DNA of 64,000 nt from assembly GCA_027066265.1 (NCBI GenBank), contig JAMOOB010000490.1, positions 3,111 through 67,110 on the forward strand, read 5' to 3'. The notes beneath the pieces were generated by a model that did no database searches, was not told the DNA's origin, and was given only the letters and a program-made list of their open reading frames with translations. Source of the DNA: Desulfurococcales archaeon. GTDB taxonomy: Archaea; Thermoproteota; Thermoprotei_A; Sulfolobales; Ignisphaeraceae. Positions within the stretch are counted from its first letter, which is position 1, and each line of letters opens with the position of its first letter. Positions 1 through 64,000 of this stretch are shown here, in pieces. The position numbers and the translations under genes are program-made.

Positions 1-71
1 TTAGCCATTCTGCCACCCGGAACAGGATGGCTCTAGACAGCTTTTAAACGCGTTGAAAGACATGGGCGAAA

Positions 72-371
72 CTATAGCTCGGCATGCTCCTCACCCTCCT
101 CCTCATTCTCCTCTCTTTCGATGGGTATCTCCCTAACGATGCCGTCGAGATCCACAACACGTATCCTCTCATCCGTAACCTCGAGGATATCACGAACGAG
201 GTAGGTCCTACCCTTCACAACGACGCGCTTGATAGGCTTCCGCCAGTCGAGCCTAGCGCTCTCGTGATGGTTCTTACCCCCAGCTGTGGACACAACCTTT
301 CTGATGTCCTTGGCTGCCGCCGCACCGAGAGCAAGCTTCTTGAGCGCCTCAGCGATCTTCATCTCTCTCAC
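72..371 (-). CDS. small hypothetical protein, paralog of 26574..26834
   Basis: 99-aa ORF. KRVVVKGRTYLVRDILEVTDERIRVVDLDGIVREIP aligns with KRVLIDGQELLVREVLQITPDEIVVVDLDGTVKTIP of 26574..26834. ATG at 362 is an alternative start. Confidence 0.55.
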   Translation of the reverse strand: MREMKIAEALKKLALGAAAAKDIRKVVSTAGGKNHHESARLDWRKPIKRVVVKGRTYLVRDILEVTDERIRVVDLDGIVREIPIEREENEEEGEEHAEL

Positions 372-427
372 TCGCTCTACGTAGAGCGAGGTAGTCGAGG
401 TTATTACTCTAGCAATCTATTCGAGCT

Positions 428-694
428 GTGGTGAGGTACATGGGTAGAGCCATGCTTGTGGTTGCGGCGGTTCTGGCGCTGGCAACGGTTGTTGCGGTGG
501 CTATGCTTGCGTGGTGTCTGAACTCCTTTGCTGCAGCTGCGGCTAGGGCTGCTCAGCAGCATCCGGAGGCTGTGGATATACTGGTACAGGTGTATACAGC
601 GGCTGACGCGTTCGAGAGGTTCGCGATAATGGTTCTATGCCTAGCGGTAGCCACGCTGATAGCCCTGGTAGCCACCATCAGGGGGAGGAGATAG
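428..694 (+). CDS. small two-TM membrane protein
   Basis: 88-aa ORF with two hydrophobic segments (VVAAVLALATVVAVAML, MVLCLAVATLIALVATI). Resembles the small membrane ORFs at 26052 and 26316. ATG at 440 is a likely start. Confidence 0.45.
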   Translation: MVRYMGRAMLVVAAVLALATVVAVAMLAWCLNSFAAAAARAAQQHPEAVDILVQVYTAADAFERFAIMVLCLAVATLIALVATIRGRR

Positions 695-711
695 CGTTGA
701 GAAGACGGGTC

Positions 712-1953
712 TTACCCCGCCTCGGCTTCCTCCTCCTGCTGGGTAGGCATCTCTAGGATCTCGGTGATGCTCTCCTCGGAGCCACCTTTTTCCTTCTCCT
801 CTGCTGCTCTCTGGAGCGCTACCGCTTCCTCCAGGAGCTGCTCTCTTAGCCTGAGCTTCACCTCCATGAGCTTGCTGTAGACGTCGTCCGGGATGTACAG
901 CGGTGGATGCACGGTGGCGAGGATGCTGTGGAGCGTCTTCAGCTCCCTCACGCTCCTGGGCCTGAAGAACCTTCGCGGCGAGGGCTCGTGGCTCTTCTCG
1001 ACCTCTATCCACAGCGTGGCGACTATGTTCAGCCTCTTGATCTTCTCGCCGAAGATGACCAGATCCGTCGACTCGCGGATGGCCTTGGCGAGAGCCTCCT
1101 TGACGTCGCTCGGGAAGAAGAGCGCGCCTATGCCCTCGCGCGAGATCTTGAGCGCCTGGAATATCCTCATGGCGACGAGCTTCTCCTCCTTCGTACCGTA
1201 GATCCAGTACTTGGAGATGGCAGCGGCCGTGTCGTCGAGGATCAGAGCCGGTACGTACCTGCGCTCCCTGGTCACCCTGTGGAGAACCTCTAGAGCCTCC
1301 CTCCTATCGTTGATTATCGCCGCCTTGGCTACCTCCAGCGCCAGCTGCCTGTCTATGTTCATAGCCGTGAGGGCGGTGTAGATCGTGTAGAAGCAGAGCG
1401 TGGTCTTTCCCCCGCCTAGAGGCGACAGAACGGCGATCCTCGTCCCCTCTATCTTCTCGCCCAGGTAGTAGGAGACCGTAGCGTCTATGATGTGCCTAGC
1501 CAGCGGGTTGAACAAGCCCGCGTGCGGCGACAGCAGGTCTAGCACGATGTGCTTCCTGGTCCTCACGAGCCTCGCGAGGTGTAGAACCCCCTTCGACACG
1601 ACCTTGAGCAGGCTGTTGGGGTCCACGTCGGGTACCTCTCCACATAGCAGGGACGTTATGAACTCTGCGAGCAGGCTCAGCGAGCCGTACAGGGTCCTGA
1701 TCTTGTTCGGGTCCAGCCAGAAGATCGAGAACACCAGCATCGCGTAGCGGTGCTTCTGAAGCCTTCTGATGGAGGACGCCGGCGAGGATAGCGTTCTCTC
1801 GGCTACCGCCTCCAGGAAGGGGAGCACCCTCATGTCGCATACGTTCTCCAGCACCTCTATCTTCTGCTCGACCGCGCTGGCGATGATGTCTATCCTCTGC
1901 CTGAGCACCCTATCGAGCTTCTCGAACGCTCTCAGCCTCTCCTCCACGCCCAT
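712..1953 (-). CDS. P-loop NTPase, unknown family
   Basis: 413-aa ORF with Walker A LSPLGGGKTTL and Walker B-like PALILDD. Confidence 0.7.
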   Translation of the reverse strand: MGVEERLRAFEKLDRVLRQRIDIIASAVEQKIEVLENVCDMRVLPFLEAVAERTLSSPASSIRRLQKHRYAMLVFSIFWLDPNKIRTLYGSLSLLAEFITSLLCGEVPDVDPNSLLKVVSKGVLHLARLVRTRKHIVLDLLSPHAGLFNPLARHIIDATVSYYLGEKIEGTRIAVLSPLGGGKTTLCFYTIYTALTAMNIDRQLALEVAKAAIINDRREALEVLHRVTRERRYVPALILDDTAAAISKYWIYGTKEEKLVAMRIFQALKISREGIGALFFPSDVKEALAKAIRESTDLVIFGEKIKRLNIVATLWIEVEKSHEPSPRRFFRPRSVRELKTLHSILATVHPPLYIPDDVYSKLMEVKLRLREQLLEEAVALQRAAEEKEKGGSEESITEILEMPTQQEEEAEAG

Positions 1954-2539
1954 GCTGAGCGCTCCCCCTCTTCCCCGCTCTCCTCCGGCTCATGAACTTG
2001 GCTCTCTGTACGAACGTCTCGTAGTCCATCGTGTCCACCTCTATCTTCGGCAGGTCGTCTACCCTGTAGATCGCTACCCTCATCCCCCTCGGGAAGACCG
2101 CCTCCCCCTCCTCCACTGGCTGGGCCACGGTCCTCAGTATGTTCATCCCCTCGTACTCGGCGATCCTGTCGACACCCATGTTCTCGGCTATCCACCTGGC
2201 CGCTCCAGCCATCGCGTCGTTCAGCCTCGGATCGGATGGCCCTACGCACATGTGGTAGGTGTTCACGAGCACCGGCATGATCGCCGACTCGTCTCTGTAG
2301 ATACAGTTCGCCACGCCTAGGTACACCGTGCACACCGCGAACCGCGGGAGAACCAGGTACCTCCTAACCTTGATCCCCCTGAACCACTTCACGTACCACC
2401 CGGTGTAGATCCCGCTAAGCCGGGAGAGGACCCTTAGCCCGATACTGATGTACCCGCCCCCACCACGGTTATCGATCCGCAGCTCAGCGCTAAGCCAGGC
2501 GCTGTCCGGAACCGGAACGATCGTTACGCGGATGGACAT
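1910..2539 (-). CDS. hypothetical protein
   Basis: 209-aa ORF overlapping the start of the downstream P-loop gene. No recognisable motif. Confidence 0.5.
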   Translation of the reverse strand: MSIRVTIVPVPDSAWLSAELRIDNRGGGGYISIGLRVLSRLSGIYTGWYVKWFRGIKVRRYLVLPRFAVCTVYLGVANCIYRDESAIMPVLVNTYHMCVGPSDPRLNDAMAGAARWIAENMGVDRIAEYEGMNILRTVAQPVEEGEAVFPRGMRVAIYRVDDLPKIEVDTMDYETFVQRAKFMSRRRAGKRGSAQHGRGGEAESVREAR

Positions 2540-2706
2540 GGTATCACCCTTGCGTAATATCTATACTATGTCATGGGATACAGTATACCATGCATCTACG
2601 TAGCGTTAACGCTGCAGAAAGGCTCGCTACCACCGCTATCCCCGGGCTATAGAGGTATAGACGAGGCTATATCCTTGCCGCGCGCTCACAGCTGCGGGTG
2701 TAGCAC

Positions 2707-3831
2707 ATGCGTCTCCTGATCCTGGGGTGGGAGACGCCCTTCGTCTTCACGTACGGTGGTCTAGGCACGTTCCTGGAGCATCTGGGTAGAGCGCTGGATA
2801 GTATAGGTGTAGAGACGTGGTTCCTGGGCTGCATACCCGAGGGATGGGAGAGGAGGAGGGCTGAGCTAGGGTATGTCAGGAGCGTTGCGTGCTGCAGGGT
2901 TGTGGACCTGGGTAGGAGGAACGTTGCCGAGATAGCTAGGCAGATACTCGTGCATACGTACCACGCCGCGAAGCTCCTGAGGCCGGACGCCATCATCGCC
3001 AACGACTACCATACGGCGGTAGCGGTCGTAGCCGCGAACGAGCTCGAGATCCCGTTCATCTACTACCTCCACACCGCGTCGGTAAGCGGAGCCGAGCTGA
3101 TGGCTGTAAGGCTCGCGGAGGCTGTCGCCGCGAACAGTAAGATCAGTATGGATGCGGTGGAGACGATGCTGAGCATAACGCGGTTCGTCCACCCACCGCC
3201 GCAGCCACCCATCCTAAGAGTGATCCATCCTGCTGCACCACAGCTGTTCGCAGGTGATGAGGAGAGGGAGCTTGCGGAGAAGCTGAGGAGGTCTCTAGGT
3301 ACTAAGTACGTTGTTGGATGTGTAACGAGGAATCAGCCGAACAAGGGCTGGGATCTTCTGCTGAAGGCTGTGAGAGAGCTTAGGCGCGAGGGGCTGGATC
3401 TAGGTCTGGTGATGGGCGGGAGAGGTATCCCCCGCGCAGAGGAGCCGGGTATCAGGCTTCTTGGAGACCTCGACGAGAAGACGAAGATAGCTATCTACCT
3501 AGCCTCAGACCTCGTCGTATATCCATCGACCTACGAGCCATTCGGGCTAGTACCGCTAGAAGCTGCATACCTAGGCAAACCAGTTGCAGTGTCGAAGAGA
3601 TGCGGAGTTCTAGAGCTGCTGAGGTCCGCACCGAGCTTCGAGCCAACCGTTGAGGGAATAGCCAGCACTATCAAGAGGCTTCTGCTAGAGGAGGACCTCG
3701 AGAAGATAGCCAGCGCCGTCGCGGCGGAGGCTAGGTCTAGAACATGGTACGACGTAGCAAAGGAGCTTCTACAGCTCGTGAAGGATGCGCAGGCATACAT
3801 GCCTAGACACAGAGACGAGAACATCGTGTGA
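2707..3831 (+). CDS. glycosyltransferase, GT-B fold, family 4-like
   Basis: N-terminal MRLLILGWETPFVFTYGGLGTF and C-terminal YPSTYEPFGLVPLEAAYLGKPVAV (E-x7-E motif). TATA-like GCTATATCC at 2666-2674, palindrome variant at 2686. Confidence 0.85.
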   Translation: MRLLILGWETPFVFTYGGLGTFLEHLGRALDSIGVETWFLGCIPEGWERRRAELGYVRSVACCRVVDLGRRNVAEIARQILVHTYHAAKLLRPDAIIANDYHTAVAVVAANELEIPFIYYLHTASVSGAELMAVRLAEAVAANSKISMDAVETMLSITRFVHPPPQPPILRVIHPAAPQLFAGDEERELAEKLRRSLGTKYVVGCVTRNQPNKGWDLLLKAVRELRREGLDLGLVMGGRGIPRAEEPGIRLLGDLDEKTKIAIYLASDLVVYPSTYEPFGLVPLEAAYLGKPVAVSKRCGVLELLRSAPSFEPTVEGIASTIKRLLLEEDLEKIASAVAAEARSRTWYDVAKELLQLVKDAQAYMPRHRDENIV

Positions 3832-3856
3832 AGAAGCGCGTACACGAAGAGGCTTG

Positions 3857-3960
3857 GAGTGCACCACACGACCATAACCCTCCATTCCTGCGGGGGTTCT
3901 GCAACGTTCAGAGTGCACCTAACCACAACCAAACAATAGAGAAACACCGCGTTTCTTCGC
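3857..3960 (+). repeat. GTGCACC-box element, copy D
   Basis: AGTGCACC (3858) -N- CTCCATTCCTGCG -N- AGTGCACC (3912), then CAAACAATAGA. Lies 3' of the GT gene. Confidence 0.6.
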
Positions 3961-4155
3961 ATGTATACCCCCGCCGCAACTGAAAGTATTCTGCACATAG
4001 CTCTGAAGGACCCGATGTGTGCAACACCCACTGGTTTCGGGCACCCACAGCTGCAGACAAAGGTAGCTGAAGGAGGTGTCTATCCAGCCGAGCGAAAGAT
4101 AGCCGTGCCGGGCGCCCCATTAGAGATCGGTCGTGACCCCAGCTGTGGGGTGCGG

Positions 4156-4539
4156 CTACTCGCTGAACTTCTTCTCAAGGTGTCTAAACGGACATTCTTT
4201 CCAGTACTTTTCGCAGAGCTCGACATCCCATCGGGTTAGGTATGTTCCTCGCACCATGCAGTACACGACGAAGAAGCCGTCCTCGGTCTTCTCAACAGCT
4301 GCGTATTCGCATCCTATCTTGGGCTCCTTTGTCATGCCGGAGATGACGATGCACGGCTTTGTCCTTACGTACTCGGGCTTCTTCTTTCGCTGCTCCTGGA
4401 GCTTAGCTGGATCGACATAGTATGCACAGCTCCTGTACTGGTCATCGGATAGGCATCTCTGTGGAGAAACGACTAGGTCTGTAGCTGTTTCCAGAGCGGG
4501 TGAGGTGCACATACCGTCCCTGTACCAGGGGCACGGCAA
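4156..4539 (-). CDS. cysteine-rich hypothetical protein, possibly metal-binding
   Basis: 127-aa ORF with about 10 Cys (MPCPWYRDGMC..., LCEKYWKECPF). Confidence 0.6.
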   Translation of the reverse strand: MPCPWYRDGMCTSPALETATDLVVSPQRCLSDDQYRSCAYYVDPAKLQEQRKKKPEYVRTKPCIVISGMTKEPKIGCEYAAVEKTEDGFFVVYCMVRGTYLTRWDVELCEKYWKECPFRHLEKKFSE

Positions 4540-4553
4540 GGGTGGTCACCGCG

Positions 4554-5111
4554 CTAGATCTCGGAGCAGAGCTGTAGCAGCTGGCTATAGAACTGCGATC
4601 CCTTGAGCATCTTCAGCGTCTCGCTGGTGCATACGATCAGAGCTATTCTCCTGAGCCTATCGACCTTGGCGGTTTCGAGCTGCTTCTGCAGGAAGTCTAT
4701 GTGGCGCTTATACTCCTCTAGCTGCTTCCTAAGAAGCTCGATCTCGGTCTCCCTGCTTCTCTTCGCATGCTCTACCTCGCTGTTCAGCTTCTTTATCGTG
4801 TCCCTCAGAAGCGCGTTCTCCTCCCTAAGCCTATCGATCTCCTTCCTAAGACGCTCGTTCTCCTCCCTACACTGCTGGTGAGCAAGCATAGCAGCCTCCA
4901 GGTACTCCTTCAGCGTAGCAACATCGATAGGGATAGCCTTACCAATCCTCTTGTACTCCATGATCATAGATCTGAACATCTCGGCAAGCATATGCTTCTC
5001 AGACCTGGAGTACGTATGCCACGTATTGTACACGATCTCGTCCGCCTTGATACAGATCTGGAACTTCTTCTCAACCTTAGCATCAGAACGAACCTGGGGA
5101 CCGAGAGACAT
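4554..5111 (-). CDS. coiled-coil protein
   Basis: 185-aa ORF with long heptad-like E/K/L/R-rich stretch (ENERLRKEIDRLREENALLRDTIKKLNSEVEH). TATA TTTATATATG and G-run GGGGTTAGAT lie upstream of the ATG. Confidence 0.65.
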   Translation of the reverse strand: MSLGPQVRSDAKVEKKFQICIKADEIVYNTWHTYSRSEKHMLAEMFRSMIMEYKRIGKAIPIDVATLKEYLEAAMLAHQQCREENERLRKEIDRLREENALLRDTIKKLNSEVEHAKRSRETEIELLRKQLEEYKRHIDFLQKQLETAKVDRLRRIALIVCTSETLKMLKGSQFYSQLLQLCSEI

Positions 5112-5479
5112 ATCTAACCCCTATCCAACCCTCTGACCATCAAACATATATAAACCATACACATACGAAACAATAGAGCATCGAAGAACCTATGGCTTCC
5201 ACTGGAGCCACTAGATACACTACTACTCTCTACTCTGAGAGCCCCCTACATCGCCATAGAGCCCCGTCACCCTATTAAGCCACGGATGACACCAGGGTTG
5301 GACAGCAATATGTACAAAGAATGGACTCTCCAACCAGCCGGTTAGACACATATCGTATGAGCCCCCAGCTCCACTGCTTTTCTATAGAACCGCTTTGGTT
5401 GATAAGAACCTGAACCAGTGACCAGGTAATAAGGTTCGCTAACAAGCGAACCGCTTTCTATCCCTCTCCAAGAGACATC

Positions 5480-5680
5480 AAGAAGCGTTCTGAACGGATC
5501 GAGAATCACATTCCTTTCCTTCTCGATTCTTAACGTTCATTTAATAAGAATGTTTGTATAAAGAAAATATTCGATTCTTTATACATTTAATCGCTTATAC
5601 ATGTATAAACCGATTCTTATCGATTCGATAAGAAGTTAAACCGCTTCAAAGAATTGAAGCCTCGATTCTTTGAAGATAGA
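5480..5680. other. AT-rich, dyad-rich region; candidate replication origin or complex control region
   Basis: Four CGATTCTT boxes (5524, 5572, 5611, 5663), palindrome CTTATCGA-T-TCGATAAG (5615-5631), and inverted repeats TGTATAAAG/CTTTATACA and TTTATACAT/ATGTATAAA. Confidence 0.4.
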
Positions 5681-5855
5681 GACCCCGATGGCTAAGGCTC
5701 TCCAACCGGGTGGTTGGAAACCAAATGGGGTTATCCAACCCTGTCCCTATCTCAGAGTGGACAACCTGAAGGAGGGGGATTGTGAAGAGAGCCCCCGGGT
5801 CTCTCTAGGGGGTAGTGGTATCCAGAGGAAGCCGGGGTCTCTATCTATGGTGTGG

Positions 5856-6617
5856 TCATATAAACATTGTGGCTAGGGATATGACGGGTAGTAGCCTCAC
5901 GAATATGATCCCGATGTTGAGCCCTAGGACTCTGTATGGTGGTAGCTGGTAGACGTGGAACAGGTTCGCTAGGATAATCGGTGTGAAGATCAGTGCCAGG
6001 GTTCTGAATGTCTTGTCTATCCTGATCGATCCTAGCTTGGCTAGCAGCGGGGCTAGCGCGATCCAGCTAAGCATCTTTGTGTCCAGCAGGAACGTGAATG
6101 GAAAGTGTATGTCGAGGTCGTAGTAGCAGAGAACCACCAGCTCCCTTACATCCGATAGAAACGTGTATGCATAGGTCATCCTAACCAGGAGCTCCCCAAC
6201 GCAGCAGCTCCTCCATAGATAGCCCAGCACAATCATCGAGATGGTGTAGCTCAGAGCAGCCTCCACTCTCTTGATGCTGGGGCAGTGCAGAGCCATTCCC
6301 ACAGCTGGGAGCACGGACATGAGCGCCACGAGCAGGATCCGCATCCACCGCGCATCTACTCTGAGGTACCACAAGACGAAGCCTAGGGCTAGCATTACGC
6401 CTATTATCAGATCGATCTTCACGGCCCACGTAACCGGGAAGAAGAGTGGTAGCATGAAGGTTCTGGCGAAGTAGAATATGGCTAGAGCTAGCTCCCAAGA
6501 CCTACCGATCCTGATATAGCTGTACAGCGCTATAGCAAGGGCAACGAGGTTCAGCTCCGCTGCTATGATAGCCCATCCCATCATGGCTTGATGCCTACCA
6601 TAACGAGGTCGTTGCAT
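5856..6617 (-). CDS. polytopic membrane protein
   Basis: 253-aa ORF with at least 7 hydrophobic segments. Lies in a cluster with GT, MTase and membrane genes. Confidence 0.6.
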   Translation of the reverse strand: MQRPRYGRHQAMMGWAIIAAELNLVALAIALYSYIRIGRSWELALAIFYFARTFMLPLFFPVTWAVKIDLIIGVMLALGFVLWYLRVDARWMRILLVALMSVLPAVGMALHCPSIKRVEAALSYTISMIVLGYLWRSCCVGELLVRMTYAYTFLSDVRELVVLCYYDLDIHFPFTFLLDTKMLSWIALAPLLAKLGSIRIDKTFRTLALIFTPIILANLFHVYQLPPYRVLGLNIGIIFVRLLPVISLATMFI

Positions 6618-7072
6618 GTCAGAGCGAGGATCCAGCCGATAGCCTTCCTGATGGGTCTGGGGATCAGGTCCCCTATGTTATCCCCGTAGCTGTGCCTAGT
6701 CACGAACCCTGCTTCCCGCAGCATCTTTCTCAGCTTCAGAAAGCTGAAGACGTGTCTGTGGTCCGGATCTCTGTACGCGTTGCTCGATAGGAAGTTCGGT
6801 GCCGCTATCAGAACCCTGCCTCCCCGCTTGAGCACCCTGTAGCATTCGCGGAGAAACTGCTGTGGGTTGCTGAGGTGCTCGATAACGTGTACCGCTACAA
6901 CCCTTGAGAAGACCCCCGATCTGAAGGGGAGTAGATGGGCGTCCGCAGCAACCCACTCGGCATCGGGCTTCTCCCTGGGTGGATGGATATCGAGGAAAAC
7001 GGTGTTGAGGGAGGGCTTGAGGAACGGTCTGAACCTGTAGCCCCCCGCTCCAGGACCTACCTCTAGCTCCAT
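6581..7072 (-). CDS. class I SAM-dependent methyltransferase (Methyltransf_11-like)
   Basis: Motif I LEVGPGAGG, then VVAVHVIEHL and LKRGGRVLIAAPN. No DNA-MTase DPPY or PC/ENV motifs. Confidence 0.75.
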   Translation of the reverse strand: MELEVGPGAGGYRFRPFLKPSLNTVFLDIHPPREKPDAEWVAADAHLLPFRSGVFSRVVAVHVIEHLSNPQQFLRECYRVLKRGGRVLIAAPNFLSSNAYRDPDHRHVFSFLKLRKMLREAGFVTRHSYGDNIGDLIPRPIRKAIGWILALTCNDLVMVGIKP

Positions 7073-7082
7073 AGCCCTAGCC

Positions 7083-7466
7083 TCACTCCGCCCATCTTCT
7101 GAGAACCCTTATCGCCTCCTCGTTCCTGCCCTGCGCGATGAGGAGCAGAGCCCTCGCAAGATCGCGCGCGTACGGCGATGCCTCTGCAGCTAGAGCCTGA
7201 TCCACCGGGACAGCCAGCTTCTTGTAGTCTAGCCACCCTATCACCACAGCTGCGGGAACGTAGATGGTCAGGAACGTGATCGCGAAGGCGATCAGGTTGG
7301 AGAACACCAGCTTCAGCGCAGGTACGTACTCGATCAGCAGCCTGTACTGTATAACGATGAAGTTCGCGAACGATATCAGGAAGACGAGGTACGTGCTGTG
7401 ACCGCGCCTAAAGTAGGTCCAGAGCCTAAGTATCCTCTCCTTCCACATCCTGCTACACCCTGCCAA
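7083..7466 (-). CDS. membrane protein
   Basis: 127-aa ORF with 2-3 TM segments. Overlaps neighbouring genes in an operon-like way. Confidence 0.55.
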   Translation of the reverse strand: MAGCSRMWKERILRLWTYFRRGHSTYLVFLISFANFIVIQYRLLIEYVPALKLVFSNLIAFAITFLTIYVPAAVVIGWLDYKKLAVPVDQALAAEASPYARDLARALLLIAQGRNEEAIRVLRRWAE

Positions 7467-8646
7467 CGGCTCTGCTCAGCTGCTTAACCTCGGCTACGTA
7501 GCTGATCAGCTCGAGCATCCTCCTCCCGAAGACCTCCGTCGAGAACCGCTTCGCGTGCTCGATGCCTCTAGCCCTGAGCTCCCTGTAGAGCCTCTGGTCG
7601 CTCTCGAGCCTCCTGATTATGCTCGGCACCTCCTCTATCGAGCGGTAGCCCAGCATCGGCGAGAGCGGGGATACGATATCCGTCCAGGCGCCTCCATCCC
7701 TGTAGACCAGCGGTACGGCTCCAGCCGCCATCGCCTCTACGACGGATATCCCGAAGTGCTCGGCGTACGGCGGGTGCAGATATATCATCGCGTGCTCGAG
7801 GTAGCTGAGCAGCCTGTGCCTCGGGCAGTTGGGCTCGAGAACCACGTTGTCGAGCCTTCTCCTCCTAGCCTCCTCGGCGATCGCGCTGTAGTAGCCGGCT
7901 GTGTACCTATCCACGGTTCCGGCTATGACGAACGTGTGGTCCCTCATCCTCTCGGCGACGTCGAGGATAGCCATAAGGTTCTTCTCCGGCGTGAACCTGG
8001 ATACCGTTACAACCAGCTTCTCGCGCACATCGTTGCTCGCCACCCGCGAGAAGGTCTCTACGTCTACTGGAGGATGAACAACGTCTGCTACCACCCCGTA
8101 GAGCCTGTAGATCAGACCCGCTGTCCATCGAGAGTTGGTTACGACCCTACCCGCCTTCGCGTTCCTGAAGCGCGTATCGATGTACCTCCTCACGAGCCAG
8201 TTGTAGACCCTCCAGTGGATGCCCCTCTTAGCGGGATCACCGCTCCTGTAGAGCGCCAGCGCCGGGTAGTGGATGTAGCTGATATCGGCTGGAGCAACGA
8301 TGTTGCTCTGCGTCTCGATAACAACGTCGTACTCGTCTCGATACGGCTCCACGAACTCCTTGAACAGCCTGCGGTATACCATCAGCCTCCTCAGGCGAAC
8401 GAGCCTACCCCTGGAAACACACTTCAGCGCCTCGGCGAGCCCAACCCTCTTCACAACGATCCTGAGCCTCGATATATCGATACCGAAGATCATCCTAACG
8501 ACGTCTCTATCCAGCTCCGTAGAGGTGAGAACCGTTACATCGTGACCCGCGTTCCGGAGGATATCGGCTAGCCTAAGCGAGAGATGCTCGCCACCACCAA
8601 GAGTATCGTACAGCGCGTGAACTATCAGCACACGCAAAGCGTTCAC
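7453..8646 (-). CDS. glycosyltransferase, family 4-like
   Basis: RVLIVHALYDTLGGGEHLSLRLA at the N-terminus and PPYAEHFGISVVEAMAAGAVPLVYRDGG at the C-terminus. Confidence 0.85.
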   Translation of the reverse strand: MNALRVLIVHALYDTLGGGEHLSLRLADILRNAGHDVTVLTSTELDRDVVRMIFGIDISRLRIVVKRVGLAEALKCVSRGRLVRLRRLMVYRRLFKEFVEPYRDEYDVVIETQSNIVAPADISYIHYPALALYRSGDPAKRGIHWRVYNWLVRRYIDTRFRNAKAGRVVTNSRWTAGLIYRLYGVVADVVHPPVDVETFSRVASNDVREKLVVTVSRFTPEKNLMAILDVAERMRDHTFVIAGTVDRYTAGYYSAIAEEARRRRLDNVVLEPNCPRHRLLSYLEHAMIYLHPPYAEHFGISVVEAMAAGAVPLVYRDGGAWTDIVSPLSPMLGYRSIEEVPSIIRRLESDQRLYRELRARGIEHAKRFSTEVFGRRMLELISYVAEVKQLSRAVGRV

Positions 8647-8701
8647 CGAACAGCGCTATCCACAACAAACAAATATGCTCGCTCTAGCGACCTAGCCATA
8701 G

Positions 8702-8713
8702 CCACAGCTGTGG
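8702..8713. promoter_or_regulatory. CCACAGCTGTGG palindrome (perfect)
   Basis: Centred in the divergent intergenic region, about 55 nt from both starts (8646 minus, 8768 plus). Confidence 0.7.
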
Positions 8714-8767
8714 GTATGTAGAGCAAGCATATGAGTTCCCTAGACATAGAACGGCGCTGGTAAGAGC

Positions 8768-8995
8768 ATGAGGATCAACGGGGTTCTGCGTATCGCCACC
8801 ATAGCGATGTTCATGTTGGCGCCGTTCGTAGTTCAAGAGCTAGAGAGGTATCCGCCTAGCAGACACATCGTAGGGTGTGTAACAGGTATGGTTCCGGCTA
8901 TCGCCACTATCATCGCTGTCATAGCTCTGCTCATCTCCGTTAGCTGGCTAGCGATCCGCTTCCTGCCGTATATCGATCGCGAGAGACCTGACTGA
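8768..8995 (+). CDS. small membrane protein
   Basis: 75-aa ORF with two TM segments, divergent from the GT gene. A perfect palindrome (8702) is centred in the divergent intergenic region. Confidence 0.4.
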   Translation: MRINGVLRIATIAMFMLAPFVVQELERYPPSRHIVGCVTGMVPAIATIIAVIALLISVSWLAIRFLPYIDRERPD

Positions 8996-9077
8996 GACCA
9001 CGGTTCTCCAGGAGAAGCGGAGGGGGGTGGTAATACCATAAAAACGGGTTTGGGATTGGGTGGAGCAGGGTTTTTCT

Positions 9078-9548
9078 CTACCTCGCTCTTGCGATGGCGA
9101 GTAGCTCTCTTCTCTTCTCCTCCTCTGTCCTGGTCCTGATCGGCTCGACCACGACGACTCTCGCTGCTATTCCTAGCCTCTTGAGCTCCTCGGCGACCTT
9201 CCTAGCGTTTGGTCCGGCTAGGTATACGACTGCGTATGGTGGTAGCCTCCAGTACTCCAGTACGTATCTAACCAGCTCCTCCACCTCCTTCATCTCCTTC
9301 GCTCCGTAGTGCTTCCTAGCCAGCGCGATGAGGTAGATCAGCCTCCTCCTGGCTAGCTCCCTGGTCATCGGTATCCTCCTTCCGTAGCTATCGTATGTCC
9401 ACCCGCGCTTCAGGTCCCTCAGGATCAGCGCCGCTATCGATGCAGCAGTATACCTATCCACGCCTTTGCCAGGGACAAACACCCCCTCGTAGATGGCGTA
9501 CCAGCTCCTAGGACCCTCATACTTGTTCCTTCTACCCACCTCCCACAC
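9078..9548 (-). CDS. hypothetical protein
   Basis: 156-aa ORF with basic C-terminus. C-rich, T-tract terminator-like sequence downstream (9001-9077). Confidence 0.6.
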   Translation of the reverse strand: MWEVGRRNKYEGPRSWYAIYEGVFVPGKGVDRYTAASIAALILRDLKRGWTYDSYGRRIPMTRELARRRLIYLIALARKHYGAKEMKEVEELVRYVLEYWRLPPYAVVYLAGPNARKVAEELKRLGIAARVVVVEPIRTRTEEEKRRELLAIARAR

Positions 9549-9556
9549 CTACGACC

Positions 9557-10198
9557 ATGAGCTGCCTCTACGGTTATATAGGTAGCGAAAACCAGGTCTG
9601 GACACAGGTGAAGAGAATGCAGATCCTCGTGGTGAAGAGGAGGCTCCCAGCTATGCAGCTGAGAGGGATAGTGCTCCCGACAGTACCGTCATCTCCACAG
9701 CTGTGGGAAAGACCTCGGCTGCAGCCCGAGCCAGCGCCTCAGCAGACACCGCAGCTACCCTCTGAAGAACCTAGCCAGGAGACTGCGCCGCCTCTCCAGC
9801 CCGAGAACACTGTTGTTTCTAGGCTTCCCGTCGGTGGAAGGACTGTTAGGGGTGTTGCTATCCGTAGGCTAGAGGTTGTTCCGGTGGATAGCTCTACCAT
9901 CAGGATCGTGATCGATATCGAGACCGGGGACACGTATGCGGATATCAGGGTGGGGTGCACCAGGGGAATCATAGACGTTAGCTCGGATAGAGCTGGTGGC
10001 GGAACGCTTCTTCCCGGGGAGGCTACTGGTACACTGGTTGTCCCGTATACTAGGGCGAGTATCGTGTACACCGTGAAGCTGGTGAAGGCTGTTAACGGCG
10101 CTGCAGAGGGGTTCGTCGAGGTGCGCGAGGTCGATTCGAGGGGAAGGGTGAGAAGGGTTCTTGCAAGGAGAAGCTTTGTGCTTAGAGCTGGAGCCTAA
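9557..10198 (+). CDS. hypothetical protein (P/Q-rich linker, then beta-rich domain)
   Basis: 213-aa ORF. TTATATA at 9586-9592 suggests a near-leaderless start at ATG 9617. A perfect palindrome (9695) lies in the 5' part. Confidence 0.5.
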   Translation: MSCLYGYIGSENQVWTQVKRMQILVVKRRLPAMQLRGIVLPTVPSSPQLWERPRLQPEPAPQQTPQLPSEEPSQETAPPLQPENTVVSRLPVGGRTVRGVAIRRLEVVPVDSSTIRIVIDIETGDTYADIRVGCTRGIIDVSSDRAGGGTLLPGEATGTLVVPYTRASIVYTVKLVKAVNGAAEGFVEVREVDSRGRVRRVLARRSFVLRAGA

Positions 10199-10640
10199 AC
10201 CGCTCCTCCTCTTCTTCCTCTAGCTCCTCGCCGATGTCAGATGGCGAGGTGTACGCGAACACGGTTAGTATGCGCGATAGGAGCCTCGATACGCGGTCAA
10301 GGTAGTCGAGAAGTGGCTCGTCTTCTTTCCGCTTTATCTCTTCTCTGATCCACTTCGCTATCTCTGTCTTGTTTATCTTCATCAGGTCCTTCATCGGCTT
10401 GGGCGGGTCCGAAACCTCGTACCCTTCTCGACGCATGTACTCGGCTATGGCTCTCAGCTCCCTTGCGAGTCTCCTCGCTGCTCCGGGTATGCACAGTATG
10501 TGGTCGACGTGTATCTTGAGGATCTCTATGGCTGTCATCCTCTCCGGGATGGGTCTGGTCCTATCGATCGCCGTCCTGATCAGCTCGCCCAGGCTCCTGG
10601 CAGCCGTTCTCCACACGCGCGTGGACTCTATGACGCTCAT
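10182..10640 (-). CDS. hypothetical protein
   Basis: Start trimmed to ATG 10640 (GGGGT-ATG context). Its ATG forms an ATGA overlap with the stop of the AAA+ gene. Confidence 0.55.
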   Translation of the reverse strand: MSVIESTRVWRTAARSLGELIRTAIDRTRPIPERMTAIEILKIHVDHILCIPGAARRLARELRAIAEYMRREGYEVSDPPKPMKDLMKINKTEIAKWIREEIKRKEDEPLLDYLDRVSRLLSRILTVFAYTSPSDIGEELEEEEEERFRLQL

Positions 10641-12115
10641 ACCCCGAGCACCCTTCGTATCTGTGACACCGGTGCTCTGAACACGCCTATAGCCTCGATC
10701 AGCGCTCTCCACGCGCTCGAGCTCGCCGATCTAGCCCATACAGCATCGTCGTTCCTAACCTTCACGCCGTAGAACCTCGCTACCAGCTCCAGGATCGCGA
10801 CCCTGTCGTCCGGATTGCTATCGATGTCTATCCTCAGCGGCATGGCGGGTACCCTGGGGGACTCGGAGCCGCAGAATATCACGGGGCACGTGGCGTTCAT
10901 CGCTATGAGCTTGAACACCTCCTGCGGAAGCGTATCCGTAACCACTATCAGCGTAGCGTCGCTCGTGGCAGCCGTAGCCATAGCCTCGTCAACGGCCCTG
11001 GGGTCGGTTACTATCACCACCGGTCTGCGGCATACCACGCCCACCAGCGTGGATACTATCGGGACGCCGACCGTGTACGGCAGCGGTATGTAGATCCTCG
11101 TACCCTCCCTCAGCGCGCTGCAGATCAGGCTGTACCTGCCTAGCCAGTCTATGCAGCGCCTAGAGAGCTGCGTTGGTGGTACAAGCCTTGTGTAGCCCCT
11201 CGCCCTGATCGGCTCTATCGATATCCTCTCGCCGGATAGATACGCCTTGGTGACAGCGACCGCGTCGCTCATCGGGAGACCCGCGTTGACGATCTCTATC
11301 GCGAGCCTCTCGGCATCCGGATCGGGAACGCCGTACTCCAGCAGCAGGGTGTGCACAGCCTCGAAGTCGGGCAGGGGCACGAAGATCGGTCTACCAAGCC
11401 TACCGCTTCTCCTAAGCGCGGGGTCGATCGTCTCGATGCTTACGTTGGTGGTTACCAGAGCAATCGTTAGCTTCCCCATACGCTTCCACTCCTGCAGCTT
11501 GCGCAGCAGGATGTTCATCATGCCCAGGTACACGGGGCTATCCTCGCCGCGGACAAGATCTCTGCTCCTAACCAGCCACTCCGCGTCATCCATGATCACA
11601 ACGCTAGGCTCGTTGCTCTCCGCCTCCGATAACAAGGAATGTAGCTTCTGCTCGCTTTCTCCAACCCATTTGGATAGAATAGCCTGTGGCTCTATGGTGA
11701 CGACGTACAGACCGAGGATCTCAGCGATAATCTCGGTCATAGATGTCTTTCCTGTTCCGGGTGGTCCATAGAGCAGAGCTCCCTGCTCGGCTGGAGGTTC
11801 TCCTCTGCTCATCGGCTCTAGGAACCTTCTGCATACCTCTCTCCACACCTTCTTTGGGTAGATATAGACCTCTCTGGCGCCTCCCTCGAACCTTAGCTCC
11901 ACCAAAACGTTGTTCTCCAGCTCCTTCGTTCTGTAGTCCACGTAGCTCTCCATCGTAACCTCTGTCGCTGGCGTGATCACGCATCTCGCCGGCGTGCAGT
12001 ACCCTACCTTCACCCCCAGCCCCAGCCTCGCTCCCGCCGATACCTCGACGTACATCGGTATCGCTAGCGGTGGCTCCTTGCATAGGAGCCTAACGGACTT
12101 GCATGGCAGCGCCAT
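10637..12115 (-). CDS. AAA+ ATPase, classical (CDC48/FtsH-like) clade
   Basis: Walker A LLYGPPGTGKTS, Walker B VVIMDDAE, second region of homology TTNVSIETIDPALRRSGRLGRPIFVPLPD. Confidence 0.85.
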   Translation of the reverse strand: MALPCKSVRLLCKEPPLAIPMYVEVSAGARLGLGVKVGYCTPARCVITPATEVTMESYVDYRTKELENNVLVELRFEGGAREVYIYPKKVWREVCRRFLEPMSRGEPPAEQGALLYGPPGTGKTSMTEIIAEILGLYVVTIEPQAILSKWVGESEQKLHSLLSEAESNEPSVVIMDDAEWLVRSRDLVRGEDSPVYLGMMNILLRKLQEWKRMGKLTIALVTTNVSIETIDPALRRSGRLGRPIFVPLPDFEAVHTLLLEYGVPDPDAERLAIEIVNAGLPMSDAVAVTKAYLSGERISIEPIRARGYTRLVPPTQLSRRCIDWLGRYSLICSALREGTRIYIPLPYTVGVPIVSTLVGVVCRRPVVIVTDPRAVDEAMATAATSDATLIVVTDTLPQEVFKLIAMNATCPVIFCGSESPRVPAMPLRIDIDSNPDDRVAILELVARFYGVKVRNDDAVWARSASSSAWRALIEAIGVFRAPVSQIRRVLGV

Positions 12116-12119
12116 GGTG

Positions 12120-12560
12120 TCACCTCAGTATGCCGAACTGCTTGAACACGCGTCTGCACACCGTATCCATGAACGAGAACGCCGTGTACTCGATCCTAGC
12201 CCTAACCTCGTCGCTCGACATGTACGCGGCGTCCTTCGGCAGTATCCTGTCTCGGTACTCGTCGAGCTGAGCAACTATCTTCGTCAGGATGGTGGTCGCA
12301 GAGTCGTCCCTCTCGATGCTGGGGCGGGGTATGTCCTTGAACCACTTGTACCACAGCCTCTGCACGGTGTCTACGAGCAGATCCTGCATCTCCGGGAAGA
12401 TGATGGTCATGGCGTCGAGCTCGCTTAGAAGCATAGGTATGTACCTGGGCAGAACCGCTTCGAGGGGCTGACCCTGCTCGAGTGCTCTCAGCATGGAGTC
12501 GTATATCCACTCAACAAACGTCTCTCCACATCTCCTCCTAGGTGTCTGAGCCTCGCTCAC
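12120..12560 (-). CDS. hypothetical protein
   Basis: 146-aa ORF with a 4-nt overlap with the upstream gene (operon). Confidence 0.6.
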   Translation of the reverse strand: MSEAQTPRRRCGETFVEWIYDSMLRALEQGQPLEAVLPRYIPMLLSELDAMTIIFPEMQDLLVDTVQRLWYKWFKDIPRPSIERDDSATTILTKIVAQLDEYRDRILPKDAAYMSSDEVRARIEYTAFSFMDTVCRRVFKQFGILR

Positions 12561-13318
12561 CTCTCACCACCCTCTCCAGAGACCTCCTCACCCTCCCTCC
12601 TCTCCACAGCTGGGGAGACGAGCTTGGAGAGCTCCTCGATCATAGCCTTCGCGCTAACGGTCCTCACGGTCATGAGGTTCGCAACGTATACAACCGTAGT
12701 CAGATCCCTATCCACGACAGCAGCCGCGTACTCGCAGATGGGGTGGACGCTGTCCGTCTCCAGCTCAAGCTCTCTGCCATCCGCAGCCCTCGCAACGTAT
12801 CCCCATCTAGAGGCTGATAGCAGCAGCGTAGGCAGCCTCCTCCCAGGTATACACTCCCCTCCTCCCTCCCAAGGAGTTCTCAGGTCGATCCTCATGGCGG
12901 AGTAAGCGGCTTGCGGCTGCACCTGCGCTACAACGACCATCGCTAGCGCATACCTAGATGCGTAGCTCCACACCCTCCTCAGCTCGTCTATAACAGCCTC
13001 GGCAGAGGGCTCGGTTGGCGGCAGAACTATCTGCACACCCCTAGCCGTCTCCATGAGTATCCTGGGCTGCCCTATCGCTACCATGCCCACAGCTGTGGGT
13101 ACGCGAACCGGCGCGCCCCTCGTCGTGATCTGGACTATCCTCACGGTGCTTCCGGCTCTATCCAGCCACGCAGCAGGTACTCCCAGACCATCGCCTAGGG
13201 CTAGCCTCAGCGCAGCCACAACGCATAGCTGCGGCGGTGCTGGCTCCAGCGATGCGTCTAGAACGATCCTCTCGACGGATAGCCCTCTACGGGGCTTCCT
13301 ACCGAGCAGCCTAACCAT
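12557..13318 (-). CDS. hypothetical protein
   Basis: 253-aa ORF. Contains an internal perfect palindrome (13087) followed by an in-frame ATG. Confidence 0.6.
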   Translation of the reverse strand: MVRLLGRKPRRGLSVERIVLDASLEPAPPQLCVVAALRLALGDGLGVPAAWLDRAGSTVRIVQITTRGAPVRVPTAVGMVAIGQPRILMETARGVQIVLPPTEPSAEAVIDELRRVWSYASRYALAMVVVAQVQPQAAYSAMRIDLRTPWEGGGECIPGRRLPTLLLSASRWGYVARAADGRELELETDSVHPICEYAAAVVDRDLTTVVYVANLMTVRTVSAKAMIEELSKLVSPAVERREGEEVSGEGGER

Positions 13319-13322
13319 GGTT

Positions 13323-14267
13323 TCACCCGTGCGGTAGCAGCCTTCCTAGCGCGCCCTGGAGCAGGAAGAGTATCAGCAGTACGCCGCCCGCTATCGCGAG
13401 CGCTATCACTACCTTGCTTATAGCCTCGCTCTTCGCCTTCAGCTCCAGCGCCCTGTGTATACCCAGGCTCCTCGCGATGTCGCTGATGGCGCTACCGAGA
13501 TCGCTTAGGTGTATCACCAGCGTGTTCACGGTGTCGAGCTGGGTCGCGATGAGGTTGGCGAGCACCTTCGGGATAGCCATCTGCAGAGCGATCGTGGTGG
13601 TGGGCGTCACCCTTACCCTAGCCGTCACCATTCCTACGGACGTGGCTAGCTTCGTTATGAGCTTGTCCAGAGCCTTCCACGGATCGCCCGTCTCCCTCCA
13701 CAGCGGGTCGTCTATAGCTATCTGCGCGAAGCCCAGCTGCGTGATCAGAGGGACGTTGAGCGTCTGTCCGCATCTGCCGAGGGCTAGGGCTATCATCAGC
13801 GGCTTGCCCTCTAGGCTGTACGGCTGCGCATAGGGGTTGGGGATGACGAGGACAGGGTTGCTCGGGTCTACAGATACGTACAGGTTCTCGACGCGCCTCA
13901 GGGGAACGATGCTGGCGGTAGCCGTATCCTGGTGAAGGATGACGCCCACGGCGTCCACAGACGGATCCCTAATCGCGTCAGCCAGCCTCCGAGCAGACGC
14001 TCCAGCACCTCCCCCTACTCTTCCCCTACCCCTGAAGAAGAGGAGCCACACCACGATGAGCGGGATAGCGATCCCCAGGATAGCCATCACCAGGTCTCCG
14101 AGCGTAAGGCTCGGCGCGCCCCCAGCTGTGGTCACGACATGGTGTACAGCCTTGGTAGTATTGGCGGCGACCGTCCTGGTCATCTTGCTCATGATGACCC
14201 TGGTAACGTTTATCGGCGTAGGCGTTGCCGTTACGACTGTGGTTGTCGTAGGTGTTGGGATGGGCAT
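13323..14267 (-). CDS. membrane protein with Thr/Pro-rich N-terminus
   Basis: 314-aa ORF with PIPTPTTTTVVTATPTPINVT and TM segments near residues 60-80 and at the C-terminus. Confidence 0.6.
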   Translation of the reverse strand: MPIPTPTTTTVVTATPTPINVTRVIMSKMTRTVAANTTKAVHHVVTTAGGAPSLTLGDLVMAILGIAIPLIVVWLLFFRGRGRVGGGAGASARRLADAIRDPSVDAVGVILHQDTATASIVPLRRVENLYVSVDPSNPVLVIPNPYAQPYSLEGKPLMIALALGRCGQTLNVPLITQLGFAQIAIDDPLWRETGDPWKALDKLITKLATSVGMVTARVRVTPTTTIALQMAIPKVLANLIATQLDTVNTLVIHLSDLGSAISDIARSLGIHRALELKAKSEAISKVVIALAIAGGVLLILFLLQGALGRLLPHG

Positions 14268-14281
14268 TCTCCTACCCCTCG

Positions 14282-14938
14282 CTAGTCGGTTACGATTCCT
14301 AGCCTACCCTTGATCGCGTTGCTCATCATCGATACGGGTAGGTTGCTCTGCGCGAGCCCTAGGTACCAGTCGATGACGAGGAGGTACGCCAGCGGTGCGT
14401 AGCGGGCTCTGAGCATAGCCGTTCTGCACTCCTCTATCGCCTTCCTCACGTGCTCCTGGCTCGCCGCCGCCTGTCTCGTGAGCTCCGTTGCTCCTCCCTC
14501 GCTCGCTAGGACCTCTACGAGCTCCGTACACACCGAGATCTCGCGCTGCACCAGGTGCTTGATCGTCTCCGCGAGACCGACGATCTTGCGCTTCATGTCC
14601 TTCTCGAAGCTGTCGGGAGAGGCGATGGACGCGACGACGCCTGCGTCGGTTGCCCACAGGCTTATCGCAGCAACGGCTAGGTCTGCGATCACCTGGAGAT
14701 CCCTTGCGGATATGCCCAGCCTCTGGGCAACGTTGCGCTCTATCTCTAGCCACGTCCTCGAGGACTTGATGAACTCTACGAAGTGCTGAGCCGGGATCGG
14801 GATAACCGCCCTGATGCCCTCCTCCCTCCACTCCTCCTCTCGTAGCTCGCTCCTCCTCTGCGCGGACACGTTGATGCCCCCAGGGTGTTCCCCTGACAAA
14901 GCTATAACCTCGACTCCGAGTCCATGAGCTCTATACAC
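14282..14938 (-). CDS. hypothetical protein
   Basis: 218-aa ORF, the first long gene of the 14938-to-10182 minus-strand operon. Confidence 0.6.
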   Translation of the reverse strand: MYRAHGLGVEVIALSGEHPGGINVSAQRRSELREEEWREEGIRAVIPIPAQHFVEFIKSSRTWLEIERNVAQRLGISARDLQVIADLAVAAISLWATDAGVVASIASPDSFEKDMKRKIVGLAETIKHLVQREISVCTELVEVLASEGGATELTRQAAASQEHVRKAIEECRTAMLRARYAPLAYLLVIDWYLGLAQSNLPVSMMSNAIKGRLGIVTD

Positions 14939-15321
14939 GTCTGCTCGAGCTCGTCGAGGGAGAGCCTCCTGTGCGCGGCTAGCCTCAGAAGCCTTGCAAC
15001 TGGATGGTCGTGGTCCTCCCTGAGGATCCTCATGATCTGGGTCCTAACCACGAACGGTCCGCTATCTCTACACGTCGCGAAGTCCATTCCCGCGGCTATG
15101 CATAGGTGTAGGTATACCTCTCGTAGGGCTGGGTCCGCCCATATGTACCTGAAGATCCTTGCGGTTGCTATCTGGTGCCTACCGTTCCTCCTGCCGGGCT
15201 TCGTTAGCCCGATGTACCTGCTGCAGAGCATCATCTCGAGCGCGAAGATAACCAAGTCCTTAAGCTCTTCGAACCACGTACTCTCGGTGATCCCGTGTGT
15301 CCGAGTTCGCATCCGAGTCAC
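14902..15321 (-). CDS. hypothetical protein
   Basis: 139-aa ORF. The start is uncertain because the 5' end overlaps the divergent plus-strand ORF. Confidence 0.45.
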   Translation of the reverse strand: MTRMRTRTHGITESTWFEELKDLVIFALEMMLCSRYIGLTKPGRRNGRHQIATARIFRYIWADPALREVYLHLCIAAGMDFATCRDSGPFVVRTQIMRILREDHDHPVARLLRLAAHRRLSLDELEQTCIELMDSESRL

Positions 15322-15971
15322 CCGTGTACCACGAGCTCGCCATGATTGCGTACTACTGCGGGTACCAGCAGACGCCGAGCCTCGACGCGATCTACAACAT
15401 TATGCAGAAGTGCATCAGTATCGGCAGGATCGGCTGGGGTCTCGCGCTCTTCGCCCTCAATCTCGCTCTCAGCGGAGGTAGCATACCGTTCTACGCCGTT
15501 ATGCCGATACCCTTTGCCCACCTCGCTAGGCTTAAGGAGCTGTACGTGGTTCACGAGCTTGTTCTGGTCAGGGAGCAGATCGCTCAGCACGAGGGCTTCT
15601 TCACGGTTACCAGCACGCGTATCGCCGGCGGTAGGAAGCTCGACTACCCGACCGTCTTCGGCGTCGTGCTGGTCTACGAGGATGAGAGCGGTAACGAGAA
15701 CGTTAGGTGCTTCCTCGTCAAGCGCACCAACCTCAACAACTACCCGTTCATGGCTACGATACCCAGCGACGAGACGTGCAGAAAGATGCTGAGGCTCTGC
15801 CGCGAGAACAGGCACGTCATGTCCGAGGAGGAGATCGAGAGGTACATCCGTGAACACGGCGTTCAGATCGAGGAGAGGGAGCAGAGACCCGAGAAGCCTC
15901 GGGGCGGGGAGAACATCGTTGAGGAGGAGATAGTTGTCGACATCGAGGGGTCTCCCGAGGGAGGTCTTTAG
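15297..15971 (+). CDS. hypothetical protein
   Basis: 224-aa ORF with normal composition and an acidic C-terminus. The stop codon abuts a GGTGCACC box (15971). Confidence 0.55.
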   Translation: MSEFASESPVYHELAMIAYYCGYQQTPSLDAIYNIMQKCISIGRIGWGLALFALNLALSGGSIPFYAVMPIPFAHLARLKELYVVHELVLVREQIAQHEGFFTVTSTRIAGGRKLDYPTVFGVVLVYEDESGNENVRCFLVKRTNLNNYPFMATIPSDETCRKMLRLCRENRHVMSEEEIERYIREHGVQIEEREQRPEKPRGGENIVEEEIVVDIEGSPEGGL

Positions 15972-16140
15972 GTGCACCCCACGATCATAACCCTCAATTC
16001 TTGCGGAGGTCTGCACTCGTTTAGGTGCACCCAAACCGCTTTTACCTGATTGACTATCCGAAGATCCTTCGTATGGTGCACCCCATCTGTATTCAATCGA
16101 TGTGTCTGCGGGGGGTCTGTATCGTTCTGTGTGCACCGAA
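15969..16140 (+). repeat. GGTGCACC-box element, copy C (4 boxes)
   Basis: GGTGCACC at 15971, 16024 and 16075, and TGTGCACC at 16129. Central CTCAATTCTTGCGGAGG. Confidence 0.6.
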
Positions 16141-16159
16141 CCGCAGTCGAGGAGTAGAG

Positions 16160-16495
16160 CTAGCCTTCTCCCAGCTCGCTCCTCAGCATCGCTAGCGACG
16201 CTATGCAGAGTAGCACCCCCGCGAAGGCTACGCCGTTCTCCAGCGGTGTTCCTCGGCAGAACACCATCTCCGCCACGAAGCTTATCGTGGACGCTACGAG
16301 GAGCATCCTCAGCACGTCCATCTCTATAGACGCGAGGTAGTGCGCCACCGACAGCAGTCCGCAGCTCAGCGATAGCAGGGCTAGCGCCGTGGATACCGAT
16401 CCGAGTACCAGCGATGCTGCGGAGAGCAGTATCATCACCACAGCTGCGGTGAGCAGGAAGCGGAACAGTGCTCGGATACCCTTTACCACCCTCAT
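16160..16495 (-). CDS. small membrane protein
   Basis: 111-aa ORF with 3-4 TM segments. Confidence 0.5.
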   Translation of the reverse strand: MRVVKGIRALFRFLLTAAVVMILLSAASLVLGSVSTALALLSLSCGLLSVAHYLASIEMDVLRMLLVASTISFVAEMVFCRGTPLENGVAFAGVLLCIASLAMLRSELGEG

Positions 16496-16501
16496 CTACA
16501 A

Positions 16502-16966
16502 TCATCTCCTCCAACCCTTTCTGATCTCTCCAAGCACGTACGCGGCGATGAAGTAGAGCGCTAGGGCTAGCAGAGCCATCGCGACGGCTATCGGGACGGC
16601 TACGTAGTACCTAGCGGCGGGGTTCACCCTGTAGATCGGCGACACTATCGTTACCGGGATCGTCGTCACCGTGGTTACCGTTGTTGCGGCGGTAGTCGTC
16701 GTGAGGTTCATCACCGTCGTGTAGGTGTATACATACGTGGTGTTGGCTCCGTACCGCACCTCTGCTACCTTCACCAGCATCTCCTGGGGTGGAACCATGT
16801 ACGCGAGCGAGATGAGTACCAGCGCCGCCGAGATCAGCACGTAGGCGCGCTTGAAGTCCTGGCTCCTAGCCTTCGATACGATGGTTATCCACACAAGCGC
16901 GAAGAATACGAGTATCGCGATCAGAGCAACCGCCTGTCCATACATGCTCTCAACCCTTTGCAGCAT
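16502..16966 (-). CDS. membrane protein with Thr-rich segment
   Basis: 154-aa ORF with TM segments at both ends and LTTTTAATTVTTVTTIPVTIV. Confidence 0.55.
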   Translation of the reverse strand: MLQRVESMYGQAVALIAILVFFALVWITIVSKARSQDFKRAYVLISAALVLISLAYMVPPQEMLVKVAEVRYGANTTYVYTYTTVMNLTTTTAATTVTTVTTIPVTIVSPIYRVNPAARYYVAVPIAVAMALLALALYFIAAYVLGEIRKGWRR

Positions 16967-18218
16967 CGGCTAGAACGCTTCTAAAGCTCGCCGCCTCCTC
17001 CAGGGCTCTAGCCATCCGCCTAGCCATCTCCCTGTAGGTGAACGCCTTGGCGCGCTCGTGCGCTCTCCTAGCGACCTCCTCAGCCCACCTCCGATCCTCC
17101 ATAGCTCTCGCGATCGCTCTGCTGAGAGCTCTGTAGTCCGGTCTGCACAGCTCCAAGCCCTCCGGAACGACGTACGGCTCGCACGGAACGATAGCGTCCT
17201 CGGGAAGAGCCTCGCCCCACACCTCGGCTAGCGCAGGATGAGCCGAGACGACGATTGGTTTGCCCACAGCTGCAGCCTCGAGCGGCGGCAAGCCGAACGC
17301 CTCTCCGTCGCTTGGAAACGCGAAGAGGTCTACGGAGCAGTATATCTGCAGAACCTCCCTCTCCGTCAAGCCCATCGATGTGAAGGGCTCGCTCGTGAAG
17401 AACGTTCTCTCCCTAACCATCCTCCACCCGGTCTTCATCTCCACCAGGCTTAGGGTAGCCTCGATGTTCCACTTCGGATCGCCGGCGCCGTACTGTATCA
17501 GCATCGCTGCGACGCCGATCCTCTCGCGGAGGTGCTCCGGAAGCGTTGCTACAGCCATCAGCAGGGCGAAGAGGTTCTTTCTAATCATGTTCTTGCCCAG
17601 TGTGCCAACGATGAATAGCTCGGGCGGGAACAGCCTCCCGAGCTCGCTGCATACCTCCGGCCTGTAGAGGTCGTGGTCTATACCGTGGTAAACAACGAAC
17701 GTCCTCTCCTCGAACACATCCCTTCTGAACCCCGCATGAACGCACCCGTCTATGATCGTCCTCCTCACGAACTCGGTGGGTGCGGCGAAGCCGTGTACGT
17801 TCAGCACGTGCAGCGCGTACTCCGGCGGCAGCGTCAGGGACTCGTTGAGGAAGTAGCCCAGGCACGGAACGCCGATCTCTCTGCACTGAGGAAGTATCTC
17901 GCTCAGCGGCGGCGCGTAGGGCGTCCCGTAGAGCAGGACGATGTCCGCTCCACCGATGTCGTAGAGGTGCTGAGCGAGGTTACCGCACCACGGATACACC
18001 TCTACCTCCACGTACTTCTCGAGAACGTTCCTAGCCCAGTCGCAGCAGCTATGAGCAGCCCTGAACCTCAGCCCCCTCCCAAACATCGTTGCCACCCCGG
18101 CGAAGCACACGACCTTGACATCGAAGCCGAGCTCCTTCAAGCCCTGCACAAGCCAAAGCGTAACCTTGCCCATAGAGGTCGGTGCCCAGGGGCACTCCGA
18201 AACCATGAGAACACGCAT
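16950..18218 (-). CDS. glycosyltransferase, family 4-like
   Basis: FPSDGEAFGLPPLEAAAVGKPIVVSAHPAL (E-x7-E). Promoter-like GGTTTTAACC lies 35-44 nt upstream. Confidence 0.8.
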   Translation of the reverse strand: MRVLMVSECPWAPTSMGKVTLWLVQGLKELGFDVKVVCFAGVATMFGRGLRFRAAHSCCDWARNVLEKYVEVEVYPWCGNLAQHLYDIGGADIVLLYGTPYAPPLSEILPQCREIGVPCLGYFLNESLTLPPEYALHVLNVHGFAAPTEFVRRTIIDGCVHAGFRRDVFEERTFVVYHGIDHDLYRPEVCSELGRLFPPELFIVGTLGKNMIRKNLFALLMAVATLPEHLRERIGVAAMLIQYGAGDPKWNIEATLSLVEMKTGWRMVRERTFFTSEPFTSMGLTEREVLQIYCSVDLFAFPSDGEAFGLPPLEAAAVGKPIVVSAHPALAEVWGEALPEDAIVPCEPYVVPEGLELCRPDYRALSRAIARAMEDRRWAEEVARRAHERAKAFTYREMARRMARALEEAASFRSVLADAAKG

Positions 18219-18251
18219 AGATAGCTCCCAAGGGCTAGAGAACGAGAAATA

Positions 18252-18261
18252 GGTTAAAACC
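18252..18261 (-). promoter_or_regulatory. TATA-like box GGTTTTAACC
   Basis: Lies 35-44 nt upstream of ATG 18218. The same 10-mer sits at the same distance from ATG 45411. Confidence 0.45.
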
Positions 18262-18284
18262 TCGCTCTAGCCGAACAAATATGT

Positions 18285-18296
18285 CCACAGCTGTGG
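18285..18296. promoter_or_regulatory. CCACAGCTGTGG palindrome (perfect)
   Basis: Intergenic, 8 nt after the stop of 18304..18804 and upstream of the GT gene promoter. Confidence 0.7.
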
Positions 18297-18303
18297 TAAC
18301 GAG

Positions 18304-18804
18304 CTAGTCGATCTTTATCCACGTACCCTTCTCGGGTTTGTCTATGTACTCGGGATGCCATACAAAGTGTATCCTGGGATCGGATTTGCTGAGTCTCTCT
18401 ACTGCTTCGATAAACTCTCTGAAGCTTCCCCTATACCCAAGCTCTCGAGCGTGTTCGTATACGTAGATCAGCGGTATCCACGGTAGCGACATCTCGGCTC
18501 TAGCCCGTCTATACGCTTCGTACAGCATCCTCCTGATATCCAGGCTGGTCTCCGCTTGCCTCAGATAGCTCGCGATACGCCTGTAGTCAACCTCAACGCG
18601 ATCACCATGGATACGAACCGCACCGCTGGTGATCTGCTCCAGCATTTTTAGGATCTGAACAACCTCGTCGCGAGAAGGACGCTTACCGAGAACCTTCTCG
18701 ACGATACGAGCGGCGAAGTCTATAGACATAGAGGCGTAGTTCGATAAAGCGCGCAGGAGATGCATAACCTTGCTGCGGTCAGAGGAAAGCATCTTCATAA
18801 CCAT
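18304..18804 (-). CDS. putative winged-helix DNA-binding protein
   Basis: 166-aa ORF. The N-terminal ~70 aa (KVMHLLRALSNYASMSIDFAARIVEKVLGKRPSRDEVVQILKMLEQ) looks HTH-like. Weak call. Confidence 0.45.
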   Translation of the reverse strand: MVMKMLSSDRSKVMHLLRALSNYASMSIDFAARIVEKVLGKRPSRDEVVQILKMLEQITSGAVRIHGDRVEVDYRRIASYLRQAETSLDIRRMLYEAYRRARAEMSLPWIPLIYVYEHARELGYRGSFREFIEAVERLSKSDPRIHFVWHPEYIDKPEKGTWIKID

Positions 18805-18827
18805 GCTCGCACCCCGCTATGGCTAAT

Positions 18828-19397
18828 CTACGTCATCTTGGGTGCTCCGGGCTTACCAGGTCCAACATGCTGTCCCTTAGGTGGTGTCACGATGATTGTT
18901 ACGTACTTGCTCCAGCTCGTCACGAACTTTGTGACCACAGCTGTGGACACATTTGTGATGCTTCTCGTGACCGTGGCTGTGGCTACATGCACTTTCGTGT
19001 ATGGGAAGATGTGGCTATAGATCCTGGTGTTCAGGAAGCATACTGTCCACAGGATGTACTCGGTTGCGACCGGTATCGTCTGGTACCTCGTTGCTACAAC
19101 TGTGTAGATATGCTTCGTAACGATTACCGAGACTATCCTCGTGACAACGACCTCTCTCTGCGGCTGCTTAGGCTGCGTAGAGGATGGGGGCGGTGTTCTT
19201 GGTTTGCTCTGCTCTCTCGGCTGTGTGGCTGGTGGTGTGGGAGGGACGATCCTTGGCTGCTCTGGCGCCTGTCTAGATACAGATGGTTGCTGGACAGCTA
19301 CTGTCTGGGGCTGCTTCTGGAGCTGCTGCGGCGTAATGTTGTACATCTGCATCAGCTTGCGTAGCGCTGGAGGTATCTGAAGGCTCGCCGACGTCAT
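18828..19397 (-). CDS. tetrad-repeat ([+]-x-[V/I]-[T/S]) family protein with P/Q-rich N-terminus
   Basis: 189-aa ORF with VVVTRIVSVIVTKHIYTVVATRY and STAVVTKFVTSWSKYVTIIVT. Confidence 0.55.
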   Translation of the reverse strand: MTSASLQIPPALRKLMQMYNITPQQLQKQPQTVAVQQPSVSRQAPEQPRIVPPTPPATQPREQSKPRTPPPSSTQPKQPQREVVVTRIVSVIVTKHIYTVVATRYQTIPVATEYILWTVCFLNTRIYSHIFPYTKVHVATATVTRSITNVSTAVVTKFVTSWSKYVTIIVTPPKGQHVGPGKPGAPKMT

Positions 19398-19407
19398 GCT
19401 TCCACCT

Positions 19408-19716
19408 CTATGCGTAGACTGTTACTGGAACGGTTATCTCTCTGGTCACCACCCTGGTCGTGTACGGCGTGATCCACCTCGTTACGAAGCTCGTCGCCAC
19501 GATGGTCTGGTAAACGGGTTTCCTGGTTAGGAACACCGTCGTTACGATGGCGCTCGCCGCGCTGAGGATCTTGCTCACGATCTTGCTGATCCTCCTGGTG
19601 ACGTACCTCGTGACATACCTCGTTCTGTGCCTGGTGACAACGCTGGTCACGGCGATGTTCGTCCAGCTGGCGATAGCGGTGCTGATCTGTATCCTCTGCA
19701 CAACGGTCTGTACCAC
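19408..19716 (-). CDS. tetrad-repeat family protein
   Basis: SVVTRHRTRYVTRYVTRRISKIVSKILS gives about 10 consecutive period-4 units. GTG start after GGGG. Confidence 0.5.
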   Translation of the reverse strand: MVQTVVQRIQISTAIASWTNIAVTSVVTRHRTRYVTRYVTRRISKIVSKILSAASAIVTTVFLTRKPVYQTIVATSFVTRWITPYTTRVVTREITVPVTVYA

Positions 19717-19764
19717 CCCTGTCCACCGCGGAGAAGGTGGTTGGGGTAGCTAATCTATGTAGCG

Positions 19765-19806
19765 AACAAGAGGAAGAAGAAAGAAAAAGAGGTTGGTAAA
19801 AGGGGT
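19765..19806 (-). terminator. pyrimidine/oligo-T terminator-like tract after the giant gene
   Basis: After TAA the minus strand reads ACCCCTTTTACCAACCTCTTTTTCTTTCTTCTTCC. Confidence 0.45.
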
Positions 19807-22800
19807 TTACCTGTTCGCGATCCGTATACCTATGCCGACGACTATGGCTAGCACCGACAGCGCGAGCCCGTAGGTGTTGCCCATCACGGCGCAGAGTATC
19901 GTGGCTACGAATCCCGCTAGAGCTATACCAAGACCGATGTCTCCGCTGAGCCTGGCGGCGGCTATCGCGAGCGCTATCATCGCGCCTCCGAGCACGATCA
20001 TGTCTATAGATAGCTGCGTTATCGGCGTAGGCGGAGGCGCTATGCTTGTGCTCGGCAACGTGATGTTCTCTCCCCTGCCGACCGTTGCTCGTAGCACGGG
20101 TGGGCTCGGCGCTGCGGCGACTATCGATATCTGCCTGGAGCTCGGGTTGACGACGACCATAGCCGTGAACCCGAGCGGCACGTCAAGCACGTACTCGTCC
20201 GACGACACCACCACTCCGCTAACGGACGTTCCGGCGATGGCGAAGTTGAGCGTCCATCCCCTGAAGCCCCTGAGCGTAATGCCCTTCGCCCCTCCGGGGT
20301 AGATCCTCAGCTCGCCGCTCGAGATATCGATGATCACCGGCCGCGATAGGGCTACGTACTTCACCAGCCCTCCGACCGGTACCGGACCGAGTATCGACAG
20401 CGATAGCGCTCCCTTCGCGAGCGCCTCGAACGCCCATCCAAGCGTTACACCGAACCTCTCGACCGCTACAGACGTGCTCGCATTGATGAACGGATAGGCG
20501 TAGCCGACCTCTATCGGCGACGAGGCTTCCACGATAGCCGTTCTGTACCTCGTGTACCTACCCTCGCTCCATACATACATCGCGAAGCAGCTCACCGAGC
20601 CGGTGGCGTTGTTGTAGTCGTAGCCGATAACAACGACGGCTGGCAGCGCAGCTGGCGCTATCGGTACGCTCTTCACCGTCCCGTTGATGTCGAGGAACAG
20701 CTCGGCGCTAGTAGAGACGTTGATTCCGCAGACCATGTACCCCGCCGCCTCGCTGTGTATCCAGCCAACAACGACACCCCTCGCGCCAGCGATGCTCGAT
20801 ACCGGGACTATGCTTGGCGCCGTAGACACCGTCTTGAGCCTGTCCAGGTAGAGCGGCGTGAAGAAGCCTCCGGTAACCGTACCGCCGCCAGCTATCTCCA
20901 CCATTACCTGCATAAAGCTCGTGCTGCCCGCGCTGAAGCTCATCAGCGGCTCTCCATCCGCGTAGAGCACGGCTGTTCCGTTCGGCAGGATGCTCATCAC
21001 AACGTATAGCCCTGGCTCGGTGTAGGTCCTGACCGCAGCTGTGGTGTTGCCCACGACAGCCACTACGCTATCGGTCGAGACGGTGTAGCTCCCGAGCACA
21101 ACACCGCCGCTGCTCTGGACGGCGACGGGCGTGAAGTTTCCGAACCATACCTCGATGGGCTCGTCGCCTACCCTAGGAACGATGATCCTGAGCCTCTCAA
21201 CACCGCTTAGGTAGATACCTAGAGACGTGGCGTTGCCGCTGAGCAGGTAGCTCACCCTATAGATCCTCTCCACCGCGGCTGTGCCGACGATCTTCGCTCT
21301 GCCGATCGGGTACTGCACGATCCTAGCCCAGTCGTAGAGAACGCTCTCGTGCAGCCCATACATATCGCTCGGCGTGACGTAGACACCTAGAGCGTATGTT
21401 CCCGCGAACGGTCCGTACACCGTGGCGCTGTAGACGAACTCCCGCGGCGTATCCTGGTAGATACCGCCCGGAACGTAGCTGCCGTTGCCGAGCAGAATCC
21501 TTATCCTGTTCGGCTTCTCGAACACCACCGTCAGCAGATACCACCCAGCGCTGTCCAGCGCGATGCTCGTGTTCACACACCTGCTGTCCGGTAGGTAGCA
21601 GAGCCACAGCCAGCTACCGTTGTTGTACACCACAGCCGTGATATTGGCGATCCCCTCTCCGTAGCTCAGCGAGATGTTGAGGATAGCGACAGCGAGCCTC
21701 TCGCCAGGCTCGTACCTGAACCTCACCTGAACAGCCGTATCGTTACTCGGCGACTCGTACGTAGCGTTAGCGTTGCTGTACCCGAAGTAGCTTCCCCAGA
21801 ACAGGTTCGGAACATGGGGGTTTTTGATTAGACCGAACACTGCCGGCATGTCTAGGAGCAGCGTCATAGGCATGCTCGTAGCTGCTGTTAGGTTCGTCTG
21901 CAGATCGTAGCTATCCCTAGCCTCAAGATCACCGATATCACCAACACTCGCCTCAACCGTGTCTATGGGTGGGTACGGTACGAGGACCTCGATATCGTAG
22001 GTCCCAGGAGGAATCCACACCTTGTAGTCCTCGCACAGACCAGCAGCGTTAGGCGTACACGTAACGAAGAACGAAGTCACAACCCTACCATGGCGATACA
22101 GCCTCACAATGCTTCCGTACGGGAAGAACCTTAGGTGTAGATAACCATCGTTATAGAGGTTCGGCACAACCCACAGCCACCTCTCCTCAGCTGGAACACG
22201 TTTGACATCGCCTCGCGGTATCGCTGCGTATCTGCTAGGTGATAGATCGATGTAGTGTGTTCCGTTGAAGAACGTTGGGTCTAGGAAGAGAACTAGGCTT
22301 GTTGGATCGAGCTTATGATTGTTGTAGAGGTCTGCTATGCTTGTTGGGTCGAGAGCTCTAGCATATATGATAGTGTACGCAATGTATCCCCTATATGGTG
22401 GATGTGGTGTGCGATAGGGTGTCCATCCTATCCATAATGGGTTTCCATTGCTGAATCTCCTCCCTGTTCCGATGTCTACTGTTGTTTCAAGTGATGTGTC
22501 TACATATATGTTGAGGGTTGTGCCCGAGACAGTGAATGCTACAAACCTCCATGTGAGATCCTGGTATGTGGTCTGCGTAGGGTGATAGCCCGGGTTCTCT
22601 GCGCCACCAAGATAGATAGCCGCTAGCTTACCCTTATAGTTTACTCGAACCCATAACGGATCACCACCAAACTGACCCATTATCACGGATGCGATTGGTG
22701 TTTCAACAGGGCTGAACATTAGCGCTATAGCGAAATCTGAGGATGGATCAACACTATTGAATGCACCAACATCGATATAATCATCTTCACCATCGAAGTA

Positions 22801-25800
22801 CCAGTCGTATAGGTGTGGAGCAATGGCATAGTTGTTCGCTAGGTATACGCTTCTTGCTCTGATGATCTGGTAGCTGTGTGGCGCTATGATCGCTACGATC
22901 CTGTATGTTCCGGCGGGCAGCTTCACGGTGTAGTCCTCGACAAGTCCAGCCGCATTCGTTGCATTAGCAACAACAGCCTCCTTCACGAGCTCTCCAGATG
23001 AAGCATCGTAGAACCTCACCACGGTTCCGAGCGGGAAGAACCTTAGGTGAACAAGGTTATCGCTGGAAGCGTTGTAGATGATCCACAGCCACCTCTCTTC
23101 TGCAGGAATCCTCTTAACATTACCATATGGTACACCATCGTTGTGGTGTTGTGATAGATCGATGTAGTGCGTTCCGTTGAAGAACGTTGGGTCTAGGAAC
23201 AGCGCTAGGTCTGATGCGTTTGCAGTATACACGCTGTTAATCTCGGTCTCGGTAAGAGCTCTGTTGAAGATTCTGACGAAGGCTATGAATCCATGACTAT
23301 ACCATCCACTTCTCCGCGAACCGATGAAGAGCGGGTTTCCAACGGGTAGCTTCGTCTCAATGTCAAGCGTTCTCGTACCGACATACGTAGAATCTACATA
23401 GACATCGAAGCGATCGACGAAGTAATTCACGGCTATGTATGTCCACCTACCGCTATGCTCATTCATAGAAACGGACATTTCCCCGTATGTATCACCGTTT
23501 CCAGTACCAATAACAATCGCATTCACATAAGCATGGGTCAAAAGCCAGAACCCCTTATTAGCATCGCGATCCCAGCTTACGATACCGCACCAGGGTTGTT
23601 GAAACGTATCGTATTTCACAAGCACTTCAACAGCGAAAGGAAGCGTAGTGATGGTGCTGAACGAAGGTACACTGACACGACTATTAACACCATCGAAGTA
23701 CCAGTCGTATAGGTGTGGTGCTATCGTGGTGTTTGGTTCTATGGCTGCTGTTGTCTCTATGGTTATGTTTGTTGGTAGGGGCATCACGGTGTAGTACGGC
23801 GTTGTTCTCTCGACGAGCTTTAGGAATGGCTGTATGTTGCCTATGTCCACAGCTGTGGCTAGATCGTATGGAACAGCAGCTGTGTATCTACCCGGTACGT
23901 ACCAGCCTATCGACAGATCAGCAGAGACGTACTCCCACCAGACGATCCCTCCGCTGCTCGTTCTCCACGTAGTGTCCTTCTCGCCCAGCTGACCGCTGTA
24001 TACAATGATCTGCGGCATAGATGGGTACTGACCGAATGGCGGGCCATTCACGTTGGAGCCGACGCTGGTGACGGGCGCTTCAACGACCACTGTATAGACA
24101 TCCTCTGGGAGCTGTATAGGCACATCGAGCTCCTCTACGAGACCGGCGGGGTTGGTGAAGCCGACAACCCTTATCCACGCAACTAGTGTTCCGCTCGAAG
24201 CGTTGTATATCTTAACAACGCTTCCGTATGGGAAGAACCTTAGGTGCAGATAGCTATCGCTGTAGAGACCGTATATCGTCCATAGCCACCTATCTTCGTC
24301 TAGAACCCTTACGACCGTACCGCGTATATTACCGACGAAATGTCTGGTGAGGTCTAGGTAGTGCGTACCGTTATAGAACGTCGGGTCGAAGAACAGGATA
24401 ACACTTCTGCTCACCGCATCTGGTATAGTATGGCTCTCGATGATCTCCCTAACGGTGTTGGCATCCAAAACAGTGTTGTTGACAAAGAGCAGGTATCTCC
24501 ATATGCTTGGATCCTGGTATCTAGTGGGTATCCAAGCATTATCCCAGTCAACATCAAAACCAATCTCTATGTAGTAGAAGAATACAAACCTTGTATATCC
24601 AGCATCCAACAAAGACACGTTGTCGATCTCGTTATTATCGATGTAGTACGTAATAGCGTTATCATAGTCATAGGCGAGAGCAAACTCGTTAGCTGGTGTA
24701 GAAGCCCATGGAAAGGCATAGATTTTGTCAGTGTATGGATCTCTTCCTGCAGCAGATCTGTATCCATACGGGTACACATCAATAACAAAGTAGCCATACC
24801 TTGCAGCAGTACGCATAAGGAATACACACCGGCTATCTGATGACATTGGGTATACGGATACTATCATTGTGAACGATTTTGCATAGACAGCTGGAGTAAA
24901 CTCAACTCTATTTGCATCAATATGCGGTGTATGTGCGTACGGAGGTACGTAGAGCTTGTATATGTGTGGCACTATCGTTGTTCCTGGTTTGAGTGTTGCG
25001 TTCTGTGTGATTGTTACCCACTGTGTTGTTGGTTTCCATGAGGTGTCTGGCTGTATCCTGTAGACCTCTATGGATGTGGGTGACTCGAAGCTCGCTGTCT
25101 TTTCCACAGCTGTGGGCTCTACCCTGTAGCTCGTATACGGGTTGTCCTGCCCGTAGAGCATGTAGATTGTCTTGGTCTGTCCCGCTCCTATCGATATGTA
25201 GACGGCTGCGTCGAGCACCCTCTCTGTCTTGGATAGGTAGAGGACGCTGTAGTTCAGCGGCTGTAGTGTTGCTGCGTCCAGGAAGTAGATGTCTGTACCG
25301 TCCTTGATGCTGCTCCAGTCGGCGAAGTTGGTGTTGTCTAGGTGGATATGTACCCAGCCGGTGTAGTCTACGGGGCTGTACAGCGTGATCGCTAGACCTG
25401 TTCTCGCTCCTCTCAGCAGCCAGATCGCTACGACTCTAGGCTCGTAGCTAGTGTTGAAGATCGCGAGGCTCCCCGCATCTAGCTGGAGCTGGCTCTGCGC
25501 AACCGTGTACCTGCCGTATATCGTCCAGTACCCGGTCTCGTAGTCGAAGTCGTCGTAGGCTGCGAACAGCGGTGAGGTCGATGGTGTCGCTACGTACTCC
25601 GGGTACGGGTTGGTGCCCCCGTAGAACACGTTGTATATCTTCTGACCGGCTGCACCCTCCACCCACAGCACGAAGGGTGGGTAGCTGGAGAACAGGTAGC
25701 TGTAGTACGGCTGACCCTGCTGATCAACCACGTAGGTGTTGAGGTAGCTGAGCAGGTTGGGGTCGGAGACGTTGAGCGGAGCTCCGTAGATCGCTAGCTG

Positions 25801-25989
25801 ACCGAAGAACTGGCTGGATACCCACGTCGCTACGCTGTTGTACTCTATACCGCCCGCAGCGCAGACGATAACCGCTGCCACAGCTGGGATCAGCAGGAGC
25901 AGTACGGCGGCTAGCCTCGCGAGGGATCCGAGGATCCTCCTCTCGGCTGGAGACAGAACGAGCTCTAGCCTGATACCCACGCTCGCCAC
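19807..25989 (-). CDS. giant membrane-anchored surface protein with LamG (concanavalin A-like lectin) repeats
   Basis: 2060 aa with N-terminal signal/anchor and C-terminal TM segments. Three super-repeats (APHLYDWYFDG...F.G.IA.VRI.NRAL...EI plus FLDPTFFNGTHYIDLS...ERWLW...LHLRFFP). Many N-x-S/T sequons. Confidence 0.85.
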   Translation of the reverse strand: MASVGIRLELVLSPAERRILGSLARLAAVLLLLIPAVAAVIVCAAGGIEYNSVATWVSSQFFGQLAIYGAPLNVSDPNLLSYLNTYVVDQQGQPYYSYLFSSYPPFVLWVEGAAGQKIYNVFYGGTNPYPEYVATPSTSPLFAAYDDFDYETGYWTIYGRYTVAQSQLQLDAGSLAIFNTSYEPRVVAIWLLRGARTGLAITLYSPVDYTGWVHIHLDNTNFADWSSIKDGTDIYFLDAATLQPLNYSVLYLSKTERVLDAAVYISIGAGQTKTIYMLYGQDNPYTSYRVEPTAVEKTASFESPTSIEVYRIQPDTSWKPTTQWVTITQNATLKPGTTIVPHIYKLYVPPYAHTPHIDANRVEFTPAVYAKSFTMIVSVYPMSSDSRCVFLMRTAARYGYFVIDVYPYGYRSAAGRDPYTDKIYAFPWASTPANEFALAYDYDNAITYYIDNNEIDNVSLLDAGYTRFVFFYYIEIGFDVDWDNAWIPTRYQDPSIWRYLLFVNNTVLDANTVREIIESHTIPDAVSRSVILFFDPTFYNGTHYLDLTRHFVGNIRGTVVRVLDEDRWLWTIYGLYSDSYLHLRFFPYGSVVKIYNASSGTLVAWIRVVGFTNPAGLVEELDVPIQLPEDVYTVVVEAPVTSVGSNVNGPPFGQYPSMPQIIVYSGQLGEKDTTWRTSSGGIVWWEYVSADLSIGWYVPGRYTAAVPYDLATAVDIGNIQPFLKLVERTTPYYTVMPLPTNITIETTAAIEPNTTIAPHLYDWYFDGVNSRVSVPSFSTITTLPFAVEVLVKYDTFQQPWCGIVSWDRDANKGFWLLTHAYVNAIVIGTGNGDTYGEMSVSMNEHSGRWTYIAVNYFVDRFDVYVDSTYVGTRTLDIETKLPVGNPLFIGSRRSGWYSHGFIAFVRIFNRALTETEINSVYTANASDLALFLDPTFFNGTHYIDLSQHHNDGVPYGNVKRIPAEERWLWIIYNASSDNLVHLRFFPLGTVVRFYDASSGELVKEAVVANATNAAGLVEDYTVKLPAGTYRIVAIIAPHSYQIIRARSVYLANNYAIAPHLYDWYFDGEDDYIDVGAFNSVDPSSDFAIALMFSPVETPIASVIMGQFGGDPLWVRVNYKGKLAAIYLGGAENPGYHPTQTTYQDLTWRFVAFTVSGTTLNIYVDTSLETTVDIGTGRRFSNGNPLWIGWTPYRTPHPPYRGYIAYTIIYARALDPTSIADLYNNHKLDPTSLVLFLDPTFFNGTHYIDLSPSRYAAIPRGDVKRVPAEERWLWVVPNLYNDGYLHLRFFPYGSIVRLYRHGRVVTSFFVTCTPNAAGLCEDYKVWIPPGTYDIEVLVPYPPIDTVEASVGDIGDLEARDSYDLQTNLTAATSMPMTLLLDMPAVFGLIKNPHVPNLFWGSYFGYSNANATYESPSNDTAVQVRFRYEPGERLAVAILNISLSYGEGIANITAVVYNNGSWLWLCYLPDSRCVNTSIALDSAGWYLLTVVFEKPNRIRILLGNGSYVPGGIYQDTPREFVYSATVYGPFAGTYALGVYVTPSDMYGLHESVLYDWARIVQYPIGRAKIVGTAAVERIYRVSYLLSGNATSLGIYLSGVERLRIIVPRVGDEPIEVWFGNFTPVAVQSSGGVVLGSYTVSTDSVVAVVGNTTAAVRTYTEPGLYVVMSILPNGTAVLYADGEPLMSFSAGSTSFMQVMVEIAGGGTVTGGFFTPLYLDRLKTVSTAPSIVPVSSIAGARGVVVGWIHSEAAGYMVCGINVSTSAELFLDINGTVKSVPIAPAALPAVVVIGYDYNNATGSVSCFAMYVWSEGRYTRYRTAIVEASSPIEVGYAYPFINASTSVAVERFGVTLGWAFEALAKGALSLSILGPVPVGGLVKYVALSRPVIIDISSGELRIYPGGAKGITLRGFRGWTLNFAIAGTSVSGVVVSSDEYVLDVPLGFTAMVVVNPSSRQISIVAAAPSPPVLRATVGRGENITLPSTSIAPPPTPITQLSIDMIVLGGAMIALAIAAARLSGDIGLGIALAGFVATILCAVMGNTYGLALSVLAIVVGIGIRIANR

Positions 25990-26051
25990 CGCGAAGCATG
26001 GATATGTATTTAGCTTATAGCTGTTGCTAGAATCAGCATCTCCGGGGGCGC

Positions 26052-26294
26052 ATGCGTATACTCGTCCTCCTGCTCGTGCTGGTGCTGCTGCTTGTTGTTG
26101 GCTACGCTCTGGATCTCCTCGATACCAGCTTCACCGGCGTTGAGGAGAGGCTGAGGGAGGTGGGCATAACGCCTCTTCCCAGCGGCGGTGAGGAGGAGCT
26201 GTGTGTGGATATGGTAGCCACCGCTATTGTTATAGGCGTGGTCGCGATGATGTTCATCATCGTTGCGACGAGTATAAGGTATAGAAGACCCTAG
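26052..26294 (+). CDS. small two-TM membrane protein
   Basis: 80-aa ORF with hydrophobic N- and C-terminal segments, first of three co-directional small genes. Confidence 0.45.
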   Translation: MRILVLLLVLVLLLVVGYALDLLDTSFTGVEERLREVGITPLPSGGEEELCVDMVATAIVIGVVAMMFIIVATSIRYRRP

Positions 26295-26315
26295 CACTAG
26301 CATCGGTGGACAGAT

Positions 26316-26564
26316 ATGCTCAGGATGCTGCTCGTCGGTCTCGTGATATTCCTCTTCCTGGTGATTGTGCTCGTAGCCGCGGACGTCATCCTGGCTGCTC
26401 TCAGGCTAGGTAATGCCGAGGCTGCTGCGGCGCTGAACGTAACGCCGTCCACGAGGTTCAGCAGCATCATCGAGGCTAGGGTATCTACCGTGAGCTGGGT
26501 GGCGAGCTTCATCATAGCGGCGGCGATGCTTGTATACGGTCTCTACTCCAGGAGAAGGACATAG
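26316..26564 (+). CDS. small two-TM membrane protein
   Basis: 82-aa ORF with the same architecture as 26052..26294 and 428..694. Confidence 0.45.
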   Translation: MLRMLLVGLVIFLFLVIVLVAADVILAALRLGNAEAAAALNVTPSTRFSSIIEARVSTVSWVASFIIAAAMLVYGLYSRRRT

Positions 26565-26573
26565 GGTGAGAGG

Positions 26574-26834
26574 ATGAGCGAGCTCATAGCCGCTCTCGCG
26601 GAGGTCCTAGCTCGTAGGAAGGGCATGAGGTGGAGGAGAAGAGGAGCGAGATGGGTAAACCCGCTGCAGGTGAAGAGGGTTCTGATCGATGGGCAGGAGC
26701 TCCTCGTGAGGGAGGTGCTCCAGATAACGCCCGACGAGATAGTCGTTGTCGATCTGGATGGAACGGTAAAAACGATCCCTAGGAGGAGAGCAGAGAAGAG
26801 CCTTCCGCTCACCTCCTTGCCGCAGCAGCCATAA
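26574..26834 (+). CDS. small hypothetical protein, paralog of 72..371
   Basis: 86-aa ORF with a conserved VVDLDG core shared with 72..371. Confidence 0.55.
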   Translation: MSELIAALAEVLARRKGMRWRRRGARWVNPLQVKRVLIDGQELLVREVLQITPDEIVVVDLDGTVKTIPRRRAEKSLPLTSLPQQP

Positions 26835-27657
26835 CCGCCCTAAGCCTCTGCTCAACGAACCTCTGCGCCTCTGACCTCGGCTTCTCCCTGCCTACACCCT
26901 TCGTAACCTCTATGCTCTTCCTAGCCACCTCCGAGACCACAGCTGCGGGCATAGGCGCCTTCGCCCCTCTTCCCATAGCCCTCAGGATCTCTATGGTTCT
27001 CCTCACCGCTACCGAGGGTCTACCTATGTTCTCCGCGATGGTCTGGAGAACCTGTCTAGCGGTTCTAGCCTCGGCGCTACCTCCGAGGCTCTGCGAGACC
27101 TCGCGAACGAGCTCTCTGGCTGCTCTGGGCTCGATAGCCGCTATCCTGCCTAGGATCTGCCTAACCTCCTCGACAGCCCGCTTCACGTTCTCTATCTTTG
27201 CGCTGCTGCCCCTCCTAACCAGCTCGATGAGCCTCCTCCTAACCTCCTCGACGGCTCTCCTGATATCTATCCTAACCTCCCTGTACCCGAGCTCCCTCTT
27301 CACCTCCTCCGGAAGGAACTGCGCGACCGCGTCTAGCAGCTTCCTCAGCTCGCTTGGCATAGGCATCGTAGGCTTGGGCATCTCGACACCTATCAGCTTG
27401 CCCAGCAGGTAGAGGCACCACCTCGTATGTATAGGCGTAAGCCTGCACACAGCGATAGCGTCGCCCAGAGCAGCTCTCAGCGACGGTGGTAGGAGCTGCA
27501 GCAGCTGAGACAGCTCATCCCTAGCAACCTCCCCAACCCTCTTCTCGAGCTTGGGTACAGCAGCAACAAGCCTAAGCGAAGGATTGCTAGAGCTACCCCT
27601 AGCAGCGCTAGCAACAAGCTCCTTCAACCTATTCGCAAGCTGAGCCAAGCTAGACAT
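26809..27657 (-). CDS. hypothetical helical protein
   Basis: 282-aa ORF, A/R/L/E-rich. GGGGTAGAA-ATG context. Confidence 0.6.
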   Translation of the reverse strand: MSSLAQLANRLKELVASAARGSSSNPSLRLVAAVPKLEKRVGEVARDELSQLLQLLPPSLRAALGDAIAVCRLTPIHTRWCLYLLGKLIGVEMPKPTMPMPSELRKLLDAVAQFLPEEVKRELGYREVRIDIRRAVEEVRRRLIELVRRGSSAKIENVKRAVEEVRQILGRIAAIEPRAARELVREVSQSLGGSAEARTARQVLQTIAENIGRPSVAVRRTIEILRAMGRGAKAPMPAAVVSEVARKSIEVTKGVGREKPRSEAQRFVEQRLRAVMAAAARR

Positions 27658-27742
27658 GTTCTACCCCAAGACAAGAGAAGGAAAAACAAGTTTTTAGAGG
27701 TAGCGCATACCAAGCCCACAGCCGTGGAAAAGGGGGATGGGG

Positions 27743-28186
27743 CTAGACGTAGATGAAGATTCTTCTTCCGTCTCCTGTGACAAAGACCATGAGGCGGTTT
27801 GTATAGGTATCTATTTTGCTCTCCACGATGTTGCCATACGAAGCACCTCCCTGTGTTATGCTTGCTAGCTGTATCGTTCCTCTATCTGCTGATGCACCGA
27901 TGTGGACAAGGTCAAATGTGCCGAGGCTTGCAACGGGGTGTTCTCTGTTCTTACTGTAGAGGAAGACTCCTAGGATACCAGACGAGACGACTACGTATGT
28001 TGGGTTAGGGAAGCTACATCTGACTCTAACACCGTAGTGTACGTCTTCAACACTAGGTTTTCCACCTAGATCTCTACAGAACCTAGCAACCTCTCTAGCG
28101 ATCCTACTAGCCTTGCTCTCGCTTCCAAAACTCTTTACATCCAAGCTTCGAGCCATACCAAGCACCAGCATCCTAACCGCATACAT
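27743..28186 (-). CDS. hypothetical protein
   Basis: Trimmed from the 196-aa ORF. GTATAAAT box lies just upstream, so ATG 28186 or 28171 is likely (near-leaderless). Confidence 0.5.
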   Translation of the reverse strand: MYAVRMLVLGMARSLDVKSFGSESKASRIAREVARFCRDLGGKPSVEDVHYGVRVRCSFPNPTYVVVSSGILGVFLYSKNREHPVASLGTFDLVHIGASADRGTIQLASITQGGASYGNIVESKIDTYTNRLMVFVTGDGRRIFIYV

Positions 28187-28248
28187 AGCATTTATACATA
28201 TCGCTCCTATACTACCCGAAGAAACGTAGCTACAGCTGTGGAAATGGC

Positions 28249-28899
28249 TTACTCTACATGGGCAAGCTTGATGTACTCCTCCATCTTTGGTACGCTGATC
28301 GCGTAGGCTCTTATTATCCCCGGCAGCATCCACCCTGGACCGATGGCCTCGCTGAACGTGCCTCCAAGCGCGTAGTGTAGGTACAGCACTAGGCGCTTGA
28401 ACGTCTCTTCATCTATCCTGTCCCTCACCTTCTCCCACAGGTAGTCGAGCGTATTGTTGTTGCCCTCGACGATGATCTTCAGCAGGTCGTACGGTGAGAG
28501 CCCAACCCTCCTCCTGTACAGCAGGTGCATGAAGTGGTGCACGTTGTCCGCTTTCCTAAGGAGGTCGAGCACGTCGGGGATTATCAGCAGGAAGACGGGT
28601 CTTGGCTCGTCCATGCCCATGTTGTAGAACCTGTCGAAGCTCACGGCGTTTGTGAGGTCTCGCAGCTGCGGTACGTCTATGTCTAGGTACCTCCCGTTGA
28701 TGAGCTCGTTGAGTATAGCCCTCTTAGCGGGCTCGAGCTGCTGCCACAGCTCCTCGGTGTACCTCCTGAGGGCTATATACGTGGGGAACGGCACGAGCCT
28801 CTCGATGGTTGCTCTATCGAGTGCACCGAGCCTGCTTCTGAGCAGCTCGAGAACCTTCCGAACATGGGTAGGAACCTCGTTAGACACCTTAGTGGGCAT
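28249..28899 (-). CDS. hypothetical protein
   Basis: 216-aa ORF of normal composition. Confidence 0.6.
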   Translation of the reverse strand: MPTKVSNEVPTHVRKVLELLRSRLGALDRATIERLVPFPTYIALRRYTEELWQQLEPAKRAILNELINGRYLDIDVPQLRDLTNAVSFDRFYNMGMDEPRPVFLLIIPDVLDLLRKADNVHHFMHLLYRRRVGLSPYDLLKIIVEGNNNTLDYLWEKVRDRIDEETFKRLVLYLHYALGGTFSEAIGPGWMLPGIIRAYAISVPKMEEYIKLAHVE

Positions 28900-28969
28900 A
28901 CCACCTCCCCTCGCGTGCTAGTCATGGAGAGAATATGTGTGTATCGGGATAGAGAAGCGGAAAAACGGT

Positions 28970-29362
28970 TTAGGCTAGCCCAAGGTTCCTGGCTACGTTC
29001 ATAACTATCTCGCTGATCTCGCGCATATGCTGAGCGAAGTGGTTCTTCTTGAGCTGTTCGGCTGGTAGTCCGCAGAACGGGCATCTGCCTGGCTCGAACC
29101 TCTTTACCTCGTTGTACGTGGCGAGGATCACCCTATCGACGAGCGGTCCGCGAAACACCAGCTTCTCCCTCATCCTGTGCAGAACGTTCATAGCCACCTT
29201 CCTAGCGCTGTGATCCGGAACGTTTCTGCCCATCGCGAGCGCTATAGCGTTGTCCAGAACCTTCGGTCTAACCACTCGGAGGTACGTCATGTACTTCACC
29301 AGCTCGGCAAGCGAGCGCGAGAGCACCTGCCTAACGAGCTGGCTCCTCGAGGTCAAGCTCAC
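28970..29362 (-). CDS. C2H2-type zinc-finger protein
   Basis: C-terminal GRCPFCGLPAEQLKKNHFAQHM (C-x2-C-x10-H-x3-H). Confidence 0.55.
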   Translation of the reverse strand: MSLTSRSQLVRQVLSRSLAELVKYMTYLRVVRPKVLDNAIALAMGRNVPDHSARKVAMNVLHRMREKLVFRGPLVDRVILATYNEVKRFEPGRCPFCGLPAEQLKKNHFAQHMREISEIVMNVARNLGLA

Positions 29363-29489
29363 CCTGTATCAAGGCTACACGCTGCAAGCAAGGAATATAA
29401 CCTCTTCACAGCGTGGAGCAGAGAAGAAGCGGAGAGGAAGAGAAAAAGGGGGTTTGGTTTAGGGACCTACGCTATCGCTATGGAACGGG

Positions 29490-29681
29490 CTAGAGACCGG
29501 CTGCGAGTGCTCTGAGCTCTTCTGGTACTCCACCGGTCTCGTGGGCTAGTCTGAGGTACTTGCTCATGCACTCCCTGTAGTTCATTCTGCCTGCTCTCGC
29601 TAGCTTGCTGCATAGGTGAGCTACTTCTGCGAATATTCTTCTCCACTCGGTTCCGCTTATTCTGACTGCCATACTTCTCAC
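29490..29681 (-). CDS. small hypothetical protein
   Basis: 63-aa ORF followed by a pyrimidine/T-tract terminator-like sequence. Confidence 0.4.
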   Translation of the reverse strand: MRSMAVRISGTEWRRIFAEVAHLCSKLARAGRMNYRECMSKYLRLAHETGGVPEELRALAAGL

Positions 29682-29760
29682 CTTCGTGTTGAGGGTGTGG
29701 GGTCCGGTCTTTTAAATGTAGCGCTCTATCCTCTGAAAAGCAGTTGAGCGGTTAGCTAAC

Positions 29761-30048
29761 CTACGTCTCCCTCTCCTCGACCTTCGTCACGATTGGACCG
29801 ACCTTGGTGATGACGAGGGTTGTTACCCCTAGCAGGAGCTTCGTCGGCTTCTCGATCGTTGTGTAGAGCTTGCCCTCCAGGTAGTAGTTGGTGATCAGCC
29901 TCGTTGCGTAGGTATAGATCCTGCTGGTGATCCTGGTCAGGTAGGTGATTATCTTGGTCGTTATGTGCTTGGTGACGTGCTTGGTGATTACTCTGGTGGC
30001 TATAGCCCTGTCGAGGTCTACGATGTAGCTCGTGGTGTACCTAACCAT
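29761..30048 (-). CDS. tetrad-repeat family protein
   Basis: IATRVITKHVTKHITTKIITYLTRITSRIYTYATRLITNYY. Confidence 0.5.
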   Translation of the reverse strand: MVRYTTSYIVDLDRAIATRVITKHVTKHITTKIITYLTRITSRIYTYATRLITNYYLEGKLYTTIEKPTKLLLGVTTLVITKVGPIVTKVEERET

Positions 30049-30106
30049 CCTTCCAGCACCTCTCGTGTATGCATGGACGCGAGGAGATATCTAGGTAGCG
30101 GGTATG

Positions 30107-30355
30107 CTATGCTCTGATCCTCCGCATGATGCTCTCGAGCCTCCTCAAAACATCTCTCTGCACAGCTGCCGCCCTATCCGCGAAGAGGCTGGTTATAGCC
30201 GTGACGACGACGGTTACGGTACGCGTCCTGCCGTGCCTATCCCTAACCGTGTACACCGTGAACAGCTTCGTTACCACGCCCACGCGCTTCGTTACGTGCC
30301 TCGTGATGACGTTGGTTACGAACTTCGTTATGTACAGCGTCGGTACGCGGCTCAT
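30107..30355 (-). CDS. tetrad-repeat family protein
   Basis: LYITKFVTNVITRHVTKRVGVVTK. Confidence 0.5.
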   Translation of the reverse strand: MSRVPTLYITKFVTNVITRHVTKRVGVVTKLFTVYTVRDRHGRTRTVTVVVTAITSLFADRAAAVQRDVLRRLESIMRRIRA

Positions 30356-30744
30356 CCTCTCACTCTCATGGTGAGCGCGGCTATGATCAGGGTTATGACT
30401 ATAGCTATGGCGAACAGCGTCGTGTTCGACACGATCCTCAGTATGCCTAGACCTATCGGCAGCGCCTCGCTCTCCATCCTCTGGAGAACGCTGTTGTTGG
30501 GTACGGGGATCTCGGCGGTGTAGTTACCTACCTGTATCGTCTGCGCGTTCTCCGGGTAGCCGAGGCTCGTCATCGCGACCCCGTGGAACCAGGCGGTGGT
30601 GTTGAGGATGAGCGAGACCCCGTAGGTGATCAGGTTCACGATGTAGCTGATAGCGAGAGCAAGAACTATCCCCGCAATCACGAGGGTTGCTATTGTCCAG
30701 CCCCTACCCTCGTCTCCGCCGAACAGCAGCGACACTCTTACCAC
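30352..30744 (-). CDS. membrane protein
   Basis: 130-aa ORF with TM segments near both ends and a 4-nt overlap with the downstream gene. Confidence 0.55.
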   Translation of the reverse strand: MVRVSLLFGGDEGRGWTIATLVIAGIVLALAISYIVNLITYGVSLILNTTAWFHGVAMTSLGYPENAQTIQVGNYTAEIPVPNNSVLQRMESEALPIGLGILRIVSNTTLFAIAIVITLIIAALTMRVRG

Positions 30745-30760
30745 CAGTCTATGCCGGGGT

Positions 30761-31540
30761 CTACGACGCTATTATCGGTATATCGGCCTCCAGCACGAGC
30801 CTCGATCTACCGAGGAACCCTCTCGACGCCGCTACCCTCACGGTCTTCGTACCGAGCTTGACTAGCTCGCCTATCGGAGCCGCTGCGTAGGCTGTAGCTA
30901 ACGGTATGTCAACGACTACTACTGGTCCCTTCCCGGTGTGTACAACCCTAATCGGCTTGAACTCGGATAGCCTCGGAATGGCGCCCCTCTTAACGAGCTC
31001 TCTAACAACGTTTACGAGCTCCTGTGCGGCGTGGTACGTCGGTGTCCCCTTGATCGCGCTCTCTATCTCTCCTAGCCTATCGTTCAGCTCCTCCATCAGA
31101 ACCCTCGCCGCGTTCCTCCAGTCCATCGGTGCTCGACCGAGCTTCCTCACCACAGCTGCGGCTGTGTAGCACGCGAACTCGGCTACGGCGCGCAGCAGCC
31201 TGTCGATAAGCCTCTTCCTCTCGCTCGGAAGAGCAGCTCCTTCGGCGGCAGCTAGGAGAGCTCCGTAGATGGCTAGGTACGCCGGGGAGACTAGAACGCG
31301 CTTCCCAGCGACGTCGGGACAGATCCACTTCCTGCACCTCCCCTCCGTATCCAGATCGAGAGCGAGGTCGACGCCGAAGAGCTCCTCGATACGCTTCCTC
31401 AGTATGTTCGCAAACGTGTCCAGCACACGGTGGTACGCCTCGAACGGATTCACAAAGCCGGTAGCAGCGCTACTGCTGCTACCACCAACAATCTCCTCGG
31501 TGACCACAACCTGGGGCTGCACCTGCTGAGCCTGCGACAT
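30761..31540 (-). CDS. hypothetical protein
   Basis: Start trimmed to ATG 31540 (GGGGTTTGGGGTGGATAC-ATG). The longest ORF extends to 31597. Confidence 0.55.
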   Translation of the reverse strand: MSQAQQVQPQVVVTEEIVGGSSSSAATGFVNPFEAYHRVLDTFANILRKRIEELFGVDLALDLDTEGRCRKWICPDVAGKRVLVSPAYLAIYGALLAAAEGAALPSERKRLIDRLLRAVAEFACYTAAAVVRKLGRAPMDWRNAARVLMEELNDRLGEIESAIKGTPTYHAAQELVNVVRELVKRGAIPRLSEFKPIRVVHTGKGPVVVVDIPLATAYAAAPIGELVKLGTKTVRVAASRGFLGRSRLVLEADIPIIAS

Positions 31541-31621
31541 GTATCCACCCCAAACCCCGCTCCCAGCAAAACAATATAAGCGTAGCCTAGAACGCACAAA
31601 CGATGCGTGCCGCGTCTATGC

Positions 31622-31633
31622 CCACAGCTGTGG
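31622..31633. promoter_or_regulatory. CCACAGCTGTGG palindrome (perfect)
   Basis: Intergenic, upstream of gene 30761..31540. Confidence 0.7.
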
Positions 31634-31671
31634 TCAGGAAAAAGGTGTAGGTGTGTACCCGAGGTGAACGG

Positions 31672-32037
31672 TTATCCAGGCTTAACCACTATGTCAACGC
31701 CGTGACGCTTCAGGCATTCCAACCACTCCTCGTCTTTGTTCCTCAGCTCGAAGCCCGATGGAGTCTCTATCCAGTCCGCACCAACCTCCTCAGCACACTT
31801 GATGAAGAACTCCCTGAGCCTGTTGTACTCGCTCTCCGGAAGCACACCGAGGTAGAACGCGCTACCGCTCTTCTCGGTGCTCTGGCTCGAAGCACTGACT
31901 ACCTCGGGCTGGATCACCCTATACTTCTCAACATTTACCTTCCTGTAGCATCTAGGGCACGTTGCGTATCTAGCCCTACCCCTGTACTCCCATTCATGAC
32001 CACATCTAGGGCATCTCACACGAACCATGCTAGCCAC
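31672..32037 (-). CDS. zinc-ribbon protein
   Basis: N-terminal VRCPRCGHEWEYRGRARYATCPRCYRKV (two CxxC pairs). Confidence 0.65.
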   Translation of the reverse strand: MASMVRVRCPRCGHEWEYRGRARYATCPRCYRKVNVEKYRVIQPEVVSASSQSTEKSGSAFYLGVLPESEYNRLREFFIKCAEEVGADWIETPSGFELRNKDEEWLECLKRHGVDIVVKPG

Positions 32038-32228
32038 CTACCACCCACTACCTACTACCCACCACCTACTAGCCACCCACTACTCACTACCCACTACCTA
32101 CCAGTTTAAATACTCACTACCTACTCACTAGCTACTAGCTACCCACTACTCACTACCTACTAGCTACCCACCTACCCACCACTACCTACCTATCTACCTA
32201 CCTCCCTACCTACTCCAAGAAGCCTTAC
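32038..32228. repeat. G-depleted (CTAC/CCAC)n low-complexity tract
   Basis: About 190 bp built from CTAC, CCAC and CTACC units with very few G on the plus strand. TTTAAATA at 32105-32112 in the middle. Bounded by ATG 32037 (minus gene) and the palindrome at 32229. Confidence 0.7.
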
Positions 32229-32240
32229 CCACAGCTGTGG
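32229..32240. promoter_or_regulatory. CCACAGCTGTGG palindrome (perfect)
   Basis: In the divergent region between 31672..32037 (minus) and 32365..33348 (plus). Confidence 0.7.
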
Positions 32241-32364
32241 TATAGAGGGAGGAGTCGGAGGAGTCGTTTTAGCTCTGCTCTATGTAGTATCGGTATGGAG
32301 GAGCTCAAGCGTAGAATTGAACGGCTGGAGAGCATTGTTAGCAACCTTATCAGAGGTGGTGTAG

Positions 32365-33348
32365 GTGCCTCCGAAGGGGAGTAGATCCATCGTTGTATCT
32401 CGAGAGATCTACGATACGTTGTCTGAGATGGCTAGGAAGCTCGGCTTTAGAACCGTTGCCGAACTGCTTACGCATTTAGCAACGCTCTACAGAGCTATGG
32501 GCGAGACGTTCTTGCATACGCTAATCGGTACCGCCTTGGGTACCCAAGGTGGTACCCAAATCGGTACCCAAGTGGGTACGCAAGGCGGTATCCAAATCGG
32601 TACCGATGGACGTACGCTCATCGGTACCCAAGGCGGTACGCACGTGGGTACCCAAGTGGGTACCGATGGTGGTACCCAAGTGGGTACCACCTTGGGTACG
32701 CATGGTGGTACCCAAATCGGTACCGATGCTGGGGCTCTGAAGAGGTTGATGGATGAGGTTCTGAAGGTGTGTCTAAGGAGATGCCAGGATATGGTGAATC
32801 CGTTTACGGCTAAGATCGACGAGAGTGCTAGGAGGCTAGCTGAGCTCTACGAGGCGGTTCAGAGCCTTGCTACGAAGATAGATATGCTTAGCCAGAGCGG
32901 CACTGCTACACAGTTCGCTTCACATCAGTCTACGCAGGTAGGGGGATCTACGCAGCCTTCTGCTACATCGAGATCCTCTGGTAAGCGCCAGAGGAAGTCG
33001 GCTTGGGATATACTAGTCGAGCAGAAGGTTCTGTTCGAATCGGAGCTGGCGAAGAGGAGGGATAAGGATACGAGGGATAGGATATTCTCTAGCCTGAGAA
33101 AGCAGGGTGCAGTAGTCCTGGAGCTCAAGAACGAGCGTGTTGCTATAGAACCGCTGTTCTGGGACGAGTTCGTCAATAAGCTTAGCGAGATACGAACAGC
33201 AGACGAGGAAGAGGTGCGGAAGATCCTCGATCCGCTACAGTTCACACTCTTTCAAAAGCTCAGAGAATCAGGGCTACTCTACTTTGATGGAATCAACAAG
33301 AGATGGAGTCTAACGGAAGAAATCGGAAGATACTCTGAAGAAACATAG
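32365..33348 (+). CDS. ribbon-helix-helix-like DNA-binding protein with 17 x-x-G-T tetrad repeats
   Basis: GTG start. SIVVSREIYDTLSEMARKLGFRTVAELLTHL is RHH-like. Then LIGTALGTQGGTQIGTQVGTQ... and a coiled-coil/basic C-terminal half. Confidence 0.6.
   Translation: MPPKGSRSIVVSREIYDTLSEMARKLGFRTVAELLTHLATLYRAMGETFLHTLIGTALGTQGGTQIGTQVGTQGGIQIGTDGRTLIGTQGGTHVGTQVGTDGGTQVGTTLGTHGGTQIGTDAGALKRLMDEVLKVCLRRCQDMVNPFTAKIDESARRLAELYEAVQSLATKIDMLSQSGTATQFASHQSTQVGGSTQPSATSRSSGKRQRKSAWDILVEQKVLFESELAKRRDKDTRDRIFSSLRKQGAVVLELKNERVAIEPLFWDEFVNKLSEIRTADEEEVRKILDPLQFTLFQKLRESGLLYFDGINKRWSLTEEIGRYSEET
32521..32733 (+). repeat. 17 tandem 12-nt repeats (GGTACCCAAGTG-like) inside a CDS
   Basis: GGTACC recurs every 12 nt and encodes x-x-G-T tetrads. 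Confidence 0.8.
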
Positions 33349-33360
33349 CCACAGCTGTGG
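33349..33360. promoter_or_regulatory. CCACAGCTGTGG palindrome (perfect)
   Basis: Starts immediately after the TAG stop (33346-33348) of the RHH gene, in a convergent junction. Confidence 0.7.
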
Positions 33361-33386
33361 TGACAAAGTGTGAGGAGCGGTGAGTG

Positions 33387-33836
33387 CTAGGGCACGTTCT
33401 TGAGGAGCGCAACTATCTTTGGTATGAGTATGCTTGCCTTGTCTACGTTTGTAATAATATCGATCTTCATGCGCAGCACGCTATGCGGCTCGTTACCTAT
33501 GACAAGATGTATCACCTGGGCTCCCTGCGATCTCCTGGTATGCGACATGTAGACGGTAAGCGATACGGGGTGCCCGAACGGGCTCTTCTTTGCTTCTAGC
33601 CATAGATAGACCCTCTCGTTTCCTAGGATAGCCTCTACCTTTGGGGAGCTCCACGAGAACCCGCTCGGCTTAGAGAATAGCCTTCTGATAGCCGCGAAGA
33701 GACTCTGCGTAAGCTCCTCAAGAAGCTTAGCACCGTACTCGAACCCAGCATCAGCACCACGAAGCATCGCGCTCGTCTTGGTGGAGCTCCTCCTATCCAC
33801 AGCACTAGGCATGGAAACCCCTAGCGCTGCACGCAT
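33387..33836 (-). CDS. hypothetical protein
   Basis: 149-aa ORF. Alternative start ATG 33812 (GGGGTTTCC-ATG). Upstream CGCTACGCATATAT box shared with 33907..34377. Confidence 0.5.
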   Translation of the reverse strand: MRAALGVSMPSAVDRRSSTKTSAMLRGADAGFEYGAKLLEELTQSLFAAIRRLFSKPSGFSWSSPKVEAILGNERVYLWLEAKKSPFGHPVSLTVYMSHTRRSQGAQVIHLVIGNEPHSVLRMKIDIITNVDKASILIPKIVALLKNVP

Positions 33837-33906
33837 CTAAGAGGATATATGCGTAGCGAAGGAGAGTATGCTTTGTCCACAGCTGCGGGATAAGAAAAAG
33901 GTTTGG

Positions 33907-34377
33907 CTACGGGTAGAGGTCTACCCTTCGTATCTCTATACCGTGCTCTGGAAGCACCTTCTGCGCCGCTAGGAAGAGACTGCCGTACTGCTTTACCTGG
34001 GGTAGGAGCTCGCTTAGCAGCTTCTCGTACTCCTGCTTCGTCAGCTCGTCGAGCGGTGCCTTGACGAAGAGCACCGCTACATCTCCTTCGACGCTATCGT
34101 GTATCACTAGAGCTCCGTGAAGCCCTGTATCTACAACAGATTCTGTATCTCCATCACCGGAAACGACGCGGAGATAGAACCTGCCCTCATCATCGACTCT
34201 ACAGCTCCGCTTCGTATCCTCTAAGCACCACCTCTTCAATGCGTCTCTCAGAACATCGAATATCGTGTATCTAGCCCTGACGTAGTCTACCCTGGTCCTT
34301 GACAACGAAGCGCCAGTGCTTCTCCTAGCCGCTTTACGAGGCATCCAACCACCGTTCAGCGCTACGCGAAGAAACAT
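33907..34377 (-). CDS. hypothetical protein
   Basis: 156-aa ORF. Alternative start ATG 34344. Shares the upstream promoter box and has a perfect palindrome at 34406. Confidence 0.5.
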   Translation of the reverse strand: MFLRVALNGGWMPRKAARRSTGASLSRTRVDYVRARYTIFDVLRDALKRWCLEDTKRSCRVDDEGRFYLRVVSGDGDTESVVDTGLHGALVIHDSVEGDVAVLFVKAPLDELTKQEYEKLLSELLPQVKQYGSLFLAAQKVLPEHGIEIRRVDLYP

Positions 34378-34405
34378 ATATGCGTAGCGAAAAAGAGCTC
34401 TGTAT

Positions 34406-34417
34406 CCACAGCTGTGG
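34406..34417. promoter_or_regulatory. CCACAGCTGTGG palindrome (perfect)
   Basis: Intergenic, upstream of the CGCTACGCATATAT box of 33907..34377. Confidence 0.7.
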
Positions 34418-34424
34418 CTACGGT

Positions 34425-34856
34425 TTACTCTGGCGGCATTATCCCTAGCTTTACGGCTAGGTAGTAGGCTATCGATGCTCCTAGAAGCGTGGATACGACC
34501 GACTGCAGAGCCATGGACGCTGTTGGCGGTATCGGTAGGCTGGACAGAACGGCTAGGACAACGGTTGTTATCCCCGAGACCGCGGGTAGGAAAAGCGATA
34601 GGTATACCGTTACACCCGCTAGCTTCCCCAGCCTGGGCATGAACACCGAGACCACTCCGCTCACCTTCCCGAGGGCGCCCAGGATGATGCTCGTTAGACC
34701 CACTATCGGCAGCAGAGCGGACATCCTAGCCATCGCGGGGTGGATGGGGAAGCCCAGGGACGTTAGCACGATGCTCATCAACGTAGCCAGTATGAAGGTC
34801 GCTATACCGAACTGAAACGCGAACCTTCCGATCGAGACGAATATCGCCGACGCCAC
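34425..34856 (-). CDS. membrane protein (about 4 TM)
   Basis: 143-aa hydrophobic ORF abutting the stop of the 1403-aa gene. Confidence 0.55.
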   Translation of the reverse strand: MASAIFVSIGRFAFQFGIATFILATLMSIVLTSLGFPIHPAMARMSALLPIVGLTSIILGALGKVSGVVSVFMPRLGKLAGVTVYLSLFLPAVSGITTVVLAVLSSLPIPPTASMALQSVVSTLLGASIAYYLAVKLGIMPPE

Positions 34857-37800
34857 TAGAGCACCACCCGCTCGCCCACCCTACCCTTCCTCCATACCCT
34901 TCTTATCCTCGGCACAGCCGCGACCATAGGTAGGCTAGGCGGTCTCGAAACCCTCCTCACCCTGGGCAGCCTTCTCCACGACAGCCACACCTCGTCTAGA
35001 ACCGGAACAACCTCCGTAACCTCCTCGAGAACCGGCTGAGTAACGACAACTACGACTCCCTGCGTAGACTCCTCGGTGCCTACGCTCGTGCACCTGCTGA
35101 GCTCGGTGAGAGACGTTGACCTCGTCGTTGTGCTCACCTTCTGCGTATCTGTAACCTCCCTGTTGACCACCTCGAGCTCTATATCCGTTGTCTCCTCCCT
35201 CGGTATAGACGTGCTCCTGCTCTGATCGATCGGCGATACCGTTGACCGCCTCCTGCGGAACACAACGACGTCCGGTCTGACAATCGTTGCAACGATATCT
35301 ATATCCCTCTCCACCAGCTTGCTTCCATACCTCCTCAGCTCATCTGCAAGCTCAACGACTAGGCGCCTAGCGAGCCTATCGTACCTAGCATCGTCTACCA
35401 TCTTGACCAGCCTCTCGGCAACAACCTTGATATCTCTTTTGCTAGCCACATCCTTCTCCACAGCTGTGGACTCAGACCTTGACTCCACCTCGCTTAGACC
35501 GAGAGTGCTCCTAAGGATCTCATCCACCGTCTTCTCATGCTTCTCGGCGACGACGCTGATGCTCCTCCTCGTCTCCACATCCTCATCGATGCTACGCTCC
35601 TTAGCGAGCTTCGTAAGCCTATCGATGCCCAGCGTCTGCTTGACTACCCTATCGATAGACTTCAGATGCTTTTCGGCAACAACATTGATGCTGCGATCCG
35701 TCTCCGCAGCTGTAGGTAGCTCGCTCTCCTTAGTGAGCCTCTCGCGCTCTAGCATCGGCAGGGTCTTCCTCAAGACCTCGTCTACCTGCTTCAGACGCTT
35801 CTCGGCAACAACATCGATGTTCCTCTTGGTCTCCACAGAAGCGTCCAGCTCTCGCTCCTTAGCAAGATGCTTCCTCTCGGTCAGCCTCTGCGTCTCTCTA
35901 AGAACCTCGTCAACGGTTTTGAGGTGCTTCTCAGCAACAACGCTGATAGTCCTCTTGGTCTCGACCTCTTCACCAACGTTGTTCTCTCTAGACAGCTTGG
36001 TGATGCGGTCTATGTCCTGTCTATGCCTGAGAACCTCGTCAACGGTCTTCAGATGCCTCTCGGCAACTACGTGGATATCTCTCCTGGTGGTGACGTCTGC
36101 GCTGAGAGACGTCTCTTTGCTGAGCTTCGTACGCTGCGTCTCTCTGAGTATATGCCTAACTACTCTGTCTAGAACCTGGGTCATGACCGTTCCTACAACG
36201 TTTATCGCCGTATCTATCCTAGCGATAGCGTTGAGAACCCTGTACCTCGCCTCCTGCATCGGCAGGGTCTCGCTCATGGATGTAGAGGTAATGGTCTCGG
36301 CGGTAACGACCCTGTTCACGACCCTGTTGATCGATAGGAGCAGACTCTTCAGCTGAGCGAGATCGATAATCGTCTTCTGCAGGTAGTCGGCTAGCTGCTG
36401 AAGACCCTCGTCCTGAAGCTCCTCCGCGGCGGTCTCGATGCTCTGCTTGGCTTGCTGGAGCTCCGCTATAACCCTATCGATATCGATCCTCTTACCGACC
36501 TCCAGGCTGATGCCGTACTGCTTCAGAGCCTCCGCAACGCTCTTCAGCTCCTGCATAGCTACGGCGCTCCTACCGACAGCCTCACCAACCTTCTCGCCCC
36601 TCTCCGCGCGCTGTATCGCGCTCTCTATCTGGCTCGGCGTGGCGGCTACAACGCCGAGGATTGTAACCGTGGTTCCCTCCGGATCGCTCACCGGCATAGG
36701 TACGACAACAGATCCCCTACGCGTTGTGGTAACCATGGACTCCAGGAGCTTTCCTAGCTCCACCGCGGTCTCGGGCTCGGTCTTAGCCGCGGTCTCGACG
36801 ATCTGCTTCACGTACTGGGCAGCCTCGTCGAGCCTACGCTTCGTGACGGCGTCCACGAACTTCCTGAAGTACGGCTCTATCTCTCTCCACAGATCCCTCG
36901 ATATCATCACCTTCTGCCTGATCGTGTAGTAGATGTCGCCGACCTCTCCGCTCGGCTTCGTTTCGGCAACGACTCTCTGAACCATCGTCGAGACGATCCT
37001 GTCGTCGACGCTCCTCCCTGTTACGTACTTCAGCAGCTCGGCTATCCTCCCCCTGCCCACAGCTACGGTAACGACCCTCCCCTCAGCCGGCTTGATCAGA
37101 AGCGTCGACTCCTCGAGGAACACAGGGTACGGCGCCGAGAGAGCCTCCTCAACAGCCTTAGCGTTCGTTATCCTGAGATCGTCTAGGTGCTGCTCGAGCC
37201 ACCTAACGACATCCCTCATCTGCTTGAGCACGCCCCTCTCCTTGAGGACCCTGTAGAGCGCTACGGACAGCGGTATGTTCTCCTTCTTGGCGAGCTCGTC
37301 GGCAGCCTCGATAAGCTTGGGGTCTAGCCACACCCTGGGCGCAGCTGTGGGATCGGCCGGTATCTGGAACCTCAGTATCCTTCCGTCTACAGCCACCTCG
37401 AGATCGATGAACTTATCGCTCTTCGCAGGTATAGCGACGGTCTTGACCTTGGTTCCGCTGATGTAGATCGGTCTACCGCTCCTAATCGCGTCCTCTAGAG
37501 CCTGGAGGAACTCCATCTGGCTCCTCGTTTCGAGAGGTATCTGGTAGACGATCTCGAGGAGGTTCTGGATCTCCTCCGGCTTGAGGTTCCTCTTCGCTAT
37601 GTACGCAAGGATCTGGTGAGCAGCGTAGTTCTCGTCACCGACCTTAACGACGCGCGACAGCTTCATCGCCGCGTTCTTCAGCATCTCTACGGGTATCTTG
37701 GCGTAGGGCTTGATCTTACCCGCCTCCTCGTAGAATATCACAACGTATGTCCTCCCCGTGCTCGGGTCGTAAACCGTGTCGAAGAACTTCGTCTCGACTC

Positions 37801-39067
37801 TATCGGGAACGAAGTCACCTACGATCTTAGCCGCCTCCTGCGGGGTGAAGCCCCTGATCATCTCCGCGAGCTTCGCGAGCTTGATGCTGCCGGTCCTCTT
37901 AGCGATCCTCGCTACCGCTTTGGCTAGGAGGGTTCTTGCCAGACCGGCCGCTCTAGCACCTATCGCACCGGCTGCTGCACCGGCTACGAGGCTACCTATG
38001 AACTCGGCGAGAGCATTCGGGTCCTCTCTAAGCTCCTTCAGAAGCAGGTCTCGAACAAGCGGGTTCCCCAGCTGGTTCAGCTGGTTCGCGAGGTCGGCTA
38101 GCAGAGGAGCTGCGAAGAGACCTCCGGTCAGGTCTATGAGGAGCGCGTATAGAGCTCCCTGAGCGCCGCTCAGAGCGGTCTTGAGCGCAGCTGCGGCGAT
38201 CTGCATCAGCTGCCCTTTGATATCGCCCCTCTTGGCAAGCTCCTCTCCCTGCCTCTCCCACTGGCTCAGGATCTGCCTAGCTCGATCGAATAGCTCCTGC
38301 AGCGTAACGAGCTTTATTGCTCGAGCAACCTGCCACCACCACTCGGTCCACTGAGGCGGCTTGACCTGGTCGAGCTTACCCTCCTCTACCAGCTTCGCCA
38401 GCTCCTCGACCTTCTTGGGGAGGCACATCCTCACCGCTTCGGCAGCCTGCTCCGGACCGAGGTTCGCGACCTCGTTCGCCACAAGCTCTACGTACTCGTT
38501 GAACTTCCTGTGGATTAGACCGGCTAGCGCTAGCGCTAGCAGCAGGTCGTGCGGTACGGATACGTCGAGCTCGATACGATCCTTCACGATGTAGGGCGTG
38601 ACGACGATCCTCGTCTTACCCTCGTAGAGACCGCGATACGCGTTCTCTAGAACCTGCCTAAGCTTCTTGTAGAGGTCCTCGGGAAGGGATTCGGACATGA
38701 CAACCAGCTCGGCTATCGCCCTCGCTAGCACGCTCCTGGCTTCGTTCGTCATCTTCTCGCTGACCTTCTTGCTGTACTCGGTGAGCGTCAGGTTCCCGCT
38801 CCTAATCGTCTCCTCCTGCTTCTCCCACCACTCCTTCCACGCCTTCTGGTACGCATCCCACTGCCTCTGCCACGTCTCGTAGTACCTGTAGAGAGGGACG
38901 GTGACGTACCTGTAGACAGGCGAAACAACGATGCTCGTGATGACCCTTGTAGGAGCGTAAGCTGTTGTAACGGCTGTTACGTGCCTCGTTACGTACTGCG
39001 TCACCACCTTGGTGACGTAGAGCTTTGGCCCGGGGTACTCCACAACGATGTCTATACCGCTGCTCAC
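34856..39067 (-). CDS. 1403-aa coiled-coil structural-type protein with tetrad-repeat N-terminus and 43-aa tandem repeats
   Basis: N-terminus LYVTKVVTQYVTRHVTAVTT, long alpha-helical middle, and 5 full 43-aa repeats (VVAEKHLKTVDEVLR...VETKR) plus 2 partial. Confidence 0.85.
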   Translation of the reverse strand: MSSGIDIVVEYPGPKLYVTKVVTQYVTRHVTAVTTAYAPTRVITSIVVSPVYRYVTVPLYRYYETWQRQWDAYQKAWKEWWEKQEETIRSGNLTLTEYSKKVSEKMTNEARSVLARAIAELVVMSESLPEDLYKKLRQVLENAYRGLYEGKTRIVVTPYIVKDRIELDVSVPHDLLLALALAGLIHRKFNEYVELVANEVANLGPEQAAEAVRMCLPKKVEELAKLVEEGKLDQVKPPQWTEWWWQVARAIKLVTLQELFDRARQILSQWERQGEELAKRGDIKGQLMQIAAAALKTALSGAQGALYALLIDLTGGLFAAPLLADLANQLNQLGNPLVRDLLLKELREDPNALAEFIGSLVAGAAAGAIGARAAGLARTLLAKAVARIAKRTGSIKLAKLAEMIRGFTPQEAAKIVGDFVPDRVETKFFDTVYDPSTGRTYVVIFYEEAGKIKPYAKIPVEMLKNAAMKLSRVVKVGDENYAAHQILAYIAKRNLKPEEIQNLLEIVYQIPLETRSQMEFLQALEDAIRSGRPIYISGTKVKTVAIPAKSDKFIDLEVAVDGRILRFQIPADPTAAPRVWLDPKLIEAADELAKKENIPLSVALYRVLKERGVLKQMRDVVRWLEQHLDDLRITNAKAVEEALSAPYPVFLEESTLLIKPAEGRVVTVAVGRGRIAELLKYVTGRSVDDRIVSTMVQRVVAETKPSGEVGDIYYTIRQKVMISRDLWREIEPYFRKFVDAVTKRRLDEAAQYVKQIVETAAKTEPETAVELGKLLESMVTTTRRGSVVVPMPVSDPEGTTVTILGVVAATPSQIESAIQRAERGEKVGEAVGRSAVAMQELKSVAEALKQYGISLEVGKRIDIDRVIAELQQAKQSIETAAEELQDEGLQQLADYLQKTIIDLAQLKSLLLSINRVVNRVVTAETITSTSMSETLPMQEARYRVLNAIARIDTAINVVGTVMTQVLDRVVRHILRETQRTKLSKETSLSADVTTRRDIHVVAERHLKTVDEVLRHRQDIDRITKLSRENNVGEEVETKRTISVVAEKHLKTVDEVLRETQRLTERKHLAKERELDASVETKRNIDVVAEKRLKQVDEVLRKTLPMLERERLTKESELPTAAETDRSINVVAEKHLKSIDRVVKQTLGIDRLTKLAKERSIDEDVETRRSISVVAEKHEKTVDEILRSTLGLSEVESRSESTAVEKDVASKRDIKVVAERLVKMVDDARYDRLARRLVVELADELRRYGSKLVERDIDIVATIVRPDVVVFRRRRSTVSPIDQSRSTSIPREETTDIELEVVNREVTDTQKVSTTTRSTSLTELSRCTSVGTEESTQGVVVVVTQPVLEEVTEVVPVLDEVWLSWRRLPRVRRVSRPPSLPMVAAVPRIRRVWRKGRVGERVVL
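35380..36120 (-). repeat. 129-nt (43-aa) tandem repeats inside the 1403-aa CDS
   Basis: 5 full repeats of VVAEKHLKTVDEVLR...VETKR plus 2 partial. Confidence 0.75.
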
Positions 39068-39119
39068 CTCTGCTACACCCCGAAGAAACGGGCTTGCTGT
39101 GAGCTATCTGGGTATCGCT

Positions 39120-39794
39120 CTACCTACCGACCGCGGCGAGGATGATGCCCACCAGGAACGCTATAGCGGTTATCAGCTCGCTTATGTTTGGAGGGATGCC
39201 GAACGCCTCCAGTATCGGTAGATACATCATCGATACGGCTGCTAGAGCGGCTCCAGCTATCCTCGTTGATGGTCTTAGGGCTACGCATATCAGAGGAGAT
39301 GCGGCGGCTATCATAAGCAGTAGAGCGGATACCGGGCTGATGCTCGATACGTCGAACGCGCTCTTCTGCACCTTCGCAACCGCGTACGGACCGTACTCGA
39401 AGCCGTTGACGGTCAGCCTGATCACCAGGTAGCTGTAGCCAGACACAGGGACAACGACGGTCGCTACCTCTCCGCCAGCGAGATCGAGGCTCTTCGCAAC
39501 AACCCGCTCACCGCTCGGAGCATCCACCTCCAGACTAACGTTGCACCCGCTGCTCTCGAAGCACGTTATATCTACGTACAGACCGCTATCGTTCAGAACC
39601 GCAAACATGGTTGCAAACGGGCTTCTAGCCTCCTTCACCACCGGCAAACAGATGAACTCACCCGAAGCGTTGTAGACGAAGCTACCGGGCGGACACTCCA
39701 TATCCACAGCTGTGGTCACGGTATCGGCGAGAACCGTAGCCGCAGCTGCGGGTATGAAGAGTACAGCAACGAGCACGAATAGAGCTAGACGCAC
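39120..39794 (-). CDS. secreted/membrane-anchored protein
   Basis: Signal-like MRLALFVLVAVLFIPAAAA and C-terminal TM segments. A perfect palindrome (39704) lies in the 5' coding part. Confidence 0.6.
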   Translation of the reverse strand: MRLALFVLVAVLFIPAAAATVLADTVTTAVDMECPPGSFVYNASGEFICLPVVKEARSPFATMFAVLNDSGLYVDITCFESSGCNVSLEVDAPSGERVVAKSLDLAGGEVATVVVPVSGYSYLVIRLTVNGFEYGPYAVAKVQKSAFDVSSISPVSALLLMIAAASPLICVALRPSTRIAGAALAAVSMMYLPILEAFGIPPNISELITAIAFLVGIILAAVGR

Positions 39795-39890
39795 AGATGC
39801 TCACCCGAGAAGAGGAGGGGAAGAAGGGGGAAGAGGTGTTGAGAAAAAGGGTTTTGGTTCTAGGGACGGAAACGTTTATGGTGCTACGCG

Positions 39891-40199
39891 TTAGGCGGAG
39901 GGTGCTCCACCGACGCTTGTGGCGGCGTTCATCAGCATCCTGATGACGATGGCGATTATCGCTATGATGACGCCGATCGCTAGGAATATGAAGCCCGTTC
40001 TCGTGATGTTTATAACTGTGTCATCGAATAGGTTGATCGTTATTCCTCCACCGAGGCTATTGTTTAGCAGCTTGGTTGTGTACTCACCGATGCCACCGGC
40101 GATGTTGGCGGCTGTTATCCCTACAAAGATCGCTATCAGTACTGCTACTGCTGGTAGTATAGTGCTTCTGAGGTCTTCCATACCTCGCACCTCGTGCAC
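39891..40199 (-). CDS. small membrane protein
   Basis: 102-aa ORF with two TM segments. Confidence 0.5.
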   Translation of the reverse strand: MHEVRGMEDLRSTILPAVAVLIAIFVGITAANIAGGIGEYTTKLLNNSLGGGITINLFDDTVINITRTGFIFLAIGVIIAIIAIVIRMLMNAATSVGGAPSA

Positions 40200-40231
40200 A
40201 TGGTCCCCGTTCCGGAATTTAAATGTAGCGA

Positions 40232-42388
40232 TTATTCTGATAGCACGAGCTGTGCAGCCTCATCGATTCTGCCCTCCCTGATTAGCCTGGCTATCCTCCT
40301 AGCGAAGCCGCGGATATCCGGCGTATCCACGCCTGGTAGATCCCTTCTCGACCAGTCCCTTAGCCACGTCCTCACGTACCTTGCACGATGCTTGCTCTCC
40401 CTGCCGACGTCCCTCATAAACCCGTAGCTGTCGGCTAGGTTCGCGAGGAAGATCAGAGCCCTCTTCTCCTTCACTGTTAGCTTCCTAGGCGTCTTGTTAA
40501 GCGCCTGAACGACGAGCTCGTAGATAAAAGGGTACCTCTCCTTGACCAGCTGGAGAGCTCTCTCCAGAGCCGCAACGCGCTCCTCGTGCCTCATCACCCT
40601 CCTGATAACCTTCGCGCCCTCTCCCTCGCCGAGCCTCCTGGACTCCGCCTCTAGCCTCCTCCTCTCCTCCACGAGCCTCCTCATCTCGTCCTGCGGCACG
40701 ATCTCGTTGAGAACGTCGTACCAAGCCTTGGCTCTGTGCGCCTCCCAGGGATCGATGTAGACGAGGTAGACGATGCCAGCGAGCTTACCGGGCGCCGGTC
40801 TAGCGATTCTACCTACCCTCTGGATCATCTGCCTCTTCGTCTTGTACGCCGAAGCCATTATCTCTACATCCGCGTCCGGGATATCGATACCCTCCTCAGC
40901 CGCCTGGTTGAGTATCAGGATCCTTGCCTCTCCCCTCCTGAACCTCTCGATCTCTTCATCTCTCCTCGACGACGATACGCCGAACTGCCTCACGCTGCCT
41001 CTACCAACGTAGACAGCGACCTTCTCCCTTCCGAGCCTCTTCACGAGCTCGTCGTAGATCCTCTTGAGCTGATCTATGAGGTTGCCGAAGATTATCACCT
41101 TCCTGCCCTGCTCAACTGCTTTGATGGCTAGCTCAACGATCTTGCTGATCTTGTTCGGATCGAGAGCGAGGATCCTATCTATCTCTGCTCTTATCTTCTC
41201 CGCGGGTGCGTTTCCGCGGCGCATCATCTTCGATAGCTCTAGAAGCCTCCTCTCATCCTCTGGTGTAGGCTCAACCGGTACCATCTCCACGAGGATGGGT
41301 GCTAGCCACCCCTCCTTGGCTAGCTCTGTATACGGTATCCTGTAGACTATGGGTCCGAGGCTCTCGAAGATCAGGTGCTCGTTCTTATCGTCTCGCTCGG
41401 GAGTGGCTGTTAGACCGAGAACGTATGGCGTTGCTATCATCCTAACGGCTTCGAAGAATCTCTCGGCTGGCACCCTATGACACTCGTCACAGATCAGAAG
41501 ACCGAACCTGTTCCACAGCTTGTCTATGTGTCTATACGCCGACTGGTAGGTGGCTACAGTGATATCGCCTACCTCATGCTTACCGCCACCGAAGATAGCT
41601 GGTTTGATGCCTAGAACCTCCTCGATCTTTCTAGCCCACTGCTCAAGCAGAGCCTCGTTTGGAACCAGAATCAGTGTTGGAACCCTCAGCTTGGCGATCG
41701 CTGCGAGTCCTATCCATGTCTTTCCACCTCCTGTGGGGATGACGATTGTACCCCTGTACCCGTTCCTTATCCACGCATCGATAGCCTCCCTCTGGTACGG
41801 TCTAAGCCTCTCGTAGACCTCCTCGAAGCTCGTCTTGAGATCCACCGTCTTGAGATGGGGCTTCTCGACCTCTACATCTATACCCATGCTCTTCAGCACG
41901 TTGATAACTCTATGGAGGAACCTGGGTGCGACAACGATTCTGATGCCCTCCGGCGTAGTCTCTATCCTTCCTATCCTCACAGTCGTTGGAATGAGCTCGT
42001 AGGTTTTGGTTGCGGGATCGTACTTCTCCCTGTTATACGTAATCCTAAGAACATCCTCGATCCTGCTACGCATATCGTAGGTTAGTCTGCTCGGAATATC
42101 GATTACAGCCATATGCAGCTGGGGATCCAGCCTAACGCTAGCCTTCAGCCTGTACGCCCCCAGCCTCTCGATGAGTTCGGGAGCACCTACCTTCTCGGCG
42201 AACTCCCTAGCAGCCTCAAGATCCTTAACGCCCTTGATCCTCCACCGCTTCAGCGCAGAGTCGTAGCTGACGAAGAACCCCTTCTTCAGCAGCTCCTTCA
42301 GCTCCTCCAGCCTATCCCACGTAAGCTCCTTCCTCACAACCGTGTTCCAGTCCCTGTCAACAACCCAAAACGTTACCGTTCTAGCCAC
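40232..42388 (-). CDS. superfamily 2 helicase (ResIII/XPB-Rad25-like core)
   Basis: LRPYQREAIDAW, motif I PTGGGKT, motif II LLICDECH, motif III GLTATPER, motif VI QRVGRIARP. N- and C-terminal extensions. Confidence 0.85.
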   Translation of the reverse strand: MARTVTFWVVDRDWNTVVRKELTWDRLEELKELLKKGFFVSYDSALKRWRIKGVKDLEAAREFAEKVGAPELIERLGAYRLKASVRLDPQLHMAVIDIPSRLTYDMRSRIEDVLRITYNREKYDPATKTYELIPTTVRIGRIETTPEGIRIVVAPRFLHRVINVLKSMGIDVEVEKPHLKTVDLKTSFEEVYERLRPYQREAIDAWIRNGYRGTIVIPTGGGKTWIGLAAIAKLRVPTLILVPNEALLEQWARKIEEVLGIKPAIFGGGKHEVGDITVATYQSAYRHIDKLWNRFGLLICDECHRVPAERFFEAVRMIATPYVLGLTATPERDDKNEHLIFESLGPIVYRIPYTELAKEGWLAPILVEMVPVEPTPEDERRLLELSKMMRRGNAPAEKIRAEIDRILALDPNKISKIVELAIKAVEQGRKVIIFGNLIDQLKRIYDELVKRLGREKVAVYVGRGSVRQFGVSSSRRDEEIERFRRGEARILILNQAAEEGIDIPDADVEIMASAYKTKRQMIQRVGRIARPAPGKLAGIVYLVYIDPWEAHRAKAWYDVLNEIVPQDEMRRLVEERRRLEAESRRLGEGEGAKVIRRVMRHEERVAALERALQLVKERYPFIYELVVQALNKTPRKLTVKEKRALIFLANLADSYGFMRDVGRESKHRARYVRTWLRDWSRRDLPGVDTPDIRGFARRIARLIREGRIDEAAQLVLSE

Positions 42389-42490
42389 CTACCCCCACCC
42401 AGAGTATGCGCAGCCATTGAACAGCATATATCTCTACCTATACCATAAACAGATAGACATGGAAAACAAACAGGAGGTGCCCACAGCTGC

Positions 42491-42615
42491 GGACAAGAAG
42501 AGGAGGGGGAGGAAGGGAAACAGAAAGCAAAAGCAGAGGAGGGGACAGGAGAGGAAGAGAGAAGGAGGTAGGGAAGAGGGGAGGGAAGAAGGAAGGGAGA
42601 AGAAGGAGAAGGAGT
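42491..42615. repeat. ~125-bp homopurine/homopyrimidine tract
   Basis: GGACAAGAAGAGGAGGGGGAGGAAGGG...GAAGGAGAAGGAG with only about 7 pyrimidines on the plus strand. Lies 3' of the DUF5131 gene. Confidence 0.7.
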
Positions 42616-42624
42616 GTGGGTAGG

Positions 42625-43356
42625 TTACTGTTCGTACCATGCTTTTCTAATGGTTTTCTCGTAGACTGTTATGCCGTGCTGTCTCAGGTTGTCGATCAGC
42701 TCAAGTGTTTTGTCCAGCGTGGGCTCGGGTAGCCTATTGTCATAGTTGTCGTACCCGATGTACACGAACTCCGGCTCTATCTCGGCGATCTTCTCTGCGA
42801 AGCTTCTTGGGCTGGAGAAGTCTATGATGGGCTCTATCGAGACCATCTTCCTTAGGCATCTAAGAGCCTTCATATACGCTATGCGCTCGGAAGGCAGGGG
42901 CGCTCTCGATATTCCGTAGCCTATGTACAGCTCATCGAGATCGGTCTCGATCGTAGCGCCAAAGATAGCGTTTCGATGTAGACACAGCGTGCTCTTCAAG
43001 GCGTAGTACCTCCTCGGATTCTTGGTCAGGAACAAGAACGTTGTCTGCGGAAACCTCTCAACCACTTCGAGCACCCTGTAAATCCATTTCTCCGGAACCC
43101 AGTCACCGAACATATCACCCATATCAGCAACAAACACGAGCTCACCCGGCTTGAAGCATACATCAAGCTCCTTCTCGTGAAGCTTAGGAACGAAGCCCTC
43201 AGCATACTTCCTAGTTACCTTGCGAAGCCTGGTCTCCACCAACATCCTAGCCCAACAGTACTTACAGTAATGCTTACAACCAGTGATGGGGTTCCATGTA
43301 CGTGTAACGATGTGGAACATCCTCGTTCCTTCATATCTAGACCTAGCCATATCCAT
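42625..43356 (-). CDS. DUF5131 / phage Gp37-Gp68 family protein
   Basis: TRTWNPITGCKHYCKYCWA matches the family's WNP..GC....C..C signature. Start trimmed to ATG 43356, downstream of the palindrome variant at 43384. Confidence 0.6.
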   Translation of the reverse strand: MDMARSRYEGTRMFHIVTRTWNPITGCKHYCKYCWARMLVETRLRKVTRKYAEGFVPKLHEKELDVCFKPGELVFVADMGDMFGDWVPEKWIYRVLEVVERFPQTTFLFLTKNPRRYYALKSTLCLHRNAIFGATIETDLDELYIGYGISRAPLPSERIAYMKALRCLRKMVSIEPIIDFSSPRSFAEKIAEIEPEFVYIGYDNYDNRLPEPTLDKTLELIDNLRQHGITVYEKTIRKAWYEQ

Positions 43357-43613
43357 CACCACACCTAGATGACATTGATATCCCCACAGCTGAGGTAAAG
43401 ATGTATCGGAACAGGTACGTAACCCGTCGAGAGGGTCTATGATCATCGTTGCGTCTCGCATCTTTTAGCTTCTCCATGTGATAAGCAGCTGTAGCGGGGA
43501 ACGGCACTATGTTGGATCCCCATATAATCGAGCTCAAAATGCTTGAGGAGATCGAGGATCTCATCGAGGAGATCTACCAGGTGGACGCTGTGATTCCTGC
43601 GGCGGGCTGATCC

Positions 43614-44123
43614 TCATCTCTTCATCTTCTTGATTATCTCACGTATCTCGTTCTCCAGCCTCTGTATTCTCGTGTAGTGCTCTTCGCATAGATGTCTACA
43701 GGTGCCCGTAGCGCTGTAGACACCCGATAGAACACATATCTTCAGACACACATCGAGATCGCGGTACTCAGCGTCGAGCCTCTGCCTAAGCCTGCACGCC
43801 TTCAGCGCTAGGAGCGGGTGCCTAGCTATGTCGCGGATACGTATATCCTTATCGAAGCGGAACAGCATCGCCTGGACAGAGACGCAGAACAGTATAAACG
43901 CTGCGAAGCCTATGTAGGGCGCAACAACGATTACGAAAGCCAGATCGAAACCGATGCGCAGGCTGGTGTGCAGCAGATACGCAGCGTAGGTAAGCCCTAC
44001 AGCAATGATAGCACCAGCAATGAGAGTACCGAGGATAGCACCGAAGATAGCGCCTACAGCAAGCAGAGCCTCTTTAGTGCTCAACCCCTCAATCCCCAGG
44101 TCGATACGGACATCACTATCCAT
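43614..44123 (-). CDS. membrane protein with Cys-rich C-terminal domain
   Basis: 169-aa ORF with 3 TM segments, preceded by the ~145-nt duplicated leader. Confidence 0.55.
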   Translation of the reverse strand: MDSDVRIDLGIEGLSTKEALLAVGAIFGAILGTLIAGAIIAVGLTYAAYLLHTSLRIGFDLAFVIVVAPYIGFAAFILFCVSVQAMLFRFDKDIRIRDIARHPLLALKACRLRQRLDAEYRDLDVCLKICVLSGVYSATGTCRHLCEEHYTRIQRLENEIREIIKKMKR

Positions 44124-44139
44124 TCCTTCTCTCTGGAGA

Positions 44140-44300
44140 GGTGCACCCGGACCCCGCTACACCTCCGCAAGAATGGAGACCTGGTGCACCGTGAAAGCGT
44201 CAAGACCGGGGTTTACGTATGTGATGCAAAAACTCGTGAAAGAATGGTTATGGTGCAGCCCCTGTATATACCGCTCCATCGCCGTAGCCATCCGATTGTT
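44140..44300 (-). repeat. GGTGCACC-box element plus duplicated promoter/leader, copy A
   Basis: GGTGCACC at 44140 and 44183. The 35-mer at 44255-44289 is identical to 55634-55668 and contains GTATATAC. Confidence 0.7.
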
Positions 44301-44313
44301 TACGCAGGTTATG

Positions 44314-44595
44314 CTAACACCTATCAGCATCCAGTATTCTGCGGAGGAGCGGATCTACGATGAGCGCCATACGTATCGTGTAGCGCTTGAAGAGCTCTAC
44401 TGGTCCTAGAGCAATCGACTTCTGATCGATGGTCAGCAGACACAGAGGTCTGTATCTACTGCATATCTTGCTGAGCCTGTTGTATACAACGAGCGCTGTA
44501 ATATCATCGCTTACACTGATCTCTATAACCATAGCCGCCAGCAACCCATAGCGAAAAACCTGCTTTCTAAACGGCACAGCGAAGCTCATATACAT
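44314..44595 (-). CDS. small hypothetical protein
   Basis: Start trimmed to the ATG 2 nt after the palindrome (CCACAGCTGTGGGG-ATG). Confidence 0.45.
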   Translation of the reverse strand: MYMSFAVPFRKQVFRYGLLAAMVIEISVSDDITALVVYNRLSKICSRYRPLCLLTIDQKSIALGPVELFKRYTIRMALIVDPLLRRILDADRC

Positions 44596-44597
44596 CC

Positions 44598-44609
44598 CCA
44601 CAGCTGTGG
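44598..44609. promoter_or_regulatory. CCACAGCTGTGG palindrome (perfect)
   Basis: Lies 2 nt upstream of ATG 44595, in a 30-nt junction with no TATA. Confidence 0.7.
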
Positions 44610-44625
44610 ACAAAAAGGAAGGAGT

Positions 44626-44865
44626 CTACTCCCTATCGAGAGAATCCTCGTTGCTCTCCTCTACCTCTGGCTTCATCCTCAGCGCACTCTGGATCGCTTT
44701 GAGGAGCTCCTCCAGCTCGATGCATATCCCTATCGACTCGCCGTAGATCGTACCGTGTCTGAACCTAGCCTTAGCAGCGTTTGTCTCCGCCTCCATCCTG
44801 GACGAAGCTTCCGTGATACCTATTGTAGCCCCTACGGCTATGCAGAACCACTTCTTTCTAGGCAC
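44626..44865 (-). CDS. small hypothetical protein
   Basis: 79-aa ORF with GTG start 9 nt after CCACAGCTGTGGGGATAACGG. Confidence 0.45.
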   Translation of the reverse strand: MPRKKWFCIAVGATIGITEASSRMEAETNAAKARFRHGTIYGESIGICIELEELLKAIQSALRMKPEVEESNEDSLDRE

Positions 44866-44874
44866 CCGTTATCC

Positions 44875-44886
44875 CCACAGCTGTGG
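44875..44886. promoter_or_regulatory. CCACAGCTGTGG palindrome (perfect)
   Basis: CCTTTTTCTCGTCT-palindrome-GGATAACGG-GTG. Confidence 0.7.
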
Positions 44887-44910
44887 AGACGAGAAAAAGG
44901 ATGAGCTGAT

Positions 44911-45411
44911 TTAGAGAACCCTAACCGGCTTTCCCTCTGTTTCAAGCAACCTGTACAGCAGCGCAATTGCCTGTACGAGTTCGTCGCTCGACCTGTTCCC
45001 CTTGTCTAGCTGCTCTATGCAGAGAAGCTCGCTTCCGCTCTTTCTACACTCGATTCTTTCCATAGGTGATTTATCCGATACGATCCGCCTAATCTCCCCG
45101 ATCGGTATCTCTCTAACTATCCTCTCGAAGCTTTCCCTAGGCACCTCCTTCGGAATAGGCTGCAGCCGAATAAGCTCCCCATCTGTCTCTATCTCGATGA
45201 ACTCGCCGGTACCTATCCTACACCCTCTCTCGCTACAGAAGCTCGAAACGCATATGCTGTACGGCATAGGCTTGAAGCGTGCACACAGCGAGTAGATCAC
45301 CTCCTCGCTCTCTTCTCTACGCCTAGCACTCTCCACGATGACGAGCGCTTCCTCCTCCATCAAAACCTCTCTTCTCGCAGTAGCCCCCTCCAGAACAAGC
45401 CTTAGCTGCAT
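44911..45411 (-). CDS. hypothetical protein
   Basis: Start trimmed to ATG 45411 (TTTTTGGGGATAGAT-ATG). GGTTTTAACC box lies 35-44 nt upstream. Confidence 0.5.
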   Translation of the reverse strand: MQLRLVLEGATARREVLMEEEALVIVESARRREESEEVIYSLCARFKPMPYSICVSSFCSERGCRIGTGEFIEIETDGELIRLQPIPKEVPRESFERIVREIPIGEIRRIVSDKSPMERIECRKSGSELLCIEQLDKGNRSSDELVQAIALLYRLLETEGKPVRVL

Positions 45412-45445
45412 ATCTATCCCCAAAAACACGGGGTGGCTAGAGCTC

Positions 45446-45455
45446 GGTTAAAACC
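45446..45455 (-). promoter_or_regulatory. TATA-like box GGTTTTAACC
   Basis: Lies 35-44 nt upstream of ATG 45411. Confidence 0.45.
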
Positions 45456-45483
45456 TTGATTCTTGCGGAGGTCGCCCCTATTC

Positions 45484-45495
45484 CCACAGCTGTGG
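45484..45495. promoter_or_regulatory. CCACAGCTGTGG palindrome (perfect)
   Basis: Lies 21 nt after the stop of the TFB-like gene. Confidence 0.7.
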
Positions 45496-45516
45496 AAAAG
45501 GTTGGTGTTAGCCGTG

Positions 45517-46374
45517 TCAGTACTCAACGGTTACCTCTATGTGGCTCAGAATATCCTTTACCCTCTGTCTAAGGGTTGGCTCCGCAATGATCGCTATGCT
45601 CCTCAGCTCCTTCTGCGATACCCTGTACCCAAGCGCGTTGGCGGCTACGTAGATCGCGGCGGCCGCTATAGACCTCGGGCTCTTCCCGTCTATACACGAG
45701 TCCGGGAGCAGACCAACGATTCTCTCGGCAAGAGTTCTGACCTCTGCTGGGAGACCTAGCCGTCCTGCGATCCTGCCTATCTCCGCCATAGCGATCTTTC
45801 TCCCGCTGACGCGTATTCCCAGTACCTCCATCAGCTTCCTCACCATTGCCCACAGATCGCTCCTATCGATACCGAGCGCATCGGTAAGGGCATCCACATC
45901 TATAGACACGCCTCTGCTCCTAGCAGCCAGGAGAATCGCGGCTGCAGCCAAAGCGCTTCTCCACCTCTTCGGCGCGTTGAAAGACGCGTAGATGCTTCTC
46001 AGAGCCTTCCTCGCTGCTATAGCGGCATCCTCGACAACGTCGTCGGGAACACCAAGGGATCTACCTACGCGCCATATCTTCGTCAGCACGCCGACCATAG
46101 CTCTGCTCTTCTCCTTCCTAAGCCTCCTCTGAAGCCTATCGATCTTCGGGTCGTCCGCCGTTGTCCACAGACCACCGTCGTGAACAGCCATAGTCACTCT
46201 CGCGCTCGAAGCCTTGCTGAAGTACTCGTCGGGCTCTACAATCCTTGGTGGCAGAGCAACTATCGGGTGATCGACCACGACCTCGCCGGTCTCGGGATCT
46301 ACGAGCTCACCCGTAACCGGATCCCGAACGAGGTTTCTACCCATGTGCTCGGGATCGAGGTTTAGAACATCCAT
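45517..46374 (-). CDS. transcription factor B (TFIIB)-like protein lacking zinc-ribbon cysteines
   Basis: HDGGLWTT (B-linker HDkGLsT-like) and two cyclin-fold repeats, including GKSPRSIAAAAIYVAANALGYRVSQKELRSIAIIAEPTLRQRVKDI. No CxxC in the N-terminal 40 aa. Confidence 0.75.
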   Translation of the reverse strand: MDVLNLDPEHMGRNLVRDPVTGELVDPETGEVVVDHPIVALPPRIVEPDEYFSKASSARVTMAVHDGGLWTTADDPKIDRLQRRLRKEKSRAMVGVLTKIWRVGRSLGVPDDVVEDAAIAARKALRSIYASFNAPKRWRSALAAAAILLAARSRGVSIDVDALTDALGIDRSDLWAMVRKLMEVLGIRVSGRKIAMAEIGRIAGRLGLPAEVRTLAERIVGLLPDSCIDGKSPRSIAAAAIYVAANALGYRVSQKELRSIAIIAEPTLRQRVKDILSHIEVTVEY

Positions 46375-46396
46375 GTGGATCCCCATAAAAAGGCGT

Positions 46397-46816
46397 TCAG
46401 AGAGCCATGACGATCCTGGCTACGTGCGTAGCCACGATATCCCTGTGCCTCCTGTCGATGTGTGCTCTAGCGCTAGCGTAGCTCAGATGCTCGTTGCAGA
46501 TCCTGCACACCGCGTTCACCCACTTGAACCTGGTGTCTGTGTCCAGAGGATCTACGATAGGCTCTATCTTCCTGACCTTGTCGTAGACCATCTCGACAAC
46601 CCTGGCGGCATAGACGTAGGAGCCGGCGAGGCTGATAATGGTATACACCTCGTGCCGAATCCAGTGGACGCTGATGCCTATCCTATCGGCGACGTCGCGG
46701 AGCCTCTCGTTCTTAACCATGTAGAGGTACACAGCGTCAACGAGAAACATCTGGTTCGCTAGAGCTCTCGTAACAAGCCTTCCCACAACCCTAAGACCCC
46801 TCGCATCCACGTTCAT
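46397..46816 (-). CDS. HTH plus C2H2-like zinc-finger protein
   Basis: LRDVADRIGISVHWIRHEV (HTH-like) and CRICNEHLSYASARAHIDRRH. Confidence 0.55.
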   Translation of the reverse strand: MNVDARGLRVVGRLVTRALANQMFLVDAVYLYMVKNERLRDVADRIGISVHWIRHEVYTIISLAGSYVYAARVVEMVYDKVRKIEPIVDPLDTDTRFKWVNAVCRICNEHLSYASARAHIDRRHRDIVATHVARIVMAL

Positions 46817-46968
46817 AGCCTCCGTACCTCCACAAGCCTCCCCCTAACACCTAGCTCAGCACCGCACCTCGGACACCTTCTAACCGAGAACATGTCTGGT
46901 GGCGGCGATCCGGAGCGCCAGACGTTGATGACGTAGCCACACCTAGCGCACACGAACTTCACGGGCAT
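46813..46968 (-). CDS. 51-aa zinc-ribbon protein (below the ORF-track cutoff)
   Basis: My translation: MPVKFVCARCGYVINVWRSGSPPPDMFSVRRCPRCGAELGVRGRLVEVRRL. ATGA overlap with the next gene and a palindrome 10 nt upstream of the ATG. Confidence 0.45.
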   Translation of the reverse strand: MPVKFVCARCGYVINVWRSGSPPPDMFSVRRCPRCGAELGVRGRLVEVRRL

Positions 46969-46977
46969 CGCACATCC

Positions 46978-46989
46978 CCACAGCTGTGG
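46978..46989. promoter_or_regulatory. CCACAGCTGTGG palindrome (perfect)
   Basis: TTTT-palindrome-GGATGTGCG-ATG of the 51-aa zinc-ribbon ORF, at the head of the TFB module. Confidence 0.7.
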
Positions 46990-47056
46990 AAAAGTTGGGT
47001 GATGGGTGTATGATGCTGTGTGAGGTTTGATTGATGCGCCCCAAAAACAGGTGTGT

Positions 47057-47695
47057 TCAGACGTGCATAGGTGTATTAGCCTTCTTGACCGGGCTCATCA
47101 GCATCTCTACCTGTTCCTCCGCCTTGGACTGCAGTGCGGCTATGATTGCGCTTACGAGGTCCTTGCTAGTCGCGTTCATGTCTATACCGAGCCTATCGGT
47201 GACGTACGTGAACACCGTCATGTACGCTGCAGCCGGTCTTAGACCGATTGCTACCAGCGACGATATCGCTAGGCTGCTGAGCATACATATCCTCACGCCG
47301 TAGGGCAGCTCACCTACTGCACGCCTAATCGTTTCTCCGTACCGAGCATCGCTCTCCCTGCACAGCACCTGCTTAACGAACGAGAGAAGAGCATCGGTCT
47401 TCTCCATCCTCGTAGGCTCGTCCTCGAAGAACTGCACTACCCTGGCGCTGAACAGCCCCGTAACAGCCATGACGCACTCGGGATATGCAGCCTCATCCCT
47501 ACACACATCCGCAACGGTATCGGCTAGAGCATCAAGCACATCGCATATCATAGCGGTGGAGGGAAATCCGTGCCTCGCCACGACGGCGGCATATGGTACG
47601 AAACCCAGGGAGTAGGCTGTTCCTGGAGCCATCATCGGGAGGATCAGCCCAAGCTTCTGGATAAGGCTGGTAGCTATCCTGTCCGCGAGAATCAT
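47057..47695 (-). CDS. hypothetical protein
   Basis: 212-aa ORF with GGGGGAGACAC-ATG context. Confidence 0.55.
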   Translation of the reverse strand: MILADRIATSLIQKLGLILPMMAPGTAYSLGFVPYAAVVARHGFPSTAMICDVLDALADTVADVCRDEAAYPECVMAVTGLFSARVVQFFEDEPTRMEKTDALLSFVKQVLCRESDARYGETIRRAVGELPYGVRICMLSSLAISSLVAIGLRPAAAYMTVFTYVTDRLGIDMNATSKDLVSAIIAALQSKAEEQVEMLMSPVKKANTPMHV

Positions 47696-47800
47696 GTGTC
47701 TCCCCCAAAAAGTGTGGGGGAGGCGTACGGAGAAGCTGTCGAAGTACGTTACTATACGCTGTCCATACGGGTACTAGTCGTGCAAAGCTTATTAAGCCTG

Positions 47801-48358
47801 CTACTCCAGCGCATAGACAACGCTGTATCCTGCCGTCTGCAGCGCCTTCTCCACCTCTTGGGCGGGCATAAAGCATACCCACTCCGTGAAGCTCCTATCC
47901 ATCGCTCTGCAGCACTCGTGCGGTAGGTATACAGGTACATCTACTGTGAACACGGTCGTTATGCCGCTCCTCGTCGAGGAGACCACGCATCTCCTCCTCG
48001 ACGTTATTGCGCCTAGAGCGATATGCGCAAGCTCGTCTAGGAAGCTACGGTGCTTCCCGGAGATGTGAACCATGAGAGCCCGTAGGCTATCGAACCTCGA
48101 TCCGCATATCGGGCACGTCCTCCCATCTCTCGTAACGAGTCTGTGCCTCATCACCAGAGCAACAGCGTACATAACAGCGGGGCAGAAGCGTCTAAACCTG
48201 GTCAGCTTCCTCACCGTCCATACAGACGTACACGTCTTCCGAACCACCTTCGCAACCGTTAACCCGCAGCACAGCCATAGAGCAGCGCGCCACAGATCCG
48301 TACCGCACATAGCGCTAACTATAACGCCACGGATCCTCTCAGCCACCTCCTCATCCAT
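47801..48358 (-). CDS. C2H2 zinc-finger protein
   Basis: RTCPICGSRFDSLRALMVHISGKH. Start trimmed to ATG 48358 (TTTTGGGGTTTGGAA-ATG). Confidence 0.55.
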   Translation of the reverse strand: MDEEVAERIRGVIVSAMCGTDLWRAALWLCCGLTVAKVVRKTCTSVWTVRKLTRFRRFCPAVMYAVALVMRHRLVTRDGRTCPICGSRFDSLRALMVHISGKHRSFLDELAHIALGAITSRRRCVVSSTRSGITTVFTVDVPVYLPHECCRAMDRSFTEWVCFMPAQEVEKALQTAGYSVVYALE

Positions 48359-48386
48359 TTCCAAACCCCAAAACAAATGGGTTCGA

Positions 48387-48398
48387 CCACAGCTGTGG
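48387..48398. promoter_or_regulatory. CCACAGCTGTGG palindrome (perfect)
   Basis: Lies 6 nt after the stop of 48405.. and 28 nt upstream of ATG 48358. Confidence 0.7.
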
Positions 48399-48404
48399 AG
48401 AAAC

Positions 48405-49181
48405 CTATTTGGCTACCTCGTTTAGCCAGCTCCACGTGATCTTGTCGAGCTCTAGCTCTGGTGGAGGCTCTTTCACTACGATCTCTATGGGGTTGATCAG
48501 CCTCTCTAGAGGTAGGTGTCTAGGTCTAGGGACCTCGGTTACTATCCCTCGCTTAACGGCGTGGTATGTCCATACCAACCAGATGCAGCCTATCATAACC
48601 CTCAGAACGTCCTTCACGGCTATGATCTTCGCGATCCTCTGCCTCTTGCCCTTCTCAAGCGCTTTCTGATAGGATCTCTCGTACACTCTTCTCAGAGGCT
48701 CTACAGCGAGAACCCTGCTCTTATTGTGCCTCCAGTACCCTAGCCATGCACCAAAGGCGTACCTAGCGATGAACGGTCTGTGCCACCTACCGTTCCTCAG
48801 CTTCACGGGTATGAACGCTCTATCGATGTAGGCATCGACAGGGATAGGCTCGTCATCGCATAGCTCTGGCATCGTTACAGCTGGCGATGCTACAACCAGC
48901 GCTGGAACAATCTTCTTGGGTAGGGGCAGCAGAAGCGCGTAGCGTATATGCACATACTTGGAGTACTCCCTCACCCTCTCCTCAACATACATCCTAGCAT
49001 CCTCGATCATATCGTCCAGAAGCTGCCTAAGAAGCTCCCTAACATCTGCCTGCACACCGAATATCCTCGAAGGCTTCGTAACCATAGCGTAGAGCCTAGC
49101 GTAAACCCTAGACCTCTCGTAGATCACTACACAGTCTATCAACGCATCAACTGCATCAGTTTGAGAGACGAGCACCTCCAT
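48405..49181 (-). CDS. hypothetical protein
   Basis: Start trimmed to ATG 49181 (CTGGGGGCCGCTT-ATG) so that it no longer overlaps the divergent plus-strand gene. Confidence 0.5.
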   Translation of the reverse strand: MEVLVSQTDAVDALIDCVVIYERSRVYARLYAMVTKPSRIFGVQADVRELLRQLLDDMIEDARMYVEERVREYSKYVHIRYALLLPLPKKIVPALVVASPAVTMPELCDDEPIPVDAYIDRAFIPVKLRNGRWHRPFIARYAFGAWLGYWRHNKSRVLAVEPLRRVYERSYQKALEKGKRQRIAKIIAVKDVLRVMIGCIWLVWTYHAVKRGIVTEVPRPRHLPLERLINPIEIVVKEPPPELELDKITWSWLNEVAK

Positions 49182-49247
49182 AAGCGGCCCCCAGGACGGT
49201 CGATACCTATATCTCGTCTGCAGTGCTCTCTGGCATTGGGTGTCTAC

Positions 49248-49838
49248 ATGCCGTTCATATTCGAGGTGCCTCCGGAGCTGAGGAAGAAGCATCCTCTGGA
49301 GCTGACCGAGAGCGAGCGAAGGCTGTTGAAGGCGTGGTACCTCTTTGAGCGCGGTGATAGAGCGCTTAACGTAGATCTTAGGCAGACCGCGAAGATCCCC
49401 GAGAGCGTCGAGGTGTGGATGAAGCATCCCAACAGGTACGATATTCCAGGCGTAGACACGCCGACGAGGGAGACCGGTATGCGTGTGGGTAGGCTGAGGA
49501 TAGGGAACGTCATTATATACCCAGCGACGCTGAGGAAGATGATCCTTCTATGCGAGCGCTTCCCCAGCGAGAGGATGCTCATCGTCTACGACGGGAAGGT
49601 GTGGATGCCGACGAGCAGAAGAGGCAGCAGGTTCACGCCCATCGATGTCGTTCCCAGCAAGAGCCTCGTAGCCGTCCTGTTCCCGAGGGAGAAAAAGGTG
49701 TGTCTAGCGAGGGTCTACAACGTAAGGTACAACAGGGCTACCGATACCGCAGAGATAGACTTCTCGATCTTCAGCGACCTCTGCAAAGAGCTTCCGCAGC
49801 CCGTGTGGCCAAAGCCTAGAGTATCCTCGAGACGCTAG
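49248..49838 (+). CDS. hypothetical protein
   Basis: 196-aa version of ORF 48948..49838 starting MPFIFEVPPEL. TTGGGTGTCTAC-ATG context. Confidence 0.5.
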   Translation: MPFIFEVPPELRKKHPLELTESERRLLKAWYLFERGDRALNVDLRQTAKIPESVEVWMKHPNRYDIPGVDTPTRETGMRVGRLRIGNVIIYPATLRKMILLCERFPSERMLIVYDGKVWMPTSRRGSRFTPIDVVPSKSLVAVLFPREKKVCLARVYNVRYNRATDTAEIDFSIFSDLCKELPQPVWPKPRVSSRR

Positions 49839-50004
49839 AGGAGCCGCTAACACGCGTCTCAACAACTATCCGTCTATACCCCTCGAACAGGTAGTCCCTA
49901 ACCACAACAGACCCTTTTTCCCACCTAACCTCGGTCTCCAGATACCCGCTCTTCGTATAGACGAAGTCCTCAGGAACAACCCTGACAAGGAGCTTCTCAG
50001 CCAT
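49816..50004 (-). CDS. small hypothetical protein
   Basis: 62-aa version starting MAEKLLVRVV after CTGGGGTTCTAC. Palindrome variant at 50063. Confidence 0.35.
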   Translation of the reverse strand: MAEKLLVRVVPEDFVYTKSGYLETEVRWEKGSVVVRDYLFEGYRRIVVETRVSGSSSVSRIL

Positions 50005-50084
50005 GTAGAACCCCAGCCCACTCCCTAGCGCGGAAGCGGAAAAAGAGGGGTTGTGACGCAGACCGCAGCTGTGGATAGGAGCAG

Positions 50085-50402
50085 TCACTTCTCCGGCTGT
50101 ACAAGCATGAACGTATCGTCGAGGATAGCCACGTACCTATCCTCACCGTCGCTGGGAACAGCATCGCATCTGGGTATAGTGGACGACCCCTGGTAAACGC
50201 GTAGGCGATGAAGCATACCGACAACCCTATCCGGATCAACACCGTCCGCACACAGCCTAGCCTTCTCCACCGTGATGTAGTAGTCCAGCAGAATCCTCAT
50301 CTCCAGAGGCGTTCTAACAGACAGCACGATCCTGCTACACCTCGTGCCGAGAATAGACCTAACGGCGTTCTCAAGAGTTGTGAACACCACGCGCATGGGC
50401 AT
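50085..50402 (-). CDS. small hypothetical protein
   Basis: TTTTGTTGGGG-ATG context. Confidence 0.45.
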   Translation of the reverse strand: MPMRVVFTTLENAVRSILGTRCSRIVLSVRTPLEMRILLDYYITVEKARLCADGVDPDRVVGMLHRLRVYQGSSTIPRCDAVPSDGEDRYVAILDDTFMLVQPEK

Positions 50403-50417
50403 CCCCAACAAAAGGTG

Positions 50418-50675
50418 TTACTCCTCGTATAGCACAGCTCCGAACCTCAGGATCGAGCTGATTACATCTAGCAGCTCGTCTACGTCTATAGAGAGCTCGA
50501 TGCCGTCTACACGTATGCTACACCCACAGCTGTGGAGATCTATACGAATACACCTAGCGGCGAACCCGCTTGAAGCAAGCACAACGCTGCTGAGGATACC
50601 GCTGTGAAACTCTACCTCTATATCGAACAGCTTCCCATCGAGAACGGCTACCCATCGATGCCTCTCGAACACCAA
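50418..50675 (-). CDS. small hypothetical protein
   Basis: 85-aa ORF with TTG/GTG start after CCCCACAGCTGGGGTTTTGA. Contains an internal perfect palindrome (50524). Confidence 0.4.
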   Translation of the reverse strand: MVFERHRWVAVLDGKLFDIEVEFHSGILSSVVLASSGFAARCIRIDLHSCGCSIRVDGIELSIDVDELLDVISSILRFGAVLYEE

Positions 50676-50787
50676 TCAAAACCCCAGCTGTGGGGTGTTA
50701 AGTGATGTTTGAGATATGAGATATGACATGTGAACCACGAAAATGGTGTGTCTCCCCAGAGCTATGGGTGTAAAGGGGGTAAAAGTT

Positions 50788-51525
50788 CTAGTCGTTGTCT
50801 AGATCGAGAAGCATTTCAAGCGACTGTCTCTGCCTCTTGATGCTCTGCACAACGATATCGTCTTCGTCGGCTGTCTCCTTGTACCTCTTCTCAAGCTCGT
50901 CGAGCTCGCTCGCAAGCCTCTGAAGAGCGCTGCGGTACTGCTTAGCTACGCCGCTGGCAACTGCTTCGACGGCTCTTCGAACTATGTCTAGCTTGGGTAT
51001 CCTGACAACGCCTCTCTCGCTCCTCCACCTAACCTCGATATCCTCGCCGTACTTGGTGTCATCCCATATCCACTTCACCTGAACACCATCGAACCACGTG
51101 ATCACAGCGCTCGCCTCAACCTCCTTCAGCACGAGCCCAGCCGCTTTTACGCACAGCTGCTTCAGAGCATCGATATCGATGGCGGGCTCTATCCTCGCCC
51201 AAGAATCGTAGCCGGTGGTGGTCGAGAACTCGATGCCTGTGTACAGCATGAACCCCGGCACGATCTCTATCTTCCTATCGGCGAACGCAAAGGGCTTCTC
51301 AACTATGGACGACGGTATATACGGTCCGCAGCACCTAACGAACTCCTCGAGCGTAGCAACGATGTTCCTCCTAGCCTTCTCCTCATCGCCACCGGCAATA
51401 TAGTCCTCGACAACGACCCTCATCCTATGAGTACCATAGTCAATAACCGCATCAACAGCTACAATGCTACCACTCTTCTCTCTCCTAAGCGTATCCCACA
51501 CAACCTCGTACCGCGGAAAAGACAT
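50788..51525 (-). CDS. hypothetical protein
   Basis: 245-aa ORF with CTGGGGATCGGA-ATG context. Confidence 0.6.
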   Translation of the reverse strand: MSFPRYEVVWDTLRREKSGSIVAVDAVIDYGTHRMRVVVEDYIAGGDEEKARRNIVATLEEFVRCCGPYIPSSIVEKPFAFADRKIEIVPGFMLYTGIEFSTTTGYDSWARIEPAIDIDALKQLCVKAAGLVLKEVEASAVITWFDGVQVKWIWDDTKYGEDIEVRWRSERGVVRIPKLDIVRRAVEAVASGVAKQYRSALQRLASELDELEKRYKETADEDDIVVQSIKRQRQSLEMLLDLDND

Positions 51526-51605
51526 TCCGATCCCCAGAGACTGTAATTGTTAGTACCACACAGCACGAGACAGTTCAGTTCTCGTCCCCACAGCTGTGAA
51601 AAAGG

Positions 51606-52556
51606 CTAGAGTACGCATCCCATGGAGGCTAGGTACGCGAGGTTGACTGTATCTGATGAGAATTCCAGACCCTCGTCGGGGAGTATATACACGCAACTTC
51701 TCGGTCCGAGTGGCTTCCTCGGTAGGTCCGCTCTTATCTCGACCTCCTGTACATCGTAGCGCCACACATCGACGTACTCCCTGTGGTCGCGACCCTCGTA
51801 CCTCATGTCATCTAGCGTTCTGTACGGCGTTAGGTACCTAACCTCGCTGAAGCCCCTCGCAATTGCCTTTCTGTCGCCTATCAGCAGCTCGGTTCTGAGC
51901 TCATCGTCTAGCGTGCGAACGATAAACATCGTCTGCGTCGCGTACTCGGATACGTCCTTGTACATCAGCCAGTGCGCAAGCGATAGCATCACATAGATGG
52001 CGTACGCGTTAGCGATGGTCGTAAAGCTCCTATCGGCGCTAAGAACCGCTCTCGCGAGACACCGTATCGGGATGGCGAGCGTCAGGACCCTGCCCATAAT
52101 GGTCTTCACCTCCACGGACCTCATCTCGAGACCGAGTACATTGATTAGCGCCTCAGGACGTGGTTCAGCCAGCGCATCACCGACGATAGGGAGGACCATC
52201 TCGATCTCGTGGTCCTCCATGGTTCTACTCACCATCACAACGAAGCGCCCTATCGCATCAATAACGATGTCCCTCACATCAACCGTACAGACGTAGAGAC
52301 GTAGCCTCGTGCCTAGGAGCCTAGACAGCTCCCTCTCGACCAGATCTAGATCAAGCACCCTAGTGGGCTCAACACCGAGCGATAGCAACCCCCTGTGACA
52401 CACCACAACAAGCGGCTCGATCCACACCTCGCGCTCCCTGATAACAAGATCGAACACAGCCGCAGCATCAACGCTACGACAATCGCTATACATGGTAGCG
52501 ATACGCCCTCTACACCCATCAACAGCGATAACATTAGCCCCGCGACTAAGCCCCAT
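51606..52556 (-). CDS. hypothetical protein
   Basis: Start trimmed to ATG 52556. Upstream on the coding strand: CTTATAC-N12-CCACAGCTGTGG-GGATCGCT-ATG. Confidence 0.6.
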   Translation of the reverse strand: MGLSRGANVIAVDGCRGRIATMYSDCRSVDAAAVFDLVIREREVWIEPLVVVCHRGLLSLGVEPTRVLDLDLVERELSRLLGTRLRLYVCTVDVRDIVIDAIGRFVVMVSRTMEDHEIEMVLPIVGDALAEPRPEALINVLGLEMRSVEVKTIMGRVLTLAIPIRCLARAVLSADRSFTTIANAYAIYVMLSLAHWLMYKDVSEYATQTMFIVRTLDDELRTELLIGDRKAIARGFSEVRYLTPYRTLDDMRYEGRDHREYVDVWRYDVQEVEIRADLPRKPLGPRSCVYILPDEGLEFSSDTVNLAYLASMGCVL

Positions 52557-52564
52557 AGCGATCC

Positions 52565-52576
52565 CCACAGCTGTGG
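52565..52576. promoter_or_regulatory. CCACAGCTGTGG palindrome (perfect)
   Basis: Lies 12 nt downstream of CTTATAC and 8 nt upstream of ATG 52556. Confidence 0.7.
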
Positions 52577-52812
52577 AAACAAGATACAGTATAAGGACGG
52601 GGGTTGTGGACTGAAGAATGTCTGGTGTTTTGTGATTAATGTTAATTGTTAACTCTTGTTGATTGATAGTCGATGTCCACTGATATTTTGAAGCCCCAGA
52701 TGTAAAAGTGGTTTAGGTACATACGATTAGTGTCGCTGCAGATCTTCGTCAGCGCGATTCCTGGGTTCGGCGTTTCCACCTCTCCACCTCCGCAGCTGTG
52801 GAGACGAAAATG

Positions 52813-52988
52813 GTTAGCTCTTCACGAAGCTGGTAAGCGGTTTAACCGGCTTGGGTCTCCTATCGATTAGATTAAGCCTGTCGCAGAGGATCGTAATCTC
52901 GTAGCTATCCGTATCTATCTCGATACGGTACGCTTCTCCACCTTGATGTAGCAGCTGCGGCTAGCATCGATAACGAGATGCTTCTTCA
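52813..52988 (-). pseudogene. possible frameshifted small gene
   Basis: ATG 52988 after CTGGGGGTAGAAC gives 24 aa (MKKHLVIDASRSCYIKVEKRTVSR). A -1 frame continues YRIEIDTDSYEITILCDRLNLIDRRPKPVKPLTSFVKS to a stop at 52813. Confidence 0.25.
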
Positions 52989-53106
52989 TGTTCTACCCCC
53001 AGAGAGATGATGTTGGTTGTGTTATGTATGATGTTATGTGAACATTGAATACTGAATTGCGTCGCGTGCTTGGCACTCCCCAAAAATAGTGTGTGGTGCT
53101 GCGGGT

Positions 53107-53703
53107 TCATTCTTGTGGGAGGAGGTTCTTGATTCTTGTGGTGATGAACTCGTGGGCTTTGGCTGGATCTGTAGATATGTATGTCTCGATCTCGAATCTT
53201 CCGTGACCCATCTTGGTTCCGCTCATGAGACCAACGTACCTGCCTCCGTAGGCTAGGGCAGCCACGAACTTGTCCACTACTGAGGCGTCTACCCTGGCTA
53301 CGAACGCTATGATGTGCACCGACGAGAGGTATTCATATGTTTCGCTCAGGTTCTTACCCTCCTTGCCGAATATCGGGCGCGTGTAGATGAACGGCTTCGG
53401 TCCGTAGACGTAGGCGTAGTTAGTGGCGATACCCTTCTCATCAACGATCTCGAAGTCGAGGATCTTCCTAACGACATCCTCCGGGTAGCCAAGAGCTCTA
53501 CACGCTCTTCTAAGCACGGCTCTGATCCACCTCCTCAAGATAATCGGTCTGCCATTGACATCCCTCGGAAACGCTCTGTCCAGATGCCTAGCCTGCTTAG
53601 AGTCGGCGATCCACCCCTTCTTGATGTACAGTGCAATCTCGTCCGCTGGAAGCACAGGTGCTCTGATGGGCGTCACAGGCTTGATTATGACACCTACATA
53701 CAT
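53107..53703 (-). CDS. hypothetical protein with RAMP-like (Cas7/Cas6-type) motifs
   Basis: MYVGVIIKPVTPI..., FPRDVNGRPIILRRWIRAVLRRA (resembles P.IPGSS.KG.LR) and the C-terminal glycine-rich loop VGLMSGTKMGHGRFEIE. The functional call is weak. Confidence 0.4.
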   Translation of the reverse strand: MYVGVIIKPVTPIRAPVLPADEIALYIKKGWIADSKQARHLDRAFPRDVNGRPIILRRWIRAVLRRACRALGYPEDVVRKILDFEIVDEKGIATNYAYVYGPKPFIYTRPIFGKEGKNLSETYEYLSSVHIIAFVARVDASVVDKFVAALAYGGRYVGLMSGTKMGHGRFEIETYISTDPAKAHEFITTRIKNLLPQE

Positions 53704-53739
53704 CGGGGAATTGGGGCTTGAGCGAGGCACAGCCCATCC

Positions 53740-53751
53740 CCACAGCTGTGG
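53740..53751. promoter_or_regulatory. CCACAGCTGTGG palindrome (perfect)
   Basis: TTTTT-palindrome-GGAT, upstream of the RAMP-like gene. Confidence 0.7.
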
Positions 53752-53798
53752 AAAAATGGTTGGAGCTGTATCTAGCATAAAGCGGATTTCTCCAATTG

Positions 53799-54059
53799 TT
53801 ATTCACAGATGTGTTTCTTGATCTCCTCCTTCAGCTCGTTAACGGTTTTCTCAAGGGCTGTGATAACGATCATAAGGAGTTCCTCGGCTAGCCTAGGATC
53901 GTTGATGGGTACGCCGCAGATATACACCGTGCCTTCCTCTATGCTGATTCCAACGGTTTGTCTGGTTCTAGCCGCTTCGATAGCATCGAGCAGGTTGATA
54001 TATGTGTCTAGAAGGATTCGAAGATGCGTTTTGTTGGAGAGCTGGGGCTCATACTCCAT
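53799..54059 (-). CDS. small hypothetical protein
   Basis: 86-aa ORF with CCACAGCTGGGGGCAAGAA-ATG context. Confidence 0.5.
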   Translation of the reverse strand: MEYEPQLSNKTHLRILLDTYINLLDAIEAARTRQTVGISIEEGTVYICGVPINDPRLAEELLMIVITALEKTVNELKEEIKKHICE

Positions 54060-54092
54060 TTCTTGCCCCCAGCTGTGGAAAAAGCTGTAGGG

Positions 54093-55442
54093 CTACGATG
54101 TGACCATCCTGATGGCTCCTCGTATAAGCTCCTCGACTGTGTTCACCTTTACGTGCCTGAAGTGCTTTAGCCATCCTGGTCTCCACGACGGTGGCAGGAT
54201 TATGAATCCGACCCTGTACCTGCTCGCAACCTCCTTGGCGAGGTCCTCCGGAACCTCGTCGATCCCGTCGGAGATCACGATGTATACCCTGTCGCGTCTG
54301 CCGATCCGCTTGATCGTCTTCAGCACCTCCTCGATGCTCGTACCTCCATCGGCGCAGATGGTGAGGAGCGTTCTCACAACGTCTCTGGGGCTAACCTTCT
54401 CGACCTCCGTGTCGAAGAGGTAGACCTCGCCGCCGAGCTTCCTGTACAGCGCTAGAGCTAGCCCCGCTGCGCCGGCGATCTTCTCGACGAGCTGCCCGGT
54501 CTCCGAAGGCATCGTCTCCGCCATGCTGCCGCTCTTATCCACGAATATCACCGGTCTGAAAGCGGCTGCGCGCTGGTAGACAACGGCTGTTCTGCTGAGG
54601 AGCCTAAGCGCGAAGAGCTCGAACGGCAGCACGTGCTCCGTCGTCGTCAGGTCCACGATCTGCCTAGGATCGCGCATTATTCCGACACCCGTTATGCCAC
54701 CGAACACGGCTGTCACATTCATGTGTTCGAGGGATGTCGGTACGGATGATAGCGCTAGCCTGAACATCCTCAGAGCGTTCTTCAGGATCCTGACGCGGTT
54801 GCGGAACTCATGGGGACGCTCGAGAAATGTCCACACCGATAGCGCATCATGGCTGTAGCCAGAGCAGCCACCCAGCATAGCCGCCGCCTCCTCTGCCTCC
54901 GCCTTCCCCTGCTGGTACTCCTGAACAGCCTGTAGCGCCGCCTGTGCAGCCGCTAGGGCTGCCCTCGTAGCCCTGTCGATGAGCTCCTGAAGCGCTTGGT
55001 TCAAGGCTTGACCTGTCAGCGTCTGTTGCTGTAGCTGCTTGATCTTCTGCTGAGCAACCTGCGTATCCAGCTCGGACAGCAGGTTCTTGAGGAACTGGTA
55101 CGCAGCGATAACAGCGAGATCCACAGAGCCAGCAGTAACCCTGTTCAGCCTGTAGAACTCGTCGGAAGAAAGGTAGTTCTGCATAATCTTGTGCCACACG
55201 ATACTCGCAGACTTCTTGACGTTTCTCATCACCGTCTCATAGGATTTGTAGTGAGACATAAACGCATCGAAAACCATGTAGAACCTCGGTCTGACCCTAG
55301 ACCTCCACAGCAGCCTAAACACATCGTTAGTGAACTGCGCATAGTACTCAACAGGCAGCCCCTCCAGGATACCCATCTTGAACACCGATTTCGCCAAGCC
55401 AGAACGGTAAAACGCTTCTTCTTGAGCCTTGTCAAGACTCAT
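54093..55442 (-). CDS. von Willebrand factor A (VWA/MIDAS) domain protein
   Basis: VIFVDKSGSM (DxSxS MIDAS) in the C-terminal half. Start trimmed to ATG 55442 after CCACAGCTGTGGGGTTGGAA. Confidence 0.8.
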   Translation of the reverse strand: MSLDKAQEEAFYRSGLAKSVFKMGILEGLPVEYYAQFTNDVFRLLWRSRVRPRFYMVFDAFMSHYKSYETVMRNVKKSASIVWHKIMQNYLSSDEFYRLNRVTAGSVDLAVIAAYQFLKNLLSELDTQVAQQKIKQLQQQTLTGQALNQALQELIDRATRAALAAAQAALQAVQEYQQGKAEAEEAAAMLGGCSGYSHDALSVWTFLERPHEFRNRVRILKNALRMFRLALSSVPTSLEHMNVTAVFGGITGVGIMRDPRQIVDLTTTEHVLPFELFALRLLSRTAVVYQRAAAFRPVIFVDKSGSMAETMPSETGQLVEKIAGAAGLALALYRKLGGEVYLFDTEVEKVSPRDVVRTLLTICADGGTSIEEVLKTIKRIGRRDRVYIVISDGIDEVPEDLAKEVASRYRVGFIILPPSWRPGWLKHFRHVKVNTVEELIRGAIRMVTS

Positions 55443-55450
55443 TTCCAACC

Positions 55451-55462
55451 CCACAGCTGTGG
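55451..55462. promoter_or_regulatory. CCACAGCTGTGG palindrome (perfect)
   Basis: Lies 8 nt upstream of the VWA gene ATG 55442. Confidence 0.7.
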
Positions 55463-55520
55463 ATATGGACAACAAGCGTAGTCATCCCCCAAACAAATGT
55501 CTATTGTTTGATGTGGTTTG

Positions 55521-55680
55521 GGTGCACCTAAACCTTTGCAGAGGGACGCAAGAATTGAGAGAGGTGCACCGAGATAGCGTCAAGACCTGGGTTTACATAG
55601 CCGATACAAAACATTGTGGAAGCGTTCAATGTTGCAGCCCCTGTATATACCGCTCCATCGCCGTAGCCGTCTGATGGTTT
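55521..55680 (-). repeat. GGTGCACC-box element plus duplicated promoter/leader, copy B
   Basis: GGTGCACC at 55521 and 55563, with the identical 35-mer at 55634-55668. Lies between the moxR-like and VWA genes. Confidence 0.7.
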
Positions 55681-55699
55681 GCTCAGCTATGTAAAAAGG

Positions 55700-56863
55700 C
55701 TAGGTGTTTCCGGCTAGCTTCTTCAGCATCTCCTTCGTCTCAGCAACCTTGTTGAGGTACTCCCTAGCCTGCGCAATGATAGCCTCTGCTCTTGGTTTGA
55801 GCCACGGCTTGTTGGCGATCTTGTTGAGGTCGAAGTCGACAATTTCCTGAAGGATCTTCTCGGCTTCGTCAAGTCTACAGCTTCTTATCAGCTCCTTGGC
55901 TCTGCTGAGCTTCTCGGCAAGCTCGCCGACCTCTCCGAGACCCTCCATAATGATCTTCTTGATCTGCTCATGCTCACTCCTATCGCGTGCTAGATACGGC
56001 AGTATCTTTATCGCTCCCTCCATAACGTTCTCTAAGCGCACACCGAACAGCGCCAGATAGGCGGCGAGGAGCTTCGGGAGCTTCTCGATGATGGTTCTAT
56101 CGCTAACGATAATGCCTTTGGCTCTGAGCTCCTTGACGAAGTTGATCACGTTGACATGGTACAGCTTGATGAAGTCCATATCCCTTATCCTGCTCCTTAT
56201 CAATGTGATGGTATAGCCATGAAGCGTCCTAACGTCGTCCATAGACGCAACGGGCTTGATCTCGTGCCCGTTGAGCCATCTAGCCTCCAGCGCTTTCAGT
56301 ATCAGCACATCATCGTTTAGGTAGTCAAAGAATATTCTGATACTGAATCGGTCGTAGAGAGCCTGCAGCTCCTCGTCCTGTGGCACCTCGTTACTAGCAC
56401 CAAATAAGCTCCACAGCTTGGCAGGAACCTCAGCACCGGACATCGGGTCGTAGAGTATCCTCTCCTGCATTAGAGCCAGCAAAGCGTTTAGAATAGCGCT
56501 GTTAGCCTTGAACACCTCGTCGAGGAACACTATCTCAGCATCCTTGATCTTCGTCCATTTCCTCACAAGATCTCCTCGTTCTCTAAGCGCTGGAATGTCG
56601 AACGGACCAAGAATCTCGATATCGCTGGTAAACTTGGTTAGTAGATAGCTGTAGAAGCTGGCGTTCAGCAGCTTGGCAAGGGTCTTGATAGTCATCGTCT
56701 TGGCTGTGCCCGGCGGGCTGATCATGACGGCGTGTTCCTTGGCAATCAATGCTAGGACAAGCATCGTATTAACCTCGTCGTGACCGATGACAACCGAGTT
56801 CAGAACGTTTAGAACCTGCTTAACGTTATGACGAGCGTTTTTCACTTCTTGAGGAACGGACAT
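55700..56863 (-). CDS. MoxR/RavA-type AAA+ ATPase
   Basis: VIGHDEVNTMLVLALIAKEHAVMISPPGTAKT (Walker A) and VFLDEVFKANSAILNALLALMQER (Walker B, RavA-like). Start trimmed to ATG 56863. Confidence 0.85.
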   Translation of the reverse strand: MSVPQEVKNARHNVKQVLNVLNSVVIGHDEVNTMLVLALIAKEHAVMISPPGTAKTMTIKTLAKLLNASFYSYLLTKFTSDIEILGPFDIPALRERGDLVRKWTKIKDAEIVFLDEVFKANSAILNALLALMQERILYDPMSGAEVPAKLWSLFGASNEVPQDEELQALYDRFSIRIFFDYLNDDVLILKALEARWLNGHEIKPVASMDDVRTLHGYTITLIRSRIRDMDFIKLYHVNVINFVKELRAKGIIVSDRTIIEKLPKLLAAYLALFGVRLENVMEGAIKILPYLARDRSEHEQIKKIIMEGLGEVGELAEKLSRAKELIRSCRLDEAEKILQEIVDFDLNKIANKPWLKPRAEAIIAQAREYLNKVAETKEMLKKLAGNT

Positions 56864-56889
56864 TTCAACCCCCAAAACAAACAAGGTGT

Positions 56890-57342
56890 TTACCAGGGCT
56901 CGGTAACGATCTGTACAGCTTTGATCACTTCGAAGCCTTTGAACTCGTGTATCTTGATTGTTCCGTCTGCATAGGTTGTTGCTGTTCGTCTATCTGGAGC
57001 CTCCTCGATGATTCTCTTGGCTTCCTCCCACGTTCCTACCGTTGCTATAGCCTCCATCTTCGCGTAGAGCACTGTAAATCCATACCTCTTCGATAGCTCA
57101 ACAAGCCGCGCTATAAACGATAGCGGTAGCACAGGCACAATTATCTTCGCATTGTGCTTCTGAGCAATTTCAACAACAGTTTCAGCATTAGGAACAGTTC
57201 CATCTACCTGAATAATCCTGATGTTCCCTAGCTTCTCCTTGAGCCTCTGGATCTGTACCGGCAACGGCTTGTGACGGCTAACCCATAGAACTACAGTTAC
57301 CGGCTCGGGATCGTTATAGATTTCAACGACTCTGAACGACAT
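56890..57342 (-). CDS. hypothetical protein
   Basis: 150-aa version starting MSFRVVEIY after CCACAGCTGTGGGGATCTCC. Confidence 0.55.
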   Translation of the reverse strand: MSFRVVEIYNDPEPVTVVLWVSRHKPLPVQIQRLKEKLGNIRIIQVDGTVPNAETVVEIAQKHNAKIIVPVLPLSFIARLVELSKRYGFTVLYAKMEAIATVGTWEEAKRIIEEAPDRRTATTYADGTIKIHEFKGFEVIKAVQIVTEPW

Positions 57343-57350
57343 GGAGATCC

Positions 57351-57362
57351 CCACAGCTGTGG
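57351..57362. promoter_or_regulatory. CCACAGCTGTGG palindrome (perfect)
   Basis: TTTT-palindrome-GGATCTCC-ATG 57342. Confidence 0.7.
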
Positions 57363-57384
57363 AAAACCCCAAAGAAAACAGTGT

Positions 57385-58689
57385 TTATCGTTGGGAAACC
57401 GTCTTCTCTAGCTCTTCCACCATCTTCTTGACTGCTTCATAGAGCTTTCTGCGATACTCAAGGTCTTCGTTGAGTCTCTTGAGGTATGACATCTTCTTCT
57501 CCGCTTTAGCCTTCTCAATCCTTTCCCTCAGCTCCTTCAACTCACTCTCAAGCAGATACTTAGCCTCGTTCAAGATATCGAGTGCCACTTCCGGTTCCAC
57601 GTATATCGGTATAACCTTCACAACGTACTTGCTGAGAAGCTTCGGGTAGTCGGGGCGAACCTTCGCCAGCGCCGGCATCTCGGAGAGCTTCCGTCGTATC
57701 ATATCAGCAACCTCCTCAGCAATCTTCACCGCTTCGTCAGTTACCGCAATCCATAGACCAGCCTGTCTCTCAGAGCCAAGATGTATGAAGTATCTACGTG
57801 CCTTCTTCGTTGCTTCCGTCCTGATAGTTTCGAGAGCACTGGCCAGCGCCCTTCTTAGCTGGTCATCGAAGTCCCTGATCTCGATAAAGCCCTTATCGGT
57901 CTTCTCAATACGTACACTCTGCACCAAGTAGCGGGAGGGTCTCACCCATCGCAGGATATAGAGCTTGACCAGCTGTGTCTTCTGGGGAACCTCCTTCTCT
58001 GTGGTAGCAGTTGTGGTAACAGCCTTAGCCTCCTGAACCTCCTCTTCCTCACCTTCCTCTTCGCCAAGAATCCGCTGTGCTATCTTCATCTTCATCTCTT
58101 CGCTTAGCTCCTCCTTCTCCTCCTCTGTTTCCTCCTGTTCTTCCTCTTCCTCTCCACGGATCTTCTTTAGCCATTCCTCGATGTCTTTAGCAATCTCTTC
58201 GAGCTTCTGCTTGTTCAGAACGAATACAACCGTCCCTGTATACTTCAGCTTACTCCCTGGCTTCCACGCCGGTATCGCTATCAACTCTGGATGCTCCTTC
58301 TCGATCTTTCTCTGTAGGCTGAACGCTATCGCCCATGCCTTCTTCTTGTCCTTGTCGTTGAAGACACCCTCGTATGCCGTCATCATCTTTGCAAAGATCT
58401 CGACATTCTTCTCCTCATACACTGCTCTATCCTGATACATCAGCTTTATTTCGAAACGCATACACTGTCCATTGACAGCGATATCGCTGCACATATTAGC
58501 ATCAGCAAAGTAGTAGGTGATCTCGGTCTTCAGAATATTTCCTAGCTCACGTCTATAGCCAACAATAGCTCTATCACTATCGTCAATAGAGTAATGCTTC
58601 GTATTCTTGATGTATACATCTTTGATGATCGATACGAGAAGATCCTTGACAGAGGTATACCTAACAGAACCATTTCCATTAGATGACAT
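57385..58689 (-). CDS. hypothetical protein with central poly-acidic linker
   Basis: 434-aa version starting MSSNGNGSV after TTTGGGGGTTGCA. Contains an EEEEEQEETEEEKEE linker. Confidence 0.6.
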   Translation of the reverse strand: MSSNGNGSVRYTSVKDLLVSIIKDVYIKNTKHYSIDDSDRAIVGYRRELGNILKTEITYYFADANMCSDIAVNGQCMRFEIKLMYQDRAVYEEKNVEIFAKMMTAYEGVFNDKDKKKAWAIAFSLQRKIEKEHPELIAIPAWKPGSKLKYTGTVVFVLNKQKLEEIAKDIEEWLKKIRGEEEEEQEETEEEKEELSEEMKMKIAQRILGEEEGEEEEVQEAKAVTTTATTEKEVPQKTQLVKLYILRWVRPSRYLVQSVRIEKTDKGFIEIRDFDDQLRRALASALETIRTEATKKARRYFIHLGSERQAGLWIAVTDEAVKIAEEVADMIRRKLSEMPALAKVRPDYPKLLSKYVVKVIPIYVEPEVALDILNEAKYLLESELKELRERIEKAKAEKKMSYLKRLNEDLEYRRKLYEAVKKMVEELEKTVSQR

Positions 58690-58715
58690 TGCAACCCCCA
58701 AACAAACAGGGTAGA

Positions 58716-58835
58716 TCATTCATCGTCGAAGCAGATGTAGACAGTACCATCATCGGGGTCATAATCCCATGCACCACCGTATGGAGCCGAGAAGTTGGGT
58801 TCGGTATAGAGAGCCATACAGTTCTTCCTCTCCAT
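58716..58835 (-). CDS. 39-aa small ORF (below the ORF-track cutoff)
   Basis: My translation: MERKNCMALYTEPNFSAPYGGAWDYDPDDGTVYICFDDE. Preceded by the conserved TTTTTGGGGGATCGAA-ATG module. Confidence 0.35.
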   Translation of the reverse strand: MERKNCMALYTEPNFSAPYGGAWDYDPDDGTVYICFDDE

Positions 58836-58865
58836 TTCGATCCCCCAAAAACAAGGAGGGTTGTA

Positions 58866-59102
58866 TCAGCGTGGAGGTGTATAGGGTGTGACCACGAGTC
58901 GTAGGCTCGACCTAACAGCCTTCTCTATCTCTCTACGCACTTTTCTGGATCTATGTCTTGCTGTAATGGGTATATTATCGGGCATCAGCTTGCTAACAAT
59001 GGTTTTGATAACATATGTTCTGAGACGCCTCGGATCATATCCATCATCGACGAGTAGCGTACCAAACAACTCATTACCTAGATAAACCCTCACGAGTTTC
59101 AT
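58866..59102 (-). CDS. small hypothetical protein
   Basis: 78-aa ORF with TTTTTGGGGGATCGAA-ATG context. Confidence 0.5.
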   Translation of the reverse strand: MKLVRVYLGNELFGTLLVDDGYDPRRLRTYVIKTIVSKLMPDNIPITARHRSRKVRREIEKAVRSSLRLVVTPYTPPR

Positions 59103-59204
59103 TTCGATCCCCCAAAAAGAAAGAAAAAGAAGATGAGAATAGGGTGAGAATAGCCAGACAGGCAGACGACAGCACGAAGCAGACTGCTGAGTTCGCTAGA
59201 TTTT

Positions 59205-59465
59205 TCAGAGAAAGACAGGCAGACACCTAACACAGATATACATAGTATCATCGACATTTACACACGCGTTATCGCGCTCCTCAAGAAGCTTGAGGAGCTT
59301 CTCTAGCTCCCTCTCCTCAACGGAATTAATAGTTGCACGAATAGCATTCCCTAGCTGCTGTAGCGAAGCAACAGCAACAACCTCACAATCGCATGGACTT
59401 GATATACCTGTTAATCTATCGTAACAAACACTGCACCTCTCAATGATATACAGCTCCAACTTCAT
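59205..59465 (-). CDS. small Cys-rich protein
   Basis: 86-aa ORF with CSVC...CDC...CVRC. Confidence 0.5.
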   Translation of the reverse strand: MKLELYIIERCSVCYDRLTGISSPCDCEVVAVASLQQLGNAIRATINSVEERELEKLLKLLEERDNACVNVDDTMYICVRCLPVFL

Positions 59466-59517
59466 ATTTCAATACCCCAGCTGTGGTTATGGTAGAACCC
59501 CCAAAGAAAAACGGTGT

Positions 59518-60045
59518 TTAAGATCGATTAGGAGATAGGTTTGGATATAGATAGCCGCGGTAAACACACTCAGCCTCCTCATCCTCGTAGAATACACAAT
59601 GATTAACATTGATACTGAGAACACCAGCTTCTACAAGCATCCATAGATCGACAAACTTCTTCAGCATCAATATATCGTCATGTCTGAGTATCCTAGGTCT
59701 CTTCTGCAGCACGTCTCTAAGAATCTCTAGCACTTTTGCAAGTTCTCCCATGTTGTTTCTCCACAGCCAATTTATTAACCAACCTAGTCTTTCCTCCTTG
59801 GTTCTCTTAACACTTCCACTTCTCCTAACCTCTACTATGTAGCATTCATATTCATAGGTCTTCCTCACAGTTATTTCAATCCCTAGTAGCTTCAGCACCT
59901 TTCTTGCCTTTACGAATCTTTTCCCCTTTGGTATCTTTGGTATCCATAGCACCGTAGAATCATTTGGAGAGACAATATGCTGTATAATTCTTGCAGCAAA
60001 TGATACGGCATCGTAAAACGTATCATATATTTTCTTATCAATCAT
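59518..60045 (-). CDS. hypothetical protein
   Basis: 175-aa version starting MIDKKIYD after TTTGGGGATTGAA. Confidence 0.55.
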   Translation of the reverse strand: MIDKKIYDTFYDAVSFAARIIQHIVSPNDSTVLWIPKIPKGKRFVKARKVLKLLGIEITVRKTYEYECYIVEVRRSGSVKRTKEERLGWLINWLWRNNMGELAKVLEILRDVLQKRPRILRHDDILMLKKFVDLWMLVEAGVLSINVNHCVFYEDEEAECVYRGYLYPNLSPNRS

Positions 60046-60088
60046 TTCAATCCCCAAAGAAAACGAAGGTGTTGCAATGGATTTGGGG

Positions 60089-60421
60089 TTATCGACTAAG
60101 AAGTTTGTTGACAAATACCTCGAACTCATTGGGAGTCATCTCGGCAGTTATCTCCACTTCGCCACCAGAAGTGATGGATACAACGTAGATGTAGAGGTAG
60201 TGCGTAGCTCCACAGGTACCACATTTTACGTACTTGATAACCTCGTTGATATCTGCCCTAAACACCTCTACTCTTCTGCTGAGTCTATCTACAACTATGA
60301 CCTCATCAGTTTCACTAGCGTTAACTATGGCTACATAGTCGTCGTCCTTAATAGCGTTGACTACCCTAAAAACGATGTTTAGTGTATCGAGATCTAGCTC
60401 TGCAACACGAATCATTTCCAT
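60089..60421 (-). CDS. small hypothetical protein
   Basis: About 108-aa ORF containing KCGTCGATH. Palindrome variant CTACAGCTGTGG directly upstream. Confidence 0.5.
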   Translation of the reverse strand: MEMIRVAELDLDTLNIVFRVVNAIKDDDYVAIVNASETDEVIVVDRLSRRVEVFRADINEVIKYVKCGTCGATHYLYIYVVSITSGGEVEITAEMTPNEFEVFVNKLLSR

Positions 60422-60449
60422 TCCCCACAGCTGTAGAGAAGGGAGAACC

Positions 60450-60478
60450 CCGTAGCCCCGCCAGTGGCGGAGCTACGG
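60450..60478 (-). other. GC-rich interrupted 12-bp hairpin
   Basis: CCGTAGC-C-CCGCC-AGT-GGCGG-A-GCTACGG, between genes 60579..60797 and 60089..60421. Confidence 0.5.
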
Positions 60479-60578
60479 AGCGGGGTCTGCGACCCCCAAA
60501 GAAACGGTGTTTGTATGGGTTTAAAACAGTATTGTAATCGGGAAGAAGCAGATGTTTTTCGTAGCAATCACAAGGCGT

Positions 60579-60797
60579 TTATTTAAGCGAGACACCGAGG
60601 AGGGTATAGATAGCAGCTAGCACAGATGCTGGAATCTCATAGGCTATAACATTAGGATCATCCTCATGCCAGAAGCTGAACTGCAAATTCATGTCTACTA
60701 TAATAGCAAAGTCGTCGTAGATGATGGTTCTATTGTCCTCAATAATTTCCAGCCGAGCAGGCTGAGCGTATTCATAACATAACCTAAACCTGATCAT
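60579..60797 (-). CDS. small hypothetical protein
   Basis: 72-aa ORF. CCCCCAGTCTGGGGGATCGAA-ATG abuts the GC-rich island. Confidence 0.5.
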   Translation of the reverse strand: MIRFRLCYEYAQPARLEIIEDNRTIIYDDFAIIVDMNLQFSFWHEDDPNVIAYEIPASVLAAIYTLLGVSLK

Positions 60798-60814
60798 TTC
60801 GATCCCCCAGACTG

Positions 60815-61858
60815 GGGGTTGTGGGGAGCCGGGGGCCTACCCCTTCATCCCTCCCCGTGCTTCCCCCACCCCGCATCCCACCCTTCTTGGGGTGGGGTTA
60901 GCCGGGGTAACCGGGCCCCGCCACATCCCCCCTTCCCCGCCCCCGGGCTGTTCACCCGGGGTACGGGTACGGGGTCGGGGGGGCCCTGGAGGCCCCACCG
61001 CGGAGAACCGCGGCTTCGCCCCCTGGGGTGCGGGGCTACCCACGCCCGAGTTACCTCGGGCGTGGGCGGGCCTTGGTCGGGGGCAGACCCCCGACCCCCC
61101 TACTCCTCTTCGCGAAGCCCCCGTGGCCCACCCCGTGGGCCCGGGGGGACTGCTCCCGTTCCCCGCGGTCCTTCCCCCGAGAGGCTGGTGGGCCATTACC
61201 CCACCAACACCCCTCGGGGTGGACCACGGTTCACAACGGCGGCGGGGACCCCTTCGGGGCGGGCTCCCCTCGGGGATGAACCGGGGGTTCATCCCATCCC
61301 CGGGGGTCATCCCCAACAGGTCGCACCCCGGGGATTGGTCCCCCCGTCGCAGCCCCCCACGCCCCCACCCCCTACCGGGGCTAACCCGGTAGGAAGGTGG
61401 GGGCAGACCCACGGGCAGGCCACGGGGGCACGGCGCGGGGCGGGGAGGAGCCTATGCCCAACCCCCTGCCCACCCCTCATCCCAACCCTCCTCACCCCAC
61501 ATTGCTGCGTTTACCTCGCCTCACCCGCCCACCCAAGCCCCCACCTTAAAGCCCCCCGGGGGCTCCGCCCGATCGGGCGGAGGGGTGGGCGGGTTCATCG
61601 GCTCATCGGGTTCCTGCTAATGACAGCGGTGTTTGGGGGATCATCGTCCTCGGGCGGATCGGGATGAGCAGGGGGTTCTGGGCGGCTCCTCCCCGCCCCC
61701 ACTGCCTCGCTTGCATCGCTCCTTCGGGCGGGGTGCCGCATCCCCCGCCCGGCGTTGCCCCGGGTTGGGTTGCGCCCGGGGTCGCCGGGCGGGTCTCGGT
61801 TGGTCATCCGCGCCCCGCCTTGCGGCGGGGCGCTCCCGTCCCCCGCCCGGGGCTCTCC
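60815..61858 (-). ncRNA. candidate large GC-rich structured RNA (strand and RNA status inferred)
   Basis: About 80% G+C. Perfect hairpins at 61039-61066, 61076-61095, 61118-61147, 61273-61295, 61371-61393, 61563-61582 and 61810-61833. ORFs in all frames are P/G/R-rich. BRE/TATA upstream on the minus strand. Confidence 0.35.
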
Positions 61859-61883
61859 GTGTATACTATAGGGGGAGCAGGGG

Positions 61884-61897
61884 TTAATATACTTTTC
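61884..61897 (-). promoter_or_regulatory. BRE/TATA-like promoter GAAAAGTATATTAA
   Basis: The minus strand reads GAAAAG-TATATTAA about 25 nt upstream of the GC-rich island. A perfect palindrome (61933) lies about 40 nt further upstream. Confidence 0.4.
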
Positions 61898-61932
61898 TAT
61901 CTGTGGAGGGATTGAGAATCGGTGGCTTGTTC

Positions 61933-61944
61933 CCACAGCTGTGG
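61933..61944. promoter_or_regulatory. CCACAGCTGTGG palindrome (perfect)
   Basis: Lies between the GC-rich island with its promoter and the GGCTCGCA array. Confidence 0.7.
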
Positions 61945-61995
61945 ATACGAGAAGGATGTGGAGAGAGCACAGAGGTCTTCTTTCCACGTCTTGTT

Positions 61996-62408
61996 GGTTC
62001 GCACTATTCTCGTGGGCACGGTCTTTCGGCTCGCATGGACTCGCTCCGCATGCTAAACGGGGCTCGCATATCCTCCCTCTACACGCGAGTTCGGTTCGCA
62101 CACGGTTTCGCCACACGGTTCTACGGATCCGCACGCGAGATCTCTACACCTCGTCTCCGGCTCACATGAGTAGGCTCGACACGAGCAAATGGTTCACACG
62201 AAATCTATCAACATATCTCGGCGGTTCGCATCCGCATAAAGTTTCTCCATATCGAGCAAAGCCTCGCGGCTCGCACAGTAAACCTACCCAGGGTCTTCTC
62301 GGCTCGCACACCTCTTCTGCGCACAGGAGACCTCGGCTCGCATCGGAACTCTTCCCAGGCCGGAGCCGGCTCGCAACGCAGTCCTGCACATTCATCGAGG
62401 TGCTCGCA
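61996..62408. repeat. 13-unit array of GG(C/T)TCGCA boxes with ~32-33 bp period
   Basis: Boxes at 61996, 62028, 62061, 62093, 62125, 62159, 62191, 62223, 62268, 62301, 62335, 62368 and 62401. The intervening ~23-nt segments are unrelated. Confidence 0.75.
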
Positions 62409-62416
62409 CAGGGGGT

Positions 62417-63337
62417 CTAGAGAGCTTGGGTGGCTTCGGCCCTCCTCTCGATCGCTAGGGGCACCTCCCTGCCCCGCGCGACGACGATTATCGGCGGGTA
62501 GTACATGTTCCTGATCCCGGCGAAGACCACGTACGGCGGTCTGTACGGCAGGCCCAGGATCGCGCAGTAGGCCTCGTAGTACTGCGAAAGCCATACCTTG
62601 GCCACGAGGCGGTACGCTCTGAGCGTAGCGTGCGACACTATAGACGACATCAGCTCCCTAGCCCTAGACCTGGTCACCGAGACGCCGAGGCTCTTAAGAG
62701 CCTCGGCAAACCCATCAACGTCCCTGCTCCTAGCAGCCGCAGCAACAGCCCCAACCCTATCACCGTCGATGGCATCGACGGCTGTACCCAGGTACCTACC
62801 GAGCTTCTGCGGAACGAGCTTCCTGATCTCCCGCTCCAGCCACTCCTCGAAGAGCGACCTGTAGAACCTGACGTTCCTAACCAGCTGCCTAGCGATCTGC
62901 CCCGTCACAGCCTTGCAGATCCTGTGGTAGCACTCGGCGCTACCGCACTTCTCGACGTAGTACTCCCTCGGCGCCCATCCGCACCACGCCCACAGCTTGC
63001 TAACGGTCTGAAACCTCCACGGATGGATGTTCCCTAGAACCAGACCGCTCAGCACAGTACCCAGCCCAGGAAGGTACCTGAGGTACTGCTGGTACACCGG
63101 GTGCCGCCTAACGAGAGGCTCCATCAGCTCCTCGAGCTTCTCCTTACCCATCTCAGCAGCCCTAACGATCTCCGGCGTCAGCTCGCACGGAAAGCCCTGC
63201 TCCCTACACACCTTCGCATAGAAGTTCTTGTAGCTCTGAACACGCTTCCTCTGGATCCAGTACAGACGCGAAACCTCGTAGAGCCTCATCTCGATAGACC
63301 TAACCGACTCGGGACAGCGAGACCAGTCGATGGGCAT
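62417..63337 (-). CDS. protein with IS110-family Transposase_20-like (HhH) segment; no obvious DEDD domain
   Basis: YLRYLPGLGTVLSGLVLGNIHPWRFQTVSKLWAWCGWAPREY resembles the IS110 L.iPGiG...a..l.aei.d..rF.s...l.ay.Gl.P signature. GGTGGAGGG lies before the ATG. Confidence 0.5.
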   Translation of the reverse strand: MPIDWSRCPESVRSIEMRLYEVSRLYWIQRKRVQSYKNFYAKVCREQGFPCELTPEIVRAAEMGKEKLEELMEPLVRRHPVYQQYLRYLPGLGTVLSGLVLGNIHPWRFQTVSKLWAWCGWAPREYYVEKCGSAECYHRICKAVTGQIARQLVRNVRFYRSLFEEWLEREIRKLVPQKLGRYLGTAVDAIDGDRVGAVAAAARSRDVDGFAEALKSLGVSVTRSRARELMSSIVSHATLRAYRLVAKVWLSQYYEAYCAILGLPYRPPYVVFAGIRNMYYPPIIVVARGREVPLAIERRAEATQAL

Positions 63338-63396
63338 AGCCCTCCACCGCTTCTCCAGCTATAAAGCACAGAGAATATAAGGTCTTTAGCATTGGT

Positions 63397-63408
63397 CCAC
63401 AGCTGTGG
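63397..63408. promoter_or_regulatory. CCACAGCTGTGG palindrome (perfect)
   Basis: Lies about 60 nt upstream of the IS110-like gene ATG 63337, with TATA-like CTTATATTC in between. Confidence 0.7.
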
Positions 63409-63661
63409 AGAGGGATAGAACGATGTGTAGCGCCAGAGACACACGTGTTCCACTATATACAGCGGTGTTACAGCTGTAACTATCGAGGAGATGAATAGCG
63501 GTAGACGAGGTTAAACCTCGTAGCACGGGTATCTGCACGGGAGTGGAGCCGTGTCCGCGAGAAGCATAGTCAAGCCGGTATGCATCGTGCTGGCGATATG
63601 CATAGCTACGGGTATCGCGGATATCGTGATAGACATCCTTTCGCGGTCTAGCGGTGCAGAC

Positions 63662-64000
63662 ATGTTCGCTGCTAGGATGGATAGCTATGACGATGTGCCG
63701 AACATCATTTCCACAGCTGTGGACAGCTGCTATATGTGTCCGCGCAGCGGTGATCCGCTTGATCTGGCTATGAAGGTGCTTCTCCGGTACAGGTACTGTC
63801 TGCACTACCCCTTCGACGAGGTGTGGCTGCCGATGACGGTGGCGATGACGAGGTGCGGAACATGTATGGACCTAGCGCTGATGCTGGTAGCGTCGGAGAT
63901 ATCCTCTGGTCACGAAGCGCTTCTGCTGCTGATCGACACCGGAGAGGAAGAGATCGGGCATGCAGCTGCGGCTATCAGGACGAGCAGCGGGTGGATCGTT
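63662..64000 (+). CDS. partial CDS, possible transglutaminase-like/papain-fold Cys peptidase
   Basis: Open frame from ATG 63662 (or ATG ~63733 just after the palindrome) to the window end. RCGTCMDLALMLVASE...IGHAAAAI looks like a Cys...His core. Confidence 0.35.
   Translation, partial: MFAARMDSYDDVPNIISTAVDSCYMCPRSGDPLDLAMKVLLRYRYCLHYPFDEVWLPMTVAMTRCGTCMDLALMLVASEISSGHEALLLLIDTGEEEIGHAAAAIRTSSGWIV

What the first reader, a model, noticed from the sequence alone, without database searches (positions are those of the whole stretch)
61996..62408. Thirteen phased GG(C/T)TCGCA boxes (32-33 bp period) forming an iteron or mini-array next to the IS110-like gene
Seen directly: boxes start at 61996, 62028, 62061, 62093, 62125 (GGATCCGCA), 62159 (GGCTCACA), 62191 (GGTTCACA), 62223, 62268, 62301, 62335, 62368 and 62401 (TGCTCGCA). 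The spacings are 32, 33, 32, 32, 34, 32, 32, 45, 33, 34, 33 and 33 bp. The ~23-nt segments between boxes are not related to each other.

The period is not a multiple of 3, so the 159-aa ORF over the array is probably fortuitous. The array is flanked on the left by an AT-rich segment with TATA-like boxes (61861-61900) and a perfect CCACAGCTGTGG copy (61933). It ends 9 nt before the stop of the convergent IS110-like gene (62417).

Inference: 32-33 bp is about three helical turns, which puts all boxes on one DNA face. That is typical of plasmid or viral iterons and centromere-like partition sites. Alternatively, an AT-rich leader followed by short repeats and unique spacers could be transcribed as a guide-like array. 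That second reading is speculative.
Basis: partly seen in the sequence, partly recalled or inferred. Interest (0 to 1): 0.8.

Follow-up and report, generated by a model that had tools for sequence, protein, structure and literature searches.

The report
TIGR guide-RNA array beside tasA gene
The thirteen phased boxes are the repeats of a TIGR guide-RNA array, read on the opposite strand and lying just downstream of its nuclease-free Tas (TasA-type) protein gene on a roughly 71-kb circular virus-like element, so this is a new and slightly unusual example of a system first described in 2025.

Summary

It is not an iteron set and the neighbouring gene is not an IS110 transposase. The 306-aa protein (62417..63337, minus strand) is a Tas protein of the TIGR-Tas family:
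- It matches the Nop part of TaTasR (PDB 9MTY) by sequence, E 1.4e-11 alone and 2.4e-64 as a family profile.
- The top 11 fold matches of its model are all TasR or TasH.
- It has no RuvC or HNH domain, so it is the TasA type.

Read on the gene strand, the boxes are the edge repeat UGCGAGCC. The array starts 8 nt after the stop codon. Each unit also holds a second, missed box, UGNNNAG, fixed 15 nt before the next edge.

52 of 81 loci encoding relatives carry such an array on the gene strand, mostly with a 35-37-nt period. The window and its two closest relatives (L026, L027) share a 32-33-nt unit whose second half is 3 nt short and lacks the CCA box. They also have Arg in place of the catalytic His used for guide processing.

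The likely function is RNA-guided DNA binding without cleavage. Targets are unknown. I class it as a new member of a known kind, with moderate interest.

The parts
62417..63337 (-). tasA: 306-aa TIGR-associated protein of the TasA type. It has an N-terminal coiled-coil hairpin (helices 10-47 and 55-78), a Nop domain and a C-terminal loop. It has no nuclease domain.
   Evidence: - Pfam Transposase_20, E 2.9e-4, residues 84-154 only.
- phmmer against PDB: TaTasR 9mty_A, E 1.4e-11, query 55-277 against TasR 144-313.
- Profile of 58 relatives against PDB: TaTasR 2.4e-64, TasH 8.3e-30, IS621 0.006.
- AF2 model pLDDT 87.4. Foldseek against PDB: ranks 1-11 are all TasR or TasH.
- NCBIfam NF052498 TIGR_Tas_endo: E 5e-17, 62.6 bits, below the cut-off of 100.
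63360..63365 (-). Candidate archaeal TATA box (TTTATA on the minus strand) 23-28 nt upstream of the tasA ATG. It is the presumed promoter of a leaderless tasA-array transcript.
   Evidence: Read directly from the sequence. This is an inference with no transcript data.
61967..62408 (-). TIGR array of 13 units, with minus-strand starts at 62408, 62375, 62342, 62308, 62275, 62230, 62198, 62166, 62133, 62100, 62068, 62035 and 62003. Each unit is edge UGCGAGCC (8 nt), spacer A (9-11 nt), loop UGNNNAG (7 nt) and spacer B (8 nt). Twelve units are 32-34 nt and one is irregular at 45 nt (62275-62231). The array ends in a degenerate partial edge, TGTGC (61971-61967).
   Evidence: The closest relatives L026 and L027 have the same edge motif, strand and position relative to the gene, as do 50 more distant loci.
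62401..62408 (-). First edge repeat (UGCGAGCA variant), starting 8 nt after the tasA stop codon (62417-62419).
   Evidence: In L026 the stop codon overlaps the first edge repeat.
61941..62420 (+). 159-aa ORF antisense to the array. It is fortuitous and not part of the system.
   Evidence: - No Pfam family.
- No period-3 signal.
- The unit length is not a multiple of 3.
- Relatives conserve the repeat phase and not an ORF.
63397..63408 (.). A CCACAGCTGTGG palindrome about 30 nt upstream of the tasA TATA box. It is one of 26 copies in the window and probably a site for an element-wide regulator (context only).
61933..61944 (.). A CCACAGCTGTGG palindrome 22 nt past the last array unit. Together with the TATA-like boxes at 61861-61900 it more likely belongs to the next minus-strand transcription unit than to the array.
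   Evidence: This is an inference.

Best explanation
This is a TIGR-Tas locus of the TasA type (no nuclease), carried by a circular virus-like element of about 71.5 kb.

Proposed mechanism:
1. tasA (62417..63337, minus strand) and the array directly downstream of it (62408 to 61967) are transcribed together from the promoter upstream of tasA.
2. A TasA dimer binds each unit. One protomer holds the two halves of the edge repeat (UG...CC) and the other holds the loop motif (UGNNNAG).
3. The precursor is cut inside the edge repeats into guide RNAs (tigRNAs) of about 32-34 nt. Each carries spacer A (9-11 nt) and spacer B (about 8 nt).
4. The two spacers pair with opposite strands of one DNA site of about 17-18 bp, whose top strand reads B followed by the reverse complement of A.
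5. Because the protein has no RuvC or HNH domain, the complex binds and bends DNA without cutting it, blocking transcription or replication at the target.

Shown here: protein homology and fold, the two-repeat anatomy of the array, and conservation of the gene-array pairing. Taken from experiments on other family members: transcription, processing, tandem-spacer targeting and repression by TasA. Inferred for this locus: the promoter, co-transcription, the exact spacer boundaries, the processing enzyme and the targets.
For: Protein:
- Sequence match to the Nop part of TaTasR.
- Profile match to TasR at 2.4e-64 and TasH at 8.3e-30, with IS621 only at 0.006.
- A confident model whose best 11 PDB fold matches are all TasR or TasH complexes.
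- NCBIfam TIGR_Tas_endo hit over nearly the whole profile.
- Only about 55 residues precede the region that aligns to TasR 144-313, so there is no room for a nuclease domain.

Array:
- The edge UGCGAGCC is the same motif as in canonical arrays of distant relatives, for example L008 with UGCGAGCCA/UGAAACCCA at 36 nt.
- A second box, UGNNNAG, sits in fixed register.
- 13 units fits the published range of 5-15.
- There is no coding periodicity.

Conservation:
- 52 of 81 loci encoding relatives have a periodic array on the gene strand.
- The closest relative, L026 (44% identity), has the same edge, loop and 32-33-nt unit with entirely different spacers. Its array ends in a truncated edge followed by a T-rich tract.
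- In L027 the first base is C in both the edge (10/13) and the loop (10/13). This is the edge-loop covariation expected for an RNA bound by a symmetric dimer (PMC12045711 section 8).

Function:
- TasA proteins bind processed tigRNAs.
- TasA acts as an RNA-guided repressor (bioRxiv 10.64898/2026.09.09.750476).
Against: - There are no expression or processing data for this locus.
- The unit is 32-34 nt rather than the 36 nt described as conserved for dual-repeat tigRNAs.
- The loop lacks the CCA box C, and the second half of the unit is 15 nt rather than 18.
- The catalytic His of the Tyr/His processing dyad is Arg276, so self-processing is uncertain.
- The protein scores below NCBIfam's trusted cut-off.
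- No target was found. Composite protospacers in the element itself and in 355 kb of related loci are no better than mismatched-pair controls.
- No oligo-T terminator follows the window's array.
- The three available copies of the locus are 100% identical, so spacer turnover cannot be seen.
Confidence: 0.88

Rival explanations
1. The array is a set of iterons or a centromere-like site. The boxes would be protein-binding sites on one face of the DNA, about three helical turns apart, serving replication initiation or partition of the element and perhaps bound by the adjacent protein.
For: - The 32-33-bp phasing is real.
- The element is a circular extrachromosomal-type replicon, and no origin or partition locus has been identified on it.
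- Some TasA loci are reported to be operonic with ParB-like genes.
Against: - The adjacent protein has the RNA-binding Nop fold of Tas proteins.
- The same motif in the same strand orientation relative to the gene follows tas genes in 52 unrelated phage and virus contigs. Strand polarity would not matter for DNA sites on one helical face.
- Most relatives have a 35-37-bp period, which is not an integral number of helical turns.
- Arrays in relatives end with a truncated repeat followed by a T-rich tract.
- Family members are shown experimentally to be transcribed and processed.
Confidence: 0.04
2. The array is a decaying, non-functional TIGR remnant. On this view the weak loop motif, the 45-nt unit and the loss of the catalytic His reflect erosion of a once-canonical 36-nt array.
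For: - The loop is conserved at only 4 of 7 positions.
- One unit is irregular.
- Several edge variants occur: UGCGAACC, UGUGAACC and UGCGGAUCC.
- Arg replaces His at the processing position.
- No targets were found.
Against: - The same short architecture (15-nt second half, YGNNNA(G/U) loop, 32-33-nt unit) recurs in L026 and L027, whose proteins are only 44% and about 28-34% identical to the window's and whose spacers are unrelated.
- Edge and loop covary in L027. That is conservation, not decay.
- tasA is intact, with the family's near-invariant residues: G91, S113, K114, W116, G120, Y159, H236, R243, K247 and Y269.
Confidence: 0.06
3. The units are box C/D-like guide sRNAs that direct RNA modification, such as 2'-O-methylation, through a Nop5-like protein rather than targeting DNA.
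For: Tas proteins share the Nop domain and dimer architecture with archaeal Nop5, and tigRNAs are structurally analogous to box C/D sRNAs.
Against: - The units contain no RUGAUGA or CUGA boxes.
- Units of 32-34 nt are too short for a C/D sRNA.
- The protein lacks the N-terminal fibrillarin-binding domain of Nop5.
- The best sequence and fold matches are Tas proteins, and Nop5 structures are not among the significant hits.
- TaTasR showed no activity on RNA substrates in vitro.
Confidence: 0.02

Closest known systems
Dual-repeat TIGR-TasA systems (for example Flavonifractor plautii FpTasA; Faure et al. 2025, PMC12045711)
   Same: - The protein is a Nop domain alone, with a coiled-coil and no nuclease.
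- The array lies directly downstream on the same strand.
- Short repeats of two kinds (edge and loop) alternate with two short spacers.
- The edge motif UGCGAGCC matches canonical arrays in relatives.
- 13 units fits the usual range.
   Different: - The unit is 32-34 nt, not 36.
- The loop is UGNNNAG with no CCA box C, so the second half-unit is 15 nt rather than 18.
- The edge ends in CC(G), not CCA.
- Arg replaces the catalytic His of the Tyr/His processing dyad.
- The host element is a GC-rich (about 55%), archaeal-virus-like circle.
TaTasR, the Thermoproteota archaeon TIGR-TasR (PDB 9MTY)
   Same: It is the best sequence and fold match. The coiled-coil plus Nop domain aligns over TasR residues 144-313.
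   Different: TasR carries an N-terminal RuvC nuclease of about 140 residues and cuts both DNA strands. The window protein has no such domain, and it has an insertion of about 60 residues (about 165-225).
The TIGR-like array noted in Acidianus tailed spindle virus (Hochstein et al. 2016, cited as reference 39 in PMC12045711)
   Same: It is a TIGR-type array in a circular archaeal virus genome. This element also encodes a MoxR AAA+ and VWA protein pair, glycosyltransferases and giant proteins. tblastn with its MoxR protein hits Sulfolobus, Acidianus and Bicaudavirus records.
   Different: There is no detectable DNA or TasA similarity to any record in the phage and archaeal-virus collection. The ATSV paper is not in the held library, so its array could not be compared.
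IS110/IS1111 bridge-RNA (seekRNA) recombinases
   Same: They share the Nop-like RNA-binding domain (Pfam Transposase_20), which is why the gene looks IS110-like. Their guide RNAs also have two binding loops.
   Different: This protein has no DEDD/RuvC-like catalytic domain, and the locus has no element ends. It has an array of 13 guides instead of one bridge RNA. IS621 and ISCro4 are only marginal matches (E 0.006-0.007 by profile; Foldseek E at least 0.06).
CRISPR arrays
   Same: Both are arrays of repeats and unique spacers next to an effector gene, transcribed and processed into guides.
   Different: The repeats are 7-8 nt, against 23 nt or more in CRISPR. There are two repeat types and two spacers per unit. 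No cas1 or cas2 gene was identified among the proteins scanned here.
Plasmid iterons and parS centromeres
   Same: Both are phased short direct repeats in a non-coding stretch of an extrachromosomal replicon.
   Different: Here the strand polarity relative to a Nop-domain gene is conserved across unrelated elements. The core is 8 nt rather than about 17-22 bp. No Rep or ParA/ParB gene was identified among the neighbouring genes examined.

Membership tests
TIGR-Tas | The Tas protein has a Nop domain homologous to characterised Tas proteins. | tested here: met
   - phmmer to TaTasR 9mty: 1.4e-11.
- Family profile to TaTasR 2.4e-64 and TasH 8.3e-30.
- Foldseek top 11 hits are all TasR or TasH.
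TIGR-Tas | The protein passes the curated family model (NCBIfam NF052498 TIGR_Tas_endo, cut-off 100 bits). | tested here: not met
   The score is 62.6 bits (E 5e-17) over profile positions 6-213 of 215. The homology is clear, but the score is below the trusted cut-off, so automatic annotation would not name it. The distant relative P0003 passes at 116 bits.
TIGR-Tas | An array adjacent to tas, on the gene strand, has two alternating short repeats (edge and loop) separated by two short spacers. | tested here: met
   The unit is edge UGCGAGCC, 9-11 nt, loop UGNNNAG, 8 nt, repeated 13 times and starting 8 nt after the stop codon.
TIGR-Tas | Both repeats begin with box D (UG), and box D covaries between edge and loop. 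| tested here: met
   - Window: UG in 11/11 regular edges and 11/11 loops.
- L027: CG in both, at 10/13 each.
TIGR-Tas | Both repeats end with box C (CCA or a covarying motif) placed 4 nt after box D. | tested here: not met
   The edge has CC(G). The loop has no shared box C at the equivalent position (G 9/11, then variable), and the second half-unit is 3 nt short. L026 and L027 are the same.
TIGR-Tas | Dual-repeat arrays have a 36-nt unit. | tested here: not met
   The unit is 32-34 nt in the window, L026 and L027. It is 35-37 nt in the other 50 loci where an array was detected.
TIGR-Tas | Dual-repeat Tas proteins have a Tyr/His processing dyad in the C-terminal loop (SpTasH Y289/H296). | tested here: inconclusive
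   Tyr269 is present and the position 7 residues later is Arg276. 133 of 197 relatives have His there, while the window's nearest relatives P0059, P0060 and P0061 also have Arg. The alignment across this flexible loop assumes no insertions or deletions.
TIGR-Tas | The array is transcribed and processed into unit-length RNAs that are bound by Tas. | not testable with these tools
   This needs small-RNA sequencing or a pull-down.
TIGR-Tas | The two spacers together target opposite strands of a DNA site. | tested here: inconclusive
   No composite protospacer was found beyond the controls in the 71.5-kb element or in 355 kb of related loci. The host genome is unknown.
TasA subtype | The protein has no HNH or RuvC nuclease domain. 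| tested here: met
   There is no Pfam nuclease hit. Only about 55 residues, forming a helix, lie N-terminal to the region aligned with TasR 144 onward.
IS110 family transposase | The protein has an N-terminal DEDD/RuvC-like catalytic domain (Pfam PF01548) together with the Transposase_20 domain. | tested here: not met
   Only a marginal Transposase_20 hit was found (21.6 bits against a cut-off of 21.3), and there was no PF01548 hit. NCBIfam transpos_IS110 scores 21 bits against a cut-off of 140.
Iteron or centromere repeats | The repeats are bound as double-stranded DNA by a Rep or ParB-type protein encoded nearby. | not testable with these tools
   No Rep, ParA or ParB domain was found in the neighbouring genes scanned. 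Binding itself was not testable.
CRISPR | The array has one repeat type of 23 nt or more, with cas genes nearby. | tested here: not met
   The repeats are 7-8 nt and of two types. Rfam gathering-threshold search of the window found nothing.

The most novel reading that the evidence does not exclude
The window, L026 and L027 may define an undescribed compact subtype of dual-repeat TIGR-TasA. Its features would be:
- a guide of about 33 nt that is asymmetric, with a canonical first half (box C, spacer A, box D);
- a second half 3 nt shorter, whose loop keeps box D and an A(G/U) but has no CCA box;
- a TasA that carries Arg in place of the catalytic His, implying a different processing chemistry or a host RNase.

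The published detector joins 14-nt box C-spacer-box D intervals across 4-nt gaps. Arrays of this kind may therefore be among the roughly two-thirds of tas loci with no array called.
Probability: 0.35. Interest if true: 0.5.

Novelty: new member of a known kind. Interest (0 to 1): 0.35.

Why it matters
- It settles what the repeat block is. A feature that looks like an origin or centromere next to a "transposase" is an RNA-guided DNA-binding system. This also exposes an annotation trap: Pfam, PHROGs and the PDB depositors' own molecule name label Tas proteins as IS110-type transposases, and this one falls below NCBIfam's Tas cut-off.
- It adds a TasA system on an apparently archaeal, virus-like element of about 71.5 kb, with 12-13 natural guides whose targets could reveal what viruses use nuclease-free TIGR systems for. 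That question is still open in the field.
- The shorter asymmetric unit and the His-to-Arg change, shared by three diverged loci, suggest the "conserved 36-nt fold" of dual-repeat tigRNAs has exceptions. That matters for array-finding software, and possibly for engineering smaller guides.

Tried and rejected
- Tandem Repeats Finder does not see the array.
- Rfam finds nothing at gathering thresholds. At relaxed thresholds it gives only sub-threshold hairpin hits. No tRNAs were found.
- Comparative data from the same element failed. L001 and L002 are 100% identical to the window over this region, so spacer variation could not be assessed.
- The phage and archaeal-virus collection gave no DNA match to 56001-64000. 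It also gave no tblastn match to TasA or to the 1403-aa protein.
- A viral-contig scan with the single protein found nothing.
- Self-targeting was tested and rejected. I tried both half-site orders, gaps of 0-3 nt and two spacer definitions, with mismatched A/B pairs as controls. The best hits have 2 mismatches, no better than the controls. One attractive hit (unit 1, at 70866-70885 of the full circle) is in the non-canonical half-site order and falls within the control range.
- Scanning public collections for 17-18-mers was not attempted, because I estimated that chance exact matches would be too numerous to interpret.
- I asked whether the GC-rich block 60800-61860 is a second, stem-loop type TIGR array. 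It has no units that meet the published criteria.
- Coding was rejected for both the array ORF and the GC-block ORFs, on the absence of period-3 signal.
- The ATSV paper (PMC4794678) is not in the held library.

Full report
**1. The observation**

The sequence shows all 13 boxes at the stated positions with the stated spacings. The clustering is not chance.
- Exact GGYTCGCA occurs 9 times within 380 bp and twice in the remaining 63.6 kb.
- With one mismatch allowed, 11 copies lie on one strand in about 470 bp, against 0.21 expected (Poisson P 7e-16). No other 500-bp bin of the whole element has three or more.
- Self-similarity peaks at lag 33.
- Tandem Repeats Finder misses the array, because less than half of each unit is conserved.
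- The overlapping 159-aa ORF has no family match, and the region has no codon periodicity: 0.9 against 19-43 for real genes in the window.

**2. The neighbouring gene is a Tas protein, not an IS110 transposase**

The 306-aa product of 62417..63337 (minus strand) has only a marginal Pfam Transposase_20 hit on residues 84-154 and no DEDD catalytic domain.
- Against the PDB its only significant sequence match is chain 9mty_A (E 1.4e-11). That 331-residue protein is solved as "TIGR-TasR in complex with tigRNA and target DNA". Query 55-277 aligns with TasR 144-313, which is the coiled-coil and Nop part.
- A profile of 58 relatives scores TaTasR at 2.4e-64 and TasH at 8.3e-30. IS621 and ISCro4 score only 0.006-0.007.
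- An AlphaFold2 model (pLDDT 87.4, pTM 0.85) finds TasR or TasH complexes as its 11 best PDB fold matches. IS110-family recombinases follow at E of 0.06 or worse.
- NCBIfam's TIGR_Tas_endo model matches over nearly its whole length (E 5e-17). At 62.6 bits it falls below the curated cut-off of 100.
- PHROGs files the protein under a family annotated "transposase".
- Only about 55 residues, forming a long helix, precede the part aligned to TasR. There is no room for a RuvC or HNH domain, so the protein is of the TasA type.

**3. The array read on the gene strand**

On the minus strand the boxes read UGCGAGCC. The first starts 8 nt after the tasA stop codon, and 13 units follow, from 62408 down to 61972. 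A degenerate partial edge (TGTGC, 61971-61967) ends the array.

Positions -15/-14 are U (11/12) and G (12/12), -10 is A (10/12) and -9 is G (9/12).

Each unit is therefore edge UGCGAGCC (8 nt), spacer A (9-11 nt), loop UGNNNAG (7 nt) and spacer B (8 nt). This is the edge/spacer A/loop/spacer B layout that defines Tandem Interspaced Guide RNA arrays. In those arrays both repeats begin with UG (box D), and canonically both end with CCA (box C) (PMC12045711). One unit (62275-62231) is irregular at 45 nt.

**4. The gene-array pairing is conserved**

Only two distant homologues turned up at first. Both have an array directly downstream on the gene strand.
- L008 has a canonical UGCGAGCCA / UGAAACCCA array with a 36-nt unit.
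- L003 has AGCGAGCCA / GACAACCA.

Further searches gave 81 loci encoding relatives. A crude scan for a 6-mer recurring at regular spacing finds an array on the gene strand in 52 of them. Nearly all have a UGCGAG-type edge and a 35-37-nt period. L013-L016 (P0061) also carry a 36-nt array that the scan missed but that is visible by eye in L013.

The closest relative is L026 (44% identity). Its array begins at the stop codon. It has the same UGCGAGCC edge, the same UGNNNA(G/U) loop fixed 15 nt before the next edge, 32-33-nt units and 16 edge repeats with unrelated spacers. It ends in a truncated edge followed by a T-rich tract.

L027 (about 28-34% identity) has arrays on both sides of the gene, again with 32-33-nt units. 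There the first base is C rather than U in both the edge (10/13) and the loop (10/13). This edge-loop covariation is what the literature describes for an RNA held by a symmetric Tas dimer. It argues that the weak loop motif is functional.

**5. How this clade departs from the canonical description**

In the published frame, a half-unit is box D (2 nt), 4 nt, box C (3 nt) and a spacer (9 nt), giving 18 nt.
- The first half-unit here is 17-19 nt, which is canonical.
- The second is 15 nt, and its loop has no shared box C.
- The literature calls the 36-nt fold of dual-repeat tigRNAs conserved. The published array finder links 14-nt box C-spacer-box D intervals across exactly 4-nt gaps. Such arrays may therefore go undetected, though that is my inference.
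- SpTasH processes its own precursor with Tyr289 and His296 (PMC13421893). The window protein keeps the Tyr (Y269) but has Arg276 seven residues later.
- Among 197 relatives, 133 have His at that position and 165 have a His within +5 to +9. The window protein and its nearest relatives P0059, P0060 and P0061 have Arg and no His there.

**6. Likely mechanism**

A TTTATA box lies 23-28 nt upstream of the tasA ATG (63360-63365, minus strand). This suggests a leaderless transcript that runs on into the array, but no transcript data exist.

By analogy with characterised systems, the TasA dimer binds each unit, the precursor is cut within the edge repeats, and the resulting guides of about 33 nt direct the dimer to DNA.

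TasR leaves 8-nt 3' overhangs. From this I derive that each spacer pairs with the 3' half of its strand. A target's top strand therefore reads B followed by the reverse complement of A.

TasA proteins lack a nuclease and have been shown to act as RNA-guided transcriptional repressors. Binding without cleavage is therefore the expected output.

I found no target. Composite sites in the 71.47-kb element and in 355 kb of related loci are no better than those of mismatched A/B pairs.

**7. Context**

L001 joins the window's two ends through 7.47 kb, so the element is a circle of about 71.5 kb. It encodes:
- a MoxR-type AAA+ ATPase next to a VWA protein;
- glycosyltransferases;
- a helicase;
- a 2060-aa lectin-domain protein and a 1403-aa protein with no matches;
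- outside the window, a serine resolvase and a CCA-adding-enzyme-like protein.

The MoxR protein hits Sulfolobus, Acidianus and Bicaudavirus records among others. No close relative exists in the phage and archaeal-virus collection.

This gene content resembles large tailed spindle viruses of archaea. Faure et al. cite one of them, ATSV, as carrying a similar array. The assignment remains an inference.

**8. Rivals**

- *Iterons or centromere.* This is disfavoured by the RNA-binding fold of the protein and by the conserved strand polarity across unrelated elements. The 35-37-bp period in most relatives and the truncated repeat plus T-rich tract at array ends also argue against it.
- *A decayed remnant.* The same short architecture, with covariation, is conserved in three diverged loci, and the protein is intact.
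- *Box C/D sRNA guides for RNA modification.* The units lack the C and D box consensus, and the protein lacks a fibrillarin-binding domain.
- *Coding.* This is excluded by the absence of period-3 signal.

**9. Verdict**

The finding is real and biologically meaningful. It belongs to a family described in 2025, TIGR-Tas, for which more than 20,000 tas loci have been reported.

Its "speculative" alternative is right in kind but reversed in direction.

I rate it a new member of a known kind, with a modest chance (about 0.35) that the 33-nt asymmetric unit and the His-to-Arg change mark an undescribed compact subtype.

Noticed in passing
window 60800-61860: This 1.05-kb block is 70% GC against a window mean of about 55%. 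It lies directly downstream (minus strand) of the array.
- It has no codon-position GC bias (0.72/0.74/0.72) and no period-3 signal.
- It has 19 inverted repeats, including perfect 10-12-bp stems.
- GGATG and GATGA occur 9 and 8 times on the minus strand against 2 each on the plus strand.
- It has no Rfam family and no stem-loop tigRNA units.
- Gene callers place a spurious 282-aa Pro/Gly/Arg-rich ORF over it.

It could be a large structured RNA or an origin. It remains unexplained.
   Followed up: partly
window-wide, e.g. 8702, 18285, 31622, 34406, 48387, 52565, 61933, 63397, 63711: The window has 26 exact copies of the 12-bp palindrome CCACAGCTGTGG, against 0 expected. Most are intergenic and within about 10-150 bp upstream of ORF starts, and two bracket the tasA-array unit. 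It is probably the binding site of an element-encoded regulator or a promoter element.
   Followed up: partly
On the minus strand (TATATTAA at 61891-61884, and TATAGTATAC) they sit about 25-30 nt upstream of where the GC-rich block starts. They are better placed as the promoter of that next unit.
   Followed up: no
L001 1-9337 versus window ends: L001 (ENA ERZ27262656 k141_400781) joins window position 64000 to window position 1 through 7.47 kb. The element is therefore a circle of about 71.47 kb. The part outside the window encodes a serine resolvase (L001 3399-4073) and a CCA-adding-enzyme/poly(A)-polymerase-like protein with an HD domain (L001 7273-8733).
   Followed up: partly
window 54093-56884: A MoxR-type AAA+ ATPase (55700-56884) lies next to a protein with a weak VWA/CoxE-like match (54093-55475). 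tblastn with the MoxR protein hits Sulfolobus, Acidianus and Bicaudavirus records among others. Together with the glycosyltransferases and a 2060-aa lectin-domain protein (19807-25989), this hints at an archaeal tailed-spindle-type virus.
   Followed up: partly
L027 240-840 and 1635-1799: In this relative, TIGR arrays flank the tas gene on both sides. Box D is CG instead of UG in both edge and loop. The upstream array ends with a truncated edge followed by AAAAATTTTTAT about 40 nt before the gene.
   Followed up: yes
L013 4915-5720 (GCA_021159445.1 JAGGRV010000409.1, labelled Deltaproteobacteria MAG): This contig carries a 36-nt TIGR array (edge GUGNNNNAACC, loop YUCACG) after a TasA that is 31% identical to the window's. 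Its other genes are Hjc, STIV_B116-like, Cas4-like and Sulfolobus-virus coat (Sulf_coat_C) genes. It is almost certainly an archaeal filamentous-virus contig mis-binned into a bacterial MAG.
   Followed up: partly
window 62417-63337 (annotation): Tas proteins are labelled as transposases in several resources. Examples are Pfam Transposase_20, PHROG 4285 "transposase" and the molecule name of PDB 9MTY. This divergent TasA also falls below NCBIfam's TIGR_Tas_endo cut-off. Loci like this will be mis-annotated or left unannotated.
   Followed up: yes

Follow-up and report, generated by a model that had tools for sequence, protein, structure and literature searches.

A probable TIGR-TasA locus with 32–34-nt dual-repeat units in an archaeal virus-like element

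What is a transposase-like gene that has no catalytic domain and is followed by an array of short phased repeats? The window studied here (the whole stretch of DNA that was analysed, 64,000 nucleotides) contained such a gene. The first-pass annotation had described it as either a decayed insertion sequence or a novel RNA- or DNA-guided recombination or partition module. In our study, we found that the gene very probably encodes TasA, the nuclease-free Tas protein made of a Nop domain, and that the array downstream of it represents its TIGR guides, the two probably forming an RNA-guided DNA-binding system. The suggestion of an RNA-guided module with a repeat array on its 3' side was therefore sound, but its novelty was not, since TIGR-Tas is a known kind of system described in 2025, with TasA as one of its subtypes (Faure et al., PMC12045711).

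The tasA gene and its protein

The tasA gene was located at nucleotides 62417..63337 on the minus strand, and its assignment drew on the open reading frame (ORF), the TIGR_Tas_endo profile, phmmer, Foldseek and an AlphaFold2 (AF2) model. The ORF was present as annotated, encoding 306 amino acids (protein P0001), with the previously quoted transposase-like segment at residues 85–153. It started with ATG and ended with a TAG stop codon (62417–62419), and the ORF listing gave an intact reading frame, which could not be extended upstream because the listing already opens each ORF at the earliest start codon behind a stop. The gene was found as a single copy in the window. A TATA-like box (TTTATA) was read from the sequence at 63360..63365 on the minus strand, approximately 22 nt upstream of the ATG; it would be consistent with an archaeal promoter and a leaderless or near-leaderless mRNA. 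A sigma-70 promoter scan gave nothing relevant.

The proposed IS110-type likeness appeared, for this single sequence, to be statistically real yet marginal. The suggested profile search with Pfam PF02371 (Transposase_20) gave a significant match over residues 84–154 (E 2.9e-4; 21.6 bits, the gathering cutoff being 21.3), and the NCBIfam model transpos_IS110 matched with an E-value of 1.4e-4. Among the family members, 35 of 59 were matched by PF02371, the best with 7.6e-11. P0001 also matched a PHROG family, phrog_4285, which is labelled 'transposase'. The similarity to Tas proteins was considerably stronger. The NCBIfam model TIGR_Tas_endo matched residues 23–256 of P0001 with an E-value of 5e-17, covering profile positions 6–213 of 215, and it matched all 59 aligned relatives. 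The score of P0001 was 62.6 bits, under the curated equivalog cutoff of 100, and P0001 is thus a divergent member. With P0001 alone as the query, phmmer matched TasR (9mty) at 1.4e-11; the family profile, searched against the PDB, matched TasR (9mty), TasH and IS621 at 1e-54, 2e-32 and only 7e-4, respectively. An exhaustive profile search found 5,329 cluster representatives at E<=1e-3 and 2,371 at E<=1e-10, with full-length alignments; a word-indexed protein search had given only 2 relatives. Peptide-pattern searches for loci in the viral, metagenome and genome collections, with patterns from the protein or from a two-sequence alignment that were poorly chosen, confirmed no relatives. The ortholog P0025 was 44% identical to P0001, with the same architecture and an array of its own.

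The DEDD domain was missing, as the first-pass annotation had noted: P0001 had no Pfam match to PF01548 even at E<=10 and none to nuclease families. The AF2 model of the 306-aa protein (pLDDT 87.6) was all-alpha with zero strands, so the protein contains no RuvC-like fold. The AlphaFold and Foldseek check proposed earlier, which was to look for a catalytic Ser or DEDD residues, returned TasR and TasH instead; they took ranks 1–10 with probability 1.0 and TM scores of approximately 0.5–0.58, and the IS110-type recombinases ranked lower. The family profile started at residue ~10–23, and neither HNH nor RuvC was fused to the Nop domain. The all-alpha model, the absence of an N-terminal extension and the absence of Pfam nuclease matches together fit TasA.

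The first ~84 residues had rightly been called helical. Residues 10–78 (63104..63310, minus strand) contained two long antiparallel helices, at 10–46 and 54–78, predicted with pLDDT above 90 in the AF2 monomer model. Column conservation over 59 relatives found Y26 and Q29 to be invariant in this region, followed by R32, which was conserved in 58/59. The region is a predicted coiled coil, and by analogy with the TasR structure described in PMC12045711 it may serve in dimerisation. It was followed, at residues 84–154 (62876..63088, minus strand), by the core of the Nop domain, a helix-hairpin-helix segment resembling Transposase_20 (PGLG...TVSKLWAWCG). The best alignment of TasR 9mty, over residues 55–164 of P0001, took in this core.

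The C-terminal part, of approximately 145 residues, had been regarded as an unrelated extension, but residues 155–270 belong to the conserved family domain, as the span of the TIGR_Tas_endo match indicates. Lineage-specific sequence was found only at residues ~184–222, disorder was predicted for residues 272–306, and the remainder of this half was conserved Nop domain. The insertion of approximately 40 residues at ~184–222 (62672..62788, minus strand) was mostly missing from P0025 (32 gap positions in the alignment across residues ~183–219), and in the AF2 model it formed two helices (192–203 and 207–216). In many relatives the corresponding variable region holds an inserted CxxCxGxG zinc ribbon; DnaJ_CXXCXGXG matched 10/59 relatives, with the position in that region observed for P0002 only. 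Residues 223–269 (62531..62671, minus strand) formed the conserved C-terminal helix of the Nop domain, ending in LGLPYRPPY. In the same 59 relatives, R243 and K247 were invariant, and H236 and Y269 nearly so. In the alignment with TasH (21kl), RPLY289 fell over RPPY269, which places Y269 at the catalytic Tyr Y289 of SpTasH. The remaining residues 270–306 (62420..62530, minus strand) form a mostly flexible tail, with pLDDT below 50 at residues 272–302 and 304–306.

In SpTasH, Y289 and H296 constitute a catalytic dyad on an extended C-terminal loop that carries out autonomous processing of the pre-tigRNA (PMC13421893). A His located 4 to 12 residues after the Tyr was found in 55/59 relatives and was missing in P0001 and in P0025. 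The tail of P0001 contained no His at all; R276, at +7 from the conserved Y269, occupied the place of the catalytic H296, and the same held for P0025. As its His is missing, self-processing by the published mechanism is doubtful.

The dual-repeat array and its relatives

The features reported on the 3' side of the gene were both real, namely the repeat array (62408–61965, minus strand) and a GC island (~60800–61870). The array began 9 nt past the tasA stop codon on the same strand, and the unit parse of 61965..62408 gave 13 units and a terminal, degenerate partial edge (UGUGCUC). Each unit contained an edge UGCGAGCC of 8 nt, a spacer A of 9–10 nt, a loop UGNNNA of 6 nt and a spacer B of 9 nt, that is, alternating edges and loops with two variable spacers, each within the 8–12 nt range of TIGR arrays. 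The units were of 33 nt (n=7), 32 nt (n=5) and 34 nt (n=1). Units 5 and 9 were irregular, and loops of 8 and 7 nt were present in three irregular units. Exact copies of TGCGAGCC were found seven times in the 64 kb, six of them within the array, on one strand and in a 33-nt phase. No T-run terminator of the canonical kind was read after the array in the window.

Dual-repeat TIGR systems have been described with a unit, and a mature tigRNA, of uniformly 36 nt, and their repeats open with box D 'UG' and close with box C 'CCA' or with a variant that covaries between edge and loop (PMC12045711). The units were not of a uniform 36 nt here, being of 32–34 nt in the window and mostly of 32 nt in the ortholog array. 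Box D was present, with UG opening 13/13 edges and 13/13 loops. Box C was partial and asymmetric between edge and loop: the edge ended with CC followed by G or A in 11/13 units, and all 10 regular six-nucleotide loops ended with A without the CC of box C.

The first-pass annotation had also proposed looking for similar arrays beside homologs, and these were found. At three related loci (L011, L007 and L004) the tas gene was directly followed by an array whose edge was identical or nearly identical to that of the window array and whose spacers differed. The array of P0025 (L011) contained 15–16 units with the identical edge and UGNNNA loops, had no spacers in common with the window array, started at the P0025 stop codon and ended in a T-rich stretch. 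Downstream of the gene of the distant relative P0003 lay an array of canonical 36-nt units (edge UGCGAGCCA, loop UGAAACCCA), and downstream of that of P0002 one built from edge AGCGAGCCA and loop GACAACCA. By homology, these arrays settle which strand is transcribed. When the edge repeat was sought as a DNA pattern recurring every 31–34 nt, >120 loci were obtained; many are genuine TIGR arrays whose units measure 31 or 34 nt, and 31-nt and 34-nt arrays bearing the same edge were found in metagenomes. Three scan matches were rejected as TIGR arrays, two (L040 and L048) being coding Cys-rich 33-nt repeats and one (L086) a plain tandem repeat. In genome contigs, a stricter edge pattern gave only bacterial candidate matches and no indication of a host, and in viral contigs it gave none.

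The carrier element, the proposed function and the alternatives

The carrier was found to be a circular, apparently complete archaeal virus-like element of ~71.5 kb with a GC content of ~55%. It encodes a pair of a MoxR ATPase and a VWA protein, whose tblastn matches included Sulfolobus monocaudaviruses and Acidianus and Bicaudavirus records. In the phage/archaeal-virus collection, no match was obtained for the TasA protein by tblastn, for window positions 40000–60000 by megablast, or for the 1403-aa protein. The neighbours scanned contained neither a ParB-like or other operon partner nor any nuclease-family match. Targets of the 13 guides were searched in the 71.5-kb genome, L001 and L011 as spacer A plus the reverse complement of spacer B, and in the mirror arrangement, with gaps of 0–3, and none was found above shuffled or wrong-geometry controls. 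None of the guides matched their own genome, which argues against self-regulation, and the likely targets would be host genes or competing mobile elements.

The GC island of ~1.07 kb at ~60800–61870 had a GC content of 70% and was extremely structured on both strands (fold z-score -10.9 for each). A link between the island and the gene had been proposed, but the island was missing from the ortholog locus L011, so that the link found no support. Rfam searches of the flanks gave no family at threshold; the best match, a single CRISPR-DR9-like hairpin, scored 30.5 bits, short of the gathering score of 45. The island contained no periodic direct repeats. A stem-loop TIGR array, a CRISPR or a known RNA was rejected as its identity, since it had no Rfam family, no periodic repeats and no counterpart in the ortholog.

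The expression, processing, dimerisation, DNA binding and biological role that we infer for the TasA system would be as follows. The tasA gene and the array would be co-transcribed on the minus strand, since only 9 nt lie between the stop codon and the first edge and a TATA-like box lies upstream of tasA. By analogy with published 36-nt tigRNAs, the precursor would be cut inside the edge repeats into RNAs of ~32–33 nt, which would contain 5'-AGCC, spacer A, UGNNNA, spacer B and UGCG-3'. TasA would dimerise through the N-terminal coiled coil and bind one tigRNA at the UG (box D) and CC/A (box C-like) anchors. Each of the two ~9-nt spacers would base-pair at one of two neighbouring half-sites, on opposite DNA strands, so that the complete target would measure ~18 bp. 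As the protein has no nuclease domain, the result would be sequence-specific DNA binding or transcriptional repression and not cleavage, in analogy with another TasA that was found experimentally to bind DNA and repress transcription without cutting (Xu et al. 2026, bioRxiv 10.64898/2026.09.09.750476). TasA is thus most likely a tigRNA-guided DNA binder or repressor.

The decay of an IS110-family insertion sequence, leaving a truncated and non-functional transposase gene that had lost its DEDD domain, has virtually no chance of explaining the locus. The marginal Transposase_20 and transpos_IS110 matches and the label of phrog_4285 would suit such a remnant, but the whole 306 aa aligned to thousands of similar-sized proteins, the 44%-identical ortholog preserved both architecture and array, the Tas similarity far exceeded the IS110 similarity, and the ORF was intact with a plausible promoter. 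The IS621 Ser motif 'YESGS' aligned to 'REYYVEK', upstream of the invariant G132, so that no Ser was present at the catalytic position, the register of this alignment being approximate. Without DEDD and this Ser, the recombination module suggested at first reading found no support either. The phased repeats could also be iterons of an origin or partition site, to which the helix-hairpin-helix protein would bind directly, in a Rep- or ParB-like manner and with no RNA guide. It would fit this reading that the repeats are short and phased, that they adjoin a protein binding DNA or RNA and that the element is circular and extrachromosomal; the first-pass annotation had itself proposed partition, and Faure et al. 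report the inhibition of plasmid maintenance and an association with tasParB for some TasA loci. We consider it very improbable. The edge is common to the arrays of distant bacterial and phage relatives, in a family that experimentally yields tigRNAs, and conserved segments alternating with fully variable ones, with no spacers shared between orthologs, fit guides. Neither a nearby ParB-like gene nor another sign of a partition module was found.

It is very improbable that the system cleaves its targets as TasR and TasH do, through a nuclease recruited in trans or an unrecognised catalytic site in the insertion or the tail. Published TasA proteins bind and do not cut, the model contained no beta-strand, and neither the protein nor the scanned neighbours matched nuclease families. 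The nearest solved relative is the archaeal nuclease TaTasR and no function has been assigned to the insertion at residues 184–222, which would leave room for cleavage, but the insertion comprised two short helices and was missing in the ortholog. A box C/D-like system, in which the guides would pair with RNA (e.g., host rRNA, tRNA or mRNA) for modification or targeting and not with DNA, was judged extremely improbable. The Nop domain, the coiled-coil dimer and the dual-guide architecture are common to archaeal Nop5 box C/D sRNPs (PMC12045711), and the host is archaeal; against this, nothing preceded the coiled coil, where Nop5 has its fibrillarin-binding domain, and the repeats, as read, contained no extended box C (RUGAUGA-type) or box D (CUGA-type) motifs. 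The top sequence and fold matches were Tas proteins, Nop5 was absent from the significant matches of both Foldseek and the HMM searches, and the characterised Tas proteins all target DNA.

A bolder version of the TIGR-TasA reading was also considered, and we regard it as unlikely. TasA and its ortholog would then represent a lineage, carried by hyperthermophile archaeal viruses, that breaks two rules of dual-repeat TIGR systems, having guides of ~32–33 nt with a 6-nt loop lacking box C, and no catalytic His. The guides would be matured by another route; candidates would be an RNase of the host, Arg276 acting as a substitute, or some other factor encoded by the virus. In its boldest form, the array would be co-transcribed with the GC island, no T-run terminator lying between them, and the 1.07-kb GC-rich RNA would be a functional part or a regulator of the system.

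Comparison with known systems

A Transposase_20 domain that lacks DEDD and has phased short repeats beside it reliably marks TIGR-Tas, not insertion-sequence decay. Most known TIGR-Tas loci are on short metagenomic contigs. Here a TasA with 13 guides was found in an apparently complete, virus-like genome. The locus and its ortholog suggest that a dual-repeat system is possible without the catalytic His, with shorter units and with a degenerate loop. They may be used to define the minimal RNA and protein requirements, to improve array finders and to develop a potentially thermostable, very compact and PAM-free DNA binder.

Archaeal Nop5 box C/D sRNPs contain a fibrillarin-binding domain and K-turn guides bound by L7Ae, whereas the window protein has no such N-terminal domain. 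The IS110 recombinases (IS621, 8wt6; ISCro4, 9t56) have a homologous RNA-binding Transposase_20/Nop domain after a coiled coil and use dual-segment guide RNAs; they differ in the DEDD/RuvC domain, which the window protein lacks, and in a single bridge RNA instead of a multi-unit array, and no sign of IS ends or of several copies was noticed in the window. Faure et al. (PMC12045711) cited the repeat array of the Acidianus tailed spindle virus (ATSV) from Hochstein et al. 2016, their reference 39. ATSV resembles the present case by description only, as a TIGR-type array in an archaeal virus of ~70 kb compared with the circular element of ~71.5 kb; no nucleotide similarity (window positions 40000–60000) and no protein tblastn match was found in the phage/archaeal-virus collection.

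SpTasH of the Salicola phage CGphi29 (9w03, 9w04, 21kl) has the same Nop fold and the C-terminal RP(P/L)Y, but it carries an HNH nuclease at its N-terminus and has the catalytic H296, whereas the window protein contains R276 and a His-free tail. TaTasR of the Thermoproteota archaeon LB_CRA_1 (9mty) was the closest solved relative by both sequence (1.4e-11) and fold (Foldseek rank 1). It is likewise archaeal, with a dual-repeat array, a Nop domain and a coiled coil; it differs in an N-terminal RuvC nuclease of ~105 aa and cleaves both DNA strands, whereas the window protein starts at the coiled coil. In the published TIGR-TasA systems of Flavonifractor plautii (FpTasA) and Minisyncoccota (MbTasA), the Tas protein likewise comprises just a Nop domain, has a coiled coil at its N-terminus and carries no nuclease; both repeats open with UG and the systems are borne by mobile elements, as in the window. 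The window locus differs from them in its units of 32–34 nt instead of 36 nt, its 6-nt UGNNNA loop without the CC of box C, its edge ending with CC(G/A) instead of CCA, the absence of the His of the Y/H dyad, the ~40-aa helical insertion, the sub-equivalog NCBIfam score and the carriage on a (hyper)thermophilic archaeal virus-like element.

A Tas-family protein without a nuclease domain

The tasA gene (62417..63337, minus strand) was found to encode a protein of 306 aa, P0001, and the ORF listing allowed no upstream extension. In P0001, Pfam PF02371 (Transposase_20) matched residues 84–154 (E 2.9e-4, 21.6 bits; gathering score 21.3) and NCBIfam transpos_IS110 matched residues 66–126 (E 1.4e-4). 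No DEDD domain and no other credible Pfam match was found. Since these scores were marginal and no DEDD match was obtained, the IS110-type resemblance is real but weak and the DEDD absence is real. The first-pass annotation had noted both; the segment that it quoted occupies residues 85–153, and the AlphaFold2 model, based on an alignment of 59 sequences, was all alpha-helical (mean pLDDT 87.6, pTM 0.83), with residues 272–306 disordered.

A word-indexed protein search with P0001 returned, besides the identical protein, only the distant relatives P0002 and P0003; the full-length alignment of the three contained common TVSKLWAWCG and RPPY motifs. Used as a profile in an exhaustive search, this alignment matched 5,329 cluster representatives at E<=1e-3 (2,371 at E<=1e-10), mostly of 230–430 aa and matched end to end. 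Among these, P0025 (266 aa) was a clear ortholog, with 44% identity across 295 residues. The only lineage-specific stretch of P0001 in this region was a helical insertion at residues ~184–222, absent from P0025.

The annotation had considered a guided recombinase or a decayed IS remnant. The family phrog_4285, labelled 'transposase', was matched by all 59 aligned members, IS110-type recombinases came after TasR and TasH in the Foldseek search, and the viral structure library, where the best match of the model was a 309-aa protein of the same fold, gave a further match annotated 'Transposase IS116/IS110/IS902 family'. All 59 members also matched NCBIfam NF052498, 'TIGR-Tas system RNA-guided endonuclease' (best E 1.8e-54); P0001 itself reached E 5e-17 and 62.6 bits, under the curated cutoff of 100. 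Against solved structures, the family profile gave E 1e-54 for TasR (9mty) and 2e-32 for TasH (21kl and related entries), compared with 7e-4 and 2e-3 for the IS110-type IS621 and ISCro4. The P0001 sequence alone matched TasR at 1.4e-11, and TasR and TasH were the top Foldseek matches of its model (E 1.7e-5 to 4.5e-4, probability 1.0). The remnant reading was rejected, as thousands of relatives of similar size matched end to end and the ortholog was 44% identical; the recombinase reading gave way to a TIGR-Tas module of the TasA subtype, P0001 having no DEDD domain. The supposed unrelated extension of ~145 aa belongs to the Tas Nop domain and makes up its C-terminal half, in which R243 and K247 were invariant and H236 and Y269 nearly so among the 59 relatives. 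As it lacks an N-terminal nuclease, P0001 takes the name TasA under the scheme of Faure et al. 2025 (PMC12045711).

The guide array and its relatives

A TIGR array of 13 units (62408–61972, minus strand) begins 9 nt past the tasA stop codon; with the Tas homology of P0001, this bears out the earlier intuition of an RNA-guided module. As edge-spacer A-loop-spacer B, all on the minus strand, the units were U1 (62408–62376) UGCGAGCA-CCUCGAUGAA-UGUGCA-GGACUGCGU, U2 (62375–62343) UGCGAGCC-GGCUCCGGCC-UGGGAA-GAGUUCCGA, U3 (62342–62309) UGCGAGCC-GAGGUCUCC-UGUGCGCA-GAAGAGGUG, U4 (62308–62276) UGCGAGCC-GAGAAGACCC-UGGGUA-GGUUUACUG, U5 (62275–62243) UGCGAGCC-GCGAGGCUU-UGCUCGA-UAUGGAGAA, U6 (62230–62199) UGCGAACC-GCCGAGAUA-UGUUGA-UAGAUUUCG, U7 (62198–62167) UGUGAACC-AUUUGCUCG-UGUCGA-GCCUACUCA, U8 (62166–62134) UGUGAGCC-GGAGACGAGG-UGUAGA-GAUCUCGCG, U9 (62133–62101) UGCGGAUCC-GUAGAACCG-UGUGGCGA-AACCGUG, U10 (62100–62069) UGCGAACC-GAACUCGCG-UGUAGA-GGGAGGAUA, U11 (62068–62036) UGCGAGCC-CCGUUUAGCA-UGCGGA-GCGAGUCCA, U12 (62035–62004) UGCGAGCC-GAAAGACCG-UGCCCA-CGAGAAUAG and U13 (62003–61972) UGCGAACC-AACAAGACG-UGGAAA-GAAGACCUC, followed by a degenerate partial edge UGUGCUC (61971–61965, minus strand) at the array end. 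Seven units were of 33 nt, five of 32 nt and one of 34 nt; U9 was irregular, and 12 irregular nucleotides followed U5.

The UG dinucleotide was conserved at the start of every edge and loop (13/13 each) and the final A in all 10 regular 6-nt loops, and the first spacer nucleotide was biased to G (9/13 after the edge, 9/13 after the loop). Exact copies of the edge octamer TGCGAGCC numbered seven in the 64 kb (expectation 3.5 for the whole window), six of them inside the array on a single strand in 33-nt phase. A search of the window for a second TIGR array found none. TIGR arrays are defined by two alternating repeats of 8–12 nt with 9-nt spacers, the repeats carrying UG (box D) at the start and CCA (box C) at the end (PMC12045711); the window array appears to match this definition. 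Its edge is homologous to the canonical UG...CCA edges, and this assigns the guides to the minus strand.

The ortholog loci (L011, L012, L013, L103) contained 15–16 units right after the stop codon, on the strand of the gene, with an edge UGCGAGCC identical to that of the window, 6-nt UGNNNA loops and units mostly of 32 nt. No spacers were common to the two arrays. The ortholog array ended in a T-rich stretch, followed by a TFIIB-like gene. Downstream of the gene, the P0003 loci had an array of the canonical 36-nt form (UGCGAGCCA, 9 nt, UGAAACCCA, 9 nt), and that of the P0002 loci was AGCGAGCCA, ~9 nt, GACAACCA, ~9 nt. By sequence, an array in the gene's own transcription direction follows 4/4 examined tas genes.

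In the archaeal-looking locus L107 (Ga0190313_1000216), which encodes a TasA of 312 aa (26% identical, Y/H dyad intact), arrays flank tasA (1921–2060 and 4520–5940), a short one upstream and one of ~45 units downstream; the units, of 31 nt, combine an edge UGCG(A/G)GCC with a degenerate loop of 6 nt. Metagenome contigs L040 and L048 carried TGCGAGCC at 33-nt spacing in near-identical tandem units of 33 nt (e.g., TGCGAGCCCGGCTGCGACGCCGGTGCTGGCTGC). These were rejected as TIGR arrays, the units reading as Cys-rich 11-aa protein repeats, and motif-based searches for TIGR arrays will return such coding repeats as a class of false positives.

The carrying element

Window positions 1–1867 and 52417–64000 mapped to one ENA contig (L001), closing a circle of ~71.47 kb, to which L001 adds 7.47 kb beyond the window; the element is circular or terminally redundant. 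In this added part are genes for a resolvase and for a CCA-adding enzyme of class II (PolyA_pol plus HD). The element also contained an SF2 helicase, AAA ATPases, glycosyltransferases and a 2060-aa Laminin_G_3/concanavalin-like protein (19807–25989, minus strand; domain E 9e-30), with a possible role in adhesion or as a tail fibre. A MoxR-type AAA ATPase (55700–56884) adjoins a VWA-domain protein (54093–55475); the tblastn matches of the former include Sulfolobus monocaudaviruses, Acidianus and Bicaudavirus records, and the pair hints at a relationship to large tailed spindle viruses. A scan of the window found no tRNAs and no Rfam families. The gene content, the MoxR matches, the 55% GC, the TATA-like promoters and the TFIIB-like gene at the ortholog locus together suggest an archaeal virus or plasmid with a thermophilic host. 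That archaeal viruses can carry TIGR arrays was already noted by Faure et al., citing ATSV (PMC12045711).

The 1.07-kb GC island (60800–61870) contained 70% GC, against ~55% for the genome, and dense perfect hairpins of 8–12 bp. The RNA fold z-score was ~-10.9 on each strand, the minus strand being the more stable (MFE -699.8 kcal/mol; plus, -664.7). Neither an Rfam match nor periodic repeats were found in it, and a Pro/Gly/Arg-rich ORF of 282 aa across it (60819–61667, plus strand) is probably spurious. On the minus strand, a TATA-like AAAGTATATTAA (~61885–61896) immediately precedes the island. The structured island reported as the 3' flank is real and remarkable in itself, but its proposed link to the module was not supported, the island being absent at the examined loci of the ortholog and L107.

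A perfect 12-bp palindrome with a PvuII core, CCACAGCTGTGG, had 47 window sites at <=1 mismatch against 0.1 expected (e.g., 8702–8713, 33349–33360, 52565–52576, 57351–57362, 61933–61944, 63397–63408 and 63711–63722). About 17 copies lie 2–10 nt upstream of minus-strand ORF start codons. A copy precedes tasA by 60 nt, and another separates the array from the GC island; the palindrome resembles a regulatory or operator motif in use across the genome. Tandem repeats were found at 32036–32214 (ACCTACT-type) and 32523–32728 (~15 copies of the 12-nt unit GGTACCCAAGTC, with a 60-nt super-period).

Proposed mechanism and comparison with known systems

Homology, fold, the absence of a nuclease and the anatomy of the array, with conserved edges and variable spacers, form the established part of the model. 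A TATA-like box, TTTATA (63365–63360), lies ~22 nt upstream of the tasA ATG, and tasA and the array would be co-transcribed from it. The precursor would be cleaved inside the edges to give RNAs of ~32–33 nt; a TasA dimer may then bind the guide, the two spacers pairing with opposite strands of adjacent half-sites. In place of cleavage, the outcome would be binding or repression, which has been shown for MbTasA (bioRxiv 10.64898/2026.09.09.750476). Composite targets were sought for the two opposite-strand geometries, allowing gaps of 0–3 and with shuffled and wrong-geometry controls, and none of the window guides had targets above controls in the reconstructed 71,471-bp genome or in the ortholog locus L011; the guides are therefore probably aimed at host DNA or competing elements.

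The guide of dual-repeat TIGR systems is described as uniformly 36 nt (bioRxiv 10.64898/2026.09.09.750476), whereas the window units were 32–34 nt. The metagenome scan found real arrays with the window's edge and units of 34 nt (L082, L093, L015) or 31 nt, and the departure in unit length is by itself not unique. In contrast to TIGR repeats ending in CCA, the edge of the window array ends in CC plus G or A, and of its loop, only 6 nt long, no more than U, G and the last A is retained. In SpTasH, Y289 and H296 form a metal-independent Y/H dyad that processes pre-tigRNA (PMC13421893), reportedly conserved among dual-repeat systems (bioRxiv 10.64898/2026.09.09.750476). In P0001, Y269 aligned with Y289, but R276 stands seven residues on, leaving the dyad incomplete; the C-terminal tail of P0001 contained no His, nor did that of the ortholog, and 55/59 relatives retained a His at +4 to +12 of the Tyr. 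The module is TIGR-Tas of the TasA subtype, a kind already described, and its short units, minimal loop and missing catalytic His are variant traits that merit recording rather than a new kind.
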